IMG/VR virus record: IMGVR_UViG_3300042890_005556 | DNA: 64,000 bases | Origin: a virus | Direction: 5' to 3' (one strand) | Shown here: positions 1 to 64,000 of the stretch, piece after piece | Numbering within the stretch: the stretch's first letter is position 1 | Layout of the letters: the number at the start of each line of letters is the position of its first letter | Made by a program: the position numbers and the translations under genes | Notes under the pieces: generated by a model | The model's database searches: none | What the model was told of the DNA's origin: nothing | The model's input: the letters and a program-made list of their open reading frames with translations, nothing else

Positions 1-56
1 GGGTCAGATCCCATTCTACTTTTTCGTTTATAAAATATAACTTTCTAAGCGGGGGC

Positions 57-2705
57 TCAACCTTTGTTGAGGTATCTACTGGTAATTTTCCAACGGTTTC
101 TGATGAGTTCTGTTCCATCCATTAATCCACCAGGTAAGACAATTTTGACGGGATAGCCAGCCTCAATGATCGTTTGCATCCTTGCTTTTGAGTGCTGATA
201 GAGATATTTATTACATCTGAAGTAAAAGTCGAATATTCGACTTTTACCATACTTGTTTCGGCGCAAAGCTCTACCGATCTTCTGAAGGAACTCAGATTGA
301 AGCTTTCCACCAGACGCAATAATAAGTGTCTCACACCCGCCAGCAAGATCAAGGCCCCGATTAATTATTTTACCACCAATGAGTACCTGCAACTCTCTAC
401 GCTCAAAAGAACGCAACGCTTCGTTTCGTTGCTTCAAAGGAGTCTTACCGTAGATGAATTCAGCTTTGATACCCGCCAGCAGCAAAATCTCTTTAAGCCT
501 TAACCCCAAAGCCTCTCTATCTACGATAATTAAAGTCCCATCATCATTCACACAATATTTCTTACATAAATTTTTAATGATATTAGAATACTTCACACTA
601 TTTGTGATATGCTCATCATATGCCTCATCATATGCGGTAGACTCTTGAATACTACCATCGAGACCGTAGGCGATCATAAAGTACTCACAAGGAATAATCC
701 GACCAAGCTCCGTCAACCTAGCACGAGTCTCCTTAAAAATGATAGACCCCAAATGCTCCTGTAACACCAAAGCCTCTACAGGCTTTGCCTTATCAAAAGG
801 AGTGCCAGTTACACCATACCTTCTACGACCCTTAAAATGATACCTAAATAATGCTTTCCACTGCTCAGAAGTAGCTTTATCCGCTTCATCCACGATTAGC
901 ATTTCAGCTTCATGGACGTACTTCTGTAAGATCTTGGCGTTCTTCTTTCTGGTTTTAAAAGCCTGTACTTTCTTGTCCCAAATGTCGTATCTCTTTGAAT
1001 AAGCCTTATCAGTTTCATTATGCTTCTGAATGGGCATCTCAGGGAACTTTGTGGGAGGAGATATAGACTGTATAGAACCTACCACTATAAGCTGTCCATT
1101 GGGTTTCTTTCCAGCATAAAATAATCCAACTTCGTCAATAACATCACGCAGTTCTAATCTTTGCTTGATCTGGTCAATGATAACTGTCTGATCTGCCAGG
1201 ATGATTGTCGGGCACTGTATTGCTTTGCATATTCCGCTTACGATCTCTGTGTTATGAGTGATAGTGAAATCGCCGAGCAGAAAACGTTTATTTCCATCGA
1301 TTTCAAATCCGAAATACTCGCCATGACCATGATGAGTTATATTTATGCCGCATACTAAGGGGTTCTTATTGATTTTTCTTTCTTCGCATTTTTTGTACTT
1401 TACTTTCACCGGTATTTCTTGAGTGTTCCCATATATCCCTATGTAGGCATAGGTGTCTCCTTTCCCTGTTGTAGAATTCTTCTTGTACCTGTCATTGAGA
1501 GCGACTCTAAAACCGAGTGATCTAGCAATGAAAACAATACCATCGACTATTTCATTCTTCTTTACAGTGATATCATAACCATTGTGGTGAGCATGCCCAT
1601 CGGCATCTATAAAACCAGCCAGTAATTGCAACCTCTGTTCTCTGCTAGACGTCTTATAAATAGCGGGGACATGCTTATTATTTAAAAGATCGAGTTTTTT
1701 AAATGAAGCTTTTAAATCATTTTGTAATATACCTGTCATACCCTCACTACGGTGTATTCCCTCATAGAGCCTAATGTTGTAAGCTACACAGTCGCTTTTT
1801 TCTGGATATTCTACCAGCACATACCCGCTACTTTGGCAGAATTCCGAAAGATATTGGATTATCTCCCTGTCTTTATCCGGCTGCAAAAAAAATCTCATGT
1901 CGGTTGCTCTACCATCACCAAGCCATAGTCCCAGAATATATGGGTCAATCGGTAAAATTTTTGTATCAAATTCTACAGGTGCTTTCACTCCCTTCAAAAT
2001 ATGCTTCATCCATTTAGAAGAACTCATATAATCTTTGATGCTGATGTCTATTAATGTTCTGCCAGCATGGTCTCTTTTAACGTCACTTTTAGATCTGTAT
2101 AAAGTGAGAATGTGTTCACTGTTAACAACGTAATCATCGCCATTAATTTGTGTAACTTTATATAAGTCGTCCATTCCAGTAGTCGTAGACAAGACAGTCC
2201 TGGGTTTAGAATCATCACCCATCAATAGATCGCCAACGACTATTTCTTCTACTTTCTTAACAGTACCATCGTACATGAGTACTTTGGTTCCTCTGCCTAA
2301 ACATTTGCCGCCGCCTGTTGGAACGTCAACAATGCCACATTCGTTTAGGCACGCTTGCTTTATGGCATCTATCTGGTAGTCTTCGAGTTTTATACCCGGT
2401 AAAAAATCTTCATTAATCAGCTCTGGGTCTATGATCTCATAGCCCCAAGCGTCGCGTTTGTCTACGACACGAATAGGAACATTATGCTTCTCACATGCTT
2501 TTTCTAAAAATTTTAAAAGAGGTCTTGCGAACCTCTTCTTAAGACGGTTGTATTTTCTGAATATCCCGTCCCAATTTCCTAGTTGCGTTGGGTCCACATA
2601 TCTGTTTGGCTTGCTGACACTGAATTCTACCCACACCATTTGGTCTTCAGCATCAGTTATATGGGTAAGGTATACATGCTGATTGTCGTGTATTTCGGCT
2701 ATCAT
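57..2705 (-). CDS. uvsW: SF2 DNA helicase, UvsW-like, intein-containing
   Basis: Q motif LEDYQ, Walker A PTGGGK|T split by an intein, VDEAD, TGTP, motif V RGLD and motif VI QKIGRALR. Confidence 0.85.
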   Translation of the reverse strand: MIAEIHDNQHVYLTHITDAEDQMVWVEFSVSKPNRYVDPTQLGNWDGIFRKYNRLKKRFARPLLKFLEKACEKHNVPIRVVDKRDAWGYEIIDPELINEDFLPGIKLEDYQIDAIKQACLNECGIVDVPTGGGKCLGRGTKVLMYDGTVKKVEEIVVGDLLMGDDSKPRTVLSTTTGMDDLYKVTQINGDDYVVNSEHILTLYRSKSDVKRDHAGRTLIDISIKDYMSSSKWMKHILKGVKAPVEFDTKILPIDPYILGLWLGDGRATDMRFFLQPDKDREIIQYLSEFCQSSGYVLVEYPEKSDCVAYNIRLYEGIHRSEGMTGILQNDLKASFKKLDLLNNKHVPAIYKTSSREQRLQLLAGFIDADGHAHHNGYDITVKKNEIVDGIVFIARSLGFRVALNDRYKKNSTTGKGDTYAYIGIYGNTQEIPVKVKYKKCEERKINKNPLVCGINITHHGHGEYFGFEIDGNKRFLLGDFTITHNTEIVSGICKAIQCPTIILADQTVIIDQIKQRLELRDVIDEVGLFYAGKKPNGQLIVVGSIQSISPPTKFPEMPIQKHNETDKAYSKRYDIWDKKVQAFKTRKKNAKILQKYVHEAEMLIVDEADKATSEQWKALFRYHFKGRRRYGVTGTPFDKAKPVEALVLQEHLGSIIFKETRARLTELGRIIPCEYFMIAYGLDGSIQESTAYDEAYDEHITNSVKYSNIIKNLCKKYCVNDDGTLIIVDREALGLRLKEILLLAGIKAEFIYGKTPLKQRNEALRSFERRELQVLIGGKIINRGLDLAGGCETLIIASGGKLQSEFLQKIGRALRRNKYGKSRIFDFYFRCNKYLYQHSKARMQTIIEAGYPVKIVLPGGLMDGTELIRNRWKITSRYLNKG
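1251..2303 (-). mobile_element. Intein (351 aa) with LAGLIDADG homing endonuclease, inserted in the helicase Walker A
   Basis: Begins CLGRGTKVLMYDG, block B NSEHIL, LGLWLGDG and LAGFIDADG motifs, ends FTITHN followed by Thr+1. Confidence 0.95.
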
Positions 2706-3139
2706 AGTGCTTTCGAACTTGAATATATGTCTAGTACTTGGCTCACTTTATTACCGTCTTCGCTGACTATTCCTACACGTTTATCATCTCTGAATATAGC
2801 GTATCCGCCAACAGGGTACATCGATAGCCTGCTTGATTCTATTGGACTTAAAACTTCCCATTTGCTCTCCGGTCCAAGCGCGACAAGAAGGCTAAAGGTC
2901 TCATCTTTAAATCGCTTTTGTGATTCGTATTTGTCGCAGTTATCCATTGTATCGCTCCTCAAGTATTCTATGAGTCTTGTGTGCTCATCCAAGATGACCT
3001 GGATTTTGCTGAATAGTCTTTCATGACTCTCTTCTGCGATTAACAGCTCGTTGATTACGTTGTCAAAGTCGTTGCATATTGTTGCTACTATGGCGGCGAT
3101 AACTATCATAGCAGTTACAATCAGTATGATGTCTGGCAT
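2702..3139 (-). CDS. hypothetical protein with N-terminal hydrophobic anchor
   Basis: 145-aa ORF, hydrophobic N-terminus, AAGGA upstream, 4-nt overlap with the helicase start. Confidence 0.6.
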   Translation of the reverse strand: MPDIILIVTAMIVIAAIVATICNDFDNVINELLIAEESHERLFSKIQVILDEHTRLIEYLRSDTMDNCDKYESQKRFKDETFSLLVALGPESKWEVLSPIESSRLSMYPVGGYAIFRDDKRVGIVSEDGNKVSQVLDIYSSSKAL

Positions 3140-3209
3140 TTTGTGTCCTTATCTTTCAAATACTTTGAAGATCATTGTTCTTCGTATGGGAACATTATTA
3201 TTGCTATTT

Positions 3210-3240
3210 GGACGGCTAGTACGAGTATGACTAGCCATCC
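3210..3240 (-). terminator. stem-loop downstream of the 661-aa gene
   Basis: GGATGGCTAGT-N9-ACTAGCCGTCC (11-bp stem with one G-U pair); no U-tract. Confidence 0.4.
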
Positions 3241-3266
3241 TAGATATTCGATTGATCTGAATGGGT

Positions 3267-5252
3267 TCATGGGAAGTTAATTTTTATTCTTTTTTCGGAA
3301 GGACTGTATTTCATTAAATCGCCTTCGATTCCGAAGTTCTTTTTGGCCCATTCGTTAATGTTTTTTAAGCCTCTGAGGTATACTGCTTTCATCGACGGGT
3401 TGGCAAAATCTGATGGTTCTGGTGTTTGGTAACTACCGTCTCGTTGTTTAGCAGCTTTCTTTATGAGGTTGTTGAGCTTCGCTTGGTCGGGTTTGGCTAG
3501 GTCTGTTATGTAGTTCTGTGCTTTTTCAGCGAAGTTTTGCTTTTTGGTGTCTGATGATTCTGTGTCTAATTGTATTGGCTTTTCTGGAGCTGCTGGTGGT
3601 TTTGGTGCTGGTGGTTTTGGTGCTGGTGGTTTTGGTGCTGGTGGTTTTGGTGCTGGTGGCTTTGGTGCTGGTGGCTTTGGTGCTGGTGCTGGTGCTGGTG
3701 GCTTTGGTGCTGGTGCTGCTGGTTCTTGAGCAGTCGGTTTAGGCTCAGGCTTTGATTTATCAGCTGGGGCTACCGGAGGATTTGGAACATAGTATTTCTT
3801 CGTACGGTGCAGAAAAGCCTGTAGTGTGTATAAATCCTCAAATTGGTTGCTTATTGACTCGCTAGAAGCTTCTGAATTAGCACGCCTAAAATCCTGAATC
3901 ATAAAATAGCGTGGGGGACCTTCCCTCAGGCGTGCGATAGGTGATTCGGCACGCCCCATCGGATATCCGTAGCCAATCTTATTATGCATGCGTCCATGCT
4001 CGTAATAGTAGTTCACTAACGGAATCCCGAGATAACTCAATGGAGTATAGCCAACACTCTCCAACCACTCTACGCTTTCTGACGGTATGGCTGATAATTG
4101 GATCTTCCCACCAGAGGTCTGCTTTAAGCTTTTACCGTACTGTGTATTATCGTATACCTCTTCTTCTGATTTAACATTGATATCGATCGCTTTACCTTGA
4201 GAAATCTTTTGCTTTAGCTCATCACGTGCTTCTGAGAGACTTCCGGTGATGTCGTCTTTTTGATATTCTGGTATATCACTGAATTCGTCTGGATCTTGGG
4301 TAGCTGAGTCTATTTTATCAGACAATTGTTGTGCTACCGGTTCTTCTTGATCAGTCTGTCCTGCCATGGAAGGCATAGCGACAGGGTCAATGGGCTCGTC
4401 TATTGTTGGTTCATCTTCTGCTGGCTCATCTTCTGCTGGTGGTTCATCGCTTCTTGTTGGCTTATCATCTGCTGGCGGCTCATCGTCTATTGTTGGCTCA
4501 TCATCATCTGCTGGCGGCTCATCGCCTACCGGTGGCTCATCAGCAGAAGGACCATCCCAAAAACCATTTGATTCATCATCAGATGGCCTATCTCCTGAGC
4601 CAGTTGTATCATCCGGTGATTGAGAAGAGTCAGGCTGAACCGGAGATCCCTGTTGCTTAGGATCTAATACTGGTGTCTCAGGTGTCTCAGGTGTCTCAGG
4701 TGTCTCAGGTGTCTCAGGTGTCTCAGGTGTCTCAGGTGTCTCAGGTGTCTCAGGTGTCTCAGGTGTCTCAGGTGTCTCAGGTGTCTCAGCCTGTGGTTTA
4801 CTGAGCTTACCCTTTATGTAAGAAAAAATGTTATCAATTTCCTCTGGTCTACCAGCAGTTAGAGTACCATCTTTAAGCTTCTTAGCCAAATACTCCTTTA
4901 AAATCTGCTCTCTCTCTTTAGAGATCTTGCCAGCCAACGGTTTTTGCTGCTGATCAGGGTCATTCAGATCCCAAACCCAAGCCTTACGCACATTAAATAA
5001 CACACCAGAGATCTGGAATTTCTTATCAGCCAATTTCTTAACATAAACTCTAGCGGATATACCACCAACGAATTTTGATTCTGCTGGCAATCTAGTCCCA
5101 ACGTCAGAAAAAGTAAAGACAGTTTGATCACCCTCTTGTACAACGTGATCATAAAACTTTGTCTCTTCATTTATAGGGATATCGCCTACAAACAAGTTTT
5201 CAGAGAACGTTAAAATAACATCGGTGGCGAAGTGCAAGTGCGAAAGCTTCAT
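3267..5252 (-). CDS. low-complexity Pro/Glu/Asp-rich protein, probably virion-associated
   Basis: 661-aa ORF with (ETP)13, DEPPADD and (PKPPA)n repeats; candidate late-promoter motif upstream. Confidence 0.7.
   Translation of the reverse strand: MKLSHLHFATDVILTFSENLFVGDIPINEETKFYDHVVQEGDQTVFTFSDVGTRLPAESKFVGGISARVYVKKLADKKFQISGVLFNVRKAWVWDLNDPDQQQKPLAGKISKEREQILKEYLAKKLKDGTLTAGRPEEIDNIFSYIKGKLSKPQAETPETPETPETPETPETPETPETPETPETPETPETPETPVLDPKQQGSPVQPDSSQSPDDTTGSGDRPSDDESNGFWDGPSADEPPVGDEPPADDDEPTIDDEPPADDKPTRSDEPPAEDEPAEDEPTIDEPIDPVAMPSMAGQTDQEEPVAQQLSDKIDSATQDPDEFSDIPEYQKDDITGSLSEARDELKQKISQGKAIDINVKSEEEVYDNTQYGKSLKQTSGGKIQLSAIPSESVEWLESVGYTPLSYLGIPLVNYYYEHGRMHNKIGYGYPMGRAESPIARLREGPPRYFMIQDFRRANSEASSESISNQFEDLYTLQAFLHRTKKYYVPNPPVAPADKSKPEPKPTAQEPAAPAPKPPAPAPAPKPPAPKPPAPKPPAPKPPAPKPPAPKPPAAPEKPIQLDTESSDTKKQNFAEKAQNYITDLAKPDQAKLNNLIKKAAKQRDGSYQTPEPSDFANPSMKAVYLRGLKNINEWAKKNFGIEGDLMKYSPSEKRIKINFP
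3591..3720. repeat. 15-bp coding tandem repeat (PAPKP units)
   Basis: TGGTGCTGGTGGYTT repeated on the + strand. Confidence 0.9.
4672..4788. repeat. perfect 9-bp tandem repeat x13 encoding (ETP)13
   Basis: GGTGTCTCA x13 with no mismatches. Confidence 0.97.
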
Positions 5253-5290
5253 AGTATACCCTTATCTCCTGAATTATTTTTGTATACTGA

Positions 5291-5316
5291 AGTGGCCAAG
5301 AATACTCTTGGCCACT
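5291..5316 (-). terminator. hairpin downstream of nrdJ
   Basis: AGTGGCCAAGA-ATAC-TCTTGGCCACT, perfect 11-bp stem; weak U-tract. Confidence 0.55.
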
Positions 5317-5336
5317 CCTACCATCCTCACGTCAAA

Positions 5337-8300
5337 TCAGACAGCACAAGAATCGCTATCACAAAACTTAGATCCCTCTTCCTTACCATAGTAAGTAGAA
5401 AAATCTAAATCTTTCAATTGAGCATTATAGTCCAAGACCTCTTGCTCAGTACAAGGCTCATACGGAGCCTGGGCATAACCATGATTAGAATGAGGCAAAA
5501 AGCTAATGCTCTTCAACTGATCCTCATAAACCTCTAAAACACTAGCTATATCCTTAGCCTCATCAGCCTTAAACTTAACTGTCACAGACACTTGATTGTC
5601 TGCCCAATATCTCTGATAATCCACAGTATTTGCGACCTGCTCCCAAATAGAAACCTCATTAGTAGGCTTCACTCTAGGATCAGACACAGCAAACTTAATG
5701 ACCACAGTATTCACAGGATCAGTCACAGATGGCTCAACATGATAACCAGCATCCTTAAGAATCTGTACCAAAGGACTGTCACTCTTCACACGAACACGAC
5801 GCCAATAATGCTGAGCCTCAGGATAATGAATACCAGGAGTGCAGCCAGTCAGCAAACTCACAGTGCCAGAAGGCTTCACACTCGTAATCTTGATGCTCTG
5901 CGGAATGCACAACCACTTGCTATAAACCTTATCCCACTGCTTAATAACGTTATAGCCCTCATCACAGAACTTGTTAAGCACTTCACGACGACCAAACTGC
6001 GCAAAAGCCTGAACAATACCGCTCTGACTAAGGCCGATGCGGCGATTACGAAGCATAACCGCATTAGTGCGAGCAGAGTGAGTGGGAAGAAGAGTCACAG
6101 TCTTGGCGTAGAGGAAAGCGAACTTCAAAGTGCGCTTATAATCTTCATCGTCTTGATGCAAATTGGGGAACGACTCCACCAAACAGCAAAGCTCTGAGTC
6201 CTCTAACGATTGTTCTGCGCATGGATTACTCCCCACTACCTCCCCGTCGATACCCTCTTTATAGCCATCAATCATCCTGCCGAAATTCCTACAATTTTCA
6301 AGCCATAGGAAGCCGGGCTCGCCATTCGTAGCAATATCCTTCTCATATTGCTTGTAAGGCATCCCAACCTTAGCAAAAACACTGTTATTGCTCGCCCAAC
6401 GATGATTATTGAGCGCCGACCACTGAATAGTGCCTTGAGTAAGCAATTCGATTTCTTCTGAGGTAAGACTAGAAGTGTCGAAATCGGAAACGTGCAGATA
6501 AGCTATAGAATTGGTGGCTCTACCCCAAGCCATACCCTCTTTTTCTTGAATCATTGACTTAATGTTGTCTGGCATGAAAGCATATGGATTTTTCAATGAT
6601 GAATATTCTTCATCACCAGCTTCTCCAAAGGCTATCTGGGCAGTTCGTCTGATATTTCCTGCCACAACGCATTTGCCGATGTAGTTCATCAGGTCGACAA
6701 TATCGCCGCTGCTCAGTGTCTTACCAATTTTTCTATCGAGATGCGTCCTAAACATCTGGTGCATGTCAGATAGAATACCAACGCCAGCAGCATGTCCACC
6801 AAATCCAGATATCGGTGTTCCTGCTGGCCTGATCTTCTCATAATTAAAGACCACTTCACCGTTGCCAGCTTTTTTGGTGTAAGAATGGAGCAGGGTTCTC
6901 AATGAATCAACCCAGCCTTCACGGCTGTCGTGGACCTCATATTCCACATATTTAGCCGGGTTTGGTCGTTGTATCTCTACTTGACCAGCACCTTTGGTGT
7001 CGAAACCGATCCCGACTCCCAGCATGCTCATATCCATCATGAAGCAGTATGGTTCGGCTGGGTCTGTGTGGCGTTTCATGTCTGTGGATGTCATCCCACA
7101 GTTACCGGTCAGGATATTCCCAGCAAGAGCGAATGAATTGTAGTCTGGGACCTGTGCGCAATATGTTTCTTCTTTAAGTCCTGTCTCTTCGACTGAGACC
7201 ACATTCCAGTTCTCATAATGCGAACATTCTCTTGCTGTTCTCTGTTTAAATCGTTCTAGATGGTGTTCCATCAGAAAAAACTCATCTGTCAGGTGATCAG
7301 AATACAGAGTGATTCTGTACTGCAAGAATTTTTTGACTTTTCCGTCTTCGTATCTTACTGTCTGATACCCTGATGTTATGTCATGGGTCCCAATTCCTAA
7401 TATCGCACAAACTGATCTGACTACTTCAAGATTCTCTTTGTGCTTGCTGGAGATTTGCGGGGTCCCAAGCTTGGTTATTCTTCCGTCAGCTGCGAAGTAA
7501 CCAGCTAGCCAACCATAGAGGTATGTGCTTGCTTCATTCATAACAGGTGCGTTCCTGTAGAATCTTGGAAGATCAGCCACCCTCATAGCTCCCTCTGATC
7601 CTCTTTCAGGAGCCGGTGTGACGTGAAAGCCTTGAAAATACTTCAGCAGACCTATATTCTTTGGACCACAAAGATACAAATATGTTCCGTGGTTTGAATC
7701 GGATGATCCAGTAGTCCCATCACCATAGCATATGCCATGCTGGATTCCAACTATGCTCGGTCTTAGATAATTGTTCTTTATACCACTACCATAACATGAA
7801 AGTAACCTCATGCCATTCTTGAGATCGGTAGTGTGACATTCTCTGGTTTTGTAAACTGGTTTTTCTCCTTCTACACCATTGGCGGCAACAAGACTCTTCT
7901 GCTTGGACTTTACAAACCATCTATGGTCAGCAGTGGCCATGATCGTTTTATAACGAACCCCACGCTTGACTACCAATCTATACAATTCTTGCTCTCCGAA
8001 CGTTTTGATTTTAGCGTCTACCCACTTACCCCCAGCCGCAAGAACTCGCTGCGTAGTACCCACAGTCTCTTTAAGGGTTTTGATACCATCTCTGGTGATA
8101 TATTCCGTCTCTCCAGAAAAACAATTGTTCAAGGCGGCTGAACCTCTGGCAAACATGAAATCTGTGCCCATCATCCACAGACCGCGACCAGGTGGAAGGA
8201 ATTTGAATGACCAAATTCTTTCGAACATTTCTTGGGCACTATCTTGTGCTCGCTCATAGTCCCATGGGATGTGTATTGAGAGGCAGTGTCGTCGCTGGAT

Positions 8301-8603
8301 TTCGTAGCATCCTTCTACGACTCTTTTTGCTACGTCTAGGAAGGATTCTTTCCCGCCTTCTGCTTTATCTCTGGAGTATGTGCGGTAGAATACGAATTCA
8401 CCTAACCCGTTGAATCCGAAGTTTGGTTTCTTGTTATTATATTGTTCTAAAAATGTGCTTGCGAGCTTAAATGGTTTACATTCTTTGTGGGCTGAACCAA
8501 AGTATGTTTCACCTATGTTGACTATTTTGGGCGTTGGTTTTAGTAGTTTACTGCGGGTGCTTGATCTTGATTCTGGCATGTTGGGTTCAACCACTATCGA
8601 CAT
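5337..8603 (-). CDS. nrdJ: class II (B12-dependent, monomeric RTPR-type) ribonucleotide reductase, intein-containing
   Basis: FYRTYSR, PPGRGLW, ALNN|C, VVAGNIRR, NPCAEQ (thiyl Cys), VKPSGTVSLL and C-terminal CDSDSC redox pair. Confidence 0.95.
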   Translation of the reverse strand: MSIVVEPNMPESRSSTRSKLLKPTPKIVNIGETYFGSAHKECKPFKLASTFLEQYNNKKPNFGFNGLGEFVFYRTYSRDKAEGGKESFLDVAKRVVEGCYEIQRRHCLSIHIPWDYERAQDSAQEMFERIWSFKFLPPGRGLWMMGTDFMFARGSAALNNCFSGETEYITRDGIKTLKETVGTTQRVLAAGGKWVDAKIKTFGEQELYRLVVKRGVRYKTIMATADHRWFVKSKQKSLVAANGVEGEKPVYKTRECHTTDLKNGMRLLSCYGSGIKNNYLRPSIVGIQHGICYGDGTTGSSDSNHGTYLYLCGPKNIGLLKYFQGFHVTPAPERGSEGAMRVADLPRFYRNAPVMNEASTYLYGWLAGYFAADGRITKLGTPQISSKHKENLEVVRSVCAILGIGTHDITSGYQTVRYEDGKVKKFLQYRITLYSDHLTDEFFLMEHHLERFKQRTARECSHYENWNVVSVEETGLKEETYCAQVPDYNSFALAGNILTGNCGMTSTDMKRHTDPAEPYCFMMDMSMLGVGIGFDTKGAGQVEIQRPNPAKYVEYEVHDSREGWVDSLRTLLHSYTKKAGNGEVVFNYEKIRPAGTPISGFGGHAAGVGILSDMHQMFRTHLDRKIGKTLSSGDIVDLMNYIGKCVVAGNIRRTAQIAFGEAGDEEYSSLKNPYAFMPDNIKSMIQEKEGMAWGRATNSIAYLHVSDFDTSSLTSEEIELLTQGTIQWSALNNHRWASNNSVFAKVGMPYKQYEKDIATNGEPGFLWLENCRNFGRMIDGYKEGIDGEVVGSNPCAEQSLEDSELCCLVESFPNLHQDDEDYKRTLKFAFLYAKTVTLLPTHSARTNAVMLRNRRIGLSQSGIVQAFAQFGRREVLNKFCDEGYNVIKQWDKVYSKWLCIPQSIKITSVKPSGTVSLLTGCTPGIHYPEAQHYWRRVRVKSDSPLVQILKDAGYHVEPSVTDPVNTVVIKFAVSDPRVKPTNEVSIWEQVANTVDYQRYWADNQVSVTVKFKADEAKDIASVLEVYEDQLKSISFLPHSNHGYAQAPYEPCTEQEVLDYNAQLKDLDFSTYYGKEEGSKFCDSDSCAV
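7101..8123 (-). mobile_element. Intein (341 aa) with LAGLIDADG endonuclease in NrdJ
   Basis: Begins CFSGETEY, block B TADHRW, GICYGDG and LAGYFAADG motifs, ends ILTGN followed by Cys+1. Confidence 0.93.
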
Positions 8604-8754
8604 AGAACTGCTCCTGACCAGTCTAAGACTGGTTTTTTTGTTTGTACTCTAGGATACCATCCTGGGATGCTTGAAAGCACCGACAGTGTAGCTACTGGGC
8701 CAGCGCCAATTAAAATTTTGAGAAGAATCGTCATATGCGACAACATAATTCCTA

Positions 8755-9387
8755 TCATCCCTCGAGCGCTCTGATCACTACCTCTGAACTATTATATAGC
8801 TCGAATATCCGTCTCCGACACAAATACATCGCAGCATCCGTAGGAAGCATGTCTCGCTCATGCGGGTGAGTAATCTCTAATGAATTCAAAATCGAAATAG
8901 CCGACTTATTTATGGATAAAAATTCTAATGATATCTTCTTCGCAAAAAATAGGGACGTCAAATTTGTAAAAGCCTGTTTAGTGGGCCTCTTTAAGAGATA
9001 GACCCTAACATCCGTAAGATTCAATGAATCCAAAAATTCAATAGTAGACTCAAGCCTTTTAATCATATGAATGCTATTATCTGCTTCATTCTTCAGTTTC
9101 TTATAACATATGGTCATCATATTTTGCTGGTGAAGGACTGCTAAACCTTTATTAATCACTCCTAGTTCTTTAGCATGATTTATCGCGATATCGATAAATC
9201 TTTTGCATGTGTCTGGGTCGAAGTCCCATTCTTTGAATTTTTTAGTTATTGATTTTATGAATCTCCATTGGTATGTCTTTGTGTGGTCTTTTGCATTTGG
9301 CAGCTTTAACTTTATGCCTTGCCGTAGATATGATTCGAAACAGTATTGCCATACTTCCTGTTCTGACAGAACAATTTCGCATATCAT
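8755..9387 (-). CDS. hypothetical protein, possibly gp59-like helicase loader
   Basis: About 210-aa helical basic protein (likely start MICEIV); LTSLFFAKKISLEFL resembles the T4 gp59 segment IFKLLQSNIISFETF. Confidence 0.35.
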   Translation of the reverse strand: MICEIVLSEQEVWQYCFESYLRQGIKLKLPNAKDHTKTYQWRFIKSITKKFKEWDFDPDTCKRFIDIAINHAKELGVINKGLAVLHQQNMMTICYKKLKNEADNSIHMIKRLESTIEFLDSLNLTDVRVYLLKRPTKQAFTNLTSLFFAKKISLEFLSINKSAISILNSLEITHPHERDMLPTDAAMYLCRRRIFELYNSSEVVIRALEG

Positions 9388-9399
9388 TGGGCACCACCT

Positions 9400-9684
9400 A
9401 TGTCTGAAAATCCTGAAGAATCGACAGTTCAACAACACACTGGCATTTTTGATGAAAATCATCCAGATGTCTTAGAGGTATTTGGCAGCATGTGCGAACA
9501 AGTTAACATTAACACATCAATAGCCATTATACAAGACCCAACAGATGGCAAACCTAAGGTTTTTATACGAGGCCATCTATATGACGTTGGGCATTTAGTG
9601 ACAAAAGTCGCAAACCAGATCAAAAAAGAGCTGATGCAGGGATTATCACTTCTCGTAATAGTAATTGGTCTCTCTGGAATCTAA
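9400..9684 (+). CDS. hypothetical protein (opposite-strand singleton)
   Basis: 94-aa ORF filling the gap between minus-strand genes; protein-like composition. Confidence 0.55.
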   Translation: MSENPEESTVQQHTGIFDENHPDVLEVFGSMCEQVNINTSIAIIQDPTDGKPKVFIRGHLYDVGHLVTKVANQIKKELMQGLSLLVIVIGLSGI

Positions 9685-11232
9685 AACCACGATCTCATTG
9701 GTGCCAATTCTATTAACAGCAGTAGGACTACTTTCCGAAGCTATGGTAGGCTCCGACAAGATATTATTGGCCGGACTAAACACATCTACATACAACACAC
9801 CGTCCACACTCTGAATAGCCTCGACCAAGCTACTAATATAAAATGACTGGCCCATCTCCCAATTAGCAATATCGAAATACGCAGTAATCATCGCCTCTGT
9901 TTTTTCCTTCACTACCGAAGCCTCAGCGCCCCTATTTAAAATAACATTAGCTTTCAAAGACACCTTTTTCATGCTGCCATCATGAATAACAACAGTATCA
10001 GTCATCACATTCAGAGTATTCACATAGGTCTCAAGACCCTTCTTAAGACCAGCACTAGGGCTTGATAAGCCATTTGAACCAAGAGCCAGAATATAAAGAT
10101 CAACAATGCTAGCTCTCAAACCAATCCTGGCTCCGGCAACAGCTTTAGCAACCGTTCCAAAAGCAGGGTGCGAAAAAGACTTGGCAGCTTGAGCATAATC
10201 CGCAGCCGTGACGATAGATCTTTGTAAAGCATAGTCTTTTGGTGCCCTTCTCTTTGCGTCCGCTAAACTCTCGCGATCAGTACCACCGACAGCAGCAGTA
10301 ATGTTCCGAAATCTTACGGATACCGGCGCGCTAGCTGGAGGATTAGCTCTCATCTGCTTCATAGTATCAAGCACAAAAGCACCAATCCGACCTCTCACAC
10401 CACCGCCTTTACGATAAGTCACAGTAATAACAGAGCCAATCTTTGGAGAACGACCAGTGATATCATCACCAAACTGAATAGTGATACCCGTCGAACTAAC
10501 AGTGACCTCAGCGACAGAATCATTCGGACCATATCTCTCAATAGGATCAAAAATCGGGGTATAGAAAGAAGCGACATTACCATAAACCACCTTGATAGTG
10601 ATAGGGCTATCAAGAATGTTAGTATCAGCAATGTTTAAAACCTGATTTGGGCCGCCAGCACTTATAACCGAATCACTAGTCCCAGTGACACCCTCAATAC
10701 CATAAGCTATCACACCACGTTTACCAGCTGGTATTACAATATCACCAGTAAAATCAAAAGGCGATTTGAAGACCTCATAATTAAGCAGGGTATTATTAGG
10801 GCCGTTGATGCTTAACATCAGACCACCCTGAATCTGAATATCAGTGAAAGACGGGTTGTCTATAGATACTTCGACATCAGTTATAGCAGGAGTGGCATTT
10901 CTAATCTTTTGGTTGATCAGAGCAAGATGGTTTATGACTGCCTGTTCTGACCTTGCAGTTGGTAAAGTCGATTCATTTGCAAGCAAATCCGCCCGAAGTG
11001 AAAGCTTAGCCACTATAGACGCCACAATTTCAGTTATCATCACAATGCCGTTACTAGCGACAAAGTCATTAAACTGATCAGGAAAATACGTAGCAATATA
11101 CTCATATATCGCTTTGCGAGAAGTATCGAAATCTAAGCCACTAAAATCGATCTTCCGAAGCGACGCTGGTGTTAATGCAACGCCAAACTGCTCTGGATTA
11201 GTGGGAAGATCAAAGTAAGTCATATCAGCCAT
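9646..11232 (-). CDS. baseplate wedge protein, T4 gp6 / baseplate J-like
   Basis: DFSGLDFD...FNDF...NESTLPTAR N-terminus, IQFGDDITG, GGTDRES...RSIVTAADY. Confidence 0.9.
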   Translation of the reverse strand: MADMTYFDLPTNPEQFGVALTPASLRKIDFSGLDFDTSRKAIYEYIATYFPDQFNDFVASNGIVMITEIVASIVAKLSLRADLLANESTLPTARSEQAVINHLALINQKIRNATPAITDVEVSIDNPSFTDIQIQGGLMLSINGPNNTLLNYEVFKSPFDFTGDIVIPAGKRGVIAYGIEGVTGTSDSVISAGGPNQVLNIADTNILDSPITIKVVYGNVASFYTPIFDPIERYGPNDSVAEVTVSSTGITIQFGDDITGRSPKIGSVITVTYRKGGGVRGRIGAFVLDTMKQMRANPPASAPVSVRFRNITAAVGGTDRESLADAKRRAPKDYALQRSIVTAADYAQAAKSFSHPAFGTVAKAVAGARIGLRASIVDLYILALGSNGLSSPSAGLKKGLETYVNTLNVMTDTVVIHDGSMKKVSLKANVILNRGAEASVVKEKTEAMITAYFDIANWEMGQSFYISSLVEAIQSVDGVLYVDVFSPANNILSEPTIASESSPTAVNRIGTNEIVVLDSRETNYYYEK

Positions 11233-11235
11233 CTA

Positions 11236-11616
11236 TCATCCCCCAGAAACAAGTCTATCAATTGTGATGTACAGATTCGGGCTAACCTTAATCTGAGCCA
11301 CCAAAAAAATCCTGAGTTCATTTGTATTATCGGTGGCGGTCAGATTTAGCTTAACCACATTGACACGAGGTTCATGAGTCTTAATGGACTCACTGATACT
11401 ATCTCTAATGGCTAAAATCTGACGACTATCTAGCTGCTCAAAAATCGAAGACCTCAATATCGTACCGAATGTTGGCCTGAAAACCCTCTCGCCAGGCACA
11501 GTCAGTAACAATTGAAGCAGGTCATTCTTAATTAGCTGCTGATCCTCTTGCCTAGATAGGATGCCATTAGGACCGCCATAGAACGCTGGGTTAAACCCGT
11601 AGAGTAACGCACTCAT
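11236..11616 (-). CDS. baseplate wedge / sheath initiator, gp25-like
   Basis: LLLTVPGERVFRPTFG...IFE...HEPRV signature. Confidence 0.92.
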   Translation of the reverse strand: MSALLYGFNPAFYGGPNGILSRQEDQQLIKNDLLQLLLTVPGERVFRPTFGTILRSSIFEQLDSRQILAIRDSISESIKTHEPRVNVVKLNLTATDNTNELRIFLVAQIKVSPNLYITIDRLVSGG

Positions 11617-12317
11617 TTTAACAACGCTCCTAGTGATCTCAAAGCATCGGTTTCGGAAGACACTTGTAACTGAAGAGCAGCAATCTCGCTATTTAGATTT
11701 CCCGCAATGATTATATTAGCAGACAGATCTAATTTCAGTTTCTCGATGTAACTGGTCAGTGCTCCGGTGCTATTTGCCAGCTCCAAGGCAGCTATAGCCT
11801 TGGTTGTATCGCTATTTTGTTTAGTCAAATTCAAGAGTGCAACGTTTTTGTTTGCTGCTTGTCTTTTCAGATCATTGATGGCTGTGGTCTTAAGATCAAA
11901 GCTTGATTGAATCGCTTGATTGATAACAGTAACGTCTGTTTCTTCTAGGCCAAGTTTTATAAAATCAAGATAATACAGATTATGGCTGAGATCAGAGACA
12001 TCTGACGTTATCTTATCAGCGTAAATCGCCGTGTCAATATCGCCGAACTCTAGTATCTGCCCAACTTCGTATATCTTCTGACCAGACTGAACATTATTAC
12101 CTTTGGCAGTTGAAATAGTGAATACCAAATCACCCAACTTGGTTCTATTGATTTCTAAACCATCAATTTGCCTGATTTCTTCGCCAGTTGGTATGGTTAT
12201 AAAAAAGATGCTTGATCTAGATGGCGCATTATTGCTTATGTTATACGTTATATTAGTGCTAGCCAAAAATGTCGGCAACTGATCATAATATAATCCTGTT
12301 GGATACTTGATGATCAT
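11613..12317 (-). CDS. hypothetical baseplate-region protein with C-terminal coiled coil
   Basis: 234-aa ORF translationally coupled between the spike and gp25-like genes. Confidence 0.6.
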   Translation of the reverse strand: MIIKYPTGLYYDQLPTFLASTNITYNISNNAPSRSSIFFITIPTGEEIRQIDGLEINRTKLGDLVFTISTAKGNNVQSGQKIYEVGQILEFGDIDTAIYADKITSDVSDLSHNLYYLDFIKLGLEETDVTVINQAIQSSFDLKTTAINDLKRQAANKNVALLNLTKQNSDTTKAIAALELANSTGALTSYIEKLKLDLSANIIIAGNLNSEIAALQLQVSSETDALRSLGALLK

Positions 12318-14434
12318 ATTGGGTGCTCTATATCTTCCCTTGGTGCTGTATCAAAAGGACTATTGTATGTTTTAGCACGATCACCAGGGGATAATTTAGT
12401 ATACTCTGATTTACCCAGACCAAAGACATTGTTCGCACCGGGATCTCTTCGGAACAATTCAGCATGAACCTCAGAATCAGTTCTTACAAAATCCTGTATA
12501 GTGACCCTGGCGCTGCTAGAAGACAGATTAATAGCAGCTCCAGACTTTAAATTGAGATTACCACCAGCCTGCAGATTTAGATCACCACCGGCAATAATAT
12601 TGATAGCATTAGCGCAAAAAATCTCGACAGTACCATCTACCTCATTGTTTTGTATGACTATCTTATGAGAAGTATCGTCCAGAATCTGAAACATACTGCT
12701 GGACCTACCAGATCGCCAAACACCGAGAGATAGCTTCTTGCTAAACCAAAAACCACGCTCCTGACAATCCACCAACTCAACCCACGGACCATCACCACTA
12801 CTACCATCCCTAGCCTCAAGACCCTGATTTGCTTCACCAGCATCAACGCCAGAGATCTCCACGGGCTTGTACGGAGCATTCCCCTTACCAGCTCTAGTCT
12901 TAAGCCTAATGTACTCATTGTCAAGATCTAATTTTAGGTGGTGCGATCCAGTCTCAGCATCAGTGGACATGATCGGCTTTCCGATAAATTCATTTTCTTT
13001 TATGCCTTGGTGTGACATTGGCCATTCCTGTCCGAGCCTTGTCGACATCATCATATATTGGTGTTTATCGTTGATCTCAATTGTTTGGCCTAGTGGAGAA
13101 CCCCATGTGCTATGATTTGTGCTATCGTTTTCATTGAATTCGAAATAATACCCTATCTCTGTCGCATCGTCATTACCTCTTTGGCACCCTGCATATCTTC
13201 TGCCCTTCATTAGTATGCCATTACCGGTAGGATCTGGCTTTAGTTCAGATTCCTTAGAGTCGCTGCCACGGTCATCTAGGACTATTTTATAGCCGTGTCT
13301 TGTGACGAGCCTCATGAATCTAGCGTCTTTGGCTTTCCAGTATTCATCTTCTTTTTCTGTCTTAGTACCCACCTCATCCAGCAAGAATCTTTTGACGTAA
13401 TTGTCTTCTTGAGGATCGAAGCCTTTATCATATGCTTGGAATAGCATACCGCCTTTGGTTCTTATTTTTATCCAACGCTGGTCCTGCTCGGTCTCTCGTG
13501 AAACATAGGCAGCTTCACCATATTCTGGCCTGCATTTAGAGTCTACGGGGCCGGGTTGAGCCCAACCAACATCGCGGCATTCTATCTTGTGACCGTACCT
13601 TGTTAGAGACTCTATGCGACGCTGGTCTGTTCCCGGCTCTCCAGTCTTTGGATGGTCTTCATTCAATAGCTTCTGCAAATACAAATATCGCTTAATCTCA
13701 GTTATCCTGTCTTTATCTTGATCGTTGGTGATTTCACCAAAGTCACCGTCTTTCTTCCAGGTATAGCCCTGGTCACCCATTATATGAATATGACCGTACC
13801 GTGTGGCTCTCACAAGATACTTTTTGTCTGGGTCGTTTTCGATGGGTGCTGTGGTCGAAGTCGCTAATATTGATTTCGCGCCTGGGTCTAATTCAATTGG
13901 CGGCGGGGATATTTCATGTTCTTTTGGGAAGTATCCGATGCTCGATGAGTAATCGATATTACCATATCTGTCTTGGTATCCATACGACATCGGCCTCCCG
14001 TCCTTAGGAAGATAGGCGACATCGTAGTCTTCAAAAGCCTTCCTCTGACCCCTACTATCATATGATAATGGTGTTATACTTGAGACCCGTGCTAACGGGT
14101 AATAGCCTCTTAATGTTGGTGTAGCATGTCCGATCCATACAGGACCGTATGGGTGCTGCTTTTCAAATTCGATCCAAACCCAGTCGCCTATACAAGGCAT
14201 AGCGAATTCGCCAGAGTTAACCCCACCAAGCCTGGAAGCTGATGAAGCCCATGGACATTCTTCTGGCTTTAAGTCAAAGTCATGGAGTTCTGGACACTTA
14301 AATCTTATTCTGTTCATGCATAATGGATCGTTAGTCTCTGCTACTTGTGCTCTATATATGCCTGGGAATCTTACCCCTAGTGGCTTGTGTCTATCTTCGA
14401 AAAATCGACCCCAGACCACGCTTGCTACGTCCAT
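12314..14434 (-). CDS. central spike protein, gp5/VgrG-like
   Basis: OB-fold motif GIYRAQV..NDP...RIR..CP...PWA...P.IGDWVWIEFE...PVWIG; repeated TRxGH units; C-terminal INIIAGGDLNLQAGGNLNL beta-helix. Confidence 0.85.
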   Translation of the reverse strand: MDVASVVWGRFFEDRHKPLGVRFPGIYRAQVAETNDPLCMNRIRFKCPELHDFDLKPEECPWASSASRLGGVNSGEFAMPCIGDWVWIEFEKQHPYGPVWIGHATPTLRGYYPLARVSSITPLSYDSRGQRKAFEDYDVAYLPKDGRPMSYGYQDRYGNIDYSSSIGYFPKEHEISPPPIELDPGAKSILATSTTAPIENDPDKKYLVRATRYGHIHIMGDQGYTWKKDGDFGEITNDQDKDRITEIKRYLYLQKLLNEDHPKTGEPGTDQRRIESLTRYGHKIECRDVGWAQPGPVDSKCRPEYGEAAYVSRETEQDQRWIKIRTKGGMLFQAYDKGFDPQEDNYVKRFLLDEVGTKTEKEDEYWKAKDARFMRLVTRHGYKIVLDDRGSDSKESELKPDPTGNGILMKGRRYAGCQRGNDDATEIGYYFEFNENDSTNHSTWGSPLGQTIEINDKHQYMMMSTRLGQEWPMSHQGIKENEFIGKPIMSTDAETGSHHLKLDLDNEYIRLKTRAGKGNAPYKPVEISGVDAGEANQGLEARDGSSGDGPWVELVDCQERGFWFSKKLSLGVWRSGRSSSMFQILDDTSHKIVIQNNEVDGTVEIFCANAINIIAGGDLNLQAGGNLNLKSGAAINLSSSSARVTIQDFVRTDSEVHAELFRRDPGANNVFGLGKSEYTKLSPGDRAKTYNSPFDTAPREDIEHPI

Positions 14435-14760
14435 CAGTCATTTTCTCCAGCAATGCCAGTCTGTACAACTGAGCGTATAGGGTACTTTAATTGCAGACCC
14501 GTTGGTGGCCAATTAAGTACGTCAGTCACGTTATTGAATGCAATCAGAACCCAATCAAAGTATGGTGTGCCGTATAGCATATTACTTATTAGATCCGGCC
14601 TTCCATTGTGATTGGATTGGACCACATATGTTTTTACATAGTCACTAGAAAGAGTCTTAGACAAAAAACTCGGTGGTGTCCATGTATCAACTGTTTCTAC
14701 GTTGTCAAATATGACTGCCTCTGTACGCCTGAAGCGTGAATAGCTATTGAATTTCATCAA
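14434..14760 (-). CDS. baseplate wedge protein, gp53/LysM-like
   Basis: GRPDLISNMLYGTPYFDWVLIAFNN motif. Confidence 0.85.
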   Translation of the reverse strand: MMKFNSYSRFRRTEAVIFDNVETVDTWTPPSFLSKTLSSDYVKTYVVQSNHNGRPDLISNMLYGTPYFDWVLIAFNNVTDVLNWPPTGLQLKYPIRSVVQTGIAGEND

Positions 14761-15317
14761 TACCAGCTTTCTTGTGTTCCTGCGTCACTCTCAAGACCGT
14801 TTTTTGGTTCGCTTCCTTGGGATAGCGGCAAGTAGTTCCACCATAGCACCAGGTCGAAGGACACGTCAGTTCTTAGTGGATGTACGTCACTACCTTCCCC
14901 AACATATCTGTCGCTATGCTTAATATTCAAATTTCTCATGAAGAAAGTCGTTTCGCCATCACCACCCATATTCCAAAATTTTGCTAAAATCCCAGACTTT
15001 TCAGTAGCGATTAAATCTTTTATATTAAAAAAATACGCTCTGAAATACTGCACAGCTCTCCTAACAGACCCAACTGTCCACAAATCACCATCTACAATAT
15101 AGCTAGTCTCTATAGAGTAATATCTCTCATTTGGTCCAGCAAACGTGAAGGAAGGGTATATTCCCATTATTTTCGGACCCTCATCTTTAAAATCACCAGA
15201 CATTGAATTAGCAGTGATTTTAGGCGGAAATTGGAACTCCTGCTGAGGGCCACCCGGCCACTTCAAGACAAAAGATGATGCGAGTTCAAGATCTTGTGAT
15301 GCATATCGCATTGCCAT
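14757..15317 (-). CDS. tail-tube initiator / baseplate protein (gp48/gp54-like)
   Basis: Position between TMP and LysM genes; FQFPPKI...R...P.RTDVSFDL tube-like fold pattern. Confidence 0.55.
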   Translation of the reverse strand: MAMRYASQDLELASSFVLKWPGGPQQEFQFPPKITANSMSGDFKDEGPKIMGIYPSFTFAGPNERYYSIETSYIVDGDLWTVGSVRRAVQYFRAYFFNIKDLIATEKSGILAKFWNMGGDGETTFFMRNLNIKHSDRYVGEGSDVHPLRTDVSFDLVLWWNYLPLSQGSEPKNGLESDAGTQESWY

Positions 15318-15318
15318 G

Positions 15319-18300
15319 TTAGCTCACCCATGCATTGTAACTGGTGGAGACACTTTGACGGTTTCTCAGTTCGACTAATTGCTCATCCATTATACTGATC
15401 ATTTTGTCACCTAAGATGCTACTTTGTTTTTTCATCTCTGACAACTCATAAAGCATAGCAGCCAGAACGTCTTTTTCTCCAGAATTCTGAGAATCTGTCG
15501 TACCACCCTCAGTTCTGGTGGTCGTTTTGACATTTTTTATTGGCTCAGCTGCAGCACCTAACTTAGGAGATAAGAAGCCAGCTAATATGGCTTTGAAAGG
15601 ATTAGAAGACAAGTCGAATATAGCTGTGTTCAGTCTCTCTACTGAAGCTGTTATCCTGTCGATCGGGTCTATTATCAGACTTGCGGAATCAGTAAGACTC
15701 GTACTCCCCTCTGCCAACACCTGCGATAGTTGGCCAATAATGCTGGAATCTACCGACCCAAGGCTAGTGAACGCTGCAAATCCGGCAGTAATAGAGTCAC
15801 CGGCGCTCTTTAATGCATCACCTATAGCACTCAGCACAAGAGACTGTTGAAGCATTACATTCAAGTCGAACGCATTGAGGAAGCCATCCAATGCCGTCAA
15901 TACGCTCTTACTCGTCACTACGGCTTCAGCCGCCCCAGCTATGTCAGCGACAGCAGCGACCATTATCTTGCTGCCCTCTGATATATCGGTCATTAACTTT
16001 CTGTATTTCTCTCCGAATTCGACTGGAACATTGGTTGCTGATAGGACACCCATGTCGCCACTTATCTTATTAACATCAAGTTCAGCATCGCCACCTAGAC
16101 CGAACCATCCTGCTATGGTCTTCGCTGCTCCAGCTATCAGTTTCGTTATTGGGTTGTTCATAAACCCTTCGTACAATCCACTAATAATGTTACCACCGAT
16201 TTCAGCCATTTTTGTTGACGGTGAAGCAATCCCAAATAGACTCAAGATTCTACCAGCTGTGTTATCATAAATCCATTGTCCAAGATCAGCAAGGCCGCTA
16301 AAAACACTCTTAACACCTTCTATTAGACCATATATCAAATTCATGCCAATATCGGCCATTACCTTAGATGGCGAAGCATATCCCACTGCTCTCATAAACC
16401 TTCCTATGGTGTTATCGACCAGCCATGAAATAAGCTGGACAAGCACACGACCAGCAGCCTTAACCCCCTCGACCAAGCCATATACTAAAGCAGACCCGAT
16501 CATGTAAGCCCCATCAATAATCATGCCAGGCAGATCAGCTAAAAACTGTATGATACTGTCTTCGATGTACTCCATCGAGCTTAGCCATGTTTTAACTATA
16601 TCAAGGAAAGAAAGATCCTGCATCTTAGAAAAGAATCCTACAACAGATTTATAAACGCTGTCAAATGCAACACTTATGCCATTTATCACCCATTGTACAG
16701 TCTCAAAGCTCATGAGGTAATCGTAGATTAGACCAAGAGCTTCGATCCAAGGAGAGACCAATTCATCAATTATCCATGACATCCAATCATATACAGCAGA
16801 TAATTGTTCCGCTAGCCACGGGAAAGCTATATCCGCAAGATAGACTATTAATTTACCAATCTCCATAAATCCTATAATCATTCTCTTAATTATCAAGTAG
16901 AACGGCGCTATTACTACGCTTAATGCTATCAAAATAATCTTCGCCAGTGTTTTGAATGCTGTCCATAAGGCATCAACGACCTTGCAAGCAGCATTAAAAC
17001 CGACCATAAGATAACCACCAAGTACCTTCAGCCCACCATACACATAATCGACCACGCTTCGCACCGACTCAAACCGCTCATAAAGCTTATAAACAGCAGC
17101 AGCTGCAAGAATCAACCATCCAATAGGTCCAAAAAGAATGCCAAGAGAAATAGCAAGAGCAACCACAGCTACATCCATAATCTTCAAGTTACTCACGAAC
17201 TGCTTAATGGCCGGAATGATCTTATCAATAATGAACCTTACAAACGACAAACTCTCAGCCCATTCGATCAGCAGTTTTACCTGCTCCCAAACCTCCTGCC
17301 CATACGTGACCAGATAAGTCCCGAACACCTTTAACTTGTCATAAAGATACTGAACTGCATCCCCAACACTGTCGAACTTATAATAAAGAATAGTAAGAGC
17401 TGCAACCACCGCTATGACCACCAAGACATATGGGCTTAATAATGCGCTACCAAAAGCTAACGCCGCATTAAAAGCACCCAAGGCAATAGTACTCAGACTT
17501 GTAGCCCCTGTAAAGATACCCATCACTGCACTAGCGGCACTAACTATAACGTTTCTAACGAGGATGGCTGCATTGTATAAAACCGCTCTTACCGTAGCCA
17601 AACGTTCCGTTAATCCTAGCTCCTCTATAGCTGCCCTAAACGTGGCGACACTAATCCTAGCTGATACTACAACGCTTGCCAGAGAAAGCAGAGCGACACC
17701 AGCCAGAACCACCCCCGCCATAAAAATCCGGACCATCTTGGCTGTGACACCATTGCTTTCGCCAAATTTTCTTAATTGGTTTCCCAACCTCTCGACCACA
17801 GCAGTGATCGGTTTTAACACAAAACTTACAGCTTGGAATATATCATAAAGACCCTTGCCAAGAACACCATTAAGCAATCCAAAGAAAGCGTTAATCCTAG
17901 TTCTAAGCATGCCGATTTGGCCGGTCAAAGTCCCCATTGATTCTGTGAAATCGCTAGCAGCCTGCTCGGCCTGCTTGATCTTCATAAAATCTTCAACTGC
18001 TTTTAAATCGTTCTTATTTAGTTTTCCAGATTTCGCAGCCTTGTCTAATTCAGCGTTCAGTCTCAATTGTGCGTCAACTTGCTTTTCCGTTAAGCCAGTC
18101 ATACCGGCCACAGCTTTCATTTGCGCTTTGACACGTAAAGCTTCCGCCGGGCTGTCTTTAGCTTTTTCTAAATCCTCAAGCGTCAGCCCAGCAGTCTTGG
18201 CCGCTTTAGCAATGAGCATAGGCATCGCAGTAAGTCTATCTTCTGGCGTCTTCAAAGATATGCCTAATTGCTTTGCAAATGAGTCAAATAATACCATCTT

Positions 18301-19392
18301 TTGGGGGTCTAAGGCCACTTTTAATGACGCGGCCATTTCATCAGCATCAGCACCTATACTCTTGGCAAAGCCTTTGAAAATAAGTTGAGACTGTTTAAAA
18401 ATCTCCATCGATGTGACAAGGTTACCATTGGAATCCCTTGTACGTCCAGCAAGTCTACCAAAAGATATCTCTAAATCAACAACGGATACGGATGTATCAT
18501 TTAAAACACTAGCCACATCTTCCGAATTGAGCCCATACTTCCTCATAGCATCAGCGCTATAACCCATTATACGGTTAAATGATTGAGTATCACCGCCAGC
18601 GAATCTGTTTTGTCTGCTGAATTCTGCTAACTGTGTGATACCGACACCAAGATACTGATTGGCCTTTAAAATGGAGTCACCAAGTTCGACCATCTGTTCT
18701 TTTGGCATCGCCAAGTTACCCAGCGCCTGAACTACTTCATATGCCTTCTCAGATGCAATGCCAGTGGACAATGCTAATTGCCTTGAAGTCGCGACCAAGC
18801 CAGTTTGAGTGTCATAAAGCCTAAAATTCGTAGTCACAAAATTCTGAGTCGCTTTATCAGAATCTACGATATTTCTTAATATTGACAGACCGACTTGGCG
18901 AAACCCGTCAAAAGCAGCTCGCAGACGCATAGCGCCTTCTATCTGATCATCGATTTCTTCAACAGCCGATTTTAGATTAGAGTTTACTTCTTTCGATATA
19001 TCAACGTCATTCTGTAAGAGTTTATTCTGCTCTAAGTGGCCTTTGTTTTTAGTCTTTACAGCAGCGTTTAAAATTACTGCTTCTTTGTTAATATCCTTAA
19101 ATGTTTTTAAGTCTTTTTCTTCCAGCGATATCGGCTTTGACTTCCTGGCGACTTGAAGATCTTTAGTCTGTTTACCGAATAGCGAAAATATCTTGTTAAC
19201 ATCTTTAAAAGTAGTCAGACTGTTGCTGCCCAAGTTAGAAATAGTACCAACAGCTTTTTTAACGCTACTAGAAACCGTTCCTTCTAAATTTATGAACTTC
19301 TTTGATATATCGTCAATCGCGTTATCAGCCAAACCGCGTTCAAGATTGAGTTGCATTGTCAATGCAGCTACTGTCGGGTCAATCTCAGGCAT
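15319..19392 (-). CDS. tape measure protein
   Basis: 1357 aa, helical and Ala/Leu-rich, hydrophobic middle, periodic aromatic repeats, two G(Y/I)ASPS motifs; within the tail module. Confidence 0.88.
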   Translation of the reverse strand: MPEIDPTVAALTMQLNLERGLADNAIDDISKKFINLEGTVSSSVKKAVGTISNLGSNSLTTFKDVNKIFSLFGKQTKDLQVARKSKPISLEEKDLKTFKDINKEAVILNAAVKTKNKGHLEQNKLLQNDVDISKEVNSNLKSAVEEIDDQIEGAMRLRAAFDGFRQVGLSILRNIVDSDKATQNFVTTNFRLYDTQTGLVATSRQLALSTGIASEKAYEVVQALGNLAMPKEQMVELGDSILKANQYLGVGITQLAEFSRQNRFAGGDTQSFNRIMGYSADAMRKYGLNSEDVASVLNDTSVSVVDLEISFGRLAGRTRDSNGNLVTSMEIFKQSQLIFKGFAKSIGADADEMAASLKVALDPQKMVLFDSFAKQLGISLKTPEDRLTAMPMLIAKAAKTAGLTLEDLEKAKDSPAEALRVKAQMKAVAGMTGLTEKQVDAQLRLNAELDKAAKSGKLNKNDLKAVEDFMKIKQAEQAASDFTESMGTLTGQIGMLRTRINAFFGLLNGVLGKGLYDIFQAVSFVLKPITAVVERLGNQLRKFGESNGVTAKMVRIFMAGVVLAGVALLSLASVVVSARISVATFRAAIEELGLTERLATVRAVLYNAAILVRNVIVSAASAVMGIFTGATSLSTIALGAFNAALAFGSALLSPYVLVVIAVVAALTILYYKFDSVGDAVQYLYDKLKVFGTYLVTYGQEVWEQVKLLIEWAESLSFVRFIIDKIIPAIKQFVSNLKIMDVAVVALAISLGILFGPIGWLILAAAAVYKLYERFESVRSVVDYVYGGLKVLGGYLMVGFNAACKVVDALWTAFKTLAKIILIALSVVIAPFYLIIKRMIIGFMEIGKLIVYLADIAFPWLAEQLSAVYDWMSWIIDELVSPWIEALGLIYDYLMSFETVQWVINGISVAFDSVYKSVVGFFSKMQDLSFLDIVKTWLSSMEYIEDSIIQFLADLPGMIIDGAYMIGSALVYGLVEGVKAAGRVLVQLISWLVDNTIGRFMRAVGYASPSKVMADIGMNLIYGLIEGVKSVFSGLADLGQWIYDNTAGRILSLFGIASPSTKMAEIGGNIISGLYEGFMNNPITKLIAGAAKTIAGWFGLGGDAELDVNKISGDMGVLSATNVPVEFGEKYRKLMTDISEGSKIMVAAVADIAGAAEAVVTSKSVLTALDGFLNAFDLNVMLQQSLVLSAIGDALKSAGDSITAGFAAFTSLGSVDSSIIGQLSQVLAEGSTSLTDSASLIIDPIDRITASVERLNTAIFDLSSNPFKAILAGFLSPKLGAAAEPIKNVKTTTRTEGGTTDSQNSGEKDVLAAMLYELSEMKKQSSILGDKMISIMDEQLVELRNRQSVSTSYNAWVS

Positions 19393-19442
19393 ATCTACAG
19401 TCTCCTAATAATATATTTAAGCTTGAATCATCATTTTGCCTT

Positions 19443-20762
19443 TCAGAACACGGGAGGACCGGCTTTGACAGCACTAGCATCCTGGTCAGGCCGACTGATG
19501 AAGAGCTCCGTATACCACTTTCCAGCGTAGAGTTTTTGTCGGAACCCATACACAGTCCAATAACCATACATCCAGTATTCAGTATCGTCATCGCTCCTGG
19601 AAATAGCCCGCTGCCAATTCATGAAGATGACATCAGTGCCAAGCCCATACGTATCAATGTACTCACCGTGTCCCATCACTTTAACTCTCATCTTTACAAC
19701 TGAGTAAAGCATATTCAGATATTGATTTTTACCACGACCATCGATATAATCACGGTAATCAAGCCCTAAATCACCAGAAGTGTAATACTCTGGTATTGGC
19801 ATCACATGGGTGCCCCCGTATATTGGAGGACCATCGGGTGGCCCATCTAGCGGCTTTTTAAAACTATGGTCGACTTCTATAACTGGAATGATTTTCTGGG
19901 TGGTAGTTGCGTCTTTTGCTACTGTGTAGACCTCTTTAGGATCTGTGATCTTATCAATATATTCACCGGTCGTGGCACTCGTGCCGTATGAAAAAATCTT
20001 AACAGCCGCGAGTTTCAGAGCATTATTGGTCTCTGTGACCGCTTCCATGACCATCTCGTATTTTTCATCAGTCTGCCTCTTGTAAAAACCACGCAGTCTT
20101 GGTTTGATACTACCTTGGTCACTAATCTTTAATTTCTTCCCATCCACTTGTACTATCCAGTTGGTCATTGTTTTATTCAGAGGCACAGACCATTCGAGGA
20201 GAGACATTAAAAAGGTCTTGGCATCCTGTCTCATCATGTAGTGGCGGTTTGCTTCGCTGTCTTTGGTCTTGTCGATTTCTAATTTTATCTCTGGCGCGTA
20301 TTTCTTAACGACTTGTTGAATTACTTGATCAACTCTACCTTTGTATGATTTCCCGCTGGCATCACCGAGATTTAAGTAGTAAGACGCTGGGTCTATTGCT
20401 ACGACTTTACAGTATATTCTATCATCTGCAGGAGTAGTGAACTCAAAGTGGGTAATAATAGCTTCTTGTACTTTAGTCATTTCCTCTGGCACACGCCAAG
20501 AATCTCCCGGTCCAGATCTAAATCTAAAATAGACATAAATCGGCTCTTTGCGAGCTGATTGCATATATTCAGTCTTTTGAAAATTCGACAGCAATCTCTG
20601 CTCTGGGTCTGAGATGTTAGCTTCGAGAACATACCCAGAGTTCATCATCCCCATCATTTCCATATTATTAACCGCGAACCCCCAATCTATGCCATCCGGA
20701 TCGTTGCTAAATTTAAGATATACCGTTGGCATCGCTGCTGAATAAGGAACTGGTGCGGCCAT
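19443..20762 (-). CDS. baseplate hub protein, gp27-like
   Basis: 439 aa next to TMP; GKSYKG..QVI..V, C-terminal G.WTV....QKL..GKWYTEL pattern of hub proteins. Confidence 0.65.
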   Translation of the reverse strand: MAAPVPYSAAMPTVYLKFSNDPDGIDWGFAVNNMEMMGMMNSGYVLEANISDPEQRLLSNFQKTEYMQSARKEPIYVYFRFRSGPGDSWRVPEEMTKVQEAIITHFEFTTPADDRIYCKVVAIDPASYYLNLGDASGKSYKGRVDQVIQQVVKKYAPEIKLEIDKTKDSEANRHYMMRQDAKTFLMSLLEWSVPLNKTMTNWIVQVDGKKLKISDQGSIKPRLRGFYKRQTDEKYEMVMEAVTETNNALKLAAVKIFSYGTSATTGEYIDKITDPKEVYTVAKDATTTQKIIPVIEVDHSFKKPLDGPPDGPPIYGGTHVMPIPEYYTSGDLGLDYRDYIDGRGKNQYLNMLYSVVKMRVKVMGHGEYIDTYGLGTDVIFMNWQRAISRSDDDTEYWMYGYWTVYGFRQKLYAGKWYTELFISRPDQDASAVKAGPPVF

Positions 20763-21036
20763 GGAATTATTACACCTTAGATCGAATAGGGATCAAGTAG
20801 TTTTCCTATATTTATGCTTTAACGATTCAGCAATAAAAACATACGGACTAAAATCAGAGAAAGTGCCAGAAGATGAAGCTGATAAAATAAAACAATCATA
20901 TGGCACATTAAGGAATATGAAAAAAGAAACACATATACTATGGCTTAAAGAAAACGCACCGATAGCTTATAAACAAGCATATAGAGAGCTAGACCTAGCT
21001 TCTTATACGCTTCTTGGAAGATATCAACTCAGATAA
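20761..21036 (+). CDS. hypothetical protein (opposite-strand singleton)
   Basis: 91-aa ORF filling the gap; its ATG overlaps the start codon of the hub gene. Confidence 0.55.
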   Translation: MELLHLRSNRDQVVFLYLCFNDSAIKTYGLKSEKVPEDEADKIKQSYGTLRNMKKETHILWLKENAPIAYKQAYRELDLASYTLLGRYQLR

Positions 21037-22059
21037 TTTTATGATTTCAGTAATGCTGATCTTTTTAATGTTTTTTTCGAATATGTTTCTGATCTGAGAC
21101 TTTGTATGGCCATGCTTTTCATATAGCTCATTCCAATCTGTCTTATCGGCTTCGCTCGCAGGAGGGATCGAATAAAAGATCGGAAAATTTAAGCTTGCCA
21201 ATAGGTGGTAGTTCTGGATGATACTTTTTATGCCAGCCGCATCACTATCTGGGGCAAGAATAATACCTTTCTTGGGATTCAATATTCTTATCTTGATCAG
21301 CTGATCTGGAGTTAGTGCAGCCCCTCCGGACGCCAATGTCTGTTCTCCTAGAGTGTGCTTATCGAAAATAGCCTCTGTGATTATGATATAACCGTTCATT
21401 TCTATATCATCAAAACCATATAAAAACTGGCCTTTGGATGCCGCGACTTTGCCGATCGTTTCGCCTTTACTATTCGTGATGTTCGGATTAGGGAAGGAGA
21501 AGCGTTTATTTAAATATGATCGGCTTTGCCAGTATACGACCGTCTCGAATTCGTAGTATGGCCATATCACTTCGGTTCCTAGAAATCGCAGATCGTTTTT
21601 ATCGATATCATCAACGGTGTAAGATCTTCTTCCTAGCCATTTTATTAGCATCTGGGCGAGTTCTTCATTTTGATAATCTACAAGCTTTTTATTTTCTGGC
21701 AGTGTGAGTTCATATTCTACGAATTCTTTCTTGTTTTCTGTGTATTCTGCTTCTGCCCCGTCCAGAAGAATTTTTATAGCTTCTGCTGTGGAGCATTTTT
21801 CGTAAAGACTAACAAACCTGATGATATTGCATGATCTTTTGCCTGTTTTTGGGTTAGGCTTACCCGCCCAGCTATCATCTCGCCAGTCGTGACAAACGCC
21901 TTTTTCAGGGTTAATGTTAAAGTGGTAGCCGGTATCACCATTTAGCGGGTTGCATATTATGAATTCTTCGCCTTGGCGACGTTCTCTATATTCGAATTTT
22001 TTCTTTATATAAGCTACTATTTTCTTTGGTGGTATTGATATCTTAGACATAGTTATCAA
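20995..22059 (-). CDS. DNA primase (DnaG/gp61-like)
   Basis: TOPRIM motifs IITEAIFD and APDSDAAG, FLYGFD, DWNE; degenerate N-terminal zinc ribbon. Confidence 0.88.
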   Translation of the reverse strand: MITMSKISIPPKKIVAYIKKKFEYRERRQGEEFIICNPLNGDTGYHFNINPEKGVCHDWRDDSWAGKPNPKTGKRSCNIIRFVSLYEKCSTAEAIKILLDGAEAEYTENKKEFVEYELTLPENKKLVDYQNEELAQMLIKWLGRRSYTVDDIDKNDLRFLGTEVIWPYYEFETVVYWQSRSYLNKRFSFPNPNITNSKGETIGKVAASKGQFLYGFDDIEMNGYIIITEAIFDKHTLGEQTLASGGAALTPDQLIKIRILNPKKGIILAPDSDAAGIKSIIQNYHLLASLNFPIFYSIPPASEADKTDWNELYEKHGHTKSQIRNIFEKNIKKISITEIIKLSELISSKKRIRS

Positions 22060-22063
22060 ATAC

Positions 22064-22888
22064 TTAGGATACAGTGAATGTGAATTTTCTGCTCACTCTT
22101 GAAGACCCGTCTGGAAGATTTAACTTTATGTTGTACAGGTATGTCCCTTTGAGGAGAGTCGAAGTATCCAAATCGTACACTACGACATAAGGGTTTGACC
22201 TGTAGGCGCCTTGTCGTAGACCAATCCTACAGGGCTCATCTACCACCAACTGCTCGCAAAACCTAGTGGATATGCTTATCGTTGGTTTCAGATAAGGTAT
22301 CATTGGATTTACAAGGTTAAAATTGTAGTCATAAAGCGGCAGAGGCATGAGCCCGACTTCCAATGGTCTTTGCTCTGGAACGTAGAATCTCTGGTCAAGA
22401 GGCTCGAACCCGAACCTTATTGTCTGTAATTTATCGGCTGAGAACCAATCATCTGGGTATACCCAAAACCGGTGGCATTCTGTCAGTATCTGCGGTGTGA
22501 AGGTAGGGTCATCTAAATCGCAGGCCGATGTGACTGTGCCGTCCGTACATGGTATAATTGGATAATAGGACCAGACATCATAATACACTTCTGGTGCTAC
22601 AAAGTCAGTCGGGATACTAAATGGTAGGTGATATCTGCCAGCTACAACCGTCGTGCCTAGCGTTTCTTGGCATAATGGTGCTGGATAGAGGTTTTCTTCG
22701 GGGTCTACTATTGGTATAGTTGCTACTAAGTTATGCGGTGCGACTTGGCCTTGATATATTTCTACTTTTCTTACTGCGTATGGGTCTGTTAATACGCCAT
22801 TATTGATGAAGTCTATATTTAAGTCTACGACCTTGCCTTTCCTTGCGGAAATGCGTGGGTTGGCGTTAGTTAAATCGTTACAGCTCAT
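22064..22888 (-). CDS. probable virion structural protein (beta-rich, Ig-like)
   Basis: 274 aa; GRYH...YYDVWSY and KGTYLYNIKL patterns; GGAGG SD and candidate late promoter. Confidence 0.55.
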   Translation of the reverse strand: MSCNDLTNANPRISARKGKVVDLNIDFINNGVLTDPYAVRKVEIYQGQVAPHNLVATIPIVDPEENLYPAPLCQETLGTTVVAGRYHLPFSIPTDFVAPEVYYDVWSYYPIIPCTDGTVTSACDLDDPTFTPQILTECHRFWVYPDDWFSADKLQTIRFGFEPLDQRFYVPEQRPLEVGLMPLPLYDYNFNLVNPMIPYLKPTISISTRFCEQLVVDEPCRIGLRQGAYRSNPYVVVYDLDTSTLLKGTYLYNIKLNLPDGSSRVSRKFTFTVS

Positions 22889-22912
22889 AATATCCTCCGT
22901 GATATATTTGTC

Positions 22913-23062
22913 TTATCGCATCTGCTTCTTCTCAGCTTCAGCTTTGTCTTTTAGCTCTTTATGGATACGATTGAGCATCCATGCTCTATCTTCAGAGACC
23001 ATCTGGTCTTGTTCAAATAGCGACAGATGCCCATAATACTTGAGCTGGAACTGCTGTTCCAT
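22913..23062 (-). CDS. gp51-like baseplate/tail assembly chaperone segment (missing from the ORF track)
   Basis: MEQQFQLKYYGHLSLFEQDQMVSEDRAWMLNRIHKELKDKAEAEKKQMR; matches the F.L.....SL.E...M...R pattern; directly downstream of the gp26-like gene. Confidence 0.75.
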   Translation of the reverse strand: MEQQFQLKYYGHLSLFEQDQMVSEDRAWMLNRIHKELKDKAEAEKKQMR

Positions 23063-23090
23063 CAGGTGCTCGTATTGCCTGTCATATTGC

Positions 23091-24050
23091 TCAGGACTTT
23101 GATGGGCGAAAAAATGTGTCTGTAATCGGAAGTTCGATTGAGAACTCCTGATTACAGCTCGGGCATTCTATTTGGATACTGCTATCAATACCAGGTGTAT
23201 TGTCTTTCATCCATTCACGAATAGCAGACGTATCCTGAGCATGCAGACGTTGCACGAAAGCCTTGATTTTGAAAGGGTCGGTGCTTCCGAGAACACTGAC
23301 AATGACCTTTTCAAGATTCTCTGTGACCGCTTCATCGAGTTCTTCGACCTTATTCTTTCGATCGAATGGGTTGCGTTTGGTCGACTTAGCGACGGACTTA
23401 GTATTCTTTCGCTTGTTGAGAATCGCATTAGCATCACCAGCACGTAAGTAGCGTATTTCGACCCACACATCGGCACCAGTCATGTTTGACATGTATGGTA
23501 GATGTATCTTGAACGGTTCTGGTCCAAGGTCTGGATCTGCCGGAATGACCGTCGAGTTAAGTTCATTTAGATCATACGTGTGCATGCTCATCACTGCACA
23601 GTTAGTATCTGGGCAAGTTACAGAAAATTCGTAAAGATTTCCGTATGTGATACCTCGCAGGAAGTATAGCAGGTAGACTCTGTCGCCAAGCAGCAGATCT
23701 ACTGGATCAAACCCATTTGGGAATCTGCAGCATTCTTTGAATAGGTAGTCGATTGATTGCCCTGTTGCTGCCAGCCTTTGTGTAGCTAGGACTTTTTCTG
23801 CTGTTTGTCCCATCGCTTTCACTTGTACTACACCGTCAGGCCAACCGTAGTACAGTCCTTTGCTGGGAAGGGAGCATTCTTCCCATGGGATCAATTGCTC
23901 TTGAGGCGCATTTAAAATGGCATCTAAGATCGAGGCGTTATTAGTAATATCACTTGGTACTACTTTACCATAGTGCGCACTGAAATCGTTGTCAACTTGA
24001 TTGACTTGTGGCTGATCTTCGCTACCGTCCAACGAGATGTTTTCTGACAT
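23091..24050 (-). CDS. baseplate hub assembly chaperone, gp26-like
   Basis: LPSKG..Y, GDR.YLL..LRGITYG..Y..V.CP..C, C-terminal CPSC...LPITDTFFRP. Confidence 0.85.
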   Translation of the reverse strand: MSENISLDGSEDQPQVNQVDNDFSAHYGKVVPSDITNNASILDAILNAPQEQLIPWEECSLPSKGLYYGWPDGVVQVKAMGQTAEKVLATQRLAATGQSIDYLFKECCRFPNGFDPVDLLLGDRVYLLYFLRGITYGNLYEFSVTCPDTNCAVMSMHTYDLNELNSTVIPADPDLGPEPFKIHLPYMSNMTGADVWVEIRYLRAGDANAILNKRKNTKSVAKSTKRNPFDRKNKVEELDEAVTENLEKVIVSVLGSTDPFKIKAFVQRLHAQDTSAIREWMKDNTPGIDSSIQIECPSCNQEFSIELPITDTFFRPSKS

Positions 24051-24140
24051 ATAATGCTCCTAAAAGGCTGCCTTATCTACGTATAGTGAGTCTGCGTTTA
24101 TACTTTAGTCTTATAGAGGATTTTGACTTCCAGACTGAAA

Positions 24141-24674
24141 TTATGTTTCCCGAGCGTCGATTTCTTCAGCCCAGTCATAGGTTATAGTGAGGTCAACGAA
24201 TTTAAAATCAGAACTGGTGTAAGTTAGATCTCCGTGCTTAATAACTGACAACCAACTCCCTATTAATTTGAAAGTCTGCTGTGGATCGCCAGTCTGATTG
24301 TATACCGTTATTACTGATTCTTTTTTATAATTACTCGCAGTCTTCAAGCCAGTTTCTTCCCAAACTGATTTACGCCATTTTATCAAATATGGCAAAATGC
24401 CTTCAGTGTCGTAGAAAGTCAACCTAATATCGTCATAGACAGCGCCACTTGCGAATTTATACTTTAAACTGGCACCGGTATATTCTTCTTTTTCAAATGT
24501 TATACTAGGCAGCGAGACGTCTTTTGCATAGACTAAAGCTGTGCCTTTCGCCGCGTTTTCTTCGAACAACGTTGCTACCTCCCAAGTGAAGGTTGGTATA
24601 AACGTGGCAAGTGATGAAGCTTCGTTTTCACCGGAACCGTAAAAATTGGTCCCTGCAACATTGAATCCGGCCAT
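24141..24674 (-). CDS. tail tube protein paralog 3 (gp19-like)
   Basis: VSLPSI, Y.DI.LTFYD, W, F.L.G.W, L.Y, LTITYDW. Confidence 0.8.
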   Translation of the reverse strand: MAGFNVAGTNFYGSGENEASSLATFIPTFTWEVATLFEENAAKGTALVYAKDVSLPSITFEKEEYTGASLKYKFASGAVYDDIRLTFYDTEGILPYLIKWRKSVWEETGLKTASNYKKESVITVYNQTGDPQQTFKLIGSWLSVIKHGDLTYTSSDFKFVDLTITYDWAEEIDARET

Positions 24675-24678
24675 TTTA

Positions 24679-25200
24679 CTATCCCTGTGTGAATCTGTTA
24701 TATCTTACGGACATCTTGACTTCTGATAATTCATTATCAGCGTATGATAAGTCACCTGGATCATATGATCCAATTGAACAATCAAACAATTGGTACGTCA
24801 AATAGCCCAATCCTTTACCATCTTCACGAATAATGGTAGTGGTAAATCCATAACCACCAAAATCATTAGACTTGTAAAAGCTGCCTAATTCTTCACCAAG
24901 TGCATTGGGTAATTTTTTAAATATTAACCTGTTTACCATACTGTCATTGGTAGCAGTAAGAGCCTCGTAAAATACTATGTCAATAGGCTTATACTTGTAT
25001 TTGCCAGCCCTGTGTACGTAGTCAGCACCATTGTGGGCAATCATCTCGTCATATTCAATAGATGGTAATGTGATGCTTTTAACATTAAGTTCCATGTCTG
25101 TGTCTGCAAATGATATAACGACCTTAAATCTATGCTTTCTACCTACTTCCATCAGATTACTTGGGCCGGTGCCACTACCGTTAATATTGAATCCTGGCAT
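24679..25200 (-). CDS. tail tube protein paralog 2 (gp19-like)
   Basis: ITLPSI, AGKYKYKPIDIVFYE, YQLFDC...DLSY. Confidence 0.8.
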   Translation of the reverse strand: MPGFNINGSGTGPSNLMEVGRKHRFKVVISFADTDMELNVKSITLPSIEYDEMIAHNGADYVHRAGKYKYKPIDIVFYEALTATNDSMVNRLIFKKLPNALGEELGSFYKSNDFGGYGFTTTIIREDGKGLGYLTYQLFDCSIGSYDPGDLSYADNELSEVKMSVRYNRFTQG

Positions 25201-25213
25201 AGTCTTCTCTCAT

Positions 25214-25241
25214 ATAAAAATGGGGAGCATTCCTGCTCCCC
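25214..25241 (-). terminator. intrinsic terminator after the first tube gene
   Basis: GGGGAGCA-N4-TGCTCCCC stem followed by ATTTTTAT on the minus strand. Confidence 0.8.
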
Positions 25242-25252
25242 TCACATTATTA

Positions 25253-25786
25253 TCAGCTAGCTGTACGCAATGCTCTATCATACTTCATCGTAGCTTGGCA
25301 AGTCATCAAGTCATTGGCGCTATAATCTAGCTCCTGCCAATTAATTGTTTCTGGCCATGTACCGTACATTGTCCATGCTTCAGAGACCCCACCCTGGCCG
25401 TTTAACATCGTCAATTTGCCTTCTCTTTTATATTGAGAAGGATATGCGACATTGATCGATCCTAAATCGCAGACTGTGTTTAACCACTGATAAAGACCAG
25501 CCGAGATGTCTGGTGATTGTTCAGCGTCATACCATGTCAATGTGACCGGTTCCCATTCTTGCTTACCAGCGTAGTAAATGACTTCTTGGTTGTGGTGCTT
25601 ATCAGCAGAAGTAAACTTGAATGAAGGTCTTGCGGCTGATTGCAAGTTCAAAAGCTCTTCTGGCCTCCAAGCTCCACCGCCGCGACCAAGAGTAGCGAAA
25701 ACCCAGCGGTGTTTTCTTCTGATTTCAAGCGTATTCGTTGGACCGCGTCCGTCCCCACCAGCACCGGTTACGTTAAAACCTGGCAT
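25253..25786 (-). CDS. major tail tube protein (gp19-like)
   Basis: AARPS, YYAGKQEWEPVTLTWYD, YKREG.L.ML, W..YGTWP, LDYS, MKYDRA; directly follows the sheath gene. Confidence 0.9.
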   Translation of the reverse strand: MPGFNVTGAGGDGRGPTNTLEIRRKHRWVFATLGRGGGAWRPEELLNLQSAARPSFKFTSADKHHNQEVIYYAGKQEWEPVTLTWYDAEQSPDISAGLYQWLNTVCDLGSINVAYPSQYKREGKLTMLNGQGGVSEAWTMYGTWPETINWQELDYSANDLMTCQATMKYDRALRTAS

Positions 25787-25831
25787 GTTAGTACTCCTAG
25801 AAAGGTTTACTTGATATTTGACTTGTTATAC

Positions 25832-25868
25832 TAAAATGCCCCTTAGAACAAGTGGTCCTAAGGGGCAT
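25832..25868 (-). terminator. hairpin/terminator after the sheath gene
   Basis: ATGCCCCTTAG...CTAAGGGGCAT 11-bp inverted repeat followed by TTTA on the minus strand. Confidence 0.65.
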
Positions 25869-25881
25869 CCGGAAGAATTTT

Positions 25882-28773
25882 TTAGGCACCAGCAGTAGTT
25901 GCAACACCACCAGCGGCGAGAACAGCCTCTGATGAGAAGTTAGCACCAGTGTTAATCACAGCAATGTTTAACACAATGAATTCAACAGCACGAGTGGGCT
26001 TGATGAAGACCGAAACCCAAAGCTCGTTCCTATCAATTCTTTCAGGAGTATTATTCGAAGCATCGCAAACAACCTTAAAGGCTGTTAAACCACGGCGGCT
26101 CTGAATATCACCAAGGAAAGGATTAACAGTCGTCACGACCTGATCCCAAAGAGCCTTGTCATTAGGTTCAAAAATGAACGATCGCAAGGTCTGAGTGAGG
26201 ACCTTCTTGATATAAATCAAAAGCATCCTGACATTAACACGCGACAAAGACGTGTCAACTCTCTGCAACGTTCTTTGGCCCCAGACCACAATGCCATCTT
26301 GAGGGAACTTGATAAGCGGATTAACCGAATTACCAGAACCATAGAGCAATTCATTTTCACCCTGCGTCGGAGTGTACTCGACTTCAAGAGCCGTCAAAAC
26401 ACGACCACGGGTTAATCCAGCCGGAGCGAACCATTGTTCAGTAGTACGAGATGTACGGCTGAAAACAGCTGCAACGTGACCGCTAGGTGGAATGTATACT
26501 TCGTTAACATTGAACTGGTCATAATACTTCACCCAACCCCAGTAAAGAGCTCCATAGCTGCTATTAATGGCGCTAGCAAGATCCGAGAAAAGCATGCCGT
26601 TATGCCAGTCGACCACCTGCTGTGGTCTCAGACCAAACGGTGGATCAATGATGTAAAGTACATCACCTCTAGCCTCGCAGATCGAAAGACCAGTCGCAAT
26701 CACAGCACCGGATGAAAAGCCAGGGGTAAGCAACAGGTTTATGTCGTAGGTTTCCTTATTTTGGAGACCATACAAACCACTTGCCTGCGCAGCGTTACCA
26801 ATCACAGCGGCATCGACAGCACCAGAATAAGCTGGATCAGTTGGGATGCCGTTTTGCTGACCTGAGAATGGAGCCTTATTCAACGTGCTAGGATTACGAA
26901 CTTCATAATCCGTCATCGTAGGATCATTGCGGATGTAAGCAGGACGCTCTTCCCAATTGATTGTCTTAGCACCCTGAGTTCCGCCGTACTTGGTACCTGG
27001 GTTCAGGTAGTTGCCCACGTAATTGTCAGCGGTCTTATCAAACACCACATCCCGGAAAACCTCAACCGCAATGCCGTTTTTGTCGATGACGGACACAACG
27101 TAACGGTTAGCAGATTCACCAACAGCATTGGTGAAGAGACTAACGTCTAACTTGTACTGGTCAACCCACGTTCCTGGGCTCGTCGCTACGAAGTATCCAA
27201 CGATATTGGCGTAGTAATCTGCATCGGCAATATCTTCAGGTGCGCCAGCATCTGTCGAGCTGCCGGGAGGCAAACTCGTTCTTACATCGATGAAGCCACG
27301 GAAATGGCCTTCATAAGGGTATGCTATGCCAAGAGTCTGTGCGAATTTAAGGGTCTTAACATTGCTGTAATTGGCAAGCATCACCAATGCATCTTGATCA
27401 TTATCAACGGTGGTCAGGATGAGCGTGTATTCACGTCCACCAGGTGCTGTTAATTTCAGAGCATTGAAGAGCGTACCGCCCGGCACGACACCAGCAGCGT
27501 TAATAGCAGCCACAAGGCTATCGGTAGGAACAGCATTAACGCCAGTTCCTAAGGGGACGTTAAATGTAACCGATGTGGTAGCGGTTTTGCCGACAACGTT
27601 GATCTTAACGCGATTGTTAGCATTGGTGATATTATAAGGACCGTTATCGGTGGCTAGGAGGTGAGCTCTTGGGATGTCATAGGCATATTGTTGTGTGCCT
27701 ACTTCGAGAGCGAACCCAGCCGTACCTTTTACTTGAATCCATTGCCCGCCTTGATCGGTGATCAAAGAAGGAATATCAGTCAATACATCGTTGATCAATA
27801 CCTGATTTACTACGAAATCGAAATCTGCGACAAATGAATTGTCTTTAACCAAAGAGCTCATTGCAGTGACAAAGCTAGCGACTGTCTCGAATCTTGCTGT
27901 GCTAGGCGTGGTCTGAGTGGCGATAATTGGCGTTGGGATGATGTATTCGTGTGAATTTACACCCTCGACCGATATTGTAAAACGCCTGTTGTTTGGATTA
28001 GCATAAAACGTAAACGTGTCATTTACGTCCAGCACACCTGAATTAAGAGTGATAACACCGGTCAGGCCCGCACCAATTGTGAACTGGCCGGAAATACCGC
28101 TTGCTGTATTCTCTGTCAGTGTGCCGTCAACTACAAGACCAGCTTTGTTATAGATGGAATATGTGGCACCTTCGATTTGAAGACCTGGCGTGATACTGGT
28201 TGGTGCACCTGTTATCACAAGCAGGTAAGAGTCTTCCTCAGCTCCAGTGAACGTCCCGCTAATGTTTAATTCAGCGTCAGTAGCCCCATCTGTGAGGCTA
28301 AAAACAGCGTCTTTGTAATCGGCTTGGTTTAAGCCGGCTTCGCTGGTGACGTAAGCGTCGTGGAAAACCAATGGGTTTTCAGCTGTCACCGGTCGTAGGT
28401 TTATTCTTCCGTAGTCAATGCCAGTGAATAGTCCGAGTCTGCCCCAGCCGAACTCCTTGGAGCCGTCTGCGGAGATGGCGACGGAGCTTAAAGCTTCATC
28501 GAGACCTTCCTCGTATTCAACACCGACGCGAACCACGTAACATTGGTTACCTTCTTCAAGGTAAGCAAGCACTGCATACATCAGATAGCTTTCAACGAAA
28601 GGCTCACCGAACGTATCGAGAGCCTGTTGCGCCGTTGTAATGTATGTTGGTGTATTCAGAGGACCGCGTTGAGCGGTGCCAACAAAAGCTGGGCGTAGGG
28701 GGCCTACAGCAGCTGGCAAGACACTAAGGTCTATCTCTCTTGGAAAAACACCCGGACTTAAATATACTGCCAT
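25882..28773 (-). CDS. tail sheath protein (gp18-like)
   Basis: YLSPGVFPREID, WFAPAG..RG, VWGQRTL, RVNVRML, FEPND, CDASNN, IKPTRAVEFI. Confidence 0.97.
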   Translation of the reverse strand: MAVYLSPGVFPREIDLSVLPAAVGPLRPAFVGTAQRGPLNTPTYITTAQQALDTFGEPFVESYLMYAVLAYLEEGNQCYVVRVGVEYEEGLDEALSSVAISADGSKEFGWGRLGLFTGIDYGRINLRPVTAENPLVFHDAYVTSEAGLNQADYKDAVFSLTDGATDAELNISGTFTGAEEDSYLLVITGAPTSITPGLQIEGATYSIYNKAGLVVDGTLTENTASGISGQFTIGAGLTGVITLNSGVLDVNDTFTFYANPNNRRFTISVEGVNSHEYIIPTPIIATQTTPSTARFETVASFVTAMSSLVKDNSFVADFDFVVNQVLINDVLTDIPSLITDQGGQWIQVKGTAGFALEVGTQQYAYDIPRAHLLATDNGPYNITNANNRVKINVVGKTATTSVTFNVPLGTGVNAVPTDSLVAAINAAGVVPGGTLFNALKLTAPGGREYTLILTTVDNDQDALVMLANYSNVKTLKFAQTLGIAYPYEGHFRGFIDVRTSLPPGSSTDAGAPEDIADADYYANIVGYFVATSPGTWVDQYKLDVSLFTNAVGESANRYVVSVIDKNGIAVEVFRDVVFDKTADNYVGNYLNPGTKYGGTQGAKTINWEERPAYIRNDPTMTDYEVRNPSTLNKAPFSGQQNGIPTDPAYSGAVDAAVIGNAAQASGLYGLQNKETYDINLLLTPGFSSGAVIATGLSICEARGDVLYIIDPPFGLRPQQVVDWHNGMLFSDLASAINSSYGALYWGWVKYYDQFNVNEVYIPPSGHVAAVFSRTSRTTEQWFAPAGLTRGRVLTALEVEYTPTQGENELLYGSGNSVNPLIKFPQDGIVVWGQRTLQRVDTSLSRVNVRMLLIYIKKVLTQTLRSFIFEPNDKALWDQVVTTVNPFLGDIQSRRGLTAFKVVCDASNNTPERIDRNELWVSVFIKPTRAVEFIVLNIAVINTGANFSSEAVLAAGGVATTAGA

Positions 28774-28844
28774 TGTGCGTACTCCATCAGTCTCATAGGC
28801 GATCTGATGTATCTTTGCGTAGCCTTCGGCAGCACCTTAAATCA

Positions 28845-29069
28845 TCATGCCTGCGAATTGCTATCAAAGACCACCTTAAGAAATCCACGCTTACACAAGT
28901 TCTCAATCTGATCCATCATGAGATGGTCTTTAGGTAACAAAGCATCTTTGCCTGGCGCTAACCTCACCTGGTTCTCATTAGTATAGAACTCAGTACCTGG
29001 AGGTCTAACTTGCAGAGAAATCATCTGGCGGCTGCAATTGTAAACTCTAATCTCGTCGGAAATAGCCAT
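28845..29069 (-). CDS. small tail/neck-region protein
   Basis: 74 aa between tail terminator and sheath; GAGG SD; resembles the N-terminus of the 39394 glycosyltransferase. Confidence 0.7.
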   Translation of the reverse strand: MAISDEIRVYNCSRQMISLQVRPPGTEFYTNENQVRLAPGKDALLPKDHLMMDQIENLCKRGFLKVVFDSNSQA

Positions 29070-29076
29070 GTGTGCC

Positions 29077-29916
29077 TCAGTTCAAAGGTTCTGACCAAAT
29101 AGTAGCATTGTACTGCGATGAAGGAGCAAGAGTATCACCAGATCTCTCACCAATAACACCAACAGTTCCCAATACTGTAGGTACTAACTTCGGCGGCAAA
29201 GGCAACCAAGCTTCAGCAGTAAAAGAAAACTCATACCTCACATTAGCCTGCTGATCAAACCCAGTCTCCTTATCACTAGCATCAGAGCCACCCTCAAACC
29301 TCAACTGCACATTACCAGCCAAATGAGCATCAAACATCCTGAACTCAGCTATGGGATTAAACCTAGTCGCGATCTGATAATTCACATACTCAGCATCACG
29401 CTTAAACTCAGTCCAGACTATCATAGAATACTTCACTAAAAAAGGCACAGGACGGTAATACTTAGCAGCAAGAGTACCAGCCTTGTTCATATATCTGAAA
29501 CTCATAGAATGATAAGTAGGACTAAACTTGTCTTGATTAAACTCAAAGCTCTCACGAGTAATAGCAGCCAAAGGCAATCTCACCCGACCCTCGTTTAAAT
29601 CATCAGCCCATATCAAAATGCTCTTATCACCACCCGAAATCTTCACACGCATGAATCTATAACTGTCTTTGGTCGGTACCCTAATACCTGAAAAATATTG
29701 TTTAATAGCATCATCCAAAGATCTAAACCCAGGCATTAAAAACTCTTCAAGATGATAAGGATACGTCTCTAAATCCTTACCACCAATGCCTGTTCTGCCA
29801 CCCTCAGAATGACTTGATTGCCTAACAGAAGGAATCTCAGCCAACCCCAAAGGTAAATCCCTGGTCGCTTCTGGTGACTTGATCGAGAAGTCAGAATTAA
29901 AATTATATGTCCCCAT
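29077..29916 (-). CDS. tail terminator / sheath stabilizer (gp15-like)
   Basis: LPLAAITR, RPVPF...Y...W......QI..RFNP, FTAEAWLP; upstream of the sheath gene. Confidence 0.75.
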   Translation of the reverse strand: MGTYNFNSDFSIKSPEATRDLPLGLAEIPSVRQSSHSEGGRTGIGGKDLETYPYHLEEFLMPGFRSLDDAIKQYFSGIRVPTKDSYRFMRVKISGGDKSILIWADDLNEGRVRLPLAAITRESFEFNQDKFSPTYHSMSFRYMNKAGTLAAKYYRPVPFLVKYSMIVWTEFKRDAEYVNYQIATRFNPIAEFRMFDAHLAGNVQLRFEGGSDASDKETGFDQQANVRYEFSFTAEAWLPLPPKLVPTVLGTVGVIGERSGDTLAPSSQYNATIWSEPLN

Positions 29917-29917
29917 G

Positions 29918-30217
29918 TTAAGACAGCTTTCCAATCACTACATTAGGGTCACGAAGAGTTTTTAGATAGGCCAAAGTAGATTCACTCAGCCTATCACGTT
30001 CTTCCTTAGTGAAAACCTGAGCATTGCCAACCACCTTGGCTTCCAAATTCAGAACACTATCGCTCACACTTCTAGGAGACTTCTCAAACTTCGGAGAATA
30101 GCCTAAATCCTTAAAATCAGCAGAAATATTCGCCGCAAGCTTATTAATAAGCCTATGGCTAGCAATGGCCAAAGCTTTCTTAATATTAGATTGATTCACG
30201 ATAAGCTCCATTAGCAT
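29918..30217 (-). CDS. hypothetical protein in the neck module
   Basis: ORF between the gp14-like and gp15-like genes. Confidence 0.55.
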   Translation of the reverse strand: MLMELIVNQSNIKKALAIASHRLINKLAANISADFKDLGYSPKFEKSPRSVSDSVLNLEAKVVGNAQVFTKEERDRLSESTLAYLKTLRDPNVVIGKLS

Positions 30218-30821
30218 GAACCTGAATCTCTTCAGCCATCGGAGGTAGTTCTGCGGGCCTCACAGCAATATCAGCATTCAACGTCTCTACATTACAGGTG
30301 AAATAAATCCAAGTGTATCGAAAATTCCCAGAAGGAGAAGCGTTTATGACCCTATAATTGCTCGGTGATCTGTCCTGCATAGCAGCATTGAATGGCAACT
30401 GGATCACATCTCCAGTACGCAGCATCCTGTCACCGAAGAGACCGTATATCTGTCGATGGCTAAAAACCACTTCTGCTTTATTGACAGAATCGGCACCCCA
30501 CTTCTTCAATTCAGTTTCTATGGGTGAAGGCTTAAAGAACGCCTTGAGCAGCTCAGAAGTCCAATAAGTGGGATCAGCATCTTCATCCCAAACCACATCA
30601 TAATCAGCGTTATCAGTGCGGACGAATACTTTCACTTCTGCGCCACTGATATTGATCATCTCATCAGCTAAAGTTCTAGCTGTCTTTATCTCAGGAGCTT
30701 CAGAATTAAAAATCGATAGGGACGAATTTTGTTTTTCCGTGTCTGATCTAAAGTCAGGAGCGGCTTCGTCAAACGAGCCCTGTGACCCAAGCATGTCAGA
30801 TCCAAACTGATAAATAGACAT
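30186..30821 (-). CDS. neck / head-closure protein (gp14-like)
   Basis: EMINISGAEV, D.VWDED, LKKWG.D, GDVI.LP pattern. Confidence 0.75.
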   Translation of the reverse strand: MSIYQFGSDMLGSQGSFDEAAPDFRSDTEKQNSSLSIFNSEAPEIKTARTLADEMINISGAEVKVFVRTDNADYDVVWDEDADPTYWTSELLKAFFKPSPIETELKKWGADSVNKAEVVFSHRQIYGLFGDRMLRTGDVIQLPFNAAMQDRSPSNYRVINASPSGNFRYTWIYFTCNVETLNADIAVRPAELPPMAEEIQVHANGAYRESI

Positions 30822-30849
30822 GAGAAACTCCCTCTGGAGTATCTTTAAA

Positions 30850-31347
30850 TTACGATTTTATCTGCCAAGGAGGGATTGGGGGCAATATGCCACCGAGAAG
30901 CAAACCAGCCTGCACATCAGTCACGTAGGGACTTTGTTCCGGGCTTGGTATGTCTTTAAAATCAGGAGAAGGACAAAAACCTGTATCATTCATTTTACAA
31001 TAATCAAAGCTCTCAGTCACAGTCTGATCTTCTACAGCCAAACTACGCAAAATCGCATAATAATCAATAAGATTATTACAAGGACAATCTCTAGATTGCT
31101 CTGGAAATACAAAGAACCTTGTTCTCCAGCCGCCCCTGCCCCAGTCTACCCCGTACTTAACATAAGACCCAGGTATCCCTGCAAGAGCATCCTTTAAAAC
31201 CACATAACCACTACCACATTTTAACTCATTTGCATAAGCATACGATAAAGTTCTGCTTGAGACATATGAAGTAGGCTCACACCCTGGCACAATCAGACGA
31301 TTGCCGGGCAATATTTCGATTTGGTGTGATTCAAAAACTTTTGACAT
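30850..31347 (-). CDS. hypothetical Cys-containing protein in the neck module
   Basis: 165 aa, AGGAG SD. Confidence 0.6.
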   Translation of the reverse strand: MSKVFESHQIEILPGNRLIVPGCEPTSYVSSRTLSYAYANELKCGSGYVVLKDALAGIPGSYVKYGVDWGRGGWRTRFFVFPEQSRDCPCNNLIDYYAILRSLAVEDQTVTESFDYCKMNDTGFCPSPDFKDIPSPEQSPYVTDVQAGLLLGGILPPIPPWQIKS

Positions 31348-31357
31348 CTCAGGCTCC

Positions 31358-32140
31358 TTACCACGTATGAACGCTTAGTGGTTCACCTAAGAGAATGGCC
31401 TCATTAATGATTTCTTTTTTCTTTTCTTCACCCTCGGTTACCAGTTCACCACCATCATAACTTATGCTTCCACCATCTGGTGTTGGCATACCATTGATTT
31501 TACGACGACCAGCGCCGAGAGCAATTCTGGCCTCTGCTGTCATCATTTCATAAGTGAGGTATCTTGCCTGCGGTGATCTAAAATGAGTCACAACTGGGAT
31601 GTATTGGACGACCACCGGAAAGGCACCCTTTGGCGTTGGGTATAGCCTTATTTTTTGATCTTTTGAAGAAAGGCTATCGCCGGTACCAGTGCCTGTTCCT
31701 TCATTGATCACTTCCCAGTGACCCTCAGTGCCAAGCACTTTTTGGGAGAATTTTCTATAAGCAGCAAGAAGATGGTAATCGACAAGTATGTTTTGGATGC
31801 CAGATATATTACCTATATTGAAAAGAAATGACTCCGCCCCGAACACGTCATCTATTCTGGTTGTAAGTGGGTCCCAATTACAAGATTGAATCCAATATGC
31901 ATCTGCAGGCATTGGATACGTATTTTTCAAAGGCGTTGTATAAAACATGGCCAGCTTTTGCTCGCGTGGAAAGTACCCCGCGATGAAATCACCGGCCACT
32001 TTAAAGATCGTTTCCCATTGATCTTCTTGAATTTCAACGGCAACATTCGGATAGCCAAGCTTAGATAACACGTATTTCTTACACGGGTCACTGTTTAACT
32101 TTAAGACAGAAGGTAAGTCTTGAGGCCCTATAATTGCCAT
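31358..32140 (-). CDS. neck / head-tail adaptor protein (gp13-like)
   Basis: YVLSKLGYPNVAVEI..DQ, IRLYPTP, G..R.K..G.P.P.G....DG..L..EG. Confidence 0.85.
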   Translation of the reverse strand: MAIIGPQDLPSVLKLNSDPCKKYVLSKLGYPNVAVEIQEDQWETIFKVAGDFIAGYFPREQKLAMFYTTPLKNTYPMPADAYWIQSCNWDPLTTRIDDVFGAESFLFNIGNISGIQNILVDYHLLAAYRKFSQKVLGTEGHWEVINEGTGTGTGDSLSSKDQKIRLYPTPKGAFPVVVQYIPVVTHFRSPQARYLTYEMMTAEARIALGAGRRKINGMPTPDGGSISYDGGELVTEGEEKKKEIINEAILLGEPLSVHTW

Positions 32141-32208
32141 GTTTTTCTCCTTTTTATAATTTGAGTAGACATAATAACAACTATCGGAGAATATATCATT
32201 TTGCGTTA

Positions 32209-32625
32209 TTATGTTTTAACGTTTTTGGGTGCTTTACCTTTTCCCTGACCACCACTTCTTTTCCTTTTAGCTGCATTTGCTTTTTCTTTGTCTGTCATAT
32301 CTGCGGCTTTTGCTGATGGCACGCATTTTGGATACTTCCTGTCTGGGTTATCAGCGTCTGGCCTCCCACATTCAGGGTGTTTGCCATCTTTCTTTGCGCC
32401 GATGTCTACCCATTTTTCATTAAACCATGTGCTTAGATCTTCATTCCAGCTTGCCTGCTTCTTGCCTTTGGAGTCAGGCTGTGTGCCTTTGCATACTTGT
32501 ACTGCATAACCATTAGCGTAGGCACTTGGGTATTTCTTGTATTTTCTTTTAGCGGCTTCTTTGCCACGCTTACACAGCTTCGTTTCTTCTATTAGCTTTT
32601 CATATTCAAGTGTAAAAGTTTTCAA
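32209..32625 (-). CDS. basic phage protein (PSAY / WFxEKWVD / CGR / YPKCVP family, DUF5872-like)
   Basis: Lys-rich; motifs YPSAYANG, WFNEKWVDI, ECGR and YPKCVP. Confidence 0.6.
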   Translation of the reverse strand: MKTFTLEYEKLIEETKLCKRGKEAAKRKYKKYPSAYANGYAVQVCKGTQPDSKGKKQASWNEDLSTWFNEKWVDIGAKKDGKHPECGRPDADNPDRKYPKCVPSAKAADMTDKEKANAAKRKRSGGQGKGKAPKNVKT

Positions 32626-32638
32626 ATCTCTGACCTTC

Positions 32639-33166
32639 TTATCTTGGGAAATGAAAACCTCTGTTTCCGAAGATTATGCCGCTGTAATCCAGCCTGTGGA
32701 CCTTTGCATTAGCGTATAACGGAAGGTTTGGCGATGCTATGACACTATCAAGCAAGGTCTTCAACGTCTTGACTTCTGCATTTATATAAGACTTTGGAAC
32801 ATTAACATGCGGTGCAAATAACGAACCAATGTTACCTTGATTAGCACTGAAGATATTAATATCTTCATTTGTAGCTAAGTTCTCAGATGATGAATGATAG
32901 AATCCAGTTATCATCAATTGGGCCGGGTAATCACCGAATTGTGGCTTTATTGCTGATCCAAATGCCATTTGGCTCATTGCAGAGTTATGGAAACCTGTTG
33001 TGCTATCGTATTGTCCACCGCCGGGAGCTGATATATTCAGATCACTTTCTTGGCTTAAGGCATCATAAAATTCGACGGCAAGTTTTTGCAGCGACCTTAT
33101 GTGTACAAACCGCTTGCCTTGGATTGGTGTGACGCTGATATGTGCAGTAAACGGAGTCCACTTCAT
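32639..33166 (-). CDS. hypothetical, probable virion protein
   Basis: 175 aa, GGAGG SD, candidate late promoter. Confidence 0.6.
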   Translation of the reverse strand: MKWTPFTAHISVTPIQGKRFVHIRSLQKLAVEFYDALSQESDLNISAPGGGQYDSTTGFHNSAMSQMAFGSAIKPQFGDYPAQLMITGFYHSSSENLATNEDINIFSANQGNIGSLFAPHVNVPKSYINAEVKTLKTLLDSVIASPNLPLYANAKVHRLDYSGIIFGNRGFHFPR

Positions 33167-33190
33167 CTTTCATTTCCTCCGTTTGTATTT

Positions 33191-33559
33191 TTAATCCCAA
33201 GTTATTTCTACTAATTCTTCGGGAATAACCTCTACGACATCCGAAGGCAACTTAAAACCATCAAACTCTACGTGCCAGTCATCTTCTTTCACATAAGCCA
33301 CTGTTCCTGAATCGTTTGCCTTGCACTTATAGCCTATACAGTGCACTATCTGAGGTTCAGCACCTAATTGCATTGCGACTCTGCGTCTATAGAAGACGAT
33401 CTGTCCCGGTTTTAGCTTTATTGTGAGTATTTTCTTAGTGGATGATGCTAATAAAGATATTTCTGTTAGATTATGTCTGCCCATCTTCTCGAATGGGACA
33501 CCACCCATTTGTGTCACGTATTGACCGTCTGCATATCTGGCAAGCCACACTAGTCGCAT
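33191..33559 (-). CDS. hypothetical protein
   Basis: 122 aa, GAGG SD. Confidence 0.6.
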   Translation of the reverse strand: MRLVWLARYADGQYVTQMGGVPFEKMGRHNLTEISLLASSTKKILTIKLKPGQIVFYRRRVAMQLGAEPQIVHCIGYKCKANDSGTVAYVKEDDWHVEFDGFKLPSDVVEVIPEELVEITWD

Positions 33560-33612
33560 TATGACCTCTCATAAAATTACCCCGCCATTTCTGGCGGAGC
33601 CATTTGTTCTCG

Positions 33613-33915
33613 TCAATAGGGGTAGAACGTATATTCTTCGAGATAATCGTGGCTGTTTATGGAGTCAAGAGCGCTATCAGCCGCTAATTTGGAAGCGTAT
33701 TCTTCGTCTGTCATCACATCCACAGAACAAACCCAAAGACAATATCCCTGTTTACCATGCCCATCGCAACTATGCACACCTACTGGTGTGTCGAATTCGA
33801 TACCAACTTGCTTCGCAGCACTGCTGGTGAGAACTACGACCGTCGCCTGAACCGGCGTTGGTGTGCCTTGACCAACAAGCCACATCCTATCACCTTTGCG
33901 AATCGTGCGTGCCAT
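33613..33915 (-). CDS. SH3/CAP-Gly-like small protein
   Basis: KGDRM...ATVV...VGIEFDTPVG.HSCDG.GK.GYC.W. Confidence 0.55.
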   Translation of the reverse strand: MARTIRKGDRMWLVGQGTPTPVQATVVVLTSSAAKQVGIEFDTPVGVHSCDGHGKQGYCLWVCSVDVMTDEEYASKLAADSALDSINSHDYLEEYTFYPY

Positions 33916-33932
33916 TGCTAATCCTCAGATTC

Positions 33933-34496
33933 TCAAGTTTCGTCGTAGAGCCACGTGAAGGTTGCAGATCCAGTAGCACCAGGCTGAGCAGTTGATCCAA
34001 CACTCAGCTGATAAACGACATAATTTCCAAACTGTGCTGGTGTAGCCGAACCAAAAGTGATCGATCCCGTTACCGGAAACGATGGCGAGCCACCAACGTT
34101 ATATACAAATGGGTCGGCAGGTGAAGCCAGCAATGCCGTATGATTAACAAGCGTTAATTGAGTACCGCTTGTTCCTACTGTACCCTCAGCTTGGTGATAT
34201 GTTGTAGACTGATTAAAAATAGCGGCCACACCAGTGCCAAAGTTATTGGCTCCGTTCGTGTACCATCGAATATTATTGATAGTACCTGCGGGATTAGTGT
34301 AAGCTATGAGGCGAGTTGAAACCCAGTAGCTGTAATTAGTGCCAGCTGCGGGAATACGAACTGGATTACTACTTGTTGTCGCCACAGAGTAATGGTTATC
34401 GTCAGCGTTAGCCACCGTATTGCCGCCGCTAATCTCAGCTGTAACCTGTGAGACGCCTGTATTCGTGATCCTAACTATACCAATATTCGCGGCCAT
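33933..34496 (-). CDS. probable virion structural protein (Gly/Thr/Ser-rich, beta)
   Basis: 187 aa, AAGGAGG SD, ends TFTWLYDET. Confidence 0.65.
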   Translation of the reverse strand: MAANIGIVRITNTGVSQVTAEISGGNTVANADDNHYSVATTSSNPVRIPAAGTNYSYWVSTRLIAYTNPAGTINNIRWYTNGANNFGTGVAAIFNQSTTYHQAEGTVGTSGTQLTLVNHTALLASPADPFVYNVGGSPSFPVTGSITFGSATPAQFGNYVVYQLSVGSTAQPGATGSATFTWLYDET

Positions 34497-34518
34497 TCAA
34501 TCCTCCTTTAGGCATATC

Positions 34519-34552
34519 AAAAAAGCAAGAAGGGGCACATTTGTGCCCCTTC
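34519..34552 (-). terminator. intrinsic terminator
   Basis: GAAGGGGCAC-N4-GTGCCCCTTC stem followed by TTGCTTTTTT on the minus strand. Confidence 0.8.
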
Positions 34553-34559
34553 ACTTTGA

Positions 34560-34973
34560 TTAGTCGACGTCAGCGTAGGCAGTCAGAGCTGTCTTGGCAT
34601 CGTTGAACAGATCATTTGCCAGAACGGTGGCAGAAGTGTTCTTGAGGAACCTGTCGCTACCGATTTGGAAAGCGAAGTCTTCACCCGTAATGTTTTCGAT
34701 ACCAGCAGTCAAGCTCAGTTGCTTGAACGTACCGACCACGATTGGAAATCCACGGCTGACACCAGCAGCAGCCTGGCCCATGTATGGGCTGAAATCCTTA
34801 GTAGCTGTGTCGCGCGTCAAGACACCTGCCGTAATTTCCGAGCCAGGTATCACAAGAACCAACGGACGCAGGTTCTTAATGATGGCCGCTACGGAGTCGT
34901 AACGAGAAATGTTACGGCGAGTTCTTAGCGTACGAAAGACCGAAATGCTGGTGTTTAATGGTTGTGCGGACAT
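34560..34973 (-). CDS. probable abundant virion protein
   Basis: 137 aa; has its own GGAGG SD, candidate late promoter and terminator. Confidence 0.65.
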   Translation of the reverse strand: MSAQPLNTSISVFRTLRTRRNISRYDSVAAIIKNLRPLVLVIPGSEITAGVLTRDTATKDFSPYMGQAAAGVSRGFPIVVGTFKQLSLTAGIENITGEDFAFQIGSDRFLKNTSATVLANDLFNDAKTALTAYADVD

Positions 34974-35022
34974 GATAAACCTCCGTTAGTATGTGCCCAA
35001 CAGTCAATTTATTTTTGCATAA

Positions 35023-35058
35023 TAAAAATAAGGCCCAGGTTCCTAAAAACCTGAGCCT
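35023..35058 (-). terminator. intrinsic terminator after the 35088 gene
   Basis: AGGCTCAGGTT-N6-AACCTGGGCCT followed by TATTTTTA on the minus strand. Confidence 0.7.
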
Positions 35059-35087
35059 AGAACAATCAATATATCAGATATGCTTGC

Positions 35088-35384
35088 TCACTCACAGGAA
35101 GCACAACCGACGTGCACCTTCTTCTTGAACAACCCACCAAGGAGACTTCGCTTAGCCTTATGAGGAACGGCCTCAACGACCTCTTCCTTATAACCAACAA
35201 CAACAGTCTCCTTCACAGTGATTTGCTTTTCACGAACCTCAGTGACAGGAACCCGTTTGATCAAAACAGGCTTCTTAACCACCACGGTCTCCTCGACATA
35301 TGCAACGGAATACTGAGGACAGCAATCACCAGCTACAGCAGTCGAGGAACCAGCCAACAGCAGCAATGCAGCAAAACTCTTCAT
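35088..35384 (-). CDS. small exported Cys/Val-rich protein
   Basis: Signal peptide MKSFAALLLLAGSSTAVA, then DCCP, V/K/E-rich beta segments and terminal GCASCE; AGGAG SD. Confidence 0.7.
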   Translation of the reverse strand: MKSFAALLLLAGSSTAVAGDCCPQYSVAYVEETVVVKKPVLIKRVPVTEVREKQITVKETVVVGYKEEVVEAVPHKAKRSLLGGLFKKKVHVGCASCE

Positions 35385-35456
35385 GGGTATCTCCTAAAAT
35401 GTCGTGAAACATCAATCAACTGGTCTCACTGAAAATATAATACTAGGAAAAAACAC

Positions 35457-36002
35457 ATGAAACTAATACAAATATCTGAAGCTAAAGATGCCCACATAAT
35501 AAAACACCAAAGCGAAGCCATAGGAAAGTTAAAAACCTACATAACGAAATATAAAAACCAAAAAGCGATGAAAGCGATAGAGAAAATATTCAGTGATCCG
35601 GATATCAGCACTTGGAAACAAAACTCCTGGATAGTCACCGACACGATCAATAACCTAGAAAAAGATCAAAAAATAAATCAAACAGAAAAACAGAGTGCCA
35701 TAGCACAGCTTAAAACTGTACTGACAACACCACCAGCAATTATAATATCATCACTTTATAGCATTCCTAAAGAACAATTAAAAGATACTGCTCTCAAAAA
35801 CTTAAATCTAAGCCCCTCCGAAAACAAAAGACTTAAAAAGGGCTTAGGACCTCAAGGATATATCGCAGCGTTATCCTCAGCAGACAATATGCGAAGTAGC
35901 ACCTTAAAGAAAACGCTATTAGACATTTCCAAAAACAGCGACTCAACATCTCAATCAATAAGACAGTCAATACCAGGCGTTAATATCGTCAAAGACTTCT
36001 AA
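35457..36002 (+). CDS. Lys-rich hypothetical protein (possible internal head protein)
   Basis: 181 aa, AGGA SD, N-terminus MKLIQISE. Confidence 0.65.
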   Translation: MKLIQISEAKDAHIIKHQSEAIGKLKTYITKYKNQKAMKAIEKIFSDPDISTWKQNSWIVTDTINNLEKDQKINQTEKQSAIAQLKTVLTTPPAIIISSLYSIPKEQLKDTALKNLNLSPSENKRLKKGLGPQGYIAALSSADNMRSSTLKKTLLDISKNSDSTSQSIRQSIPGVNIVKDF

Positions 36003-36540
36003 ATATTTCTCTAAGATCATCAATATTAATGCCTTCAAAATCTATATAAGCATGGTTATTGCATTTCATAAACAGAAAAAGCATGTCAACCTCTTGTATC
36101 CTATCAGGCATCCCCACAATATCAAAACCGAGTACCTTGCTGAAATCATGTAACGACTTACGGCGAGCATCATCGAATATCTCATAAATGAAAGATTCTT
36201 CCTCATTCATAAAGCTGCGATAAATGCGGTATAATTTATAAGCACAAACTGGGTCGGGCCTGTTAGTATTAAAACTGCCATGAAATTCATACCTAGATCT
36301 GAATATCTCAAGATTTTTGTATAAATCATAGTCCTCAAGACACACTATCGGCTCGCACTCATATGCGATCGATAATTTTGATCTAAAATCAAAAGTCCTT
36401 CGCGCGATATAAGATTCACAATCATCCGCAAATCGTAGTTTGTCGCCAACAGCCAAAACATCATCGTGTTTTAAAGTGATGAAAAAACTGACGAAATCTT
36501 TGTTCGTCTCTATTGTTATGCAAACACAGCTTTCATTCAT
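35989..36540 (-). CDS. hypothetical protein
   Basis: GGAG SD before MNESCVC. Confidence 0.55.
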   Translation of the reverse strand: MNESCVCITIETNKDFVSFFITLKHDDVLAVGDKLRFADDCESYIARRTFDFRSKLSIAYECEPIVCLEDYDLYKNLEIFRSRYEFHGSFNTNRPDPVCAYKLYRIYRSFMNEEESFIYEIFDDARRKSLHDFSKVLGFDIVGMPDRIQEVDMLFLFMKCNNHAYIDFEGINIDDLREIFRSL

Positions 36541-36605
36541 ACTTGCATCTCCATTTAGTGTTACCACGATATGTAATTAAAATACATCATCAAACGGCGA
36601 GAAAA

Positions 36606-36911
36606 ATGGAAGAAAATCAGACCATAACACTAAAAAGACGAGTCTCGACAGACTTTATAGAGTCACTGCCACAAGATATACTGGACATTAACGTTAAAAT
36701 GTATCTGGTGGTAAAAAGAAAGCCAACCCAAGACTGTGAATATGGCGTAGACGCTAGAATAGATCCATGCGAACTAAACCTCAAAAATAAAACCATTAGC
36801 TTCACCATCAATAAGAAATATAATCCGGGCATAGAGTCTTTTGATGATCTAGAACCAACATTTTTTGAATCAGCACAAGCAGCATTCACAATTTTTTGCT
36901 ATTCATTGTGA
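36606..36911 (+). CDS. hypothetical protein
   Basis: 101 aa from MEENQT; fills the gap between minus-strand genes. Confidence 0.5.
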   Translation: MEENQTITLKRRVSTDFIESLPQDILDINVKMYLVVKRKPTQDCEYGVDARIDPCELNLKNKTISFTINKKYNPGIESFDDLEPTFFESAQAAFTIFCYSL

Positions 36912-37644
36912 TAACCTTTGGCTTCACATTCAAGAACCTGCTTGGCCTCACCGCATAATCCTCAGATCTACACCAAAAAGCAGTGGTGTAAACAGACACA
37001 GTAAGCTGAGCCAGATAAATACCCAATAACCTTTCTACAAATTTTTCCGTCCACATACCAGTATCTCGCACTTTCATCTTCTCAACCACAAGCAATAGTT
37101 TATAACCCAAAACATCCAACACCTGCCTAGTGCACATAAATTGACAATCGATAATCATCCTGGGCTTGGAATCAAAAGCGTAATTATATGCTTCGGCATC
37201 GTATTTCCGAATCATATCCCAAATGTGGGTATTCACATCAAAAGAATTCTCTGAGTACAGATCAAAATAGCGGAAATCATCAGTCAGCACCAGGTCGTTA
37301 TTAGACTTAAGACATGACGCTATGCCAAGTGACGTGTCCTCATCAATGACCTCCAATAGCCCATCCCAAGTCTCGCTAGCGCTCCTCTGCATCATTGACC
37401 GACCATTCAAAAATGCAACATGGTTGTTTCCTATTAATTGATCAGCATGCTCCCAAACAGTGAGAATAGTGCTCGCGTTGCCTATCACAGAGCTCCATGC
37501 AGAATATGTTGGGTAAAAATCTGACTTGGCTATATAATCAGCATCTACGTTAAAGTCGTCAGATATTTTTATATCTTCTACAGCGTCATGTTGTTCGATC
37601 TCTCGAAACCCTTCCGAATCCGAGAATCTTATTAGTTTTATCAT
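36886..37644 (-). CDS. GT-A-like protein, DUF4422-like (divergent)
   Basis: HVAFLNGR, CQFMCTRQVLD and FVERLLGIYL resemble the DUF4422 motifs (..F..R / NMFI / ERL); last gene of the GT cluster. Confidence 0.45.
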   Translation of the reverse strand: MIKLIRFSDSEGFREIEQHDAVEDIKISDDFNVDADYIAKSDFYPTYSAWSSVIGNASTILTVWEHADQLIGNNHVAFLNGRSMMQRSASETWDGLLEVIDEDTSLGIASCLKSNNDLVLTDDFRYFDLYSENSFDVNTHIWDMIRKYDAEAYNYAFDSKPRMIIDCQFMCTRQVLDVLGYKLLLVVEKMKVRDTGMWTEKFVERLLGIYLAQLTVSVYTTAFWCRSEDYAVRPSRFLNVKPKVITMNSKKL

Positions 37645-38465
37645 TTTGATATCAGCCCTGAATATTTCACACCCAAAACCTGTACTTCTATCCCATCATC
37701 CGATTTGAGCCTGAATCCAATTTGGCTAGACACCTCTCCAAATAGATTCCAATTCATGTGCGTTGTCAATAGCTCTGGAAATGCGGCGCTCCATTTTGTA
37801 TACAAGTATCTAAGAATCTTCCAATATTTGTTATTCTTTCCCATGCTAGTGGAATACTTACCATAGTGTATAATAGGAATGTCTGCAGAATAAACATTAT
37901 ATCCAGCCTTCCTAGCCTGCAGACTGTAGTCAATACCATAAAAATGAAATCCATCTAAACTCTCATCGAACTTTAATTTTATATCTTTTGATACAGCAAA
38001 AAAGCATTCGTCTATACAGTGTACTGCTGTTGCCTCTTTTACCCCATTCCAATATGGCACTTTGCTCACAAATTCGTCATCATCATTATAAACAGTACCA
38101 ACAGCTAGCTTTTGATTTATTTGTGTCTTGCCACCCCAGCTACCTATATCAAGAGATCCATATTTTAGATCAATCCCAGCTGCACCTATAATTTTAGTAT
38201 CCTTAGTCAATAATTTATCTAATTTTTCTAAGCTCCCTGGCAGCAACGCAATGTCTTGGTGGGCATATATTATGTAGTCTCCTCTAGCCACTTCTCTACC
38301 AGCATTTAAAGCCTGGCTAGCATTGTAAATTCCACTATAATTAAATATTGGAACGTATTCAATGTCTAGTCTTTTTTGCTTCTTTATCGACTTCAGAAGA
38401 CAATCATTAAAAATCTCTTTGTCACTTATACAGCAAACCACCGAATATTTTATGCTCTTCTTCAA
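37641..38465 (-). CDS. glycosyltransferase family 2-like
   Basis: SVVCC, ALNAG...ARGDYIIYAHQD, IDECFF, FDE..GFHFYGIDYSLQ. Confidence 0.85.
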   Translation of the reverse strand: MKKSIKYSVVCCISDKEIFNDCLLKSIKKQKRLDIEYVPIFNYSGIYNASQALNAGREVARGDYIIYAHQDIALLPGSLEKLDKLLTKDTKIIGAAGIDLKYGSLDIGSWGGKTQINQKLAVGTVYNDDDEFVSKVPYWNGVKEATAVHCIDECFFAVSKDIKLKFDESLDGFHFYGIDYSLQARKAGYNVYSADIPIIHYGKYSTSMGKNNKYWKILRYLYTKWSAAFPELLTTHMNWNLFGEVSSQIGFRLKSDDGIEVQVLGVKYSGLISK

Positions 38466-39397
38466 TTGATCATTCCATCAGCTTCTTGATGATACCCAAG
38501 ACCGCGCAATAACGTAGCACACCTGTGGTGATAAGTATGATTATTTAACACTTCTTCCTTTTGTTTTCGAGCAACGTCTTTTGCAAGATCTGGGTTACTC
38601 AAATATCGCCCGACTAAGTTTTTATAATCCTGAGCGTCTCTAGCCACCACCATTGATGGGATCATGGCTTTAATACTAGGAACAGGATCATGTATCGCTA
38701 GGACTCCTGATAAAGCTAACTTGAAAGCTCTCTCAGGTATGTCAAACCCAAATTGTTGAGTGTGTGCTTCCGATATGCATGGACCTATCTTACCGGTATT
38801 CAGAAATTGATTTGACTGATCTTCTGGTAGTCTTTCGACTTCGTGCTTCGAGGGCCATTCTCCCCAACCTTTAATAGAACATTGGTAAGTGTCAAGAACC
38901 GGCATTAGGTACTCGTCTATCGTTTTGGCCTTATACGGCCATCTGCCCCCAAGGTATACTATATCATTATGCCGCAATAAACCAAGATCATAATATTGCA
39001 ATCTATCACCAGCTACAGGCATCGGAACCCAAGGTATACAAAATACCGTTACCCAATACGACCAAATAATCGCGTCATTTTTTGAACCATACCCAAACAC
39101 TAAGTCAGCTTTGTTACTGACCACCCACTCTTTATCAGCATCACTCTCGTTAATATGGCCTATATCAATAGGCCCGTATGGATTAACATGTATGGCTACT
39201 TTCGCCCTTCTAATATTTGGTATAGGCTCTTTATGCCCAGAACAGCCAATATACACATCTGGATCAAAGCTTGACCACTGCGCTAGGTCACCAGTATATC
39301 TCTGTATCTCGTGCCCTTTATCGGCGAACGCACTCATCAGAGAGTCTGTTATATAACCCCATGCACCACCTACTCTTTTATTCATTAAGATCTTCAA
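38462..39397 (-). CDS. GT-B glycosyltransferase (CgeB/GT4-like)
   Basis: DIVYLGG, GWGEW, ERAFKLALSG, C-terminal VLNNHTYHHR. Confidence 0.85.
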   Translation of the reverse strand: MKILMNKRVGGAWGYITDSLMSAFADKGHEIQRYTGDLAQWSSFDPDVYIGCSGHKEPIPNIRRAKVAIHVNPYGPIDIGHINESDADKEWVVSNKADLVFGYGSKNDAIIWSYWVTVFCIPWVPMPVAGDRLQYYDLGLLRHNDIVYLGGRWPYKAKTIDEYLMPVLDTYQCSIKGWGEWPSKHEVERLPEDQSNQFLNTGKIGPCISEAHTQQFGFDIPERAFKLALSGVLAIHDPVPSIKAMIPSMVVARDAQDYKNLVGRYLSNPDLAKDVARKQKEEVLNNHTYHHRCATLLRGLGYHQEADGMIN

Positions 39398-41313
39398 CAG
39401 TTCACCATTCCTGTTACTTGGGAAATCTGTAACTCAATTCTTTGACGAATTGTAAGCTCTTTTAGTTTATCATGTATGGCTTTGTTTTGATCATGATGCT
39501 GATACCATCCCTCAGATCTACCATGATGAAGATGCAGAAGATTGTACGTTCTATTGTCTAGATATTTTGACCCTCCCGACATTCTTTCATAAAAATCACA
39601 ATCTTCACACCCGTAACCCCAAAAATCCTCGTTAAATCCGCCTACTTTCCAATAAGCATCCTTTGTACATGCCAAAGAGCCTCCCTCATAATATCCAACA
39701 ACACGCTCAAACACAGGATCTGATACTTCTCCAGAACTATTAATGCGATCAGTGCTCGCCTTATCCGTGTACACTACAGTAGACCCCAGATGACAAGACT
39801 CATAATTGTCCAGCACAGCACTTACTTCAGATGCATATCCATTTATAGCAAGCATGTCAGCATCATGTAAGATTATCTTATTGCTTGTAGCTTTGGAAAC
39901 ACCAAGATTAAACGCTTTGGCTTTATTGAAAGAATGTTCCTCTGCAACATTGACTTTATAATATCTTATTGGTTCATATTGCGACACATCTATTTTTTGA
40001 GTCTGGTCTTCTTCTACTAATATTATCTCTATGTCTGGGTATTTTTGGGCTCTTATATTATTCAGTACTGTGTTTAGAGAACCAGTCCGTTCCTGCTCTC
40101 TAAAAGGAACTATAAATGTGACCTTTGGAATACACGAATCTTCAGTGAAATCATGCTTTAATTTTTTTAGACTGTCGTATTTGTCACGAGCAGATTTTAG
40201 ACACTCATTCTTGTCGTCTATTGAAGTACTTTCTTTATGCAATTTAATATATGATTCACTGCTATGGAGATCATAGTAACCTTCTTTCTGCATTTTATTT
40301 GCATAGGCTCTAGAAGACCATTCTATATGTTCTAGACCATAATATCCAAAATCTTCGTTGAATGCTCCAACAGCACGAAAATACTCGTTTGTAAAAGCCA
40401 ACAGTGCACCATGCGGTCTGTCGTTGACTACATTTAACTGCACTCCATTTACAACAGTACTCATCCCTTTATCTGCACCATATATTCCGGCCTGTCTAAA
40501 AACGAGATGGTGCATCATCGATTTTTTTAAACCATCAGCATAAAAATATTCCCAACCAGGCTTCAATATCTCTATATCGTCATTTAACAAAATACCGTAT
40601 TGAAATCTGCTTAAAGCACGTAGTAATCTGTTTGAGTTTCCAGCCACCCCAAGTCTAACATTGTTTTTTATGACCACAATGTTCGATTGTTCACGTAATT
40701 CTTCTAAGTATGCGATTAATTCTGGGTCCGTGCTACAATCGTCACTGACAAATACAGTCGTAGAATTTAAGTTAGTGTTTTTGTTTATACTGTCAATGAG
40801 ACGCTCTAACGAGTCTTTCCTGTTGTAAGATAATATGCCCACTCCTATATTGTTGCTGATTGGATATAGACCCTTACTGTTTTTTATCAAACCAACAGCT
40901 GTTCGTTGTATTTTGATTTTTTCATCTTCCGAAACCTGCTTACCTACGATCTTATCGACTGATTTTTGGGCTTGTACTGGCTGTCGTGTATTCTGCCTGC
41001 TGCCAATAATTGTGCGTCGCTGAGGCTGAGGCTGAGGCTGAGGCTTAGGCTGCCTATGATGCTGCATCAACGGAGTTATTACTGGTTTTGTTGGCGTGTT
41101 GACTGTTTCGACTTTTTCGACTTTTTGGCTTATGATTGGTGTGGACGGTTTTAATGTTTCATTGTTATTCAGATTTATTAAAAATCCTCTCTGCCGGTAA
41201 ATCTCATAATATGCAGGAAGATTCACTATTTGCCTACTCTTGATCTTAACTATTTGTCCTTCTGGACCAGTTATATGCACTGTGTGATGGTGCGGGTTTT
41301 GGTATTCTGGCAT
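39394..41313 (-). CDS. tandem two-domain GT2 glycosyltransferase with an extra N-terminal domain and a Pro/Gln linker
   Basis: Domain 1: ILSYNR, SDDCSTD, LLNDDI, FGYYGLEH. Domain 2: IVPFR, FNKAKAFNLG, LHDADM, GGFNEDFWGYGCEDCDF. Start MPEYQN after AGGAG. Confidence 0.9.
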   Translation of the reverse strand: MPEYQNPHHHTVHITGPEGQIVKIKSRQIVNLPAYYEIYRQRGFLINLNNNETLKPSTPIISQKVEKVETVNTPTKPVITPLMQHHRQPKPQPQPQPQRRTIIGSRQNTRQPVQAQKSVDKIVGKQVSEDEKIKIQRTAVGLIKNSKGLYPISNNIGVGILSYNRKDSLERLIDSINKNTNLNSTTVFVSDDCSTDPELIAYLEELREQSNIVVIKNNVRLGVAGNSNRLLRALSRFQYGILLNDDIEILKPGWEYFYADGLKKSMMHHLVFRQAGIYGADKGMSTVVNGVQLNVVNDRPHGALLAFTNEYFRAVGAFNEDFGYYGLEHIEWSSRAYANKMQKEGYYDLHSSESYIKLHKESTSIDDKNECLKSARDKYDSLKKLKHDFTEDSCIPKVTFIVPFREQERTGSLNTVLNNIRAQKYPDIEIILVEEDQTQKIDVSQYEPIRYYKVNVAEEHSFNKAKAFNLGVSKATSNKIILHDADMLAINGYASEVSAVLDNYESCHLGSTVVYTDKASTDRINSSGEVSDPVFERVVGYYEGGSLACTKDAYWKVGGFNEDFWGYGCEDCDFYERMSGGSKYLDNRTYNLLHLHHGRSEGWYQHHDQNKAIHDKLKELTIRQRIELQISQVTGMVNC

Positions 41314-41314
41314 A

Positions 41315-41947
41315 CTATCTCCTAATTTCCACGTACAATGGTGCAAAATTTATTGGATCGTCGTCATTCAGTCTGAACCTACTTGGTCTTATTAATAGAT
41401 TCCCCTCATAAGACCCTTGCCCCTGAATGATAGCGTCAATGACTGATGGGTTTAGTATCACTGTATTTTTTGTCTTTAAAGTATTCACGAGCTTTCCAAA
41501 GACATCCTCTATAAGCCCCGGGCTCACACATTTGTTTAAGGATGTCCTCACATCTACTAACGTCAGAATATCACCAGCAATACTAAAATGATATTGTGCT
41601 TGCTCTATCTTTATGACGTTCATTAATCTAACATAGTTGACTAACTCATCCTTCACGAATTTTCTGCTAGTAATTCCAAGCGGTGTCACGTCAGATTCTA
41701 ATTCTATAAGATTACCAGCAGCATCGGAAAAAACAGTGTAGACATCATCCTTCTGGGTGTCTCGATAAATCAGAACAGTGAGATCAACATCGCCAGGGTG
41801 TTTTTGGACATAGCAATATATATGTTCTAATCTTTTTAGTTCTGTGTGGTCGTAGTACTTGGGGTAAGGCAGGACTTTTGGTACTTTAAATGTACCAGAC
41901 TGTGACGTTATGGACGTAGTCGTGTTGGCTGATCGCAAAGACGCCAT
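41315..41947 (-). CDS. hypothetical protein, possibly a degenerate ligase/nucleotidyltransferase fold
   Basis: YVQKHPG, TLVDV and EGNLLIRP weakly echo ligase motifs I, IIIa and IV. Confidence 0.4.
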   Translation of the reverse strand: MASLRSANTTTSITSQSGTFKVPKVLPYPKYYDHTELKRLEHIYCYVQKHPGDVDLTVLIYRDTQKDDVYTVFSDAAGNLIELESDVTPLGITSRKFVKDELVNYVRLMNVIKIEQAQYHFSIAGDILTLVDVRTSLNKCVSPGLIEDVFGKLVNTLKTKNTVILNPSVIDAIIQGQGSYEGNLLIRPSRFRLNDDDPINFAPLYVEIRR

Positions 41948-42242
41948 TGGCTGAATTCCTTATCTTATCCAAGTTTAATATCCGCGTGTTTTTCTTCTGC
42001 TCTTTTTCTGTCATTGTGAAAAGCAAAAATGACATTGTCGAGAAAATAATCGATATTCTCTCTTCTTCAGGCAACTTAGCGATCAGAGTGTTACTATCAC
42101 CCATTCGCTCTCCAGGTGCATAATTAGACACAACTCCGCACCAAGTCACGAACCAACCAGTCCATATCACAAAATCACCATACGCTGGGACGTAGTCTGA
42201 TATGTTCTTGTAAACAGCTAGTGAAACCTCTGTTTTAGGCAT
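41886..42242 (-). CDS. hypothetical protein
   Basis: 118 aa, coupled to neighbouring genes. Confidence 0.55.
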   Translation of the reverse strand: MPKTEVSLAVYKNISDYVPAYGDFVIWTGWFVTWCGVVSNYAPGERMGDSNTLIAKLPEEERISIIFSTMSFLLFTMTEKEQKKNTRILNLDKIRNSANGVFAISQHDYVHNVTVWYI

Positions 42243-42663
42243 TATCTTCTCTCTTCAGCTGATGTTCGAAGATATTATAGACATATCTTCCAGATGGAAG
42301 TCTCCATACAATATCAAGCCCTACACGTGTCGCACCGAGAGCATTCTCTATATCATCGTCTATTGAATATCTCAAATTCTCTAGACCAGAAAGCCTAATA
42401 GGGGATACTACTTTGCCATTAATTCTGGTGGTCTCAGGTACTATGCTCTCTGTCTTTAGAAGATCCCTAATGTGCTCCATGCCTGCGAGAATGATCTGCC
42501 TCTGAGACTTAGACTCAGTCCCGACAGACAGTGATACATCCCCGAGCATAGCGTTTACAGTACTCTCTGGATTCTTCTTTAAATCATCTGGCGCAAAATT
42601 CTTTAATAAACCGACTATATCGTTCTTAGAATTGATTTTCGGTTTCTGAATCTGCTGTGTCAT
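42235..42663 (-). CDS. hypothetical protein
   Basis: 142 aa, coupled to neighbouring genes. Confidence 0.55.
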   Translation of the reverse strand: MTQQIQKPKINSKNDIVGLLKNFAPDDLKKNPESTVNAMLGDVSLSVGTESKSQRQIILAGMEHIRDLLKTESIVPETTRINGKVVSPIRLSGLENLRYSIDDDIENALGATRVGLDIVWRLPSGRYVYNIFEHQLKREDNA

Positions 42664-43042
42664 AGGTATCTGCCATGTTGATTTTGCAAGATAAGTTCAC
42701 GTCGTATGTATGTACTCTGCCCCTCCGACAAAATTCGTAAATTATATGGAAAAAATTACTGAACCCATGCAAAGCGAGAATATTCAAAACAATATTATCA
42801 AAATACCGAGCTTCTTCAAAAAAACTGAAGAACATTGATATCCAAACACTGCAGCAATACCCACAAGATGTGACTTTATCGATGAATTTAAATATGCCCA
42901 TAAACTTCTTATCGTGACTATCTTCCGCATATAAATATGATCTGAGTCTATCTCTGAATATCATATCAGAAATAACAGAAGTGGTGATGAGCTCTACAGC
43001 GCGTTCTATAGCAAATGCAGATATCAGAAAATTTAGCATCAT
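42626..43042 (-). CDS. membrane protein, DUF1360-like
   Basis: Hydrophobic helices, R..ELIT...I, SCGYCCSVW motif. Confidence 0.6.
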   Translation of the reverse strand: MMLNFLISAFAIERAVELITTSVISDMIFRDRLRSYLYAEDSHDKKFMGIFKFIDKVTSCGYCCSVWISMFFSFFEEARYFDNIVLNILALHGFSNFFHIIYEFCRRGRVHTYDVNLSCKINMADTYDTADSETENQF

Positions 43043-43254
43043 TTTATTTTTCTACATTCATGATTTGTACACTGCTGCCTCTCCCGCCCGGAAATTATAA
43101 TTACCATCATAACGGACTCACATAAGCTGCAATATGATAACCTTTGCAAGTCGTCTTTAACAGCTTCTTTGTGAGTCCTAATGATCGGCTGTGGTTTATT
43201 CTCCCGATTAGAAGGAGAAGGACCTCTTCCGGCTGGTTTTCCACAACATGACAT
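43039..43254 (-). CDS. small Cys-rich protein
   Basis: MSCCGK N-terminus; CSLC...CTNHEC zinc ribbon. Confidence 0.6.
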   Translation of the reverse strand: MSCCGKPAGRGPSPSNRENKPQPIIRTHKEAVKDDLQRLSYCSLCESVMMVIIISGRERQQCTNHECRKIK

Positions 43255-43415
43255 TATCTCTTGCCTGTTATATTGTACCCATGAATAGGTCTAGTATCTA
43301 GAGCCTGTGTCCGAACAGGCTGTCGCAGGTCTTTGACAATCACACGCTTCGGCGGTTGTTCCGGTCTATTAATTTTCTGTGCAGTGACTTTATTACCATT
43401 ACATCCACACGCCAT
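43254..43415 (-). CDS. small protein (missing from the ORF track)
   Basis: 53 aa MACGCNGNK...ITGKR; GGAGG SD; exactly fills the gap with a TAATG overlap. Confidence 0.65.
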   Translation of the reverse strand: MACGCNGNKVTAQKINRPEQPPKRVIVKDLRQPVRTQALDTRPIHGYNITGKR

Positions 43416-43416
43416 G

Positions 43417-44034
43417 TTACACCTCCAAGAATAATGATGCCGGTTCTACAAACTCAGCAAAGTCTTTCCATCTAATAAAGCTTACATCAGGAAGTTCTAA
43501 ATCAACCTCGATGTAATTTTTCCTCTTAGTAGTGTGACTGATGTTCATCCGTACTGGATTCATAGTATATTTATACCTAAGCTGCGGTAATATGCCCTTT
43601 AGCCTTATAGACAATTCACCATCTATACTATCAGAAGGTATGACTATCCAATCCTGTGTTGTAGAGAATTTAAAAAACAACATCGGATGAATCTTACGGT
43701 TTAATACTTTTGTGAGAATCTCAGCATCATATGTCGCCTGGTGCCACCAAGTAGAAAACAGGTTTTTAGATGGATTACCAAGAATAGCATCAAAGCTAAA
43801 GCCTTTACCTGACTTAGCTTCGATGCTGAATTTAATATCACCGGTTACTGGTATCACATCTGCTGTGCTCTCACGCTCAACTACACTGAGGTCTCTTCCC
43901 TCTACTCTGCGTCGTCTGAACTGCACACCAGTGAATTCGCCTAACAGCGATGCTACCCGACGTTCGTATGTTTTACCTTTACGGACGTTCGATTTGCCAA
44001 TCTTAGATCTATCTGGCTCTACTTTGTCTACCAT
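43417..44034 (-). CDS. Holliday junction resolvase, PD-(D/E)XK type
   Basis: KGKTYERRVA, ADVI, FSIEAK, WWHQA, PMLFFK. Confidence 0.85.
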   Translation of the reverse strand: MVDKVEPDRSKIGKSNVRKGKTYERRVASLLGEFTGVQFRRRRVEGRDLSVVERESTADVIPVTGDIKFSIEAKSGKGFSFDAILGNPSKNLFSTWWHQATYDAEILTKVLNRKIHPMLFFKFSTTQDWIVIPSDSIDGELSIRLKGILPQLRYKYTMNPVRMNISHTTKRKNYIEVDLELPDVSFIRWKDFAEFVEPASLFLEV

Positions 44035-44306
44035 TATGTGATCTTATATGTTATGACTATGGATTGATCTAGATGATACAATACATACCCATCATCCGCC
44101 TCTAAACCCAAATATGCCTTCAAATTCGGGTAATTAGCAGAATTAGGAACTGTGTTATCCGGTATGATTAGATGCTCTAGTCTAGTAGATCTCAAAACGT
44201 TCAACGCAGTGGTTGCATCAGTCTTGTCAATTCTAGCACCAGTAGCATCCACCGTGAATGGAGCAACCGTCACATAATGCAATAATGTAGCCATACTGTA
44301 CCTCAT
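44034..44306 (-). CDS. hypothetical protein
   Basis: About 90 aa; TATAAATA upstream. Confidence 0.55.
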   Translation of the reverse strand: MRYSMATLLHYVTVAPFTVDATGARIDKTDATTALNVLRSTRLEHLIIPDNTVPNSANYPNLKAYLGLEADDGYVLYHLDQSIVITYKIT

Positions 44307-44329
44307 GCAGATTGGAAAAACTCATAATA

Positions 44330-44337
44330 TATTTATA
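44330..44337 (-). promoter_or_regulatory. T4-type late promoter consensus TATAAATA
   Basis: Exact match upstream of the 44034-44306 gene; overlaps the recurring YAAAnATA motif. Confidence 0.4.
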
Positions 44338-45193
44338 CAAGATTCTTTAATGGGAAAACCAAATCATTAAATTCATTCAGAAAACCATTAATCTTACAAT
44401 CCTGAGCTAATGACAAAATCGTCTGTCTATCAAAAGTTACCTGCTCAGCCAACTTCCTTCTAACATAAATCGTATTATTTAATATCTTCGGACACATGCT
44501 TAAGTCGATTAGCAGAAGATTCCTGTTATAAATGCTTTTATCATTTAGAGCTAAAAATTCAGCCAAAAGCTTATAATCATCAGCTAATTTAACGGCTTTC
44601 TTTGGTCCGATCCCACGATATCCTGGAATATTATCAGATTTATCACCCTGCAAAGCTTTAACCAATACAGGATTACTCACCGGCACCGCTATCTCTTTTT
44701 CTTTTCGTGGTTCAAAAAGTATGTTACTAGAATATCTGTAAGGTATCTGTATCATATCGCTGTCTGTCGAAATCACAACCGTCTTAGTCGGATGTAGAAC
44801 TGATACAGCAGAATAAATTAAATCATCGGCCTCCATAAACTTTCTCTGATATTGTCTAACTCCCATGAATTTAAACATCTCCTCGCAGACAGCAGTTAAC
44901 TTTTTTAAATCGTCAGATATATCCGTTACATAAGGGTTCTTATCTCTGTCTTTATATGTCGTAAGGATCTTCCTACGCCACACATCAGATCTTGGTGCAT
45001 CCCAAAACATATGTATAGACGAAGGACTGTAATTTCTGATCCATAAATTAAGCAAGCGCATGAATATAACAAAAGGGTGGACTGGATGTCCACCCCTCGT
45101 TTCTTCAGCCCTATGAGCATAAACTGCTCTATAAAGCGCATTCCTGACATCGACAAGCAGAGCTGGCCGAACCTGATCAATCATCGTCGTCAT
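44333..45193 (-). CDS. 5'-3' exonuclease / flap endonuclease (T4 RNase H-like)
   Basis: LLVD..N, FWD, WRR...YK, EADD, STDSD..Q, GDKSDNIPG..GIGPKKA. Confidence 0.93.
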   Translation of the reverse strand: MTTMIDQVRPALLVDVRNALYRAVYAHRAEETRGGHPVHPFVIFMRLLNLWIRNYSPSSIHMFWDAPRSDVWRRKILTTYKDRDKNPYVTDISDDLKKLTAVCEEMFKFMGVRQYQRKFMEADDLIYSAVSVLHPTKTVVISTDSDMIQIPYRYSSNILFEPRKEKEIAVPVSNPVLVKALQGDKSDNIPGYRGIGPKKAVKLADDYKLLAEFLALNDKSIYNRNLLLIDLSMCPKILNNTIYVRRKLAEQVTFDRQTILSLAQDCKINGFLNEFNDLVFPLKNLV

Positions 45194-46235
45194 CCAGTTG
45201 GTCGAGCAGGGATTTTACATCGTCGTCATCATCGTCTTCTTCTTCGATGATTGGAGCTGGCTTTGGTTTAGCCTTTTGCTCTTCGACTTTGGCAGCTTTC
45301 TTAGGAGGAGTGACTGGAGTGTCGTCTTCGTCTTCCTCAACAATAGGAGCCTTAGCTGGCTTGGCTGGCTTCCGAACTGGTTCTTCTTCTTCATCACTAT
45401 CGAAGCCAGAAGAATTTGCCATTTGAGGTTTAGTCTCCTCAGCATCATCTCCATAGATTAGAGTGTTGCTGAGTTTTTTGATCTTTTCGCGATCTGGTGA
45501 CTCAAGTCTATCCCAAATATTAATTCTTTGGGATAATAGTTGAGTGATCATTTTAGTATTGGGGGTCCCATCTTCATTTTTAGCGATTGGGACCGGCTTT
45601 TTGTCATTACCGACACTGAACTTGCTGGTCTTATAACCATTCGTCTTACCGTTCATCTGAACTTGTAATTCAAACAGCCATGCGGAATTCTCATCAAAGA
45701 ACACGCCGTACGGTTCCAGCTCTTCATCTGGATCAATCACATCCGGAGCATCACGATTGATACAAGCAGTCCACATATCAAACAGCGTCTTAGGGGCCTT
45801 ATAATACATGATGCGCCCACGTAGCTCTTCCGGATTCGCCTTAACGTTTGGGAAGAAGATATTGACTACATAGCTCGAATTAGGGAGCCAGTCAGTTCTG
45901 ATCTTCTGACGCTCAGTGTCTCCCAAGCTCTTGTCGCGGAGTAGTTTAAGACCAAAATCACATAGAGCGCATTCTGAACCATCATAAACACGTGGGCAAG
46001 CGTGAGGATGGTTCTGAACCCAGTGTTGACCATAGTTCACGAAGAACAGGTCCATTGATTTTTCTACGATACCAGCTTTGAGCTTATCACCTTCCAGAAG
46101 GCCAGGTAGAACGTAGAACCTATATTTCAAGGTTTCTCCTGGCTTTGCTTTGGCTGGTCTGAATTCGTCTGGGTCAGACTTGCTGCCACCGAATTCTTTT
46201 AGTTTCTTCTTAATCGCGTTCAGATCATATGACAT
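45177..46235 (-). CDS. single-stranded DNA-binding protein (gp32-like)
   Basis: HW...CP....C.LC zinc site, Y.TSKF, very acidic C-terminal tail. Confidence 0.85.
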   Translation of the reverse strand: MSYDLNAIKKKLKEFGGSKSDPDEFRPAKAKPGETLKYRFYVLPGLLEGDKLKAGIVEKSMDLFFVNYGQHWVQNHPHACPRVYDGSECALCDFGLKLLRDKSLGDTERQKIRTDWLPNSSYVVNIFFPNVKANPEELRGRIMYYKAPKTLFDMWTACINRDAPDVIDPDEELEPYGVFFDENSAWLFELQVQMNGKTNGYKTSKFSVGNDKKPVPIAKNEDGTPNTKMITQLLSQRINIWDRLESPDREKIKKLSNTLIYGDDAEETKPQMANSSGFDSDEEEEPVRKPAKPAKAPIVEEDEDDTPVTPPKKAAKVEEQKAKPKPAPIIEEEDDDDDDVKSLLDQLDDDDD

Positions 46236-46262
46236 TGCGTAGGTCCCTTTGGGAAAAGTGCA

Positions 46263-46805
46263 TTAGCTTCGTTCTTGTTCTTGCCTTTTGAAGCCCGCTA
46301 GACTGCGGGCTAATTCTGCTTTAATTCGGAGCGCCTCTATCGTGTGGTAAATCTTACCACATGTCATCTGCGCCTTCTCATATTTTAACTCCGCATCTCT
46401 TATCTCAGAGTCTGCTTCAGCTATGGCTTTGACCTGCTCAACGGTCAATCTGACCTTGGCAATCGAAGCCTCTGAAGTAATCCTCTCTATCACCCTCCCT
46501 TTTCTAGCCTTTAGCTTCCTCTCGGCAACAGCAACCGCAAGCTTCAATTCAGAGTATATCGCAGCCCAATAGGCATATTGAGCTGGAAGCCTCATCATCT
46601 GGTCTTCAAGCATGTCGTAATCAAGATCTAAATCTGGCAACATATCGACCTCAATAGTCTTATATGTTAACTTGCCAGTTTCTTCACTCTTAGACTCAAC
46701 GACCTGAAGCTGAACCATGAACTTAAACAAAGTAGAATTAGCCAGTTCTGCTGGTAAATTCTCTTCGATCCAGATCGGACGCTTTGATTTATTCTGCTTC
46801 GCCAT
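46263..46805 (-). CDS. recombination mediator, UvsY-like
   Basis: Coiled coil with P..YAYW, LTVEQVK...D, IEAL; adjacent to the SSB gene. Confidence 0.6.
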   Translation of the reverse strand: MAKQNKSKRPIWIEENLPAELANSTLFKFMVQLQVVESKSEETGKLTYKTIEVDMLPDLDLDYDMLEDQMMRLPAQYAYWAAIYSELKLAVAVAERKLKARKGRVIERITSEASIAKVRLTVEQVKAIAEADSEIRDAELKYEKAQMTCGKIYHTIEALRIKAELARSLAGFKRQEQERS

Positions 46806-46847
46806 TATTGTCTCCACGTCTTAAATACACAGTTAAAGGATATAACA

Positions 46848-48053
46848 TTATGCGCTATAAAAATCTTTAAAATGGCGATAGGCACGCCATTTCTTACCGA
46901 TAGAAACCTTCACCGGAAAAATGTATTCCTCCTCAAGCACCCCATCAAACGGTCTCAACATAATATCACAGACCTGCCTAATGGTACTATTAACCTCAGC
47001 CTTATCTGGAGGAGAAGCGACCACAATTGAGTCATGAATGTCACATACGATTCTTGAGCCCATCTTCTCCCATATCTTCCTAATAGCTATATGCATCGCG
47101 TGAGCCACAGATCCCTGCATAACACCATTAAACGACGACAACCGATTCTTCTCATCTGTAACAATGAACTTTCTTCCAAGAACAGTACTCATAGAATCCC
47201 TAGCAGAAAGACGCATGATCCAATCACCAAGATCAGGATAAGCTTTATCGAAAACAATGCTGTTGTAATCCAAAGAATTGATGCATCGCAAAAGAATTAG
47301 CTTACATTCATCACGAGAAAAAGTCTGATCCAATTCTTTCTGCTTACTAGCATCATTAAGGATAGACGCGAGCTTGGTGTACGGATCAGAATCGACGAAG
47401 GCAGATGTCAAAGCTTTATCATTAGACAACATAGAAGCCACCCTAATATCAGCACAAATCCAGTCGAAATGAATCAGTACATCATTCTCCGAGCCATAGA
47501 TAGTAGTCACATGATCCTTAGTGGAGAGACCCTGGATATTGAACTCAAGGCTCTTGCTCCTGCCAGTATGTGTTCTCTGACTCCATATAGGCTGGATATG
47601 GGTATAATTATACAGCAACCCGCTATTCTCTAAGTCCGCGTATACTATCGAAGAATTAGCTAGGTATTTCTGGTAAACATTGACTTTATGTTTAGCCATT
47701 TCTTCGAATATCTCTTCGGCATACCTTTCATCAGATCTAACACAATCATCACTGTCTTTCCTGGCCATATGAAAATCGAAAACATTATATTCGCGATAGT
47801 CTATCGGTAAATCGAGTACGGTGATTAGATCTCTAAAATCTTGGCAAACTATCTCGAAATTCTTGTCATTTAATTTTAGGAAACACTCTCTAGCTTTGAG
47901 TGTTTCCTTCTTAATTTGCTTGATAGTTTTTAGTGAGCCTTCTCTATAAAGATCGAATTTATATGTCTTGCCATCTATGAGGAATGATATAAATCTCGGC
48001 AGTTTCTTGTTTTTATCTCTATTGAAGATAACTGCTATATATGCTCTTCGCAC
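46848..48053 (-). CDS. minimal family A DNA polymerase (divergent)
   Basis: TGRS...NIQ, motif A FDWICADIR, motif B RDECK, N..MQGS.A, motif C IHDSIVV. Confidence 0.8.
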   Translation of the reverse strand: MRRAYIAVIFNRDKNKKLPRFISFLIDGKTYKFDLYREGSLKTIKQIKKETLKARECFLKLNDKNFEIVCQDFRDLITVLDLPIDYREYNVFDFHMARKDSDDCVRSDERYAEEIFEEMAKHKVNVYQKYLANSSIVYADLENSGLLYNYTHIQPIWSQRTHTGRSKSLEFNIQGLSTKDHVTTIYGSENDVLIHFDWICADIRVASMLSNDKALTSAFVDSDPYTKLASILNDASKQKELDQTFSRDECKLILLRCINSLDYNSIVFDKAYPDLGDWIMRLSARDSMSTVLGRKFIVTDEKNRLSSFNGVMQGSVAHAMHIAIRKIWEKMGSRIVCDIHDSIVVASPPDKAEVNSTIRQVCDIMLRPFDGVLEEEYIFPVKVSIGKKWRAYRHFKDFYSA

Positions 48054-48090
48054 TATCGTACCTCATATTTCCTCTTTCTATAAAACATGA

Positions 48091-48546
48091 TCAGCTTGTT
48101 ATACCCTTATTCACGGCCTGAGCCACATCAGCTTGTGTTACCTTCGGCCCAAAATATTGGGTACGAGGGTCAGTCTTACCTTTCTTAGCTAATGACTCCT
48201 TGATTTGCTGGGTCTCTCCCGGTTGTCTATGCTCTTTGAACGGGTCATTATTCATGAGAGTATAAGTGTGCATATCTCTATGCACACCGTTCTTGTCAAG
48301 CCAACCATATCCACGAACGTATGTTGTAAAATTATGACCATATAGTGTCTTCTCGACATCTGTTGATTTGCATCGAGGGCATACACATGCTGCATCTCTA
48401 TCTCTTTGAGTCGGATTCATAGAATGCGATGTTTCAAATAGAACATATGATTCATAGTTATCATCGGATGATTCTACATCACCAGACTCTACCTGATTCA
48501 TATAAGACTGTGAGCATGGAAGACACTTATAGATATAATTCGGCAT
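48091..48546 (-). CDS. FmdB-like zinc-ribbon protein
   Basis: MPNYIYKCLPC...FE..HSM...CPRCKS. Confidence 0.7.
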   Translation of the reverse strand: MPNYIYKCLPCSQSYMNQVESGDVESSDDNYESYVLFETSHSMNPTQRDRDAACVCPRCKSTDVEKTLYGHNFTTYVRGYGWLDKNGVHRDMHTYTLMNNDPFKEHRQPGETQQIKESLAKKGKTDPRTQYFGPKVTQADVAQAVNKGITS

Positions 48547-48547
48547 T

Positions 48548-48946
48548 TCACACCAGTTCGATTTTGATAGATCTGAGCTTCATCAAGAAATTTCTTTCCG
48601 ACATAAGAATGATACGCTCACCCTTATAAAAACCACCTTCAGTATTAATAATGTGCATATTAGCCCTATCTGGGAATAACACCACATCACCAATTGAAAT
48701 CTGTGTTACGTTAGGCCCAACACCAACGACCACACCTTCATTCTTATACTTATCACGATCGGTCAACATGATAGATGATGCTTCCGCTTCCTGCCAAAGC
48801 GCAACCATCTCATTAAGAGGGTATAACTGTTTGATAGCCCTCTCATCGCCATGCACCGCAGGCATTTCTGCATTAGTATACGCAGATGGTCCACTAACAG
48901 TAGCCACAGTAGATTCAGAAGCAAGCTTATCGGACTTAGGTATCAT
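48548..48946 (-). CDS. groES: GroES-like co-chaperonin (gp31-like)
   Basis: PLNEMV, IML, GVVVGVGP...GDVVLF, LMSE. Confidence 0.75.
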   Translation of the reverse strand: MIPKSDKLASESTVATVSGPSAYTNAEMPAVHGDERAIKQLYPLNEMVALWQEAEASSIMLTDRDKYKNEGVVVGVGPNVTQISIGDVVLFPDRANMHIINTEGGFYKGERIILMSERNFLMKLRSIKIELV

Positions 48947-48964
48947 AGTATCCTCCTAACCTAA

Positions 48965-50299
48965 TTACACTTCCCTAACGACCATGCAATCATATTGAAT
49001 CTCACAATTAATCGAGACAAGCTTAGGACCATTTCTATTCTTAGCCACATACATAGTAATCCGAGGTGGCTGTGCCTGCCTGTCAGCCTCAGACTGATTT
49101 AAACTGACAACGTAGTCAAGAGAGAATTGCTTTGCGAAACTCTCGGACGCCTTAGTAACATCAATCATACTATCACTACCAGCACCACTACGATTAGTCT
49201 GAGTAGCAGTGAATACCAAAACATTCTCATTTTTAGCCAAACCACGAATCTCGTTAGCAACGTGCTTCTGCTGAGAATAATCATCCTTGTTATAGTTAGC
49301 ATTCCTACTAATCATAAGATCCATATAGTCAAGAATCACTACATCGGGCTTCCAGCCCTCTTGACGTTTTAAACTATCCATCAAAGCATAGACGTGTGCA
49401 ACACTACATTCATCAGGTGGCATCTCGTGGATTAATAACCTCTTGTTATAAGTCTGTTTTGTGCTGGTCATTACTCTACGAACAAGCTCTTGGTGGTGAT
49501 GAATGTCATCTAATCGGACACCAGTAAGCGTCCCCACAGCCCGCAGAGCAGTCTTTAAAACATCCATCTCGAAAGTAATGAATAGGACATCCTGACCCGT
49601 TTTGCCGTTGGATGTGTGTCCTCTTAAAGAACTGATTGCATTGTTGACTAGAAACACAGATTTCCCGACGTTTGTCGGAGCCAGCCAGCACACCACTTCT
49701 TTAGGCGAAGGACCGCCATTGTTCAAAATATGGTCTAACCTTTGAAACCCTGTGGTCCTGTGCTCGATAGCATCAGGCTCGAATAGTAATTCGAAATTCT
49801 CTAAGAACCAGAATCCCTTGTCGCCGACATCAGCAATCCTGTTGGCTTCGTTGACGATTTTCTCGATATACTCAAAGTTTTCGCTGTTATATGCTTCAAT
49901 CGCTTCCTCGCTGTAAAGCATACCGAATGCCCTCACCTTTGCCCACTTAAGAAGCGTATCCTTTATTAAAGGTATGTCTCGCGGATTGCTTTTCTTTTCT
50001 ATGATCGGCAAAATGATGTCAAACGGGTCGCTAGACGTCAGAGTAGATTCAATGACATCTTTTAAAATAGCTCTGGTAGGAACTACATTATATTTCTCAT
50101 ATAAGTTCAAGATCGTGGCAATGACATAACGACATTCCATCCTCTTAAACATGTCAGGTTTTAGAAATCTTATCACCCCGGTGATGAATTCAGGATGATC
50201 TAGTGATAACGCTATTATAGCTTCTTCTTGATACGGGCCAAACGGTTTGCTAGCGTTATCTTCTTGATCTAGATTGCTCAATATATCCAGCGTGCTCAT
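48965..50299 (-). CDS. replicative DNA helicase (DnaB/gp41-like)
   Basis: TGF..LD, APTNVGKS, ITFEM, LDYMDL, TATQTNR, KNRNG; likely start MSTLD. Confidence 0.92.
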   Translation of the reverse strand: MSTLDILSNLDQEDNASKPFGPYQEEAIIALSLDHPEFITGVIRFLKPDMFKRMECRYVIATILNLYEKYNVVPTRAILKDVIESTLTSSDPFDIILPIIEKKSNPRDIPLIKDTLLKWAKVRAFGMLYSEEAIEAYNSENFEYIEKIVNEANRIADVGDKGFWFLENFELLFEPDAIEHRTTGFQRLDHILNNGGPSPKEVVCWLAPTNVGKSVFLVNNAISSLRGHTSNGKTGQDVLFITFEMDVLKTALRAVGTLTGVRLDDIHHHQELVRRVMTSTKQTYNKRLLIHEMPPDECSVAHVYALMDSLKRQEGWKPDVVILDYMDLMISRNANYNKDDYSQQKHVANEIRGLAKNENVLVFTATQTNRSGAGSDSMIDVTKASESFAKQFSLDYVVSLNQSEADRQAQPPRITMYVAKNRNGPKLVSINCEIQYDCMVVREV

Positions 50300-50610
50300 G
50301 TGCAATATTTCTGCTTCTTGGTCTGTATAGCAAGTAGAACCGCTTGTGCTCTCATCTCCGCAAGAGTCAACGCCGCGCATTGATCTATCATCTCATCTTC
50401 TGTGAAATACAACACAGCACCATTAATGAGAGATGTCCTGTCGCCATATAGTGATGGGGCCAATGGCTGACTTGCAGACGCTTGAATTGTATAAACCCAA
50501 ACATTATTGATGAACGACATTGACGATACTTTTACTGGCTCTAGGAAACCAAGAGCTGCAGACTCGCGAAGGTAAACGACATCACCTGGATTGTATTTTG
50601 GGCCTGTCAT
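50296..50610 (-). CDS. hypothetical protein (SH3-like N-terminus)
   Basis: KYNPGDVVYL; coupled between recA and the helicase gene. Confidence 0.6.
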   Translation of the reverse strand: MTGPKYNPGDVVYLRESAALGFLEPVKVSSMSFINNVWVYTIQASASQPLAPSLYGDRTSLINGAVLYFTEDEMIDQCAALTLAEMRAQAVLLAIQTKKQKYCT

Positions 50611-51740
50611 TCTGAACCTCCATCAAGGATTCCATCATCTAAACCATCTTCATCTAATGTTTCTTCGATATTAATAGCGAAGTTTTGACGTTTCTGTATA
50701 TCGCCAAACATCGCTTTATACGTTCGATCTTTAATCTCATTCATAATGGCTTCATTAGAACGGACATTTTGAATAGTATTATTGATGCCATTACCAACGT
50801 GGGTTTCCCCAAAATAGTAGTTGCTTCCACGTTTAGTAAAGACTTTTGCTACCTTCTCTGATATCTCAATCAGGCTAGCTACTTCGTCGATACCGAATAT
50901 CGGTCTAACATCTTTTCCTACGCATATATCGTATTCAGCTTCCAGAAATGGCGCTGCGACCTTGTTTTTTACGACCTTCGATCTAGTCCTAAATGCGATT
51001 ATATCGTCTTTATCTTTAATGGGCGCGACCTTTTTGATTTCCATGCGAATTGAAGCATAGAATTTTAGAGCACGACCTCCAGGCGTATGCTCAGGATTAC
51101 CAAACATTTGACCGACTTTTTCACGCAACTGATTGATGAAGATAATGGTAGTTTTGGTATTATTGCATTTTCCTCTGATCTTTCCGAGACCTTTGCCCAT
51201 CAGCTGAGCTAAGGCACCCATATTAGCGTCACTTATATCACCCTCAAGAATAGATCTCGGCACTAAAGCAGCAACAGAATCGACGACCACTAGATCCACA
51301 AGCCCAGAATCAACGATGCGTTCAATGATTTGGAAGCCTTCTTCGCCACTATCCGGCTGCGAAATTATAAGGTTATCCGTGTTGACACCTATCTTTTTAG
51401 CCCATTGGATATCAAGGGCATGCTCAGCATCTATAAAGGCTACAACGCCGTTTCTTTTTTTATCTTTAAAATAGTAGTTTTGGCATGCTTTCGTAATTTG
51501 TAAGCATGTGGTGGTTTTACCACCTGACTCTGGGCCATATATTTCTATTATTCTACCTAGTGGTAGCCCACCGCATCCTAACGCATAATCTATTGATGCA
51601 ACTTGCGTTGAGAACACTTGTACGTTGACTATTGATCCGTTTCCCTGTGCAATAGAGCCACTTCCAAAGTCTTTTTCAATTGATTGCAGCAAATCATTTA
51701 GATTTGTGCTCTTTATTATCGTCTTCTTTTCCTTGGCCAT
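50607..51740 (-). CDS. recA: RecA recombinase (bacterial-like)
   Basis: GGLP.GRIIEIYGPESGGKTT, FIDAEHALD, SQPDSGE, VDSVAALVP, FINQLR, GGRALKFYASIR, KNKVAAPF. Confidence 0.97.
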   Translation of the reverse strand: MAKEKKTIIKSTNLNDLLQSIEKDFGSGSIAQGNGSIVNVQVFSTQVASIDYALGCGGLPLGRIIEIYGPESGGKTTTCLQITKACQNYYFKDKKRNGVVAFIDAEHALDIQWAKKIGVNTDNLIISQPDSGEEGFQIIERIVDSGLVDLVVVDSVAALVPRSILEGDISDANMGALAQLMGKGLGKIRGKCNNTKTTIIFINQLREKVGQMFGNPEHTPGGRALKFYASIRMEIKKVAPIKDKDDIIAFRTRSKVVKNKVAAPFLEAEYDICVGKDVRPIFGIDEVASLIEISEKVAKVFTKRGSNYYFGETHVGNGINNTIQNVRSNEAIMNEIKDRTYKAMFGDIQKRQNFAINIEETLDEDGLDDGILDGGSE

Positions 51741-51999
51741 CTCTTAGGTTTCCTAGCATTGAGTATATTTGTGACATAGTTTTGTCATAGTCCAAGACCT
51801 TTAACACATCTTTTGCTGGTAATCGTATTGTTATGGGACCTTTGGTCAATACAAGATCGTGTTCCACAACTCCAGCTACCAGCCAATCACCATCTGTTGT
51901 GGGCTTGTCTATAGGGGATGAAATATAAGATAGGTTCTTAATAGTAAGTAACCTGACTCTATCAAGTCTTCCTATACGTTCTAGTGACTCTTGTGCCAT
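51694..51999 (-). CDS. hypothetical protein
   Basis: 101 aa from MAQESL. Confidence 0.5.
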   Translation of the reverse strand: MAQESLERIGRLDRVRLLTIKNLSYISSPIDKPTTDGDWLVAGVVEHDLVLTKGPITIRLPAKDVLKVLDYDKTMSQIYSMLGNLRDGQGKEDDNKEHKSK

Positions 52000-52016
52000 G
52001 GCAAATTTATCTTTAG

Positions 52017-52577
52017 ATGGAGGGTTCAATGCCGATGAGCAGTAAACTGACAAAGAATGAGAAAATGCTTGTTGAAGCTATCAACAGCATGTTTGATCTG
52101 GACGCGCAAGTAGGTCTCGCCTTCCATGACAAAAAAGATCTCGAACCGCATAATGAAGAACGCGGATACGAATACTTACACAACCAAATAGATGATATGT
52201 TCGCACTCAAAGCAGCAGAGCTCATCCATGCCGATAGCGTGAATCAGGCATTCCACAAAGTACACAGCTACAAATATCTAGATGACCCCACATTTCCAAC
52301 TGCAATGGAAAAAGAATTGGTTGCACAAGCCGTGCCAGCAGAAGAACGAGCCAAAGCAGTAGCCGCCATAACCAGCATCATCAAAGAGCTAAGGAAAGAA
52401 CAAAAAAACTGGGCTGAAAAAGACTACGGTTTCAACCCACACATGGACGAAATCGAAAAAGTATCAAAACCAGAACAACCACTAGATTTTAAAATCCATG
52501 ATAAAGATGGATATAACGAAGCCAACGTAGAATGGGACAAAGAAGACTTTAAACCAGGTCGAACCCCAGACGCATGA
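52017..52577 (+). CDS. acidic hypothetical protein
   Basis: 186 aa, GGAGG SD near the internal Met codons; coupled to the next + gene. Confidence 0.7.
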   Translation: MEGSMPMSSKLTKNEKMLVEAINSMFDLDAQVGLAFHDKKDLEPHNEERGYEYLHNQIDDMFALKAAELIHADSVNQAFHKVHSYKYLDDPTFPTAMEKELVAQAVPAEERAKAVAAITSIIKELRKEQKNWAEKDYGFNPHMDEIEKVSKPEQPLDFKIHDKDGYNEANVEWDKEDFKPGRTPDA

Positions 52578-52816
52578 AAATCAGGCAGATATACGAAAAC
52601 CTCCTGAACCAAAAATTGCGAGAACTATCGCAAGATACCGGCTTCTTCCAAAGACCAGCCGTTAACAGCATACCATTATACGATGCCGAACGTGGCTTTG
52701 ATTCCGACTCAAGAGCCACATCCAACACGACCGGCAAAAAAGGGATTCCCACATCTAAACGGCACAGAAAATTCTTCAATATAAGCATCGGGCCAGAAGA
52801 AATGTCTGTTCAGTAA
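52574..52816 (+). CDS. hypothetical protein
   Basis: 80 aa, ATGA overlap, N-terminus MKIRQIYE. Confidence 0.6.
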   Translation: MKIRQIYENLLNQKLRELSQDTGFFQRPAVNSIPLYDAERGFDSDSRATSNTTGKKGIPTSKRHRKFFNISIGPEEMSVQ

Positions 52817-53571
52817 ACAGAAATAATACCTGAACCCTGACACTTAGGACAAACAATATCCTGATTCATGTTCCTAATACTGCCAGCTTCATGGCAGAGA
52901 GGACATGATTTCATAGAATCCTTATAACCAGATTTAAAATCTGGACTCTTACCACTAATAGAATCCTCGGCCATACGTTTAAACCGATTCTGCAAATGCT
53001 GATCATTCTCACGCTTCGAAATCTTAATCCTTGTAGTGCCGGTGCCATCTACCCTTCTCTCCGGAATCGCAATCGGAACGCCCTCCCGCCCCTCCATCAT
53101 CGTGATTTTAGCCTGCCCCCTAAGTAGACTAGGGTCAAGCTTATCCTTAGAAGAGCTAGCCTGAAAGCTAGAAAAAGACTCAACCCCGCCACCACCAACA
53201 GACTGCATCATCTTATTATCAATAAAATCAGTCGTAACGATATCATCGCCTTCCATAGGCAAAAAAGCCTGATTCTGAGGAGCATTATATTGTGGTTGAG
53301 GCTGCTGAACCACCGGTGCTGCAGGAGCATGAACTACCGACAAATTATTACCAGGATTTACTGAAATGTTCAATCCCAACAACTTAGCTTGAGCCAAAAA
53401 CTCATCGATCTGCTTCTGTCGGTTAGTATATGCAATACGAGCACTCTTGATAGTCGCATCTTCCGCATGCTCATCACATATAACGACGGTTGTCCTCTCA
53501 CCACCATCTAATGTGATTTGAAGCGTAGTATTTAAATTTTCAGAAGCGCCACAGTAAACACAAGTGCTCAT
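52810..53571 (-). CDS. zinc-finger protein with DnaJ-type CxxCxGxG C-terminus
   Basis: CVYC...CDEH at the N-terminus; CPLCHEAG and CPKCQGSG at the C-terminus. Confidence 0.7.
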   Translation of the reverse strand: MSTCVYCGASENLNTTLQITLDGGERTTVVICDEHAEDATIKSARIAYTNRQKQIDEFLAQAKLLGLNISVNPGNNLSVVHAPAAPVVQQPQPQYNAPQNQAFLPMEGDDIVTTDFIDNKMMQSVGGGGVESFSSFQASSSKDKLDPSLLRGQAKITMMEGREGVPIAIPERRVDGTGTTRIKISKRENDQHLQNRFKRMAEDSISGKSPDFKSGYKDSMKSCPLCHEAGSIRNMNQDIVCPKCQGSGIISVY

Positions 53572-53585
53572 AGAAGATCCTCATC

Positions 53586-53987
53586 ATGAAAACGCGATTC
53601 ATCGTTATACCCGTCAACCTAGGCATCAATATTGATGATATTATAAGTACAGATCTAACTGATCTGACAACAGAATCGAGATCCGAATTAGATAAAGCAC
53701 TCAACATAGCAAAAGCAGTACAAAGCGTCAAAATAGAAAAAACAAAACAAAAAGAAGAGAAAACCACCAAACTACAACAAAACATAATAGCCCTATACGA
53801 AGCAATTAAAAACGCAAACACAACAGGCGTATCATCAAAAGACGTAAAAACATTACTAAACGACGAATCAGCCAACCTAAGCACACTGACACCAAAACTA
53901 CGAACATACCTGAAAGAACAAGACCCTGAATATGAATTAGAAAAAGTAACAAGAGCAGGAACAGTATACTATCGCTTCTCTAAATAG
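53586..53987 (+). CDS. hypothetical protein, possible winged-helix C-terminus
   Basis: 133 aa; coiled coil followed by helices and the hairpin LEKVTRAGTVYYRF. Confidence 0.6.
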   Translation: MKTRFIVIPVNLGINIDDIISTDLTDLTTESRSELDKALNIAKAVQSVKIEKTKQKEEKTTKLQQNIIALYEAIKNANTTGVSSKDVKTLLNDESANLSTLTPKLRTYLKEQDPEYELEKVTRAGTVYYRFSK

Positions 53988-54909
53988 GCTTTTTCTCGAC
54001 AAACCCCCGTTGAGCATACTTAATTAGCCTCAAAACGCAACTACTAACATCCATGCAGTGATCCCACTGGGCATAACTCCCAACGCAATGGATACCTAAT
54101 TTTTCGACGATATCGAGAACAGGCATTTCACCCAACACAAGATAATCCTTAATGCTCGTACCATCCAAGATGTCAAAATCCTTCAAAAAGGACATAAAAT
54201 ACTGACCTGGGTAAGGAATTTCCTCATTAAAATAAAACAAATACCTATTTTTCGCAATATTAGAAACCTTAAAAAATGAAAACATCTTATCGACCACCAT
54301 CACCTGATTACTGCCCTCAAAATCCAAGTGCTCAGTATAAACATGCATAAAATGAACAGGTTTAGCCTTAAGACCATGAGAAACACCACAAAGATCAAAA
54401 AGAACATTCAATGGAATAGTGCTAACAATGTTCTCATAGTCCACCCTTTTACCTCCCTCAAAAACTAAAGTCTTATCCTTAATAGCTGCTAGTCTCCCCA
54501 GCTCAGCGCCCTTTGAAATATCAGTGGTTTCCAGGTATTTTGAATACAGCTCATTTACTCTTAAATCGTAGACCTCTAGCTCCATGTTGTGTTTCATATA
54601 AGCACTAATATGAGAAGGCGTGTTTACTCCAAACAAATTACTAGCCCAATCCATGCAGATACCATTATCATGATTTTGATACAGTAATCCTCTGATGGAA
54701 TAAGCCCTGTTATATTGAAACTTCTGGACTTTACCGAATTTATCAGACACAAAGCAATCTACTTCTTTATTAGCCACCATGAAGTTGTCGTCGAGACTTG
54801 GGTTAAAGGAAAAAAACCTGCTCTTATAAAATGGAATTATTGTCCAATCTGGCCCTAAAATATCTCTTGCAAGCATCGCAACGACACCAGATCCTAATAT
54901 GTATTTCAT
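53980..54909 (-). CDS. FAD-dependent oxidoreductase-like protein (protoporphyrinogen oxidase / UDP-galactopyranose mutase-like fold)
   Basis: ILGSGVVA Rossmann start, YENIVSTIPL, GSYAQW...MD. Confidence 0.65.
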   Translation of the reverse strand: MKYILGSGVVAMLARDILGPDWTIIPFYKSRFFSFNPSLDDNFMVANKEVDCFVSDKFGKVQKFQYNRAYSIRGLLYQNHDNGICMDWASNLFGVNTPSHISAYMKHNMELEVYDLRVNELYSKYLETTDISKGAELGRLAAIKDKTLVFEGGKRVDYENIVSTIPLNVLFDLCGVSHGLKAKPVHFMHVYTEHLDFEGSNQVMVVDKMFSFFKVSNIAKNRYLFYFNEEIPYPGQYFMSFLKDFDILDGTSIKDYLVLGEMPVLDIVEKLGIHCVGSYAQWDHCMDVSSCVLRLIKYAQRGFVEKKPI

Positions 54910-55358
54910 TCTTCCACCAAATCCTCATCAAAATTGATACCAAGGTCACTCTTCGGAAGCTTCTTACCAGAACCATAATCTATGAAGTCACCGCCAAACA
55001 CAGCCTTCCTCTTATCAACATCAACCGGCTTATTGAAGCCAACCAAAGGATTAAAAGCATGATCTATAAGATCAGACAAGCTCATAATATTGGCTCTAAT
55101 AGGATCTATAAAAGGAAAAACTGGTTTCGGTCTTAGACTCTCACACTGCTCACAGACACATTCACCAGACATTCTATACTCAATACCAGCACCGCACGCA
55201 GGACAAGTCAAGAGTACTTTAGTCGGTCTTACAAGATCACCAAACGCATCCAAAGACTTTCGGTGATCCACTATATTACCACTAAACTCAAAAGGTCTAG
55301 CATAGACCTTCACTCCATAGATATCGACTTCGACTAAATCGTACGGATTATAACTCAC
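54906..55358 (-). CDS. zinc-ribbon hypothetical protein
   Basis: CPACG...CVCEQC. Confidence 0.6.
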   Translation of the reverse strand: MSYNPYDLVEVDIYGVKVYARPFEFSGNIVDHRKSLDAFGDLVRPTKVLLTCPACGAGIEYRMSGECVCEQCESLRPKPVFPFIDPIRANIMSLSDLIDHAFNPLVGFNKPVDVDKRKAVFGGDFIDYGSGKKLPKSDLGINFDEDLVEE

Positions 55359-55897
55359 GATGAACTAGACCAGGATGATTCAACAGGTACGTTTTGCTTA
55401 GAAACCCAGTAATGATATCTATCTTGACAAATACTTATTTCAAGGTCTCTAGAAGATGCTTCGACTGAAGCATTCTTCCTAAAATCGACTCCACCACAAA
55501 CGCACACATTCTTAGAAATGCTATTTTTCCCACATTTTAAGCACACATATGGCTGTTTAGACATATTGACAGAAACTTTTCCGAAGACAGCATAATAATA
55601 AGCATCTGACAACACAAGATCTACACCTGTTAAACCACAAAAATGCTTCACAATGCCAGTCCTATTGTTCATACTAGAAGTATAAACATTAACGACTTCA
55701 TCAGAAACACTTTCATAACATGCAGCACAAAAATCAAATGACTTCTCCGGTTTTTGCTGCAGTATATCTGTTATAGGCGGTCTTCTACCGCCATATTGCT
55801 TTACCTTCATCACATTAACACTATAATAATCAAAGTCTTCCTTATTTGTCGCTTTGCATATATCACATATTATTCCGGTTTGATCTTGTGTTTGCAT
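55355..55897 (-). CDS. multi-Cys zinc-binding hypothetical protein
   Basis: CDIC, CAAC, CLKC..CVC. Confidence 0.6.
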   Translation of the reverse strand: MQTQDQTGIICDICKATNKEDFDYYSVNVMKVKQYGGRRPPITDILQQKPEKSFDFCAACYESVSDEVVNVYTSSMNNRTGIVKHFCGLTGVDLVLSDAYYYAVFGKVSVNMSKQPYVCLKCGKNSISKNVCVCGGVDFRKNASVEASSRDLEISICQDRYHYWVSKQNVPVESSWSSSS

Positions 55898-57110
55898 CGG
55901 ACTTTCTCTTAAGTTTCGATATCTTCTGACGTCTACTTACACAAAACATACCCCTAGCATCGAAATCAACAGGTATATGAATTCCAATACCTGGCTCAAA
56001 ACACGCTTCATCCTGCATCATTAATTCCTTCTCCCATACAAACACCATACAATCAGCAATCCCATCAGTACCAAAAATCTTGCCATAAGGTTTACCTGTC
56101 TTAGTCATATCCCTAACGAATTTGCTAGTGTATAAGTGTAGAAAATTGTTTCCCTCCTCCTTAGAAGCGCGATCCTTAGAAGCAGCTATGGTTCCATCAC
56201 CGGTTATCTTATAAGAACCAAGCGGAGAATCAAGGTAATACCCAATATACTCTTGCTGGAAAGCCAATCTTTCTTCTAAAGTAAAATCGTCTAAAGTCAC
56301 TTTATTAATATTTTCTAAAGTGACTTCGATTTTCGGCATCCATTTCGTTATCGCTGGAGGGATTTTATTACGTTTAGGATAGGCGCGGCGATACTCTTGT
56401 TCTTGGCGATCACGCTCCTTGGCAATCGTCTTCTCATCCCATCCTTCTAGAGCCATAAGGTCATTGTGAAGTTGCACTTTCATCTCTCTAATGTCTTTAT
56501 TCACAGAACAGTAAAAATACTGATAATACTTCCACAAAGCACGGCTGTTCTGATGTCCAGGCAATTGCTGGAAAGCATTTAACTTGATAAATCTTTCCAA
56601 AACAGGCTTACTTCTCCGGCCAGAATCTTCACCACCGACAAATTCATCAAGCGATTTATAATCACCCTTTCCAGTAAAAACCAAAGCGGCTGAATCACCA
56701 ATGCCTTTAATACCAATCATGCCCTGATTAATACTGTCGCCAGATACCTTAAATCCACGCTGAAGATTATTTATATCAATAGTACCGAAGTGAACACCCT
56801 CGGCTGGAATGGCTGGTTTATGGCTCCCACTGTATGTGATTACCGACGGCTTCCATTCTTCAGACCTAGCCATGCCCATATATCTAGGCAACTTCTTGGC
56901 ATGGCAGTCACTCATAATAGCAGCCCAAAACTCAGGTGCAAAATGCGCCTTTAACCACAAGCACCTCATAGTCAGCAGGCAATAACTCACACTATGTGAA
57001 TTTTGATGGATCGTCGGGCTATGATCAGTCTGGTAATTGTGATCATCAGATTCCATCTCAGGTGAAAACGTCTGGGAAAAACCGAGAGATCTTATATTGG
57101 TGATTTTCAT
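55863..57110 (-). CDS. dnaE: DNA polymerase III alpha piece 3: split-intein C-half plus C-terminal region
   Basis: 37-aa IntC ending HQN, then SHSVSY...WLKAHF.PEFWAA, HhH IKGIG, E.IGYY. Confidence 0.92.
   Translation of the reverse strand: MKITNIRSLGFSQTFSPEMESDDHNYQTDHSPTIHQNSHSVSYCLLTMRCLWLKAHFAPEFWAAIMSDCHAKKLPRYMGMARSEEWKPSVITYSGSHKPAIPAEGVHFGTIDINNLQRGFKVSGDSINQGMIGIKGIGDSAALVFTGKGDYKSLDEFVGGEDSGRRSKPVLERFIKLNAFQQLPGHQNSRALWKYYQYFYCSVNKDIREMKVQLHNDLMALEGWDEKTIAKERDRQEQEYRRAYPKRNKIPPAITKWMPKIEVTLENINKVTLDDFTLEERLAFQQEYIGYYLDSPLGSYKITGDGTIAASKDRASKEEGNNFLHLYTSKFVRDMTKTGKPYGKIFGTDGIADCMVFVWEKELMMQDEACFEPGIGIHIPVDFDARGMFCVSRRQKISKLKRKSDANTRSNRNNM
57000..57110 (-). mobile_element. split intein C-fragment (IntC, 37 aa)
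   Basis: MKITNIRSLG...HNY......IHQN followed by Ser+1. Confidence 0.88.
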
Positions 57111-57113
57111 GAT

Positions 57114-58778
57114 TTATTTAATACATTTAGACCATTCTAATTTAAAATGTCCAGCATCCCAATATCTGCGATATCCGTTATTAAACATGTTTTGAGCTTC
57201 AGTCAAATCTGAATCAAAGTTTTCTAATAGCTTTTTAAGCTTGTGCTTCTGGAAACTCTGCCTATTAAAATTTCTATTTCCTCTCATGTATCTATAATTC
57301 GGTTTCGTTTTTGATACAAGCATAAAACCGGCAGCTTGATATGAACCGGCATTGGCACTAAATCGGCGATCAGTATATGTAAAGATGTACTTTGGATCTT
57401 GACGTTTTACGAAATATTGTAACAACCGACTTAGTCCTCCGACAACGACATGATTTAATAAAGTGGCAAACCTCGAGATTTCCCATCCTTTATCAAGACT
57501 GATACATGACATCAGCCTATTATTAAGGAATAAACCATAATATACATCGGCTGGCTTTTTACCTTGTATGTGGTTATTTTTAAAAAATTCTGAAGCTGTC
57601 TCATCGTCTACCTCTGATATAGAACAATTCCTCGCATATATCTTCCGACTTTTACCGAGCCTATGCAATATCATTGATTCGATTATTGATCTCTTATTAC
57701 ACCATTCATAGTCGTATACCTGTATCAGATTTAGCCCCTGTGTATTAGCAAAATCGGCTTTTCTCTGATTTTTATATTTTTCAGAAGTAGACTCCGTTCT
57801 GCCATATGAATGCCAGTATAAACCATGATATTCAACAGCAAATTTCGCATCTGGGACATAGATATCTAATTCATAATTAAACGGCAAAACATCTCTTACA
57901 TTTACATCAACGGCGCCTTCATAGTTATCACTAATGAACTTTGCTATCTCAGATTCAGCATTAGATGAAGAAGCCTCAAAGGCACATTTTGGACATCCAT
58001 TTTTGTAGTGTACATGATGTGAAGGGCGTTGCAGAAAAGATCCATGGCTGGTGCATACTATTTCTACTTTAGACCTCATGTCAATTATTTCTACTTTGGA
58101 ATAATCATAAGTGCCGTCATGGATCATATTAGCATTTTCTAAAAATTCTTCTGTCGAAATATGTCTGTCTTCACGGTATGATCTTTTATTCCAATATTCC
58201 TTTCTTGCTTCCCGGATTTTTGATTTATAGTCTTCATCAGTCTTAAACTTATTCTTTAAAGTCTCAGATATCTTGGATTTAAACGCTTGGTCATTTTTCA
58301 ATAGCGATCCCCTCTCTACGGCCTGAAGACGATATTCTTCACGTTCCCAATTCTTCTTACTATTCTCAGAACGATTTTCAAACGAATATTTTTTGGCACC
58401 AACAAGCGAACTTGACCTCATACTTTCAATATAACTTGGCACCTGTCTTAGACAAGAATTACACAATAGTTTGTCAGTATATCTAGCTTGCCTATTGAAT
58501 GTTCTTATAATCTCAATATACTGGCGTTGGCAAACACATTGACATTCTGAACATCTAAAATCCACCTTTTCTTTACTATTTGGCCTTGCACTAACACCTT
58601 GCAGATTTAGTGCTGGTGACATCCAATCCTTTGTCGACAATTTCAATGACTGTATGATATTGTCCGTCTGCACATAGGAATTTATGTCTAGCGGTGACTC
58701 GTTCTGTGGTTCCATCTTCGAATGTGACCTCAAATACTTCTTGTATACCGGTGTCGTGAATATCAACGCATTTATCAT
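57114..58778 (-). CDS. free-standing homing endonuclease (Vsr/Hef-like nuclease, DUF723-like Zn domain, C-terminal GNAT/Mom-like domain); true start may be 58715 or 58622
   Basis: YDYSKV...C..HG.F...GCPKC; ELDIY.P...AVEYHGLYWH; EISRFA...GGLSRLL...YTDRR...Y...GF; sits between the intein halves. Confidence 0.8.
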   Translation of the reverse strand: MINALIFTTPVYKKYLRSHSKMEPQNESPLDINSYVQTDNIIQSLKLSTKDWMSPALNLQGVSARPNSKEKVDFRCSECQCVCQRQYIEIIRTFNRQARYTDKLLCNSCLRQVPSYIESMRSSSLVGAKKYSFENRSENSKKNWEREEYRLQAVERGSLLKNDQAFKSKISETLKNKFKTDEDYKSKIREARKEYWNKRSYREDRHISTEEFLENANMIHDGTYDYSKVEIIDMRSKVEIVCTSHGSFLQRPSHHVHYKNGCPKCAFEASSSNAESEIAKFISDNYEGAVDVNVRDVLPFNYELDIYVPDAKFAVEYHGLYWHSYGRTESTSEKYKNQRKADFANTQGLNLIQVYDYEWCNKRSIIESMILHRLGKSRKIYARNCSISEVDDETASEFFKNNHIQGKKPADVYYGLFLNNRLMSCISLDKGWEISRFATLLNHVVVGGLSRLLQYFVKRQDPKYIFTYTDRRFSANAGSYQAAGFMLVSKTKPNYRYMRGNRNFNRQSFQKHKLKKLLENFDSDLTEAQNMFNNGYRRYWDAGHFKLEWSKCIK

Positions 58779-60489
58779 TAACCATCAGACCATCATGCAA
58801 CGACTTTAACACTGGCTTCTGACTCGATCTATACCAATCCTCAATAGTCTTGGTTATTTCAGTGGACTGACAAGTTAACATTGTATCTTTGTGAAGACAT
58901 TTGTTAAATGCATACCTGCCGAATGTTTCCATCTTCTCCCACCAGTACGCAGCAGCTTCCTCACCAATAGACTTACCAGCACCCTCAAGCCATTTGGTCT
59001 TAATCGGCTTCAATTTGTGTGTCCACTTCTTAGCCACGGCCTTCCGAGCATCCTGTGATTCAGGACTAGTGAAAGCAGCAAGCCTCTGCCATAGTGCCTG
59101 TAACTGCTCTTGGTAAACAATAACTCCATAGGTGGACTCAAGAACAGATAAAAACTCTGGGTGCAACTTCTCTTTCCATTTATTCAGACTATCATCGCGG
59201 TTAGCCATAGCCTCAGGAATAGATTGCATAGGACCTGGGTGGCCCATAGCATTTAAAAGCATTAAGTCTTCGAAAGACTTCACACCATGTTCTAAGATCC
59301 CTTTGCCATTATCTGTATCAAATTGAAATATGCCATCAGTCTTCTTATCGTTCGCAAGCTTCAAAGCTGCTGGATCATCCATATTTATAAAATGTTTCTC
59401 CCCGCTCTGATCGAAATAAAAGCCGATTATCCTTTGCTCTGGGTCATTATAATCCATGCCCTCAAGATTATCACCAAACGAAATCCCGCGATTTTCTTCG
59501 ATAAACTTGCATGCCTCGAATAGGTACTTCACAGTCTTTAAACCGAGTAGATCCCATTTAACATAACCGAATTTGCTCAACTGAGTGGTTCTGCCCTCGG
59601 TCCACATGCTTACCCAAAAACCCTTTTTACCACTTTTCGCCATTGGAACGTTCCCAAACAATGGCCTGTCAGTAATAATCAGAGCTCCTGCATGCATCCC
59701 CTGATTCCTAATCCGGCCAACTAGCTGCTTGGCGTAGTCAACAACATTCGGGTGTATACGATATAATTCAGCAAGCTCTTTTACTTCTGCTAGAAGCTTA
59801 CCAATGGTCGGGGCCTCGGTATCTGTCTGATTACAAAAAGGGCATATTTTCGCATCATGCACCTTACCGCAATCTTGTTCGGCCCCTTCGATGATGATTC
59901 TACTTTTGCAAACGGAAAACCCGCCTTCTCTCAGATCATCGACTTCATCTGGCATCTCAGTGGTGAAACGCTCTGCCTCGTATCGTGTCATAACACCAAG
60001 TGCCGTAGACACGTCTAAAATCGCACTTCTTAACTTGTAGGTCTGCCAGGTCCCAACAGAGCAAACACTGCCATAAACATCATCAACGTTACTGCCATAA
60101 CGCTGAATCGCATATTCCTTCAAAGGATCTCTAGATTCTGGGATACAATCGATATCGATATCTGGCATGTCAGTATCTTTAGTGATATCTTCAGGATAAT
60201 ACCCATACTTGTTCTTATAACTCATAACACTAGAAGCCGCAATTGAATTAAGCATCGGCGTGGTCCGCTCATAGAACGGATCATCATCAGAAACACCCAA
60301 CAGATACGCTATGAGAAGCCTATTTGGGTTTTTAAGCCCCTTTTGATCAGATTCAGCAACACGTATCCAGTATGCTTCTGTACCCTGTTTTTCAATCTCT
60401 GATATTTCAAACATCAATCTATCAACATACGTGCTGCCTAACGCTTCACCTTTTGGTATCAACGTTTCTTTCATATCATTCCAGGTCAT
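58591..60489 (-). CDS. dnaE: DNA polymerase III alpha piece 2: catalytic core plus split-intein N-half
   Basis: MPDIDID, GMHAGA, KWDLLGL, GIFQF, YGVIVYQEQL, YAFNK followed by C1 of IntN. Confidence 0.93.
   Translation of the reverse strand: MTWNDMKETLIPKGEALGSTYVDRLMFEISEIEKQGTEAYWIRVAESDQKGLKNPNRLLIAYLLGVSDDDPFYERTTPMLNSIAASSVMSYKNKYGYYPEDITKDTDMPDIDIDCIPESRDPLKEYAIQRYGSNVDDVYGSVCSVGTWQTYKLRSAILDVSTALGVMTRYEAERFTTEMPDEVDDLREGGFSVCKSRIIIEGAEQDCGKVHDAKICPFCNQTDTEAPTIGKLLAEVKELAELYRIHPNVVDYAKQLVGRIRNQGMHAGALIITDRPLFGNVPMAKSGKKGFWVSMWTEGRTTQLSKFGYVKWDLLGLKTVKYLFEACKFIEENRGISFGDNLEGMDYNDPEQRIIGFYFDQSGEKHFINMDDPAALKLANDKKTDGIFQFDTDNGKGILEHGVKSFEDLMLLNAMGHPGPMQSIPEAMANRDDSLNKWKEKLHPEFLSVLESTYGVIVYQEQLQALWQRLAAFTSPESQDARKAVAKKWTHKLKPIKTKWLEGAGKSIGEEAAAYWWEKMETFGRYAFNKCLHKDTMLTCQSTEITKTIEDWYRSSQKPVLKSLHDGLMVNDKCVDIHDTGIQEVFEVTFEDGTTERVTARHKFLCADGQYHTVIEIVDKGLDVTSTKSARC
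58594..58899 (-). mobile_element. split intein N-fragment (IntN, 102 aa)
   Basis: CLHKDTML, TG.QEVFEV..EDG, block B VTARHKFL; stops without the C-terminal blocks. Confidence 0.9.
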
Positions 60490-61145
60490 ACATCTTCCTT
60501 TATCTGGATCTGATGGGCTGATTTGATGTGGTTTGTTAAACCAAAGCTGCTAATTGTCTTCTTACCACAGATGTGGCAAGCATATACAGTACCGTCAGTA
60601 GAAATTGGCTTAGCTTTGCAAGTCTTAGCATGCAAAGTATAACCAGACATGGAAGACATGATTTTTCCACAATTAGCACATTTCATGCCATCATTGCCTA
60701 TAGCACACCCTATCATTTTCGATAATGGCTTTTCTCTATCCATCTCATAACAAAGATCTGGTGGTCGCCATTCTTTATTCGATGGCCTGCCTGTAACCCA
60801 GCTCTCATGAATAGGAAGGCTCATTGAGTCTAAGTTAGCATCACTATCAGCGTAAAGTACACCATCAACTGCCCTTATTTTAACGTAGTATAATGGCCTT
60901 CCGTCTTTCACACAAGCTTTTAAGACGTCTTTATACGCTTTATCATCTAACTCTATAATTTTCGAAATCGTGGTTTTGTGAAGTACCAAGCCTCTATATT
61001 CTTCATATTTAAAATCGCTTTTTGCCCAGTATGGCCTTAATGATAGTAAAATGAGTATCTCTTTTAGACTCTTTTCTTCTCCATTAACATAGGTCTTATT
61101 GTTTTCTTCAGTGATTTTATAACCTTTGGGGTTCAAGTCTCGCAT
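60486..61145 (-). CDS. protein with two C-terminal C2H2/C2HC zinc fingers
   Basis: CANCGK......YTLHAKTC and CHICGK.....GLTNHIKSAH. Confidence 0.75.
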   Translation of the reverse strand: MRDLNPKGYKITEENNKTYVNGEEKSLKEILILLSLRPYWAKSDFKYEEYRGLVLHKTTISKIIELDDKAYKDVLKACVKDGRPLYYVKIRAVDGVLYADSDANLDSMSLPIHESWVTGRPSNKEWRPPDLCYEMDREKPLSKMIGCAIGNDGMKCANCGKIMSSMSGYTLHAKTCKAKPISTDGTVYACHICGKKTISSFGLTNHIKSAHQIQIKEDV

Positions 61146-61473
61146 TGTATTTGTATTCTTGGTTTAGAGCAGCAGTTTTTGCCATATCTAACATTGAAAT
61201 ACAATCAGCACCCCACGTTATATCTGTTAAATCGATTCTTAAGTCGTTAGGATTATCAACGTTATATCTAATAGTGATATATGCATCTTTGTGCTTTAAA
61301 GCAGATTTAGCTAATTTAAAGCTCTTAAAAATGTAATCTCCAGAGCCTAAACCTGATGTTATTATGCATTCATTCTGGCTCTGGAGATGTTTCATTCTGA
61401 TAGCACAGCCATAAGAAGGTATCTTATCTTCGATGCATGCTATGCAGATCTCGATATCATATAAATGAGCCAT
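61117..61473 (-). CDS. hypothetical protein, possibly an inactive RNase HI-fold protein
   Basis: Secondary-structure pattern resembles RNase HI, but the catalytic acidic residues are missing. Confidence 0.45.
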   Translation of the reverse strand: MAHLYDIEICIACIEDKIPSYGCAIRMKHLQSQNECIITSGLGSGDYIFKSFKLAKSALKHKDAYITIRYNVDNPNDLRIDLTDITWGADCISMLDMAKTAALNQEYKYNARLEPQRL

Positions 61474-61981
61474 CGACAGCCACTAGCTTAGGATATTGGG
61501 AGCCTGTTTCAGCCGCGAATGCATCGAGAGTACGAGCCACAGCATGTAAAACATGATTTTTTGCAGCTATCTTATCGCTAGAACTACGCCATTTACCTAT
61601 TTCGACAAGAACATTATCAGCTAGTTGCTTAACATTCGAAGGAAATTCTTTCCCTTCTGATTGATAATTGCTGACATAGCTATCGATGATTCCGGTCACG
61701 TATAATGCAGCTGATTCTGTGATATTGTAAGACAAGTGGCTTATTTCTCTGTCTTTACGCTCTTGATTTGTATCTGTGATAAAGTCAATTAGCTTGAGCA
61801 AATAAGCGCAAAGCTGATCACTGACGCCATTCATTATCACTATGTGCGTTCTGACAGCGTGCTTAAGCTCTTCGACCTGAGCATTGCGCCTGTCGCTATA
61901 ATCTTCTTCAATACCAGTTCTTATATCCGCTGGTGCCAAAGCCGTTGGCATGCTAACAGACTGCATTCTTGGATCGTTCAT
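61457..61981 (-). CDS. hypothetical helical protein
   Basis: 174 aa, AGGAGG SD. Confidence 0.65.
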   Translation of the reverse strand: MNDPRMQSVSMPTALAPADIRTGIEEDYSDRRNAQVEELKHAVRTHIVIMNGVSDQLCAYLLKLIDFITDTNQERKDREISHLSYNITESAALYVTGIIDSYVSNYQSEGKEFPSNVKQLADNVLVEIGKWRSSSDKIAAKNHVLHAVARTLDAFAAETGSQYPKLVAVDGSFI

Positions 61982-62020
61982 AGGTACCTCCTGCCATATT
62001 TACTTGCTACCTGCAAAAAA

Positions 62021-63415
62021 TCACTTAAATTCGGGTAGTTTTACATTCAGCAAATAGCCGCCACGACTCGGACTCAAGAATCTGTCGAATGACAAACCCC
62101 ATTTAAGCGGGTCAATGCTAGATATTCCAAGCAGATAGCAAACCAAACTCCCTGGAGCACTGCCACGAGGATAAAACGGAAATCCTAGAGACCTCCCATG
62201 ATCTATTAGGTCATATGTTATTAAAAAATAACTGCTAAAACCTTTCTCGATGAACCGAGTAAGTTCTATTCTGGCTTGCTCTGCATATGTCACAAGCTTG
62301 CCATCAACTGGGAACTTAGTCTTCACCTTATCTAAACCAAGCTCTTTGAGTCTCTTCGTCGCAATACGAATCAATTCTTGGTCTGACTGATCGACAGACG
62401 GAATCTTGGGCGTGGAGTCTACATTTAATTTAGAACATCTATTAGCGATTTCTAGAGTATTATCACAAGCTTTCTGGAAAAACCCATCATCGATACCTTT
62501 GCTGTAGGCATTTTCAGTAAATCTCTCATGTAATTCCTCTCGGGTCTTCATGTACTGCTCATCACTATTAACGTGAAAAAGATCAGGGCTATCAACGGTT
62601 GTCTCCTGTGAAATAGCCATCATGATCTTCTGCAATATAAAATCCTTGCGGTGCATGTAATGACAATCATTCGTGATCACCGACGGTACCTTATAATGAT
62701 CAGCAAGTTCGACCTGCCACCGAAAGACCTTCTCATCATTCTCGACCCCAGGCATTTGTAACTCCATAAAATAATCTTCGCCAAATGCGTCTTTGAATTT
62801 TTTTATATAAGCTGCGGCATCCCTAAAACACTCCTTAGAGCTTCTCTCCCAGACCACATTGTCCTCTTTATCCTTAATACTTCTGAATCTAAGCTCATGA
62901 CTAACTGGTCCGTTTAAGCATCCAGAAAGAATGATTAATCCCTCTTTGTACTCACAAAGCTTTTCAAACCATATCCTATTATACTGTGTAGAGCCGAGTC
63001 CAAACAATCCTGTATCATAAGCCTGAGTAGTGAGCTTTATAAGGTTCTCGACACCAGTCTGATTCTTACATACGACAGTTAAATGCCTGTTCCGGAACAT
63101 CCTTGCAGCGAGCTCTTGATTTTCTTTGCGCCATTCTGGAGACCTATATTTAACACCATCCGCGTGCATTTTCTGTCTTAGCGGCTCATAATCATTATAA
63201 TATATCTCACAACCGACTATACTCTTTAGACCGTATTGTTGAAACGCGATGTACATGTCAGGGACACTACCCATATGACCATGCTCCGTAGCAGCCATAG
63301 CCGGATATCCAAGATTATGACACCTCTCGGCATATTGCTGCGGAGACGATACCCCATCAAGAAAGCTGAAAATAGTATGAGCATGGAGATGGACAAAAGG
63401 AGCGTGCGATTGCAT
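62021..63415 (-). CDS. dnaE: DNA polymerase III alpha piece 1: PHP domain plus start of the polymerase domain
   Basis: VHLHAH..FS.LDG, TEHG, GCEIY, SGCL.G, TNDCHY, RGSAPGSLVCYLLGI..IDP, FDRFLSPSR, then a stop before the DxD motif. Confidence 0.93.
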   Translation of the reverse strand: MQSHAPFVHLHAHTIFSFLDGVSSPQQYAERCHNLGYPAMAATEHGHMGSVPDMYIAFQQYGLKSIVGCEIYYNDYEPLRQKMHADGVKYRSPEWRKENQELAARMFRNRHLTVVCKNQTGVENLIKLTTQAYDTGLFGLGSTQYNRIWFEKLCEYKEGLIILSGCLNGPVSHELRFRSIKDKEDNVVWERSSKECFRDAAAYIKKFKDAFGEDYFMELQMPGVENDEKVFRWQVELADHYKVPSVITNDCHYMHRKDFILQKIMMAISQETTVDSPDLFHVNSDEQYMKTREELHERFTENAYSKGIDDGFFQKACDNTLEIANRCSKLNVDSTPKIPSVDQSDQELIRIATKRLKELGLDKVKTKFPVDGKLVTYAEQARIELTRFIEKGFSSYFLITYDLIDHGRSLGFPFYPRGSAPGSLVCYLLGISSIDPLKWGLSFDRFLSPSRGGYLLNVKLPEFK

Positions 63416-63495
63416 AGAAATGATCGTATCCCTAGTATCAATATTTAATGACTATCAGAAAAACACAAGTACGCATAGATGAAATTCACCTATAT

Positions 63496-63999
63496 TCATT
63501 TTTTATCCCCGTCCTGTAAGGCATCCATAAACCATGATGGAAACAGCCTACCACTTCTCTTAATAAACCCGACAAAGCTCCCATCAATGATATAAGTGTC
63601 AGCATAATCCTCAGGGCCACGGATAGACCTACCGTACGATTGAACCAGCTTTAAAGCAGTAAGCCAAGGAATATAAGCCGGATCAAGCTGATTACGCCTG
63701 TTAAGCTGCTTATTATCGAAAAAATTCGGAAAAGGTACCTTGCTAATGATCTGAAAACGACTCAAATCACCATTCAAGTCGACACCCTCATGCATAGCAG
63801 GAGCAACAAGAATACTGCCGGGTCTGCGAGCATGCAGCTCCAGTAACTCCTTCTTATCAGGAAACATCCTCTGAGTGATAAATCTGTGCCTACTTTGGCA
63901 ACCATCGTAGAGAGCATCAAGAATAGCAAAATTGTGTGTATGAATCATACCACGTTCATCCGGATATCGATCACATATCTCATCAACAACATCTATCAC
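63496..63999 (-). CDS. DinG/YoaA-like helicase, C-terminal part (5' end outside the window)
   Basis: EGVDL.GD.SRFQII.KVPFP, Q..GR.IR...D......D. Confidence 0.88.
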   Translation of the reverse strand: MIDVVDEICDRYPDERGMIHTHNFAILDALYDGCQSRHRFITQRMFPDKKELLELHARRPGSILVAPAMHEGVDLNGDLSRFQIISKVPFPNFFDNKQLNRRNQLDPAYIPWLTALKLVQSYGRSIRGPEDYADTYIIDGSFVGFIKRSGRLFPSWFMDALQDGDKK

Positions 64000-64000
64000 C

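What the first reader, a model, noticed from the sequence alone, without database searches (positions are those of the whole stretch)
28845..41313. Candidate virion-targeted glycosylation system: a glycosyltransferase fused to a copy of a small tail/neck protein
Seen: the first ~48 aa of the tandem GT (41313 to ~41170; PEYQN...VHITGPEG..VKIKSRQIVNLP..EIYRQRGFL) align with the standalone 74-aa protein encoded between tail terminator and sheath (28845-29069; RVYN...ISLQVRPPG..VRLAPGKDALLP..ENLCKRGFL). The V-to-LP spacing is identical (12 aa) and both contain ExxxxRGFL. In the GT this domain is joined to the catalytic domains by a long Pro/Gln/Thr linker, and three more GT-like genes follow in the same operon. 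Inference: the small domain is a virion-docking module that tethers the GT to assembling particles, so that the phage glycosylates its own virion rather than its DNA.
Basis: partly seen in the sequence, partly recalled or inferred. Interest (0 to 1): 0.85.

Follow-up and report, generated by a model that had tools for sequence, protein, structure and literature searches.

The report
Tethered N-module on a phage glycosyltransferase
A large uncultured phage carries a sugar-adding enzyme whose small, flexibly tethered front module is probably a distant, cut-down relative of a small protein encoded beside the tail-sheath gene, which hints at, but does not show, an enzyme aimed at the phage's own particle.

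Summary
The coordinates, gene order and quoted motifs are correct. As a pairwise match the resemblance is at chance level: BLASTP finds nothing, the Smith-Waterman shuffle P is 0.34, and shared 4-mers are common. The quoted 'LP' and 'E' are not conserved in relatives.

The picture changed once I collected relatives. The 74-aa protein belongs to a widespread small phage family (127 clusters). It always lies between the gp15-like gene and the sheath gene. The N-module of the glycosyltransferase (GT) is conserved in about 20 distinct phage GTs, all with the same build. No column shuffle out of 500 reached that score. In 19 of 19 more distant relatives found, a second paralogue of the small family sits inside the GT cluster, often just upstream of an extra GT gene.

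Against a true 'copy', the module lacks the family's most conserved residues. No structure comparison was possible.

My reading is that this is a real tether or targeting module, with remote homology at about 0.6. Virion docking and virion glycosylation remain untested inference. The scan had already noted this GT operon on the same DNA.

The parts
28845..29069 (-). 74-aa small protein, 'type A' member of a widespread unnamed phage family. Predicted fold is four strands, a helix and a fifth strand.
   Evidence: ORF. The exhaustive profile search gave 127 clusters at E<=1e-3, nearly all 60-170 aa. The gp15-like, small gene, sheath order is kept in relatives down to 36% identity. The AF2 model has pLDDT 82. 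There is no Pfam or PHROG match and no clear fold match.
29077..29916 (-). T4 gp15-like tail sheath stabiliser / tail completion protein, the upstream neighbour of the small gene
   Evidence: PF16724, E 1e-6. Homologues start at the equivalent ATG.
25882..28773 (-). Tail sheath protein (963 aa), the downstream neighbour of the small gene
   Evidence: PF17482, PF04984 and PF22671. It matches the sheath genes of many myophages.
41170..41313 (-). N-terminal module of the GT (residues 1-48), MPEY[IQ]NP ... RG[FY][IL]
   Evidence: It is conserved in about 20 distinct sequences, always at the extreme N-terminus of the same tandem GT. Invariant residues are M1, P2, E3, Y4, N6, P7, V12, L32, Y39 and G43. 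hhalign against the small family gives P 2.8e-5. The AF2 model from 4 sequences has only pLDDT 51.
40864..41169 (-). Low-complexity linker rich in Pro, Gln, Thr and Lys (about residues 49-150)
   Evidence: Conservation is 0.33-0.39 against 0.6-0.8 in the flanks. Length is 102-157 aa among relatives. P, Q, S, T, A, K, R and N make up 53-74% of it.
40204..40863 (-). First GT-A catalytic domain (GT2, about residues 151-370)
   Evidence: PF00535, E 3e-18. S190-D191-D192 and N244-D245-D246 are invariant in 21 sequences. The best matches among sequenced phages are mycobacteriophage GTs at 24% identity.
39394..40125 (-). Second GT-A catalytic domain (GT2-like with a Glyco_transf_7C signature, residues 397-639)
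   Evidence: PF10111 and PF02709. It matches the beta-1,4-galactosyltransferase signature region in the PDB. D484-A485-D486 and E570-D571-C572 are invariant.
38462..39397 (-). Glyco_trans_1_2-type GT (311 aa), overlapping the stop of the fusion gene
   Evidence: PF13524, E 7.5e-17. It is kept next to the fusion in every relative.
37641..38465 (-). Glyco_tranf_2_5-type GT (274 aa)
   Evidence: PF13712, E 9e-19. It is kept in most relatives and was not found in L014.
36886..37644 (-). 252-aa conserved cluster member of unknown function. It matches no known GT family.
   Evidence: No Pfam, PHROG or PDB match. Its homologue (the '270' gene) follows Glyco_tranf_2_5 in relatives.
41315..41947 (-). 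210-aa conserved protein of unknown function directly upstream of the fusion, probably co-translated with it
   Evidence: Its stop lies one base before the GT start. Its homologue (the '204up' gene) precedes the fusion in all relatives where that side is present. It has no family match.

Best explanation
The 639-aa protein is the lead enzyme of a conserved glycosylation gene cluster in a lineage of large, uncultured aquatic T4-like phages. It has three parts:
- a conserved N-terminal module of about 48 aa;
- a disordered linker of 100-160 aa;
- two GT-A catalytic domains with intact metal-binding (DxD-type) motifs.

The N-module is most likely a very old, shortened relative of the C-terminal strand-strand-helix-strand half of a small phage protein family. 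One member of that family (the 74-aa protein) is always encoded between the gp15-like tail-completion gene and the sheath gene. In most relatives, though not in this window, a second member is encoded inside the GT cluster itself.

I read the module as an anchor. It would bind a phage-encoded partner, and the long linker would let the two catalytic domains reach acceptors nearby. That makes a phage protein or assembly intermediate the most likely acceptor.

Shown here:
- the domain architecture and its conservation;
- the intact catalytic motifs;
- the profile-level similarity;
- the gene contexts.

Inferred, not shown:
- common ancestry (about 0.6);
- partner binding;
- the identity of the partner;
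- protein or virion as the acceptor.
For: Profile similarity:
- The hhalign score rises with the depth of the N-module alignment: 12.6 (4 sequences), 17.9 (5 sequences) and 26.3 (14 sequences; P 2.8e-5, probability 74%).
- The session's own tool gives P 2.1e-4 and 2.7e-4.
- The column-shuffle null has mean 9.55, sd 2.2 and maximum 24.7. None of 500 shuffles reaches the observed score.
- Odd/even and near/far halves of the family give the same register, at P 1e-5 to 1e-4.
- N-modules outside the window's clade, compared with the distant half of the family, give P 4.3e-5.

Reciprocal search:
- With the N-module HMM, the top 12 of 544 small ORFs are all family members, and 40 of the top 50 are.
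- 91% of family members beat the median of their own shuffles. 44% beat all ten shuffles, where 9% is expected.

Secondary structure:
- The predicted elements occur in the same order under the alignment.

Gene context:
- A paralogue (B; hhalign against the family, probability 98%, P 1e-13) lies at one fixed place inside the GT cluster in all 19 IMG/VR loci found.
- In 11 of those 19 it lies directly upstream of an extra GT2 gene.

Architecture:
- The module is conserved while the linker is variable and low-complexity.
- The same build is found in all 9 proteins scanned.

Acceptor:
- The catalytic motifs are invariant.
- No thymidylate-synthase-family (hydroxymethylase) gene occurs in five related partial genomes.
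- The nearest phage GTs come from mycobacteriophages, a group in which virion glycosylation has been described (PMC12363180, PMC11256854).
Against: Homology:
- The aligned stretch is short (33-42 columns, 21-24% identity) and needs a 6-residue deletion.
- That deletion removes Q54, the family's most conserved residue after N11. D27/F28 and Q15 have no counterpart either.
- hhalign probabilities of 42-82% are not decisive.
- Paralogue B does not bridge the gap: B against the N-module gives P 0.15.
- The exhaustive search with the family profile found no GT. The family HMM ranks the GT ORF 227th of 259 window ORFs.
- The N-module model has low confidence (pLDDT 51), so no fold comparison was possible.

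Function:
- There is no evidence that the 74-aa protein is a virion component. Its fold matches nothing informative.
- The relatives are kin, so the 19 loci with B may reflect a single ancestral arrangement.
- The similarity to mycobacteriophage GTs is weak (24%). Che8's own GTs barely match.
Confidence: 0.4

Rival explanations
1. The resemblance is convergent or coincidental. The N-module is an unrelated small domain, for example an oligomerisation, membrane or host-envelope targeting module. The GT cluster would then build or modify a glycan that has nothing to do with the tail-module protein, such as a host surface polysaccharide or another phage product.
For: - Pairwise comparison is at chance level.
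- The family's hallmark residues are missing from the module.
- hhalign probability stays below 85%.
- One of 500 shuffles reached 24.7, against the observed 26.3.
- The exhaustive family search recovered no GT.
- The shared pattern, a beta hairpin, a short helix and a basic-Gly-aromatic-aliphatic strand, is simple.
Against: - The same register holds in independent halves and in an out-of-sample clade at P about 4e-5.
- Family members are strongly enriched at the top of the reciprocal HMM search.
- A bona fide family paralogue lies inside the GT cluster of relatives, which chance does not predict.
Confidence: 0.25
2. The small-domain family is an accessory or activator subunit of glycosyltransferases rather than a virion anchor. 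Paralogue B would act in trans on its neighbouring GT and the N-module in cis on the fusion. The tail-module member (the 74-aa protein) would have a separate role, or would mark a tail protein as an acceptor.
For: - In 11 of 19 loci, B lies directly upstream of a GT2 gene and is co-oriented with it.
- The domain is fused to a GT in the fusion protein.
Against: - A poorly conserved disordered linker of 100-160 aa is typical of a tether to something external, not of a subunit packed on its own catalytic domain.
- B is present without the extra GT2 gene in 8 of 19 loci.
- The window's clade lacks B altogether.
Confidence: 0.15
3. The cluster glycosylates phage DNA as an anti-restriction hypermodification, and the N-module targets the enzyme to DNA or to the replication machinery.
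For: - The cluster directly follows the replication and recombination genes on the same strand: gp32-like, 5'-3' exonuclease, PDDEXK nuclease, RecA, DnaB and polymerases.
- DNA glycosylation is the best-known role of phage GTs (as reviewed in PMC12619734).
Against: - No thymidylate-synthase-family hydroxymethylase gene occurs in 655 kb of five related partial genomes.
- The enzymes are GT-A (GT2, GT7C-like), with their nearest phage relatives in mycobacteriophages.
- Another first-stage note, unchecked, reports a purZ-type base-replacement module elsewhere in this genome.
- All of this is indirect, and the genomes are incomplete.
Confidence: 0.1

Closest known systems
Mycobacteriophage virion glycosylation (Che8, Corndog, Myrna; Freeman et al. 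2023, as cited in PMC12363180, PMC11256854 and PMC12619734)
   Same: Both are phage-encoded clusters of several GT-A type glycosyltransferases. 357 of the 363 phage records that match the first catalytic domain are mycobacteriophages. In that system the acceptor is the phage's own capsid and tail tube.
   Different: Identity is only about 24%. Che8 gp108-110 themselves match weakly or not at all (best E 0.003). I found no description of an N-terminal tethered module or an associated small-protein family in that system. The host and phage type also differ: an aquatic T4-like myophage here, actinobacterial siphophages there.
Animal polypeptide GalNAc-transferases (a GT-A catalytic domain joined by a flexible linker to a lectin domain that steers site choice); recalled from general knowledge, not tested here
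   Same: A GT-A catalytic unit is joined by a flexible linker to a small non-catalytic module that would decide where the enzyme acts.
   Different: The module here is N-terminal, about 48 aa, and unrelated in sequence to ricin-type lectins. No ligand is known for it. This is an analogy of design only.
Chlorovirus PBCV-1 multi-domain glycosyltransferase that decorates the major capsid protein (reviewed in PMC7019647; details recalled, not tested)
   Same: A virus-encoded enzyme with several catalytic domains in one chain that acts on the virus's own structural protein.
   Different: No sequence relation was tested. That enzyme has no tethered docking module of this kind, and the virus is eukaryotic.
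T4 alpha- and beta-glucosyltransferases and other DNA-hypermodifying phage GTs
   Same: They are phage-encoded GTs placed near the DNA metabolism genes.
   Different: Those act on hydroxymethylated bases. No hydroxymethylase-family gene was found in five related partial genomes. The domain families here are GT2, GT7C-like, Glyco_trans_1_2 and Glyco_tranf_2_5.

Membership tests
Small phage protein family of the 74-aa ORF (unnamed; no Pfam or PHROG model) | The 74-aa ORF itself matches the family profile over its full length. | tested here: met
   The family HMM scores the ORF at E 1e-35. The search gave 127 clusters at E<=1e-3.
Small phage protein family of the 74-aa ORF | The GT N-module carries the family's near-invariant residues: N11 (97%), Q15 (90%), D27 (83%), F28 (87%), Q54 (97%) and L58 (93%). 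| tested here: not met
   Q54 falls in a 6-residue deletion. D27/F28 and Q15 have no counterpart. Only N6 may correspond to N11, and Y39 to L58.
Small phage protein family of the 74-aa ORF | The GT N-module shares the C-terminal basic-Gly-hydrophobic-[IL] strand and the hydrophobic pattern before it. | tested here: met
   The family has R/K 72%, G 71%, then M/F/L/I, then I/L 98%. The module has R95, G100, F/Y100 and I/L100.
Small phage protein family of the 74-aa ORF | Significant profile-profile similarity between the GT N-module and the family. | tested here: inconclusive
   hhalign gives P 1e-5 to 2.7e-4 and probability 42-82% over 33-42 columns. 0 of 500 shuffles reach the score. The profile-to-sequence searches are not significant on their own.
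Small phage protein family of the 74-aa ORF | Same three-dimensional fold. | tested here: inconclusive
   The 74-aa model has pLDDT 82. The N-module model, built from 4 sequences, has pLDDT 51. The order of secondary-structure elements agrees, but no superposition was possible.
GT2 / GT-A glycosyltransferases (PF00535, PF10111, PF02709) | Both catalytic domains match the family above the curated cut-off. | tested here: met
   PF00535 scores 66.6 bits (cut-off 23.3), PF02709 55 bits (23) and PF10111 48.7 bits (27.3).
GT2 / GT-A glycosyltransferases | The acidic metal- and nucleotide-binding motifs (DxD type) are conserved. | tested here: met
   SDD 190-192, NDD 244-246, DAD 484-486 and EDC 570-572 are invariant in 21 sequences.
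Mycobacteriophage virion-glycosylation system | The GTs are orthologous to the Che8 or Corndog enzymes needed for capsid glycosylation. | tested here: not met
   Che8 gp108 gives E 0.41, gp110 E 0.038 (in the linker only) and gp109 E 0.003. The better matches are to other cluster F/I GTs at 24% identity.
Mycobacteriophage virion-glycosylation system | Glycans are attached to the capsid or tail subunits. | not testable with these tools
   This needs virions. The phage is known only from metagenomes.
DNA-glycosylating phage systems (T4 type) | A base hydroxymethylase of the thymidylate synthase family supplies the acceptor. | tested here: inconclusive
   There is no PF00303 match in five related records, but those are only 25-49% complete. 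The window's own genome is not held.

The most novel reading that the evidence does not exclude
The small-protein family is a dedicated recruitment system for a phage glycosylation machine. One member (A) would be built into, or bound to, the top of the tail next to gp15 and the sheath. A second member (B) would serve the other GTs of the cluster. A cut-down third copy, fused by a long leash to the tandem GT, would bind the same site or pair with A or B. The enzymes would thus be concentrated on assembling particles and glycosylate virion proteins. This would be the first virion-targeted glycosylation apparatus outside the actinobacteriophages, and the first with a defined docking module.
Probability: 0.2. 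Interest if true: 0.8.

Novelty: new variant of a known kind. Interest (0 to 1): 0.55.

Why it matters
Phage-encoded glycosylation of the phage's own proteins is known from only a few mycobacteriophages. How such enzymes find their targets is not known. Here a whole lineage of large aquatic phages keeps a multi-GT cluster with three notable features:
- its lead enzyme carries a leash-and-anchor module;
- a small-protein family is linked to the cluster in two ways, by fusion and by adjacency;
- that family's main member is a fixed part of the tail gene module.

If the anchor idea holds, it gives a testable mechanism for targeting post-translational modification to virions. It would also assign a function to a widespread family of small phage proteins (127 clusters) that so far has no annotation. 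If it does not hold, the work still defines two new conserved domains and a conserved gene cluster.

Tried and rejected
- **Similarity to sequenced phages.** A near-identity DNA search of the region found nothing. The 74-aa protein has no tblastn match in 50,697 phage records.
- **Family libraries.** Pfam at E<=10 and PHROGs give nothing for either small segment.
- **ESM Atlas.** It gave only unnamed viral clusters. The same DUF7444-labelled cluster was the nearest named one for both queries, at a score of 0.75-0.76, which is noise level.
- **Standalone N-module.** A search for shorter, standalone forms of the GT N-module found none.
- **Fold searches with the 74-aa model.**
  - Foldseek against the PDB gave a best E of 0.07 (GINS B-domain).
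  - Foldseek against BFVD gave a best E of 0.046, with a DUF2635 protein at rank 6.
  - All are at noise level.
- **Structure of the N-module.** It was predicted too early, from 4 near-identical sequences (pLDDT 51).
- **Complex prediction.** I ran gp15-like plus the 74-aa protein plus the N-module as partner. It gave no verdict (score 0.00, below the mark), after eight refusals by a busy machine. This is no evidence either way.
- **Paralogue B as a bridge.** It does not link the family to the N-module (P 0.15).
- **Context of distant family members.** The contigs were too short to show it.
- **Long 'hits' of the family profile.** The hits of 347-2289 aa with several short matched stretches are repeat or low-complexity artefacts such as Rib domains.
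- **The window's own genome.** It is not held, so genome-wide checks were impossible.
- **Literature.** Searches found no described docking module on a phage GT. The Freeman et al. paper itself is not in the library.

Full report
**What is in the window.** All genes of the region lie on the minus strand.
- The 74-aa ORF (28845-29069) lies between a T4 gp15-like tail sheath stabiliser (PF16724) and a 963-aa sheath gene.
- About 10 kb upstream, directly after the replication and recombination genes, lies a run of overlapping genes.
  - A 210-aa unknown.
  - The 639-aa GT, which starts at the ATG at 41313. AGGAGA lies 7 nt before it, and the start is one base after the upstream stop.
  - A Glyco_trans_1_2 gene.
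  - A Glyco_tranf_2_5 gene.
  - A 252-aa unknown.
- The GT has two GT-A domains. Residues 155-370 match PF00535. Residues 397-620 match PF10111 and PF02709, with the beta-1,4-galactosyltransferase signature.
- The phage has no close sequenced relative.

**The observation as stated.**
- The quoted letters are all there, but the pairwise match is not above chance.
  - BLASTP gives no alignment.
  - The best Smith-Waterman alignment is a different one (SRQMISL against SRQIVNL), and its score is ordinary for shuffles (P 0.34).
  - The 74-aa protein shares 23 exact 4-mers with other ORFs of the window, so one shared RGFL is expected.
  - That was only at P 0.05-0.08, with a shuffle P of 0.12.
  - A family HMM ranked the GT ORF 227th of 259.
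- At that point I considered the similarity refuted.

**Why I changed my mind.**
- More sequences on the small-protein side:
  - An exhaustive profile search showed that the 74-aa protein belongs to a large family of small phage proteins. It gave 127 clusters at E<=1e-3, nearly all 60-170 aa.
- More sequences on the N-module side:
  - A GT at 41% identity in a more distant contig keeps the module.
  - Pattern scans of IMG/VR and JGI metagenomes then gave about 20 distinct N-modules.
  - Each sits at the extreme N-terminus of the same tandem GT.
- The hhalign score against the family then rose stepwise: 12.6, then 17.9, then 26.3 (P 2.8e-5, probability 74%). The session tool gave P 2.1e-4 and 2.7e-4.
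- Controls:
  - None of 500 column shuffles reached the score (mean 9.55, sd 2.2, maximum 24.7).
  - The reversed alignment scored 9.3.
  - Odd, even, near and far halves of the family all gave the same register at P 1e-5 to 1e-4.
  - N-modules outside the window's clade, against the distant half of the family, gave P 4.3e-5. That comparison uses none of the sequences on which the idea was formed.
  - In the reciprocal search with the N-module HMM, the 12 best of 544 small ORFs were all family members.
  - 91% of members beat the median of their own shuffles.
- The predicted secondary-structure elements occur in the same order under the alignment. The N-module model is of low confidence, however.

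**Limits of the similarity.**
- Only 33-42 columns align, at 21-24% identity.
- The family's strongest residues (Q54 97%, F28 87%, D27 83%, Q15 90%) are deleted or unmatched in the module.
- What is shared is the hydrophobic pattern of two strands plus the basic-Gly-aromatic-[IL] strand.
- I therefore put common ancestry at about 0.6. I do not file the module as a member of the family.
- If the two are related, the fusion is ancient and fixed, not a recent copy.

**Gene context, a second line of evidence.**
- The type A gene keeps its place, gp15-like then small gene then sheath, in every relative examined, down to 36% identity.
- Each of five large related contigs also holds a second, divergent paralogue, B. 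hhalign of B against the family gives probability 98% and P 1e-13.
- B lies inside the GT cluster, on the opposite strand, between the Glyco_trans_1_2/220-aa genes and Glyco_tranf_2_5.
- A scan for B found 19 IMG/VR loci, all with this same placement. In 11 of them B lies directly upstream of an extra, co-oriented GT2 gene.
- The domain family is thus tied to these GTs once by adjacency and, if the homology is real, once by fusion.
- Caveats:
  - The contigs are kin, so this may be one ancestral arrangement.
  - The window's own clade has lost the 220-aa gene, B and the extra GT2.
  - The B HMM finds only the 74-aa gene in the window.

**How it most likely works.**
- The N-module is as conserved as the catalytic domains (0.57-0.74).
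- The following 102-157 residues are poorly conserved (0.33-0.39), variable in length and made up 53-74% of P, Q, S, T, A, K, R and N.
- That is the build of an anchor on a leash.
- Both catalytic domains keep invariant acidic motifs, so both are probably active.
- I infer that the module binds a phage-encoded partner and holds the tandem enzyme near its acceptors.
- The partner is unknown, and nothing here shows that the 74-aa protein is in the virion.
- The acceptor is also unknown. Three hints lean away from DNA glycosylation:
  - no thymidylate-synthase-family hydroxymethylase in five related, incomplete genomes;
  - the nearest phage GTs come from mycobacteriophages, where virion glycosylation is described (PMC12363180, PMC11256854);
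  - an unchecked first-stage note of a purZ-type module elsewhere in this genome.
- The position of the cluster, right after the replication genes, leans the other way.

**Comparison with what is known.**
- The cluster works most like the mycobacteriophage virion-glycosylation genes, but it is not orthologous to them.
- The leash-and-module design recalls animal polypeptide GalNAc-transferases. That is an analogy from general knowledge only.
- I found no description of a docking module on a phage GT.

**Verdict.**
It is wrong as a pairwise match and right at profile level.
A tethered module is confirmed and remote kinship is plausible. Virion docking and virion glycosylation remain untested.
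- This is a new variant of a known kind.
- The same GT operon had already been noted by the scan on this same DNA.

Noticed in passing
L024:4001-7024 (IMGVR_UViG_3300033072_001097): One orthologue of the tandem GT is 1008 aa long because an intein-like insertion (PF14890, about residues 633-930) interrupts its second catalytic domain. The tblastn match is split accordingly.
   Followed up: partly
L002:6386-8446 and L003:8646-10706: In one relative, a 686-aa DUF723 gene on the opposite strand is inserted between the small gene and the sheath gene. Two roughly 490-aa Mom-family (PF25680) genes also lie in the same tail module. These look like mobile or modification genes invading a conserved structural operon.
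   Followed up: no
window 57114-58778: A 554-aa ORF among the split DnaE pieces has a weak Mom-family match at its C-terminus (E 6e-5, below the cut-off). Another first-stage note makes the same point.
   Followed up: no
window 24141-25786: Three tandem paralogous ORFs of about 175 aa, each starting MPGFN/MAGFN, lie directly after the sheath gene. Relatives show weak T4 gp19 tube-family hits at the same place.
   Followed up: no
window 33933-34496: A 187-aa protein rich in Thr, Ser, Gly, Asn and Ala lies between the GT cluster and the neck genes and has no family match. It is a possible surface or decoration protein, and so a conceivable acceptor. Its match to the B HMM is noise (E 1.4).
   Followed up: partly
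BFVD hit A0A8S5NV23, against the model of window 28845-29069: A DUF2635 protein from a myovirus is among the weak fold matches of the 74-aa model (E 0.09, TM 0.55/0.49). From memory, DUF2635 genes of Mu-like phages also lie just before the sheath gene. This could be an analogous small gene, but I did not test it.
   Followed up: no
L014:1281-9132 (IMGVR_UViG_3300033066_000991): In this relative, only the fusion and the Glyco_trans_1_2 gene were found before the tail module. There was no Glyco_tranf_2_5 or '270' homologue. The core of the cluster may therefore be just the upstream 210-aa gene, the fusion and Glyco_trans_1_2.
   Followed up: partly

Follow-up and report, generated by a model that had tools for sequence, protein, structure and literature searches.

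The stretch of DNA analysed here, a window of 64,000 nt, comes from an uncultured giant lake phage (IMG/VR record IMGVR_UViG_3300042890_005556) in which the bacterial-type DNA polymerase, a DnaE, is encoded as separate proteins and is cut through the active site without an intein. Hundreds of relatives likewise encode the polymerase as separate proteins. The genes of the locus and the features within them are listed in Table 1.

Table 1. Genes and protein features of the DnaE locus, in window coordinates.
Feature	Position	Strand	Description	Evidence
Piece 1	62021..63415	-	464 aa; PHP domain, nucleotide-binding palm half (B), conserved tail	Pfam PHP E 2e-34; DNA_pol3_alpha profile positions 3-98
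PHP domain region	62426..63415	-	About residues 1-330; nine metal ligands H9, H11, D20, H45, E70, H111, C166, D250, H252	
Module B	62060..62287	-	Residues 377-452; canonical palm-N segment; also R445, R451	
RGS (417-419) of module B	62159..62167	-		
Piece 1 C-terminal tail	62024..62059	-	Residues 453-464; G-Y-[ML]-L-N-x-x-[ML]-P-x	
ORF a	61457..61981	-	174 aa; between the polymerase pieces; conserved	
ORF b	61117..61473	-	118 aa	ORF list
ORF c	60486..61145	-	219 aa; C2H2 zinc-finger protein, conserved upstream of piece 2	Pfam zf-C2H2 E 4.8e-6
Piece 2	58591..60489	-	632 aa; B', metal-binding palm, thumb, fingers to K530, N-intein 531-632	Pfam DNA_pol3_alpha 7-260, DNA_pol3_finger
Module B'	60178..60489	-	Piece 2 residues 1-104; degenerate second palm-N copy without RGS loop	
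P109 D110 I111 D112 I113 D114 strand	60148..60165	-	Two catalytic aspartates; aligns to Taq 462-467	
K311-W312-D313	59551..59559	-	Third catalytic aspartate and triphosphate-binding lysine	
Free-standing homing endonuclease gene	57114..58778	-	Between pieces 2 and 3	PHROG homing/HNH endonuclease families, E 1e-82 to 4e-83
Piece 3	55863..57110	-	415 aa; C-intein, remaining fingers, HhH domain	Pfam HHH_6

Piece 1 is colinear with Mycobacterium tuberculosis DnaE1 residues 3-411 and residue 410 of DnaE1 pairs with residue 105 of piece 2, therefore the canonical junction lies between approximately residue 452 of piece 1 and residue 105 of piece 2. At its end, piece 1 reads FDRFLSPSR, then GGYLLNVKLPEFK, then a stop codon, 13 residues past FDRFLSPSR. 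Three small ORFs follow, and PDIDID is reached at residues 109-114 of piece 2. Thumb, fingers, and HhH domain are in canonical order, piece 2 matching DNA_pol3_finger and piece 3 matching HHH_6. The PDB sequence matches of piece 2 are DnaE chains and DnaE inteins, and there are structural matches to Thermus aquaticus (Taq), Escherichia coli, and M. tuberculosis DnaE chains at Z 17-18. The features named in the original prediction are all present.

At the break between pieces 2 and 3, an N-intein ends piece 2 and a C-intein opens piece 3; the homing endonuclease gene belongs to this break and not to the one between pieces 1 and 2. Fractured genes with split inteins and free-standing homing endonucleases have been described (Dassa et al., 2009; PMC2677866) and, like the split DnaE of cyanobacteria, are replication genes in pieces; the break formed by piece 2, the endonuclease, and piece 3 is of the same kind. 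The split intein rejoins pieces 2 and 3, giving three genes here for two chains, and in close relatives pieces 2 and 3 are a single 908-aa protein (92 % identity).

The break between pieces 1 and 2 is unlike the Dassa-type breaks in having neither intein halves nor an endonuclease. As originally predicted, no intein is present: Pfam identifies none at this break and there are no intein blocks. Without intein halves, the chains cannot be ligated. With the stop after residue 464, three ORFs between the pieces, and no intein blocks, the catalytic subunit is neither a single polypeptide nor one rejoined by an intein. Nor is this a gene interrupted by a group I or group II intron. An Rfam scan of positions 55000-64000 found no RNA family at E<=1 and no intron, and the 1.5-kb gap is filled with three ORFs, at least two of them conserved, which speaks against the RNA-level splice that had been considered as an alternative. 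A search of the region for DNA repeats returned only chance repeats of 14-22 nt, and the two palm-N copies share no DNA identity able to drive recombination.

ORF a, which has a GGAGG ribosome-binding site 7 nt before its ATG, has homologues at the same position in contigs L002 and L006 (40-43 % identity) and no match in Pfam, PHROGs, or the ESM Atlas. For ORF b there is no family match in Pfam or PHROGs; L002 and L006 have ORFs in its place that share 49 % identity with one another and no detectable similarity with ORF b, and the L002 counterpart has no PDB sequence match. Homologues of ORF c are found by BLASTP in L006 and L005 and, via those, in L002; in PHROGs there is only a weak match to a family of unknown function. 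The stop codon of ORF c overlaps the ATG of piece 2 as ATGA, and no terminator was found after piece 1 or between the genes of the cluster. Because of the lack of terminators, the ribosome-binding sites, and the stop/start overlap of the last two genes, the polymerase gene cluster looks like an operon.

Two copies of the palm-N module

All nine PHP metal ligands, as defined for this motif in PMC12926913, are present in piece 1, and in alignment A2 (90 sequences) each is conserved at 90 % or above. The PHP domain looks intact and looks active as a proofreader. No other part of piece 1 is as well conserved as module B (mean identity 0.75 versus 0.65 for the PHP domain), and R417, G418, S419, F443, R445, F446, and R451 are invariant in the 75 split and 15 canonical sequences of A2. 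There is no catalytic aspartate in piece 1. In two related lineages, the insertion point of a split intein falls precisely between G and S of the RGS motif; sites that host inteins are typically ones a protein cannot do without.

The tail that follows module B is conserved as well. Among 144 tails, the Y is present in 90 %, L in 98 %, N in 83 %, M in 92 %, and P in 72 %, with a variable residue after the P, and MAFFT aligns the L-P-E/M-P-D of the tail with the canonical M-P-D. By its conservation and alignment, the tail is evidently a remnant of the aspartate strand from which the aspartates have gone.

Module B' has neither the GRGSAAGS loop nor the FERFLNP stretch, and there is no GS loop in piece 2. 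Pairwise similarity between the copies is weak: BLASTP of piece 1 against piece 2 aligns just 14 residues (E 0.036), direct comparison of B with B' gives E 0.0065-0.012, and approximately 60 positions are alignable. The Pfam DNA_pol3_alpha matches of the two pieces overlap on the profile (Table 1), and tblastn matches in other phage DnaE genes begin at residue 12-27 of piece 2. A profile built from the N-terminal part of piece 2, truncated ahead of PDIDID, matches the canonical palm-N profile over 63 columns with 94 % probability (hhalign, E 1e-7), as expected from the claim that this N-terminus aligns to the DnaE palm segment. Despite the weak pairwise signal, the resemblance is beyond chance and B' is a true though degenerate second copy of palm-N.

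P109, D110, D112, and D114 are invariant, and I111 is present in 88 %, of the 81 family members in alignment A1, in which K311 and D313 are also invariant and align with the K-x-D of Taq and E. coli. The GS loop and the three catalytic aspartates of a palm are thus all present, spread over two polypeptides (RGS 417-419; D110, D112, and D313). That the GS motif and the aspartates are on different polypeptides had been predicted; RGS and two arginines are on piece 1, and three aspartates and the lysine on piece 2. The complementary loss after duplication that had been proposed is seen in the same residues, copy 1 having RGS and a dead M-P-x and copy 2 having the aspartates and no RGS.

Within B', R24, E28, and N54 are nearly invariant in A1, and the canonical R-L of helix 1 is kept, whereas B has Q-A at these positions. 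The evolutionary rate of B' is about as low as that of the catalytic core, and both copies are under purifying selection. AF2 models B' as five helices at pLDDT 88-97. These are single-chain models with moderate inter-domain confidence (pTM 0.71-0.73). Superposition of the modelled core on Taq 461-627 covers 162 residues with an rmsd of 3.3 Å (Z 10.9), whereas alignments to Taq that include B' are at approximately 12 Å; B' would therefore have the canonical order of elements and not the canonical pose, as read from aligned ranges and rmsd only.

Relatives and a single-chain form

More than 140 clusters of piece 1 proteins end at the same point with the conserved tail, and 93 of the best 150 piece 2 relatives open with this RGS-less module, approximately 80-130 residues ahead of the aspartates. 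The same breakpoint and duplication, which the original prediction had said to look for in related phages, are therefore present there. In four other contigs (L002, L006, L011, and L005), the gene order is the same, with pieces 1 and 2 in a co-oriented cluster and 1.5 kb apart as they are here. In contig L008, piece 1 has no piece 2 within 9 kb, and the two are therefore not adjacent everywhere. The common tail, the RGS-less starts, the gene order of the four contigs, and purifying selection on both copies indicate that the break is neither an assembly error nor a pseudogene; misassembly had been raised as a possible explanation, and the breakpoint and gene order recur in independent assemblies. 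From this distribution, the arrangement is evidently old and very widespread.

No cultured relative was found, a blastn search of the 7.7-kb region against 50,697 phage records giving no match, and the best tblastn identities are 25-32 %. A search of viral contigs for related loci with piece 1 returned none, and a search for longer proteins returned no close fused form. LR756511.1, from a 595-kb uncultured phage, was considered as a fused form of the family and rejected, being an ordinary single-chain DnaE with RGS.

A single-chain relative, P0284, has in one protein the PHP domain and a B that includes RGS, then an M-P-D that is dead, and then B' (E 5.6e-6) together with the live aspartates, which demonstrates that both copies can coexist in one enzyme. 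In P0178, the tandem B-B' order within one gene is also seen, with a weak signal. The tandem copies of P0284 support tandem duplication with complementary decay; secondary fusion of two genes could give the same protein, so that P0284 is compatible with either direction of evolution.

A probable active site shared by two chains

It is probable that this DnaE-type polymerase consists of two non-covalently associated chains sharing one active site, and that their overlap arose through tandem duplication of palm-N. From chain 1 would come the PHP domain and, of the polymerase-beta-like palm, the half that binds the nucleotide, including the RGS loop and the FDRF and PSR arginines. Chain 2 would contribute the metal-binding half (D110, D112, K311, and D313), the thumb, the fingers, and the HhH domain, and a single active site would be assembled across the chain interface. 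For B' and the chain 1 tail, both kept by selection, the likeliest role would be a docking surface holding the chains together. A shared site is favoured because the motifs are complementary and module B keeps every canonical residue; the distribution of motifs and their conservation make the physical complex, the shared site, and the docking role the most likely reading.

The history of the locus most likely started with tandem duplication of a module of approximately 100 residues, from helix 1 through M-P-D. Copy 1 would then have lost the aspartates and copy 2, B', the RGS loop, after which the gene would have split where the copies meet, a site now occupied by a small cassette of conserved genes. 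This order of duplication, decay, and fission is the most likely one given the sequences compared here.

Since B' is well conserved and well folded, it could instead be the working palm-N of an autonomous, GS-less polymerase. Pieces 2 and 3 would then be self-sufficient, with B' as their own palm-N without the GS loop, perhaps with help from N54, and piece 1 would be a separate PHP exonuclease or pyrophosphatase accessory, with B as a mere handle. The core-like conservation of B', with its own near-invariant residues, its confident AF2 fold, and its canonical helix 1 all agree with this. However, a handle would not be expected to hold RGS, R445, and R451 invariant at such depth, to be the best-conserved part of piece 1, or to host an intein exactly in RGS, and P0284 has an intact B with RGS beside B' in one chain. 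No characterised C-family polymerase is known to be without a GS motif. A self-sufficient polymerase of this kind is therefore considered unlikely.

The weak similarity between B and B' also means that B' could stem from a second dnaE gene. The complex would be as proposed above, with PHP-B and B'-core derived from two dnaE genes via recombination or complementary truncation of paralogues rather than duplication in place. As a profile, B' scores better against the canonical consensus (E 1e-7) than against module B of its own clade (E 0.0065), and the helix 1 residues kept in B' and gone from B point the same way. Against this, tandem B-B' within single genes, in P0284 and weakly in P0178, is the outcome of a local duplication, the dead M-P-[DE] between the copies is kept in both piece 1 and P0284, and a derived R-x3-M-L-N motif may be common to B and B', although that signal is weak. 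An origin from two genes is accordingly thought quite improbable.

There is also a slim chance that the two-chain design is itself functional, B' and the chain 1 tail being a dedicated, reversible docking device and provision of the dNTP-binding loop in trans a regulatory step. If so, the phage could control when active replicase exists, and one catalytic core could pair with different nucleotide-binding/proofreading subunits; nothing was found in support of the exchangeable PHP subunit suggested in the original prediction.

When a gene is cut through its active site, the suspicion arises by default that an RNA splice, ribosomal bypass, or unrecognised protein ligation still joins the pieces, or that the break reflects misassembly or pseudogene decay. 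This is very improbable here. Nothing was found in its favour, and against it stand the empty Rfam scan, the occupied gap, the lack of intein blocks, the purifying selection on both halves, and the conservation, in many independent assemblies, of the piece 2 start (M-N/T-W) and the piece 1 tail as protein termini.

Comparison with known systems and implications

A split minimal Pol III alpha has been predicted in the group 2.2 (RaK2-like) jumbo phages (Iyer, Anantharaman, Krishnan, Burroughs and Aravind, 2021; PMC7824862). As proposed here, its nucleotidyltransferase domain is shared out between an N-terminal NTP-binding and a C-terminal Mg/DNA-binding protein, without an intein, and reconstitution was proposed. 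A 172-aa RaK2 ORF aligns to piece 1 residues 374-448 and ends one residue on, in the same loop, the end of the N-terminal unit being equivalent to piece 1 residue ~449 (hhalign 94.8 %, E 4.9e-8). This RaK2 protein is, by alignment, evidently a stand-alone B module and an independent precedent. The C-terminal polymerase unit of RaK2 was sought in all six frames with the family profile and with HMMs built in this study, and nothing was found below E 0.01. Since a split in the same loop had been predicted (Iyer et al., 2021), the arrangement described here is not new in principle. However, the RaK2 version is minimal, having no PHP or other DnaE domains, its genes are far apart, and there is a family B polymerase alongside. 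Here there is a full DnaE, with PHP and all of its ligands, fingers, and HhH. Its genes flank a conserved cassette in what looks like one operon, and a duplicate B', absent from the published account (PMC7824862), is retained in the second protein.

The single-chain DnaE proteins of E. coli (2HNH, 5FKU), T. aquaticus (2HPI, 3E0D), and M. tuberculosis (5LEW, 7PU7) have the same domains in the same order, with the same catalytic and PHP residues. In contrast, there are two chains here, with an extra module of approximately 100 residues and a conserved tail at the FERFLNPER/MPD loop. In Aeromonas phage Aeh1, nrdA is split by the mobE endonuclease gene, and this essential enzyme works as a non-covalent complex. 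The Aeh1 insert can be recognised as a mobile endonuclease and the nrdA pieces have no duplicated overlap, whereas the cassette here has no endonuclease signature and the overlap appears to be an old duplication.

Annotation pipelines label both halves 'DNA polymerase III alpha' and may score them as fragments or pseudogenes. The pair of pieces is a natural split-polymerase scaffold. The locus would be a clear natural record of a gene coming apart with its function kept, through duplication, complementary decay, and fission, with a single-chain form like P0284, maybe the intermediate, still extant. Should the complex be borne out, the C-family polymerase with which a large clade of uncultured giant phages replicates would have an active site common to two proteins, the proofreading subunit supplying the nucleotide-binding loop and the other protein supplying the catalytic metals.

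Division of the polymerase gene and its duplicated module

The DnaE of this virus is encoded by three genes, pieces 1, 2 and 3, with the break under study falling between pieces 1 and 2. Piece 1 gives an unbroken alignment with residues 3-411 of Mycobacterium tuberculosis (Mtb) DnaE1 and stops 13 residues past FDRFLSPSR. There is a GGAGG ribosome-binding site, and no terminator, 3′ of piece 1, and the last ORF of the intervening cassette overlaps the start of piece 2 in an ATGA. In piece 2, PDIDID is at residues 109-114, aligning with 462-467 of Thermus aquaticus (Taq) DnaE, and the K-x-D with the third aspartate is at 311-313, followed by the fingers and by an N-intein beginning past K530. 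The break between pieces 2 and 3 is of the known 'fractured gene' type (PMC2677866); in relatives at 92 % identity these two are a single 908-aa protein, without this second break.

Coordinates of polymerase features in the window and in related contigs
Feature	Location	Strand	Description
Piece 1	62021-63415	-	464 aa; PHP domain and first 98 positions of Pfam DNA_pol3_alpha
Cassette of small genes	60486-61981	-	ORFs of 174, 118 and 219 aa, tightly packed between pieces 1 and 2
Piece 2	58591-60489	-	632 aa; aspartate strand, K-x-D, fingers, N-intein
Homing endonuclease gene		-	Downstream of piece 2; longest ORF reading overlaps its N-intein end by 188 nt (58591-58778)
Piece 3		-	Follows endonuclease gene; C-intein, HhH; remainder of polymerase gene
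P0284	L034:7855-12252		1465 aa, single-chain DnaE
P0178	L007:1558-5663		PHP-only gene (325 aa), 108-aa ORF, PHP-less DnaE
Piece 1 homologue	L002:2106-5924		1272 aa, two inteins
Divided piece 1	L005:2298-5137		Split intein within RGS
Second-group piece 1	L008:9001-11592		Different tail
RaK2 ORF	L014:1219-1737		172 aa

The true start of the endonuclease is probably further downstream than the longest ORF reading. Related contigs with an identity of only 40-55 % encode, at the corresponding position, homologues of the 174-aa ORF and of the 219-aa ORF, which is a C2H2 zinc-finger protein; no homologue of the 118-aa ORF was detectable in related contigs. The cassette ORFs may be replisome parts.

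The original prediction of an intein-free break with an overlap between the pieces is confirmed. The palm-N (nucleotide-binding) module of piece 1, which carries RGS, is here called B, and its RGS-less second copy, residues 1-104 of piece 2, B′. Pairwise BLASTP between the pieces is of marginal significance (14 residues, E 0.036), whereas profile methods show the overlap clearly. Residues 2-316 of piece 2 cover Pfam positions 7-260; both pieces therefore match positions 7-98. A B′ profile built from the N-termini of 22 piece 2 family members, trimmed ahead of the aspartate strand, aligns to the canonical palm-segment profile (94 % probability, E 1e-7, 63 columns; 97 %, E 4e-11 with the strand kept). 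Likewise, where single-chain phage DnaE genes are matched by tblastn, the alignment starts at residues 12-27 of piece 2; in Rhizobium phage RHph_X66 this point is about residue 332 of a 1123-aa DnaE, right behind the PHP domain.

B′ retains helix 1 (Y-x-x-R-L-x-x-E), helix 2, the A-Y-L-L-G helix and D-P, and has lost the GRGSAAGS loop and the stretch bearing FERFLNP. The C-terminus of piece 1 (L-P-E here, M-P-D in L002) is paired by MAFFT with the canonical M-P-D, and the duplicated unit therefore appears, from these alignments, to span helix 1 through M-P-D. Duplication with complementary loss, as had been proposed, is supported: the aspartates are gone from B, RGS is gone from B′, and both copies stand in tandem in the related protein P0284.

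Conservation and predicted structure

R417, G418, S419, F443, R445, F446 and R451 of piece 1 do not vary across 75 split and 15 canonical sequences, and each of the nine PHP ligands is kept in at least 90 % of them. No part of piece 1 is better conserved than B (mean identity 0.75 versus 0.65 for PHP). For the piece 2 family, B′ versus the catalytic core scores 0.56/0.66, 0.41/0.48 and 0.33/0.34 in three divergence bins, with drift within B′ confined to loop 75-104 and with R24, E28 and N54 conserved at 95-99 %. Both copies are thus working parts, under purifying selection.

Piece 2 was modelled with AF2 over residues 1-530 and over residues 1-330; both models are confident (pLDDT 92-93, pTM 0.71-0.73) and show B′ as five helices. 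The modelled core (residues 108-322) fits residues 461-627 of the Taq ternary complex at 3.3 Å over 162 residues. Alignments of model 1-330 that include B′ extend over Taq 304-635, Mtb 315-604 and Escherichia coli 286-572 with element order kept, and the rmsd rises to as much as about 12 Å once B′ enters. These ranges and rmsd values hint that B′ corresponds in topology to the palm-N module and adopts a non-canonical pose, which would leave room for the B of piece 1. A heterodimer is the best-supported reading and is reasonably likely; the suggestion of an exchangeable PHP subunit found no support.

Recurrence and origin of the split

The break is neither an artefact nor a relic. The same layout is found in L002 (a 137-kb viral contig, 55 % identity, with the same piece 1 tail), L006, L011 (a more distant 'short-loop' form) and L005. 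The piece 1 homologue has two inteins in its PHP domain in L002, one with a LAGLIDADG domain, and one intein in L006. In L005 and the related protein P0165, piece 1 is additionally cut by a split intein exactly between G and S of RGS (P-R-G / S-A-G-G-S), giving a DnaE of at least four pieces in L005. The L005 halves are separated by a 333-aa ORF that is probably an endonuclease.

Querying with the 125 C-terminal residues of piece 1 returned 390 proteins, the best 120 of which are all PHP-plus-B proteins of about 460-500 aa (60-94 % identity over the matched region); single-chain DnaE appeared only from E 1e-13 downward. A search for longer proteins added 24 piece 1 clusters (835-1270 aa), their extra length being put down to inteins (Pfam intein/LAGLIDADG recorded for about half). 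All 144 tails examined follow the consensus R-G-G-Y-M-L-N-x-x-M-P, stopping 7-17 residues past G-G in all but three, and the residue behind M-P is variable, which fits a dead aspartate position. A deeper second group has a different yet related conserved tail, R-G-G-K-Q-M-K-I-R-H-S, for example in L008. There, no piece 2 was found in the 9 kb downstream of piece 1, which instead is followed by genes for a dCMP deaminase and a cytidylyltransferase-like protein. For piece 2 (residues 1-530), a HMMER full search gave 202 representatives at E < 1e-30. Of the 150 top-ranking ones, 93 begin with an RGS-less module and reach the aspartate strand 80-130 residues from the N-terminus; only 23 are canonical, with RGS preceding the strand.

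P0284 has the order PHP, B, dead T-M-P-D-E, B′, live aspartate strand. Its B is intact with RGS (residues 487-565; B profile, E 2e-22), B′ is at 601-676 (81-sequence B′ profile, E 5.6e-6), and the live M-P-D-I-D-L-D is at 694-700, then F. B and B′ are thus able to coexist within one enzyme, B′ behaving as an insertion in the loop preceding the aspartate strand. The 16-kb contig also carries gyrA (intein-bearing), gyrB, ssb and tmk. Tandem duplication, then fission between the copies, would leave such an arrangement, and P0284 may be an unsplit intermediate; alternatively, it may be a secondary fusion of split genes. P0178 comes from a DnaE that is split differently, with PHP as a gene of its own; its RGS module is intact, and a 110-residue insert ahead of the aspartates weakly resembles a second palm-N copy.

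Relation to the split polymerase of jumbo phages

A 'minimal' Pol III alpha has been predicted in group 2.2 jumbo phages (Iyer et al., 2021; PMC7824862), comprising two proteins from genes far apart, the N-terminal one binding NTP and the C-terminal one Mg and DNA. In Klebsiella phage RaK2 (NC_019526) the N-terminal unit of that predicted enzyme is a 172-aa ORF, a free-standing DnaE palm-N module that bears G-R-G-S. Aligned with piece 1, it covers residues 374-448 (E 4.9e-8). It ends one residue beyond, therefore the split is in the same loop as in piece 1; its C-terminal partner was looked for and not found. The present form does not appear in surveys of bacterial C-family polymerases, and literature searches gave nothing further. 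The split here is a new, widespread variant of one predicted earlier in another phage group.
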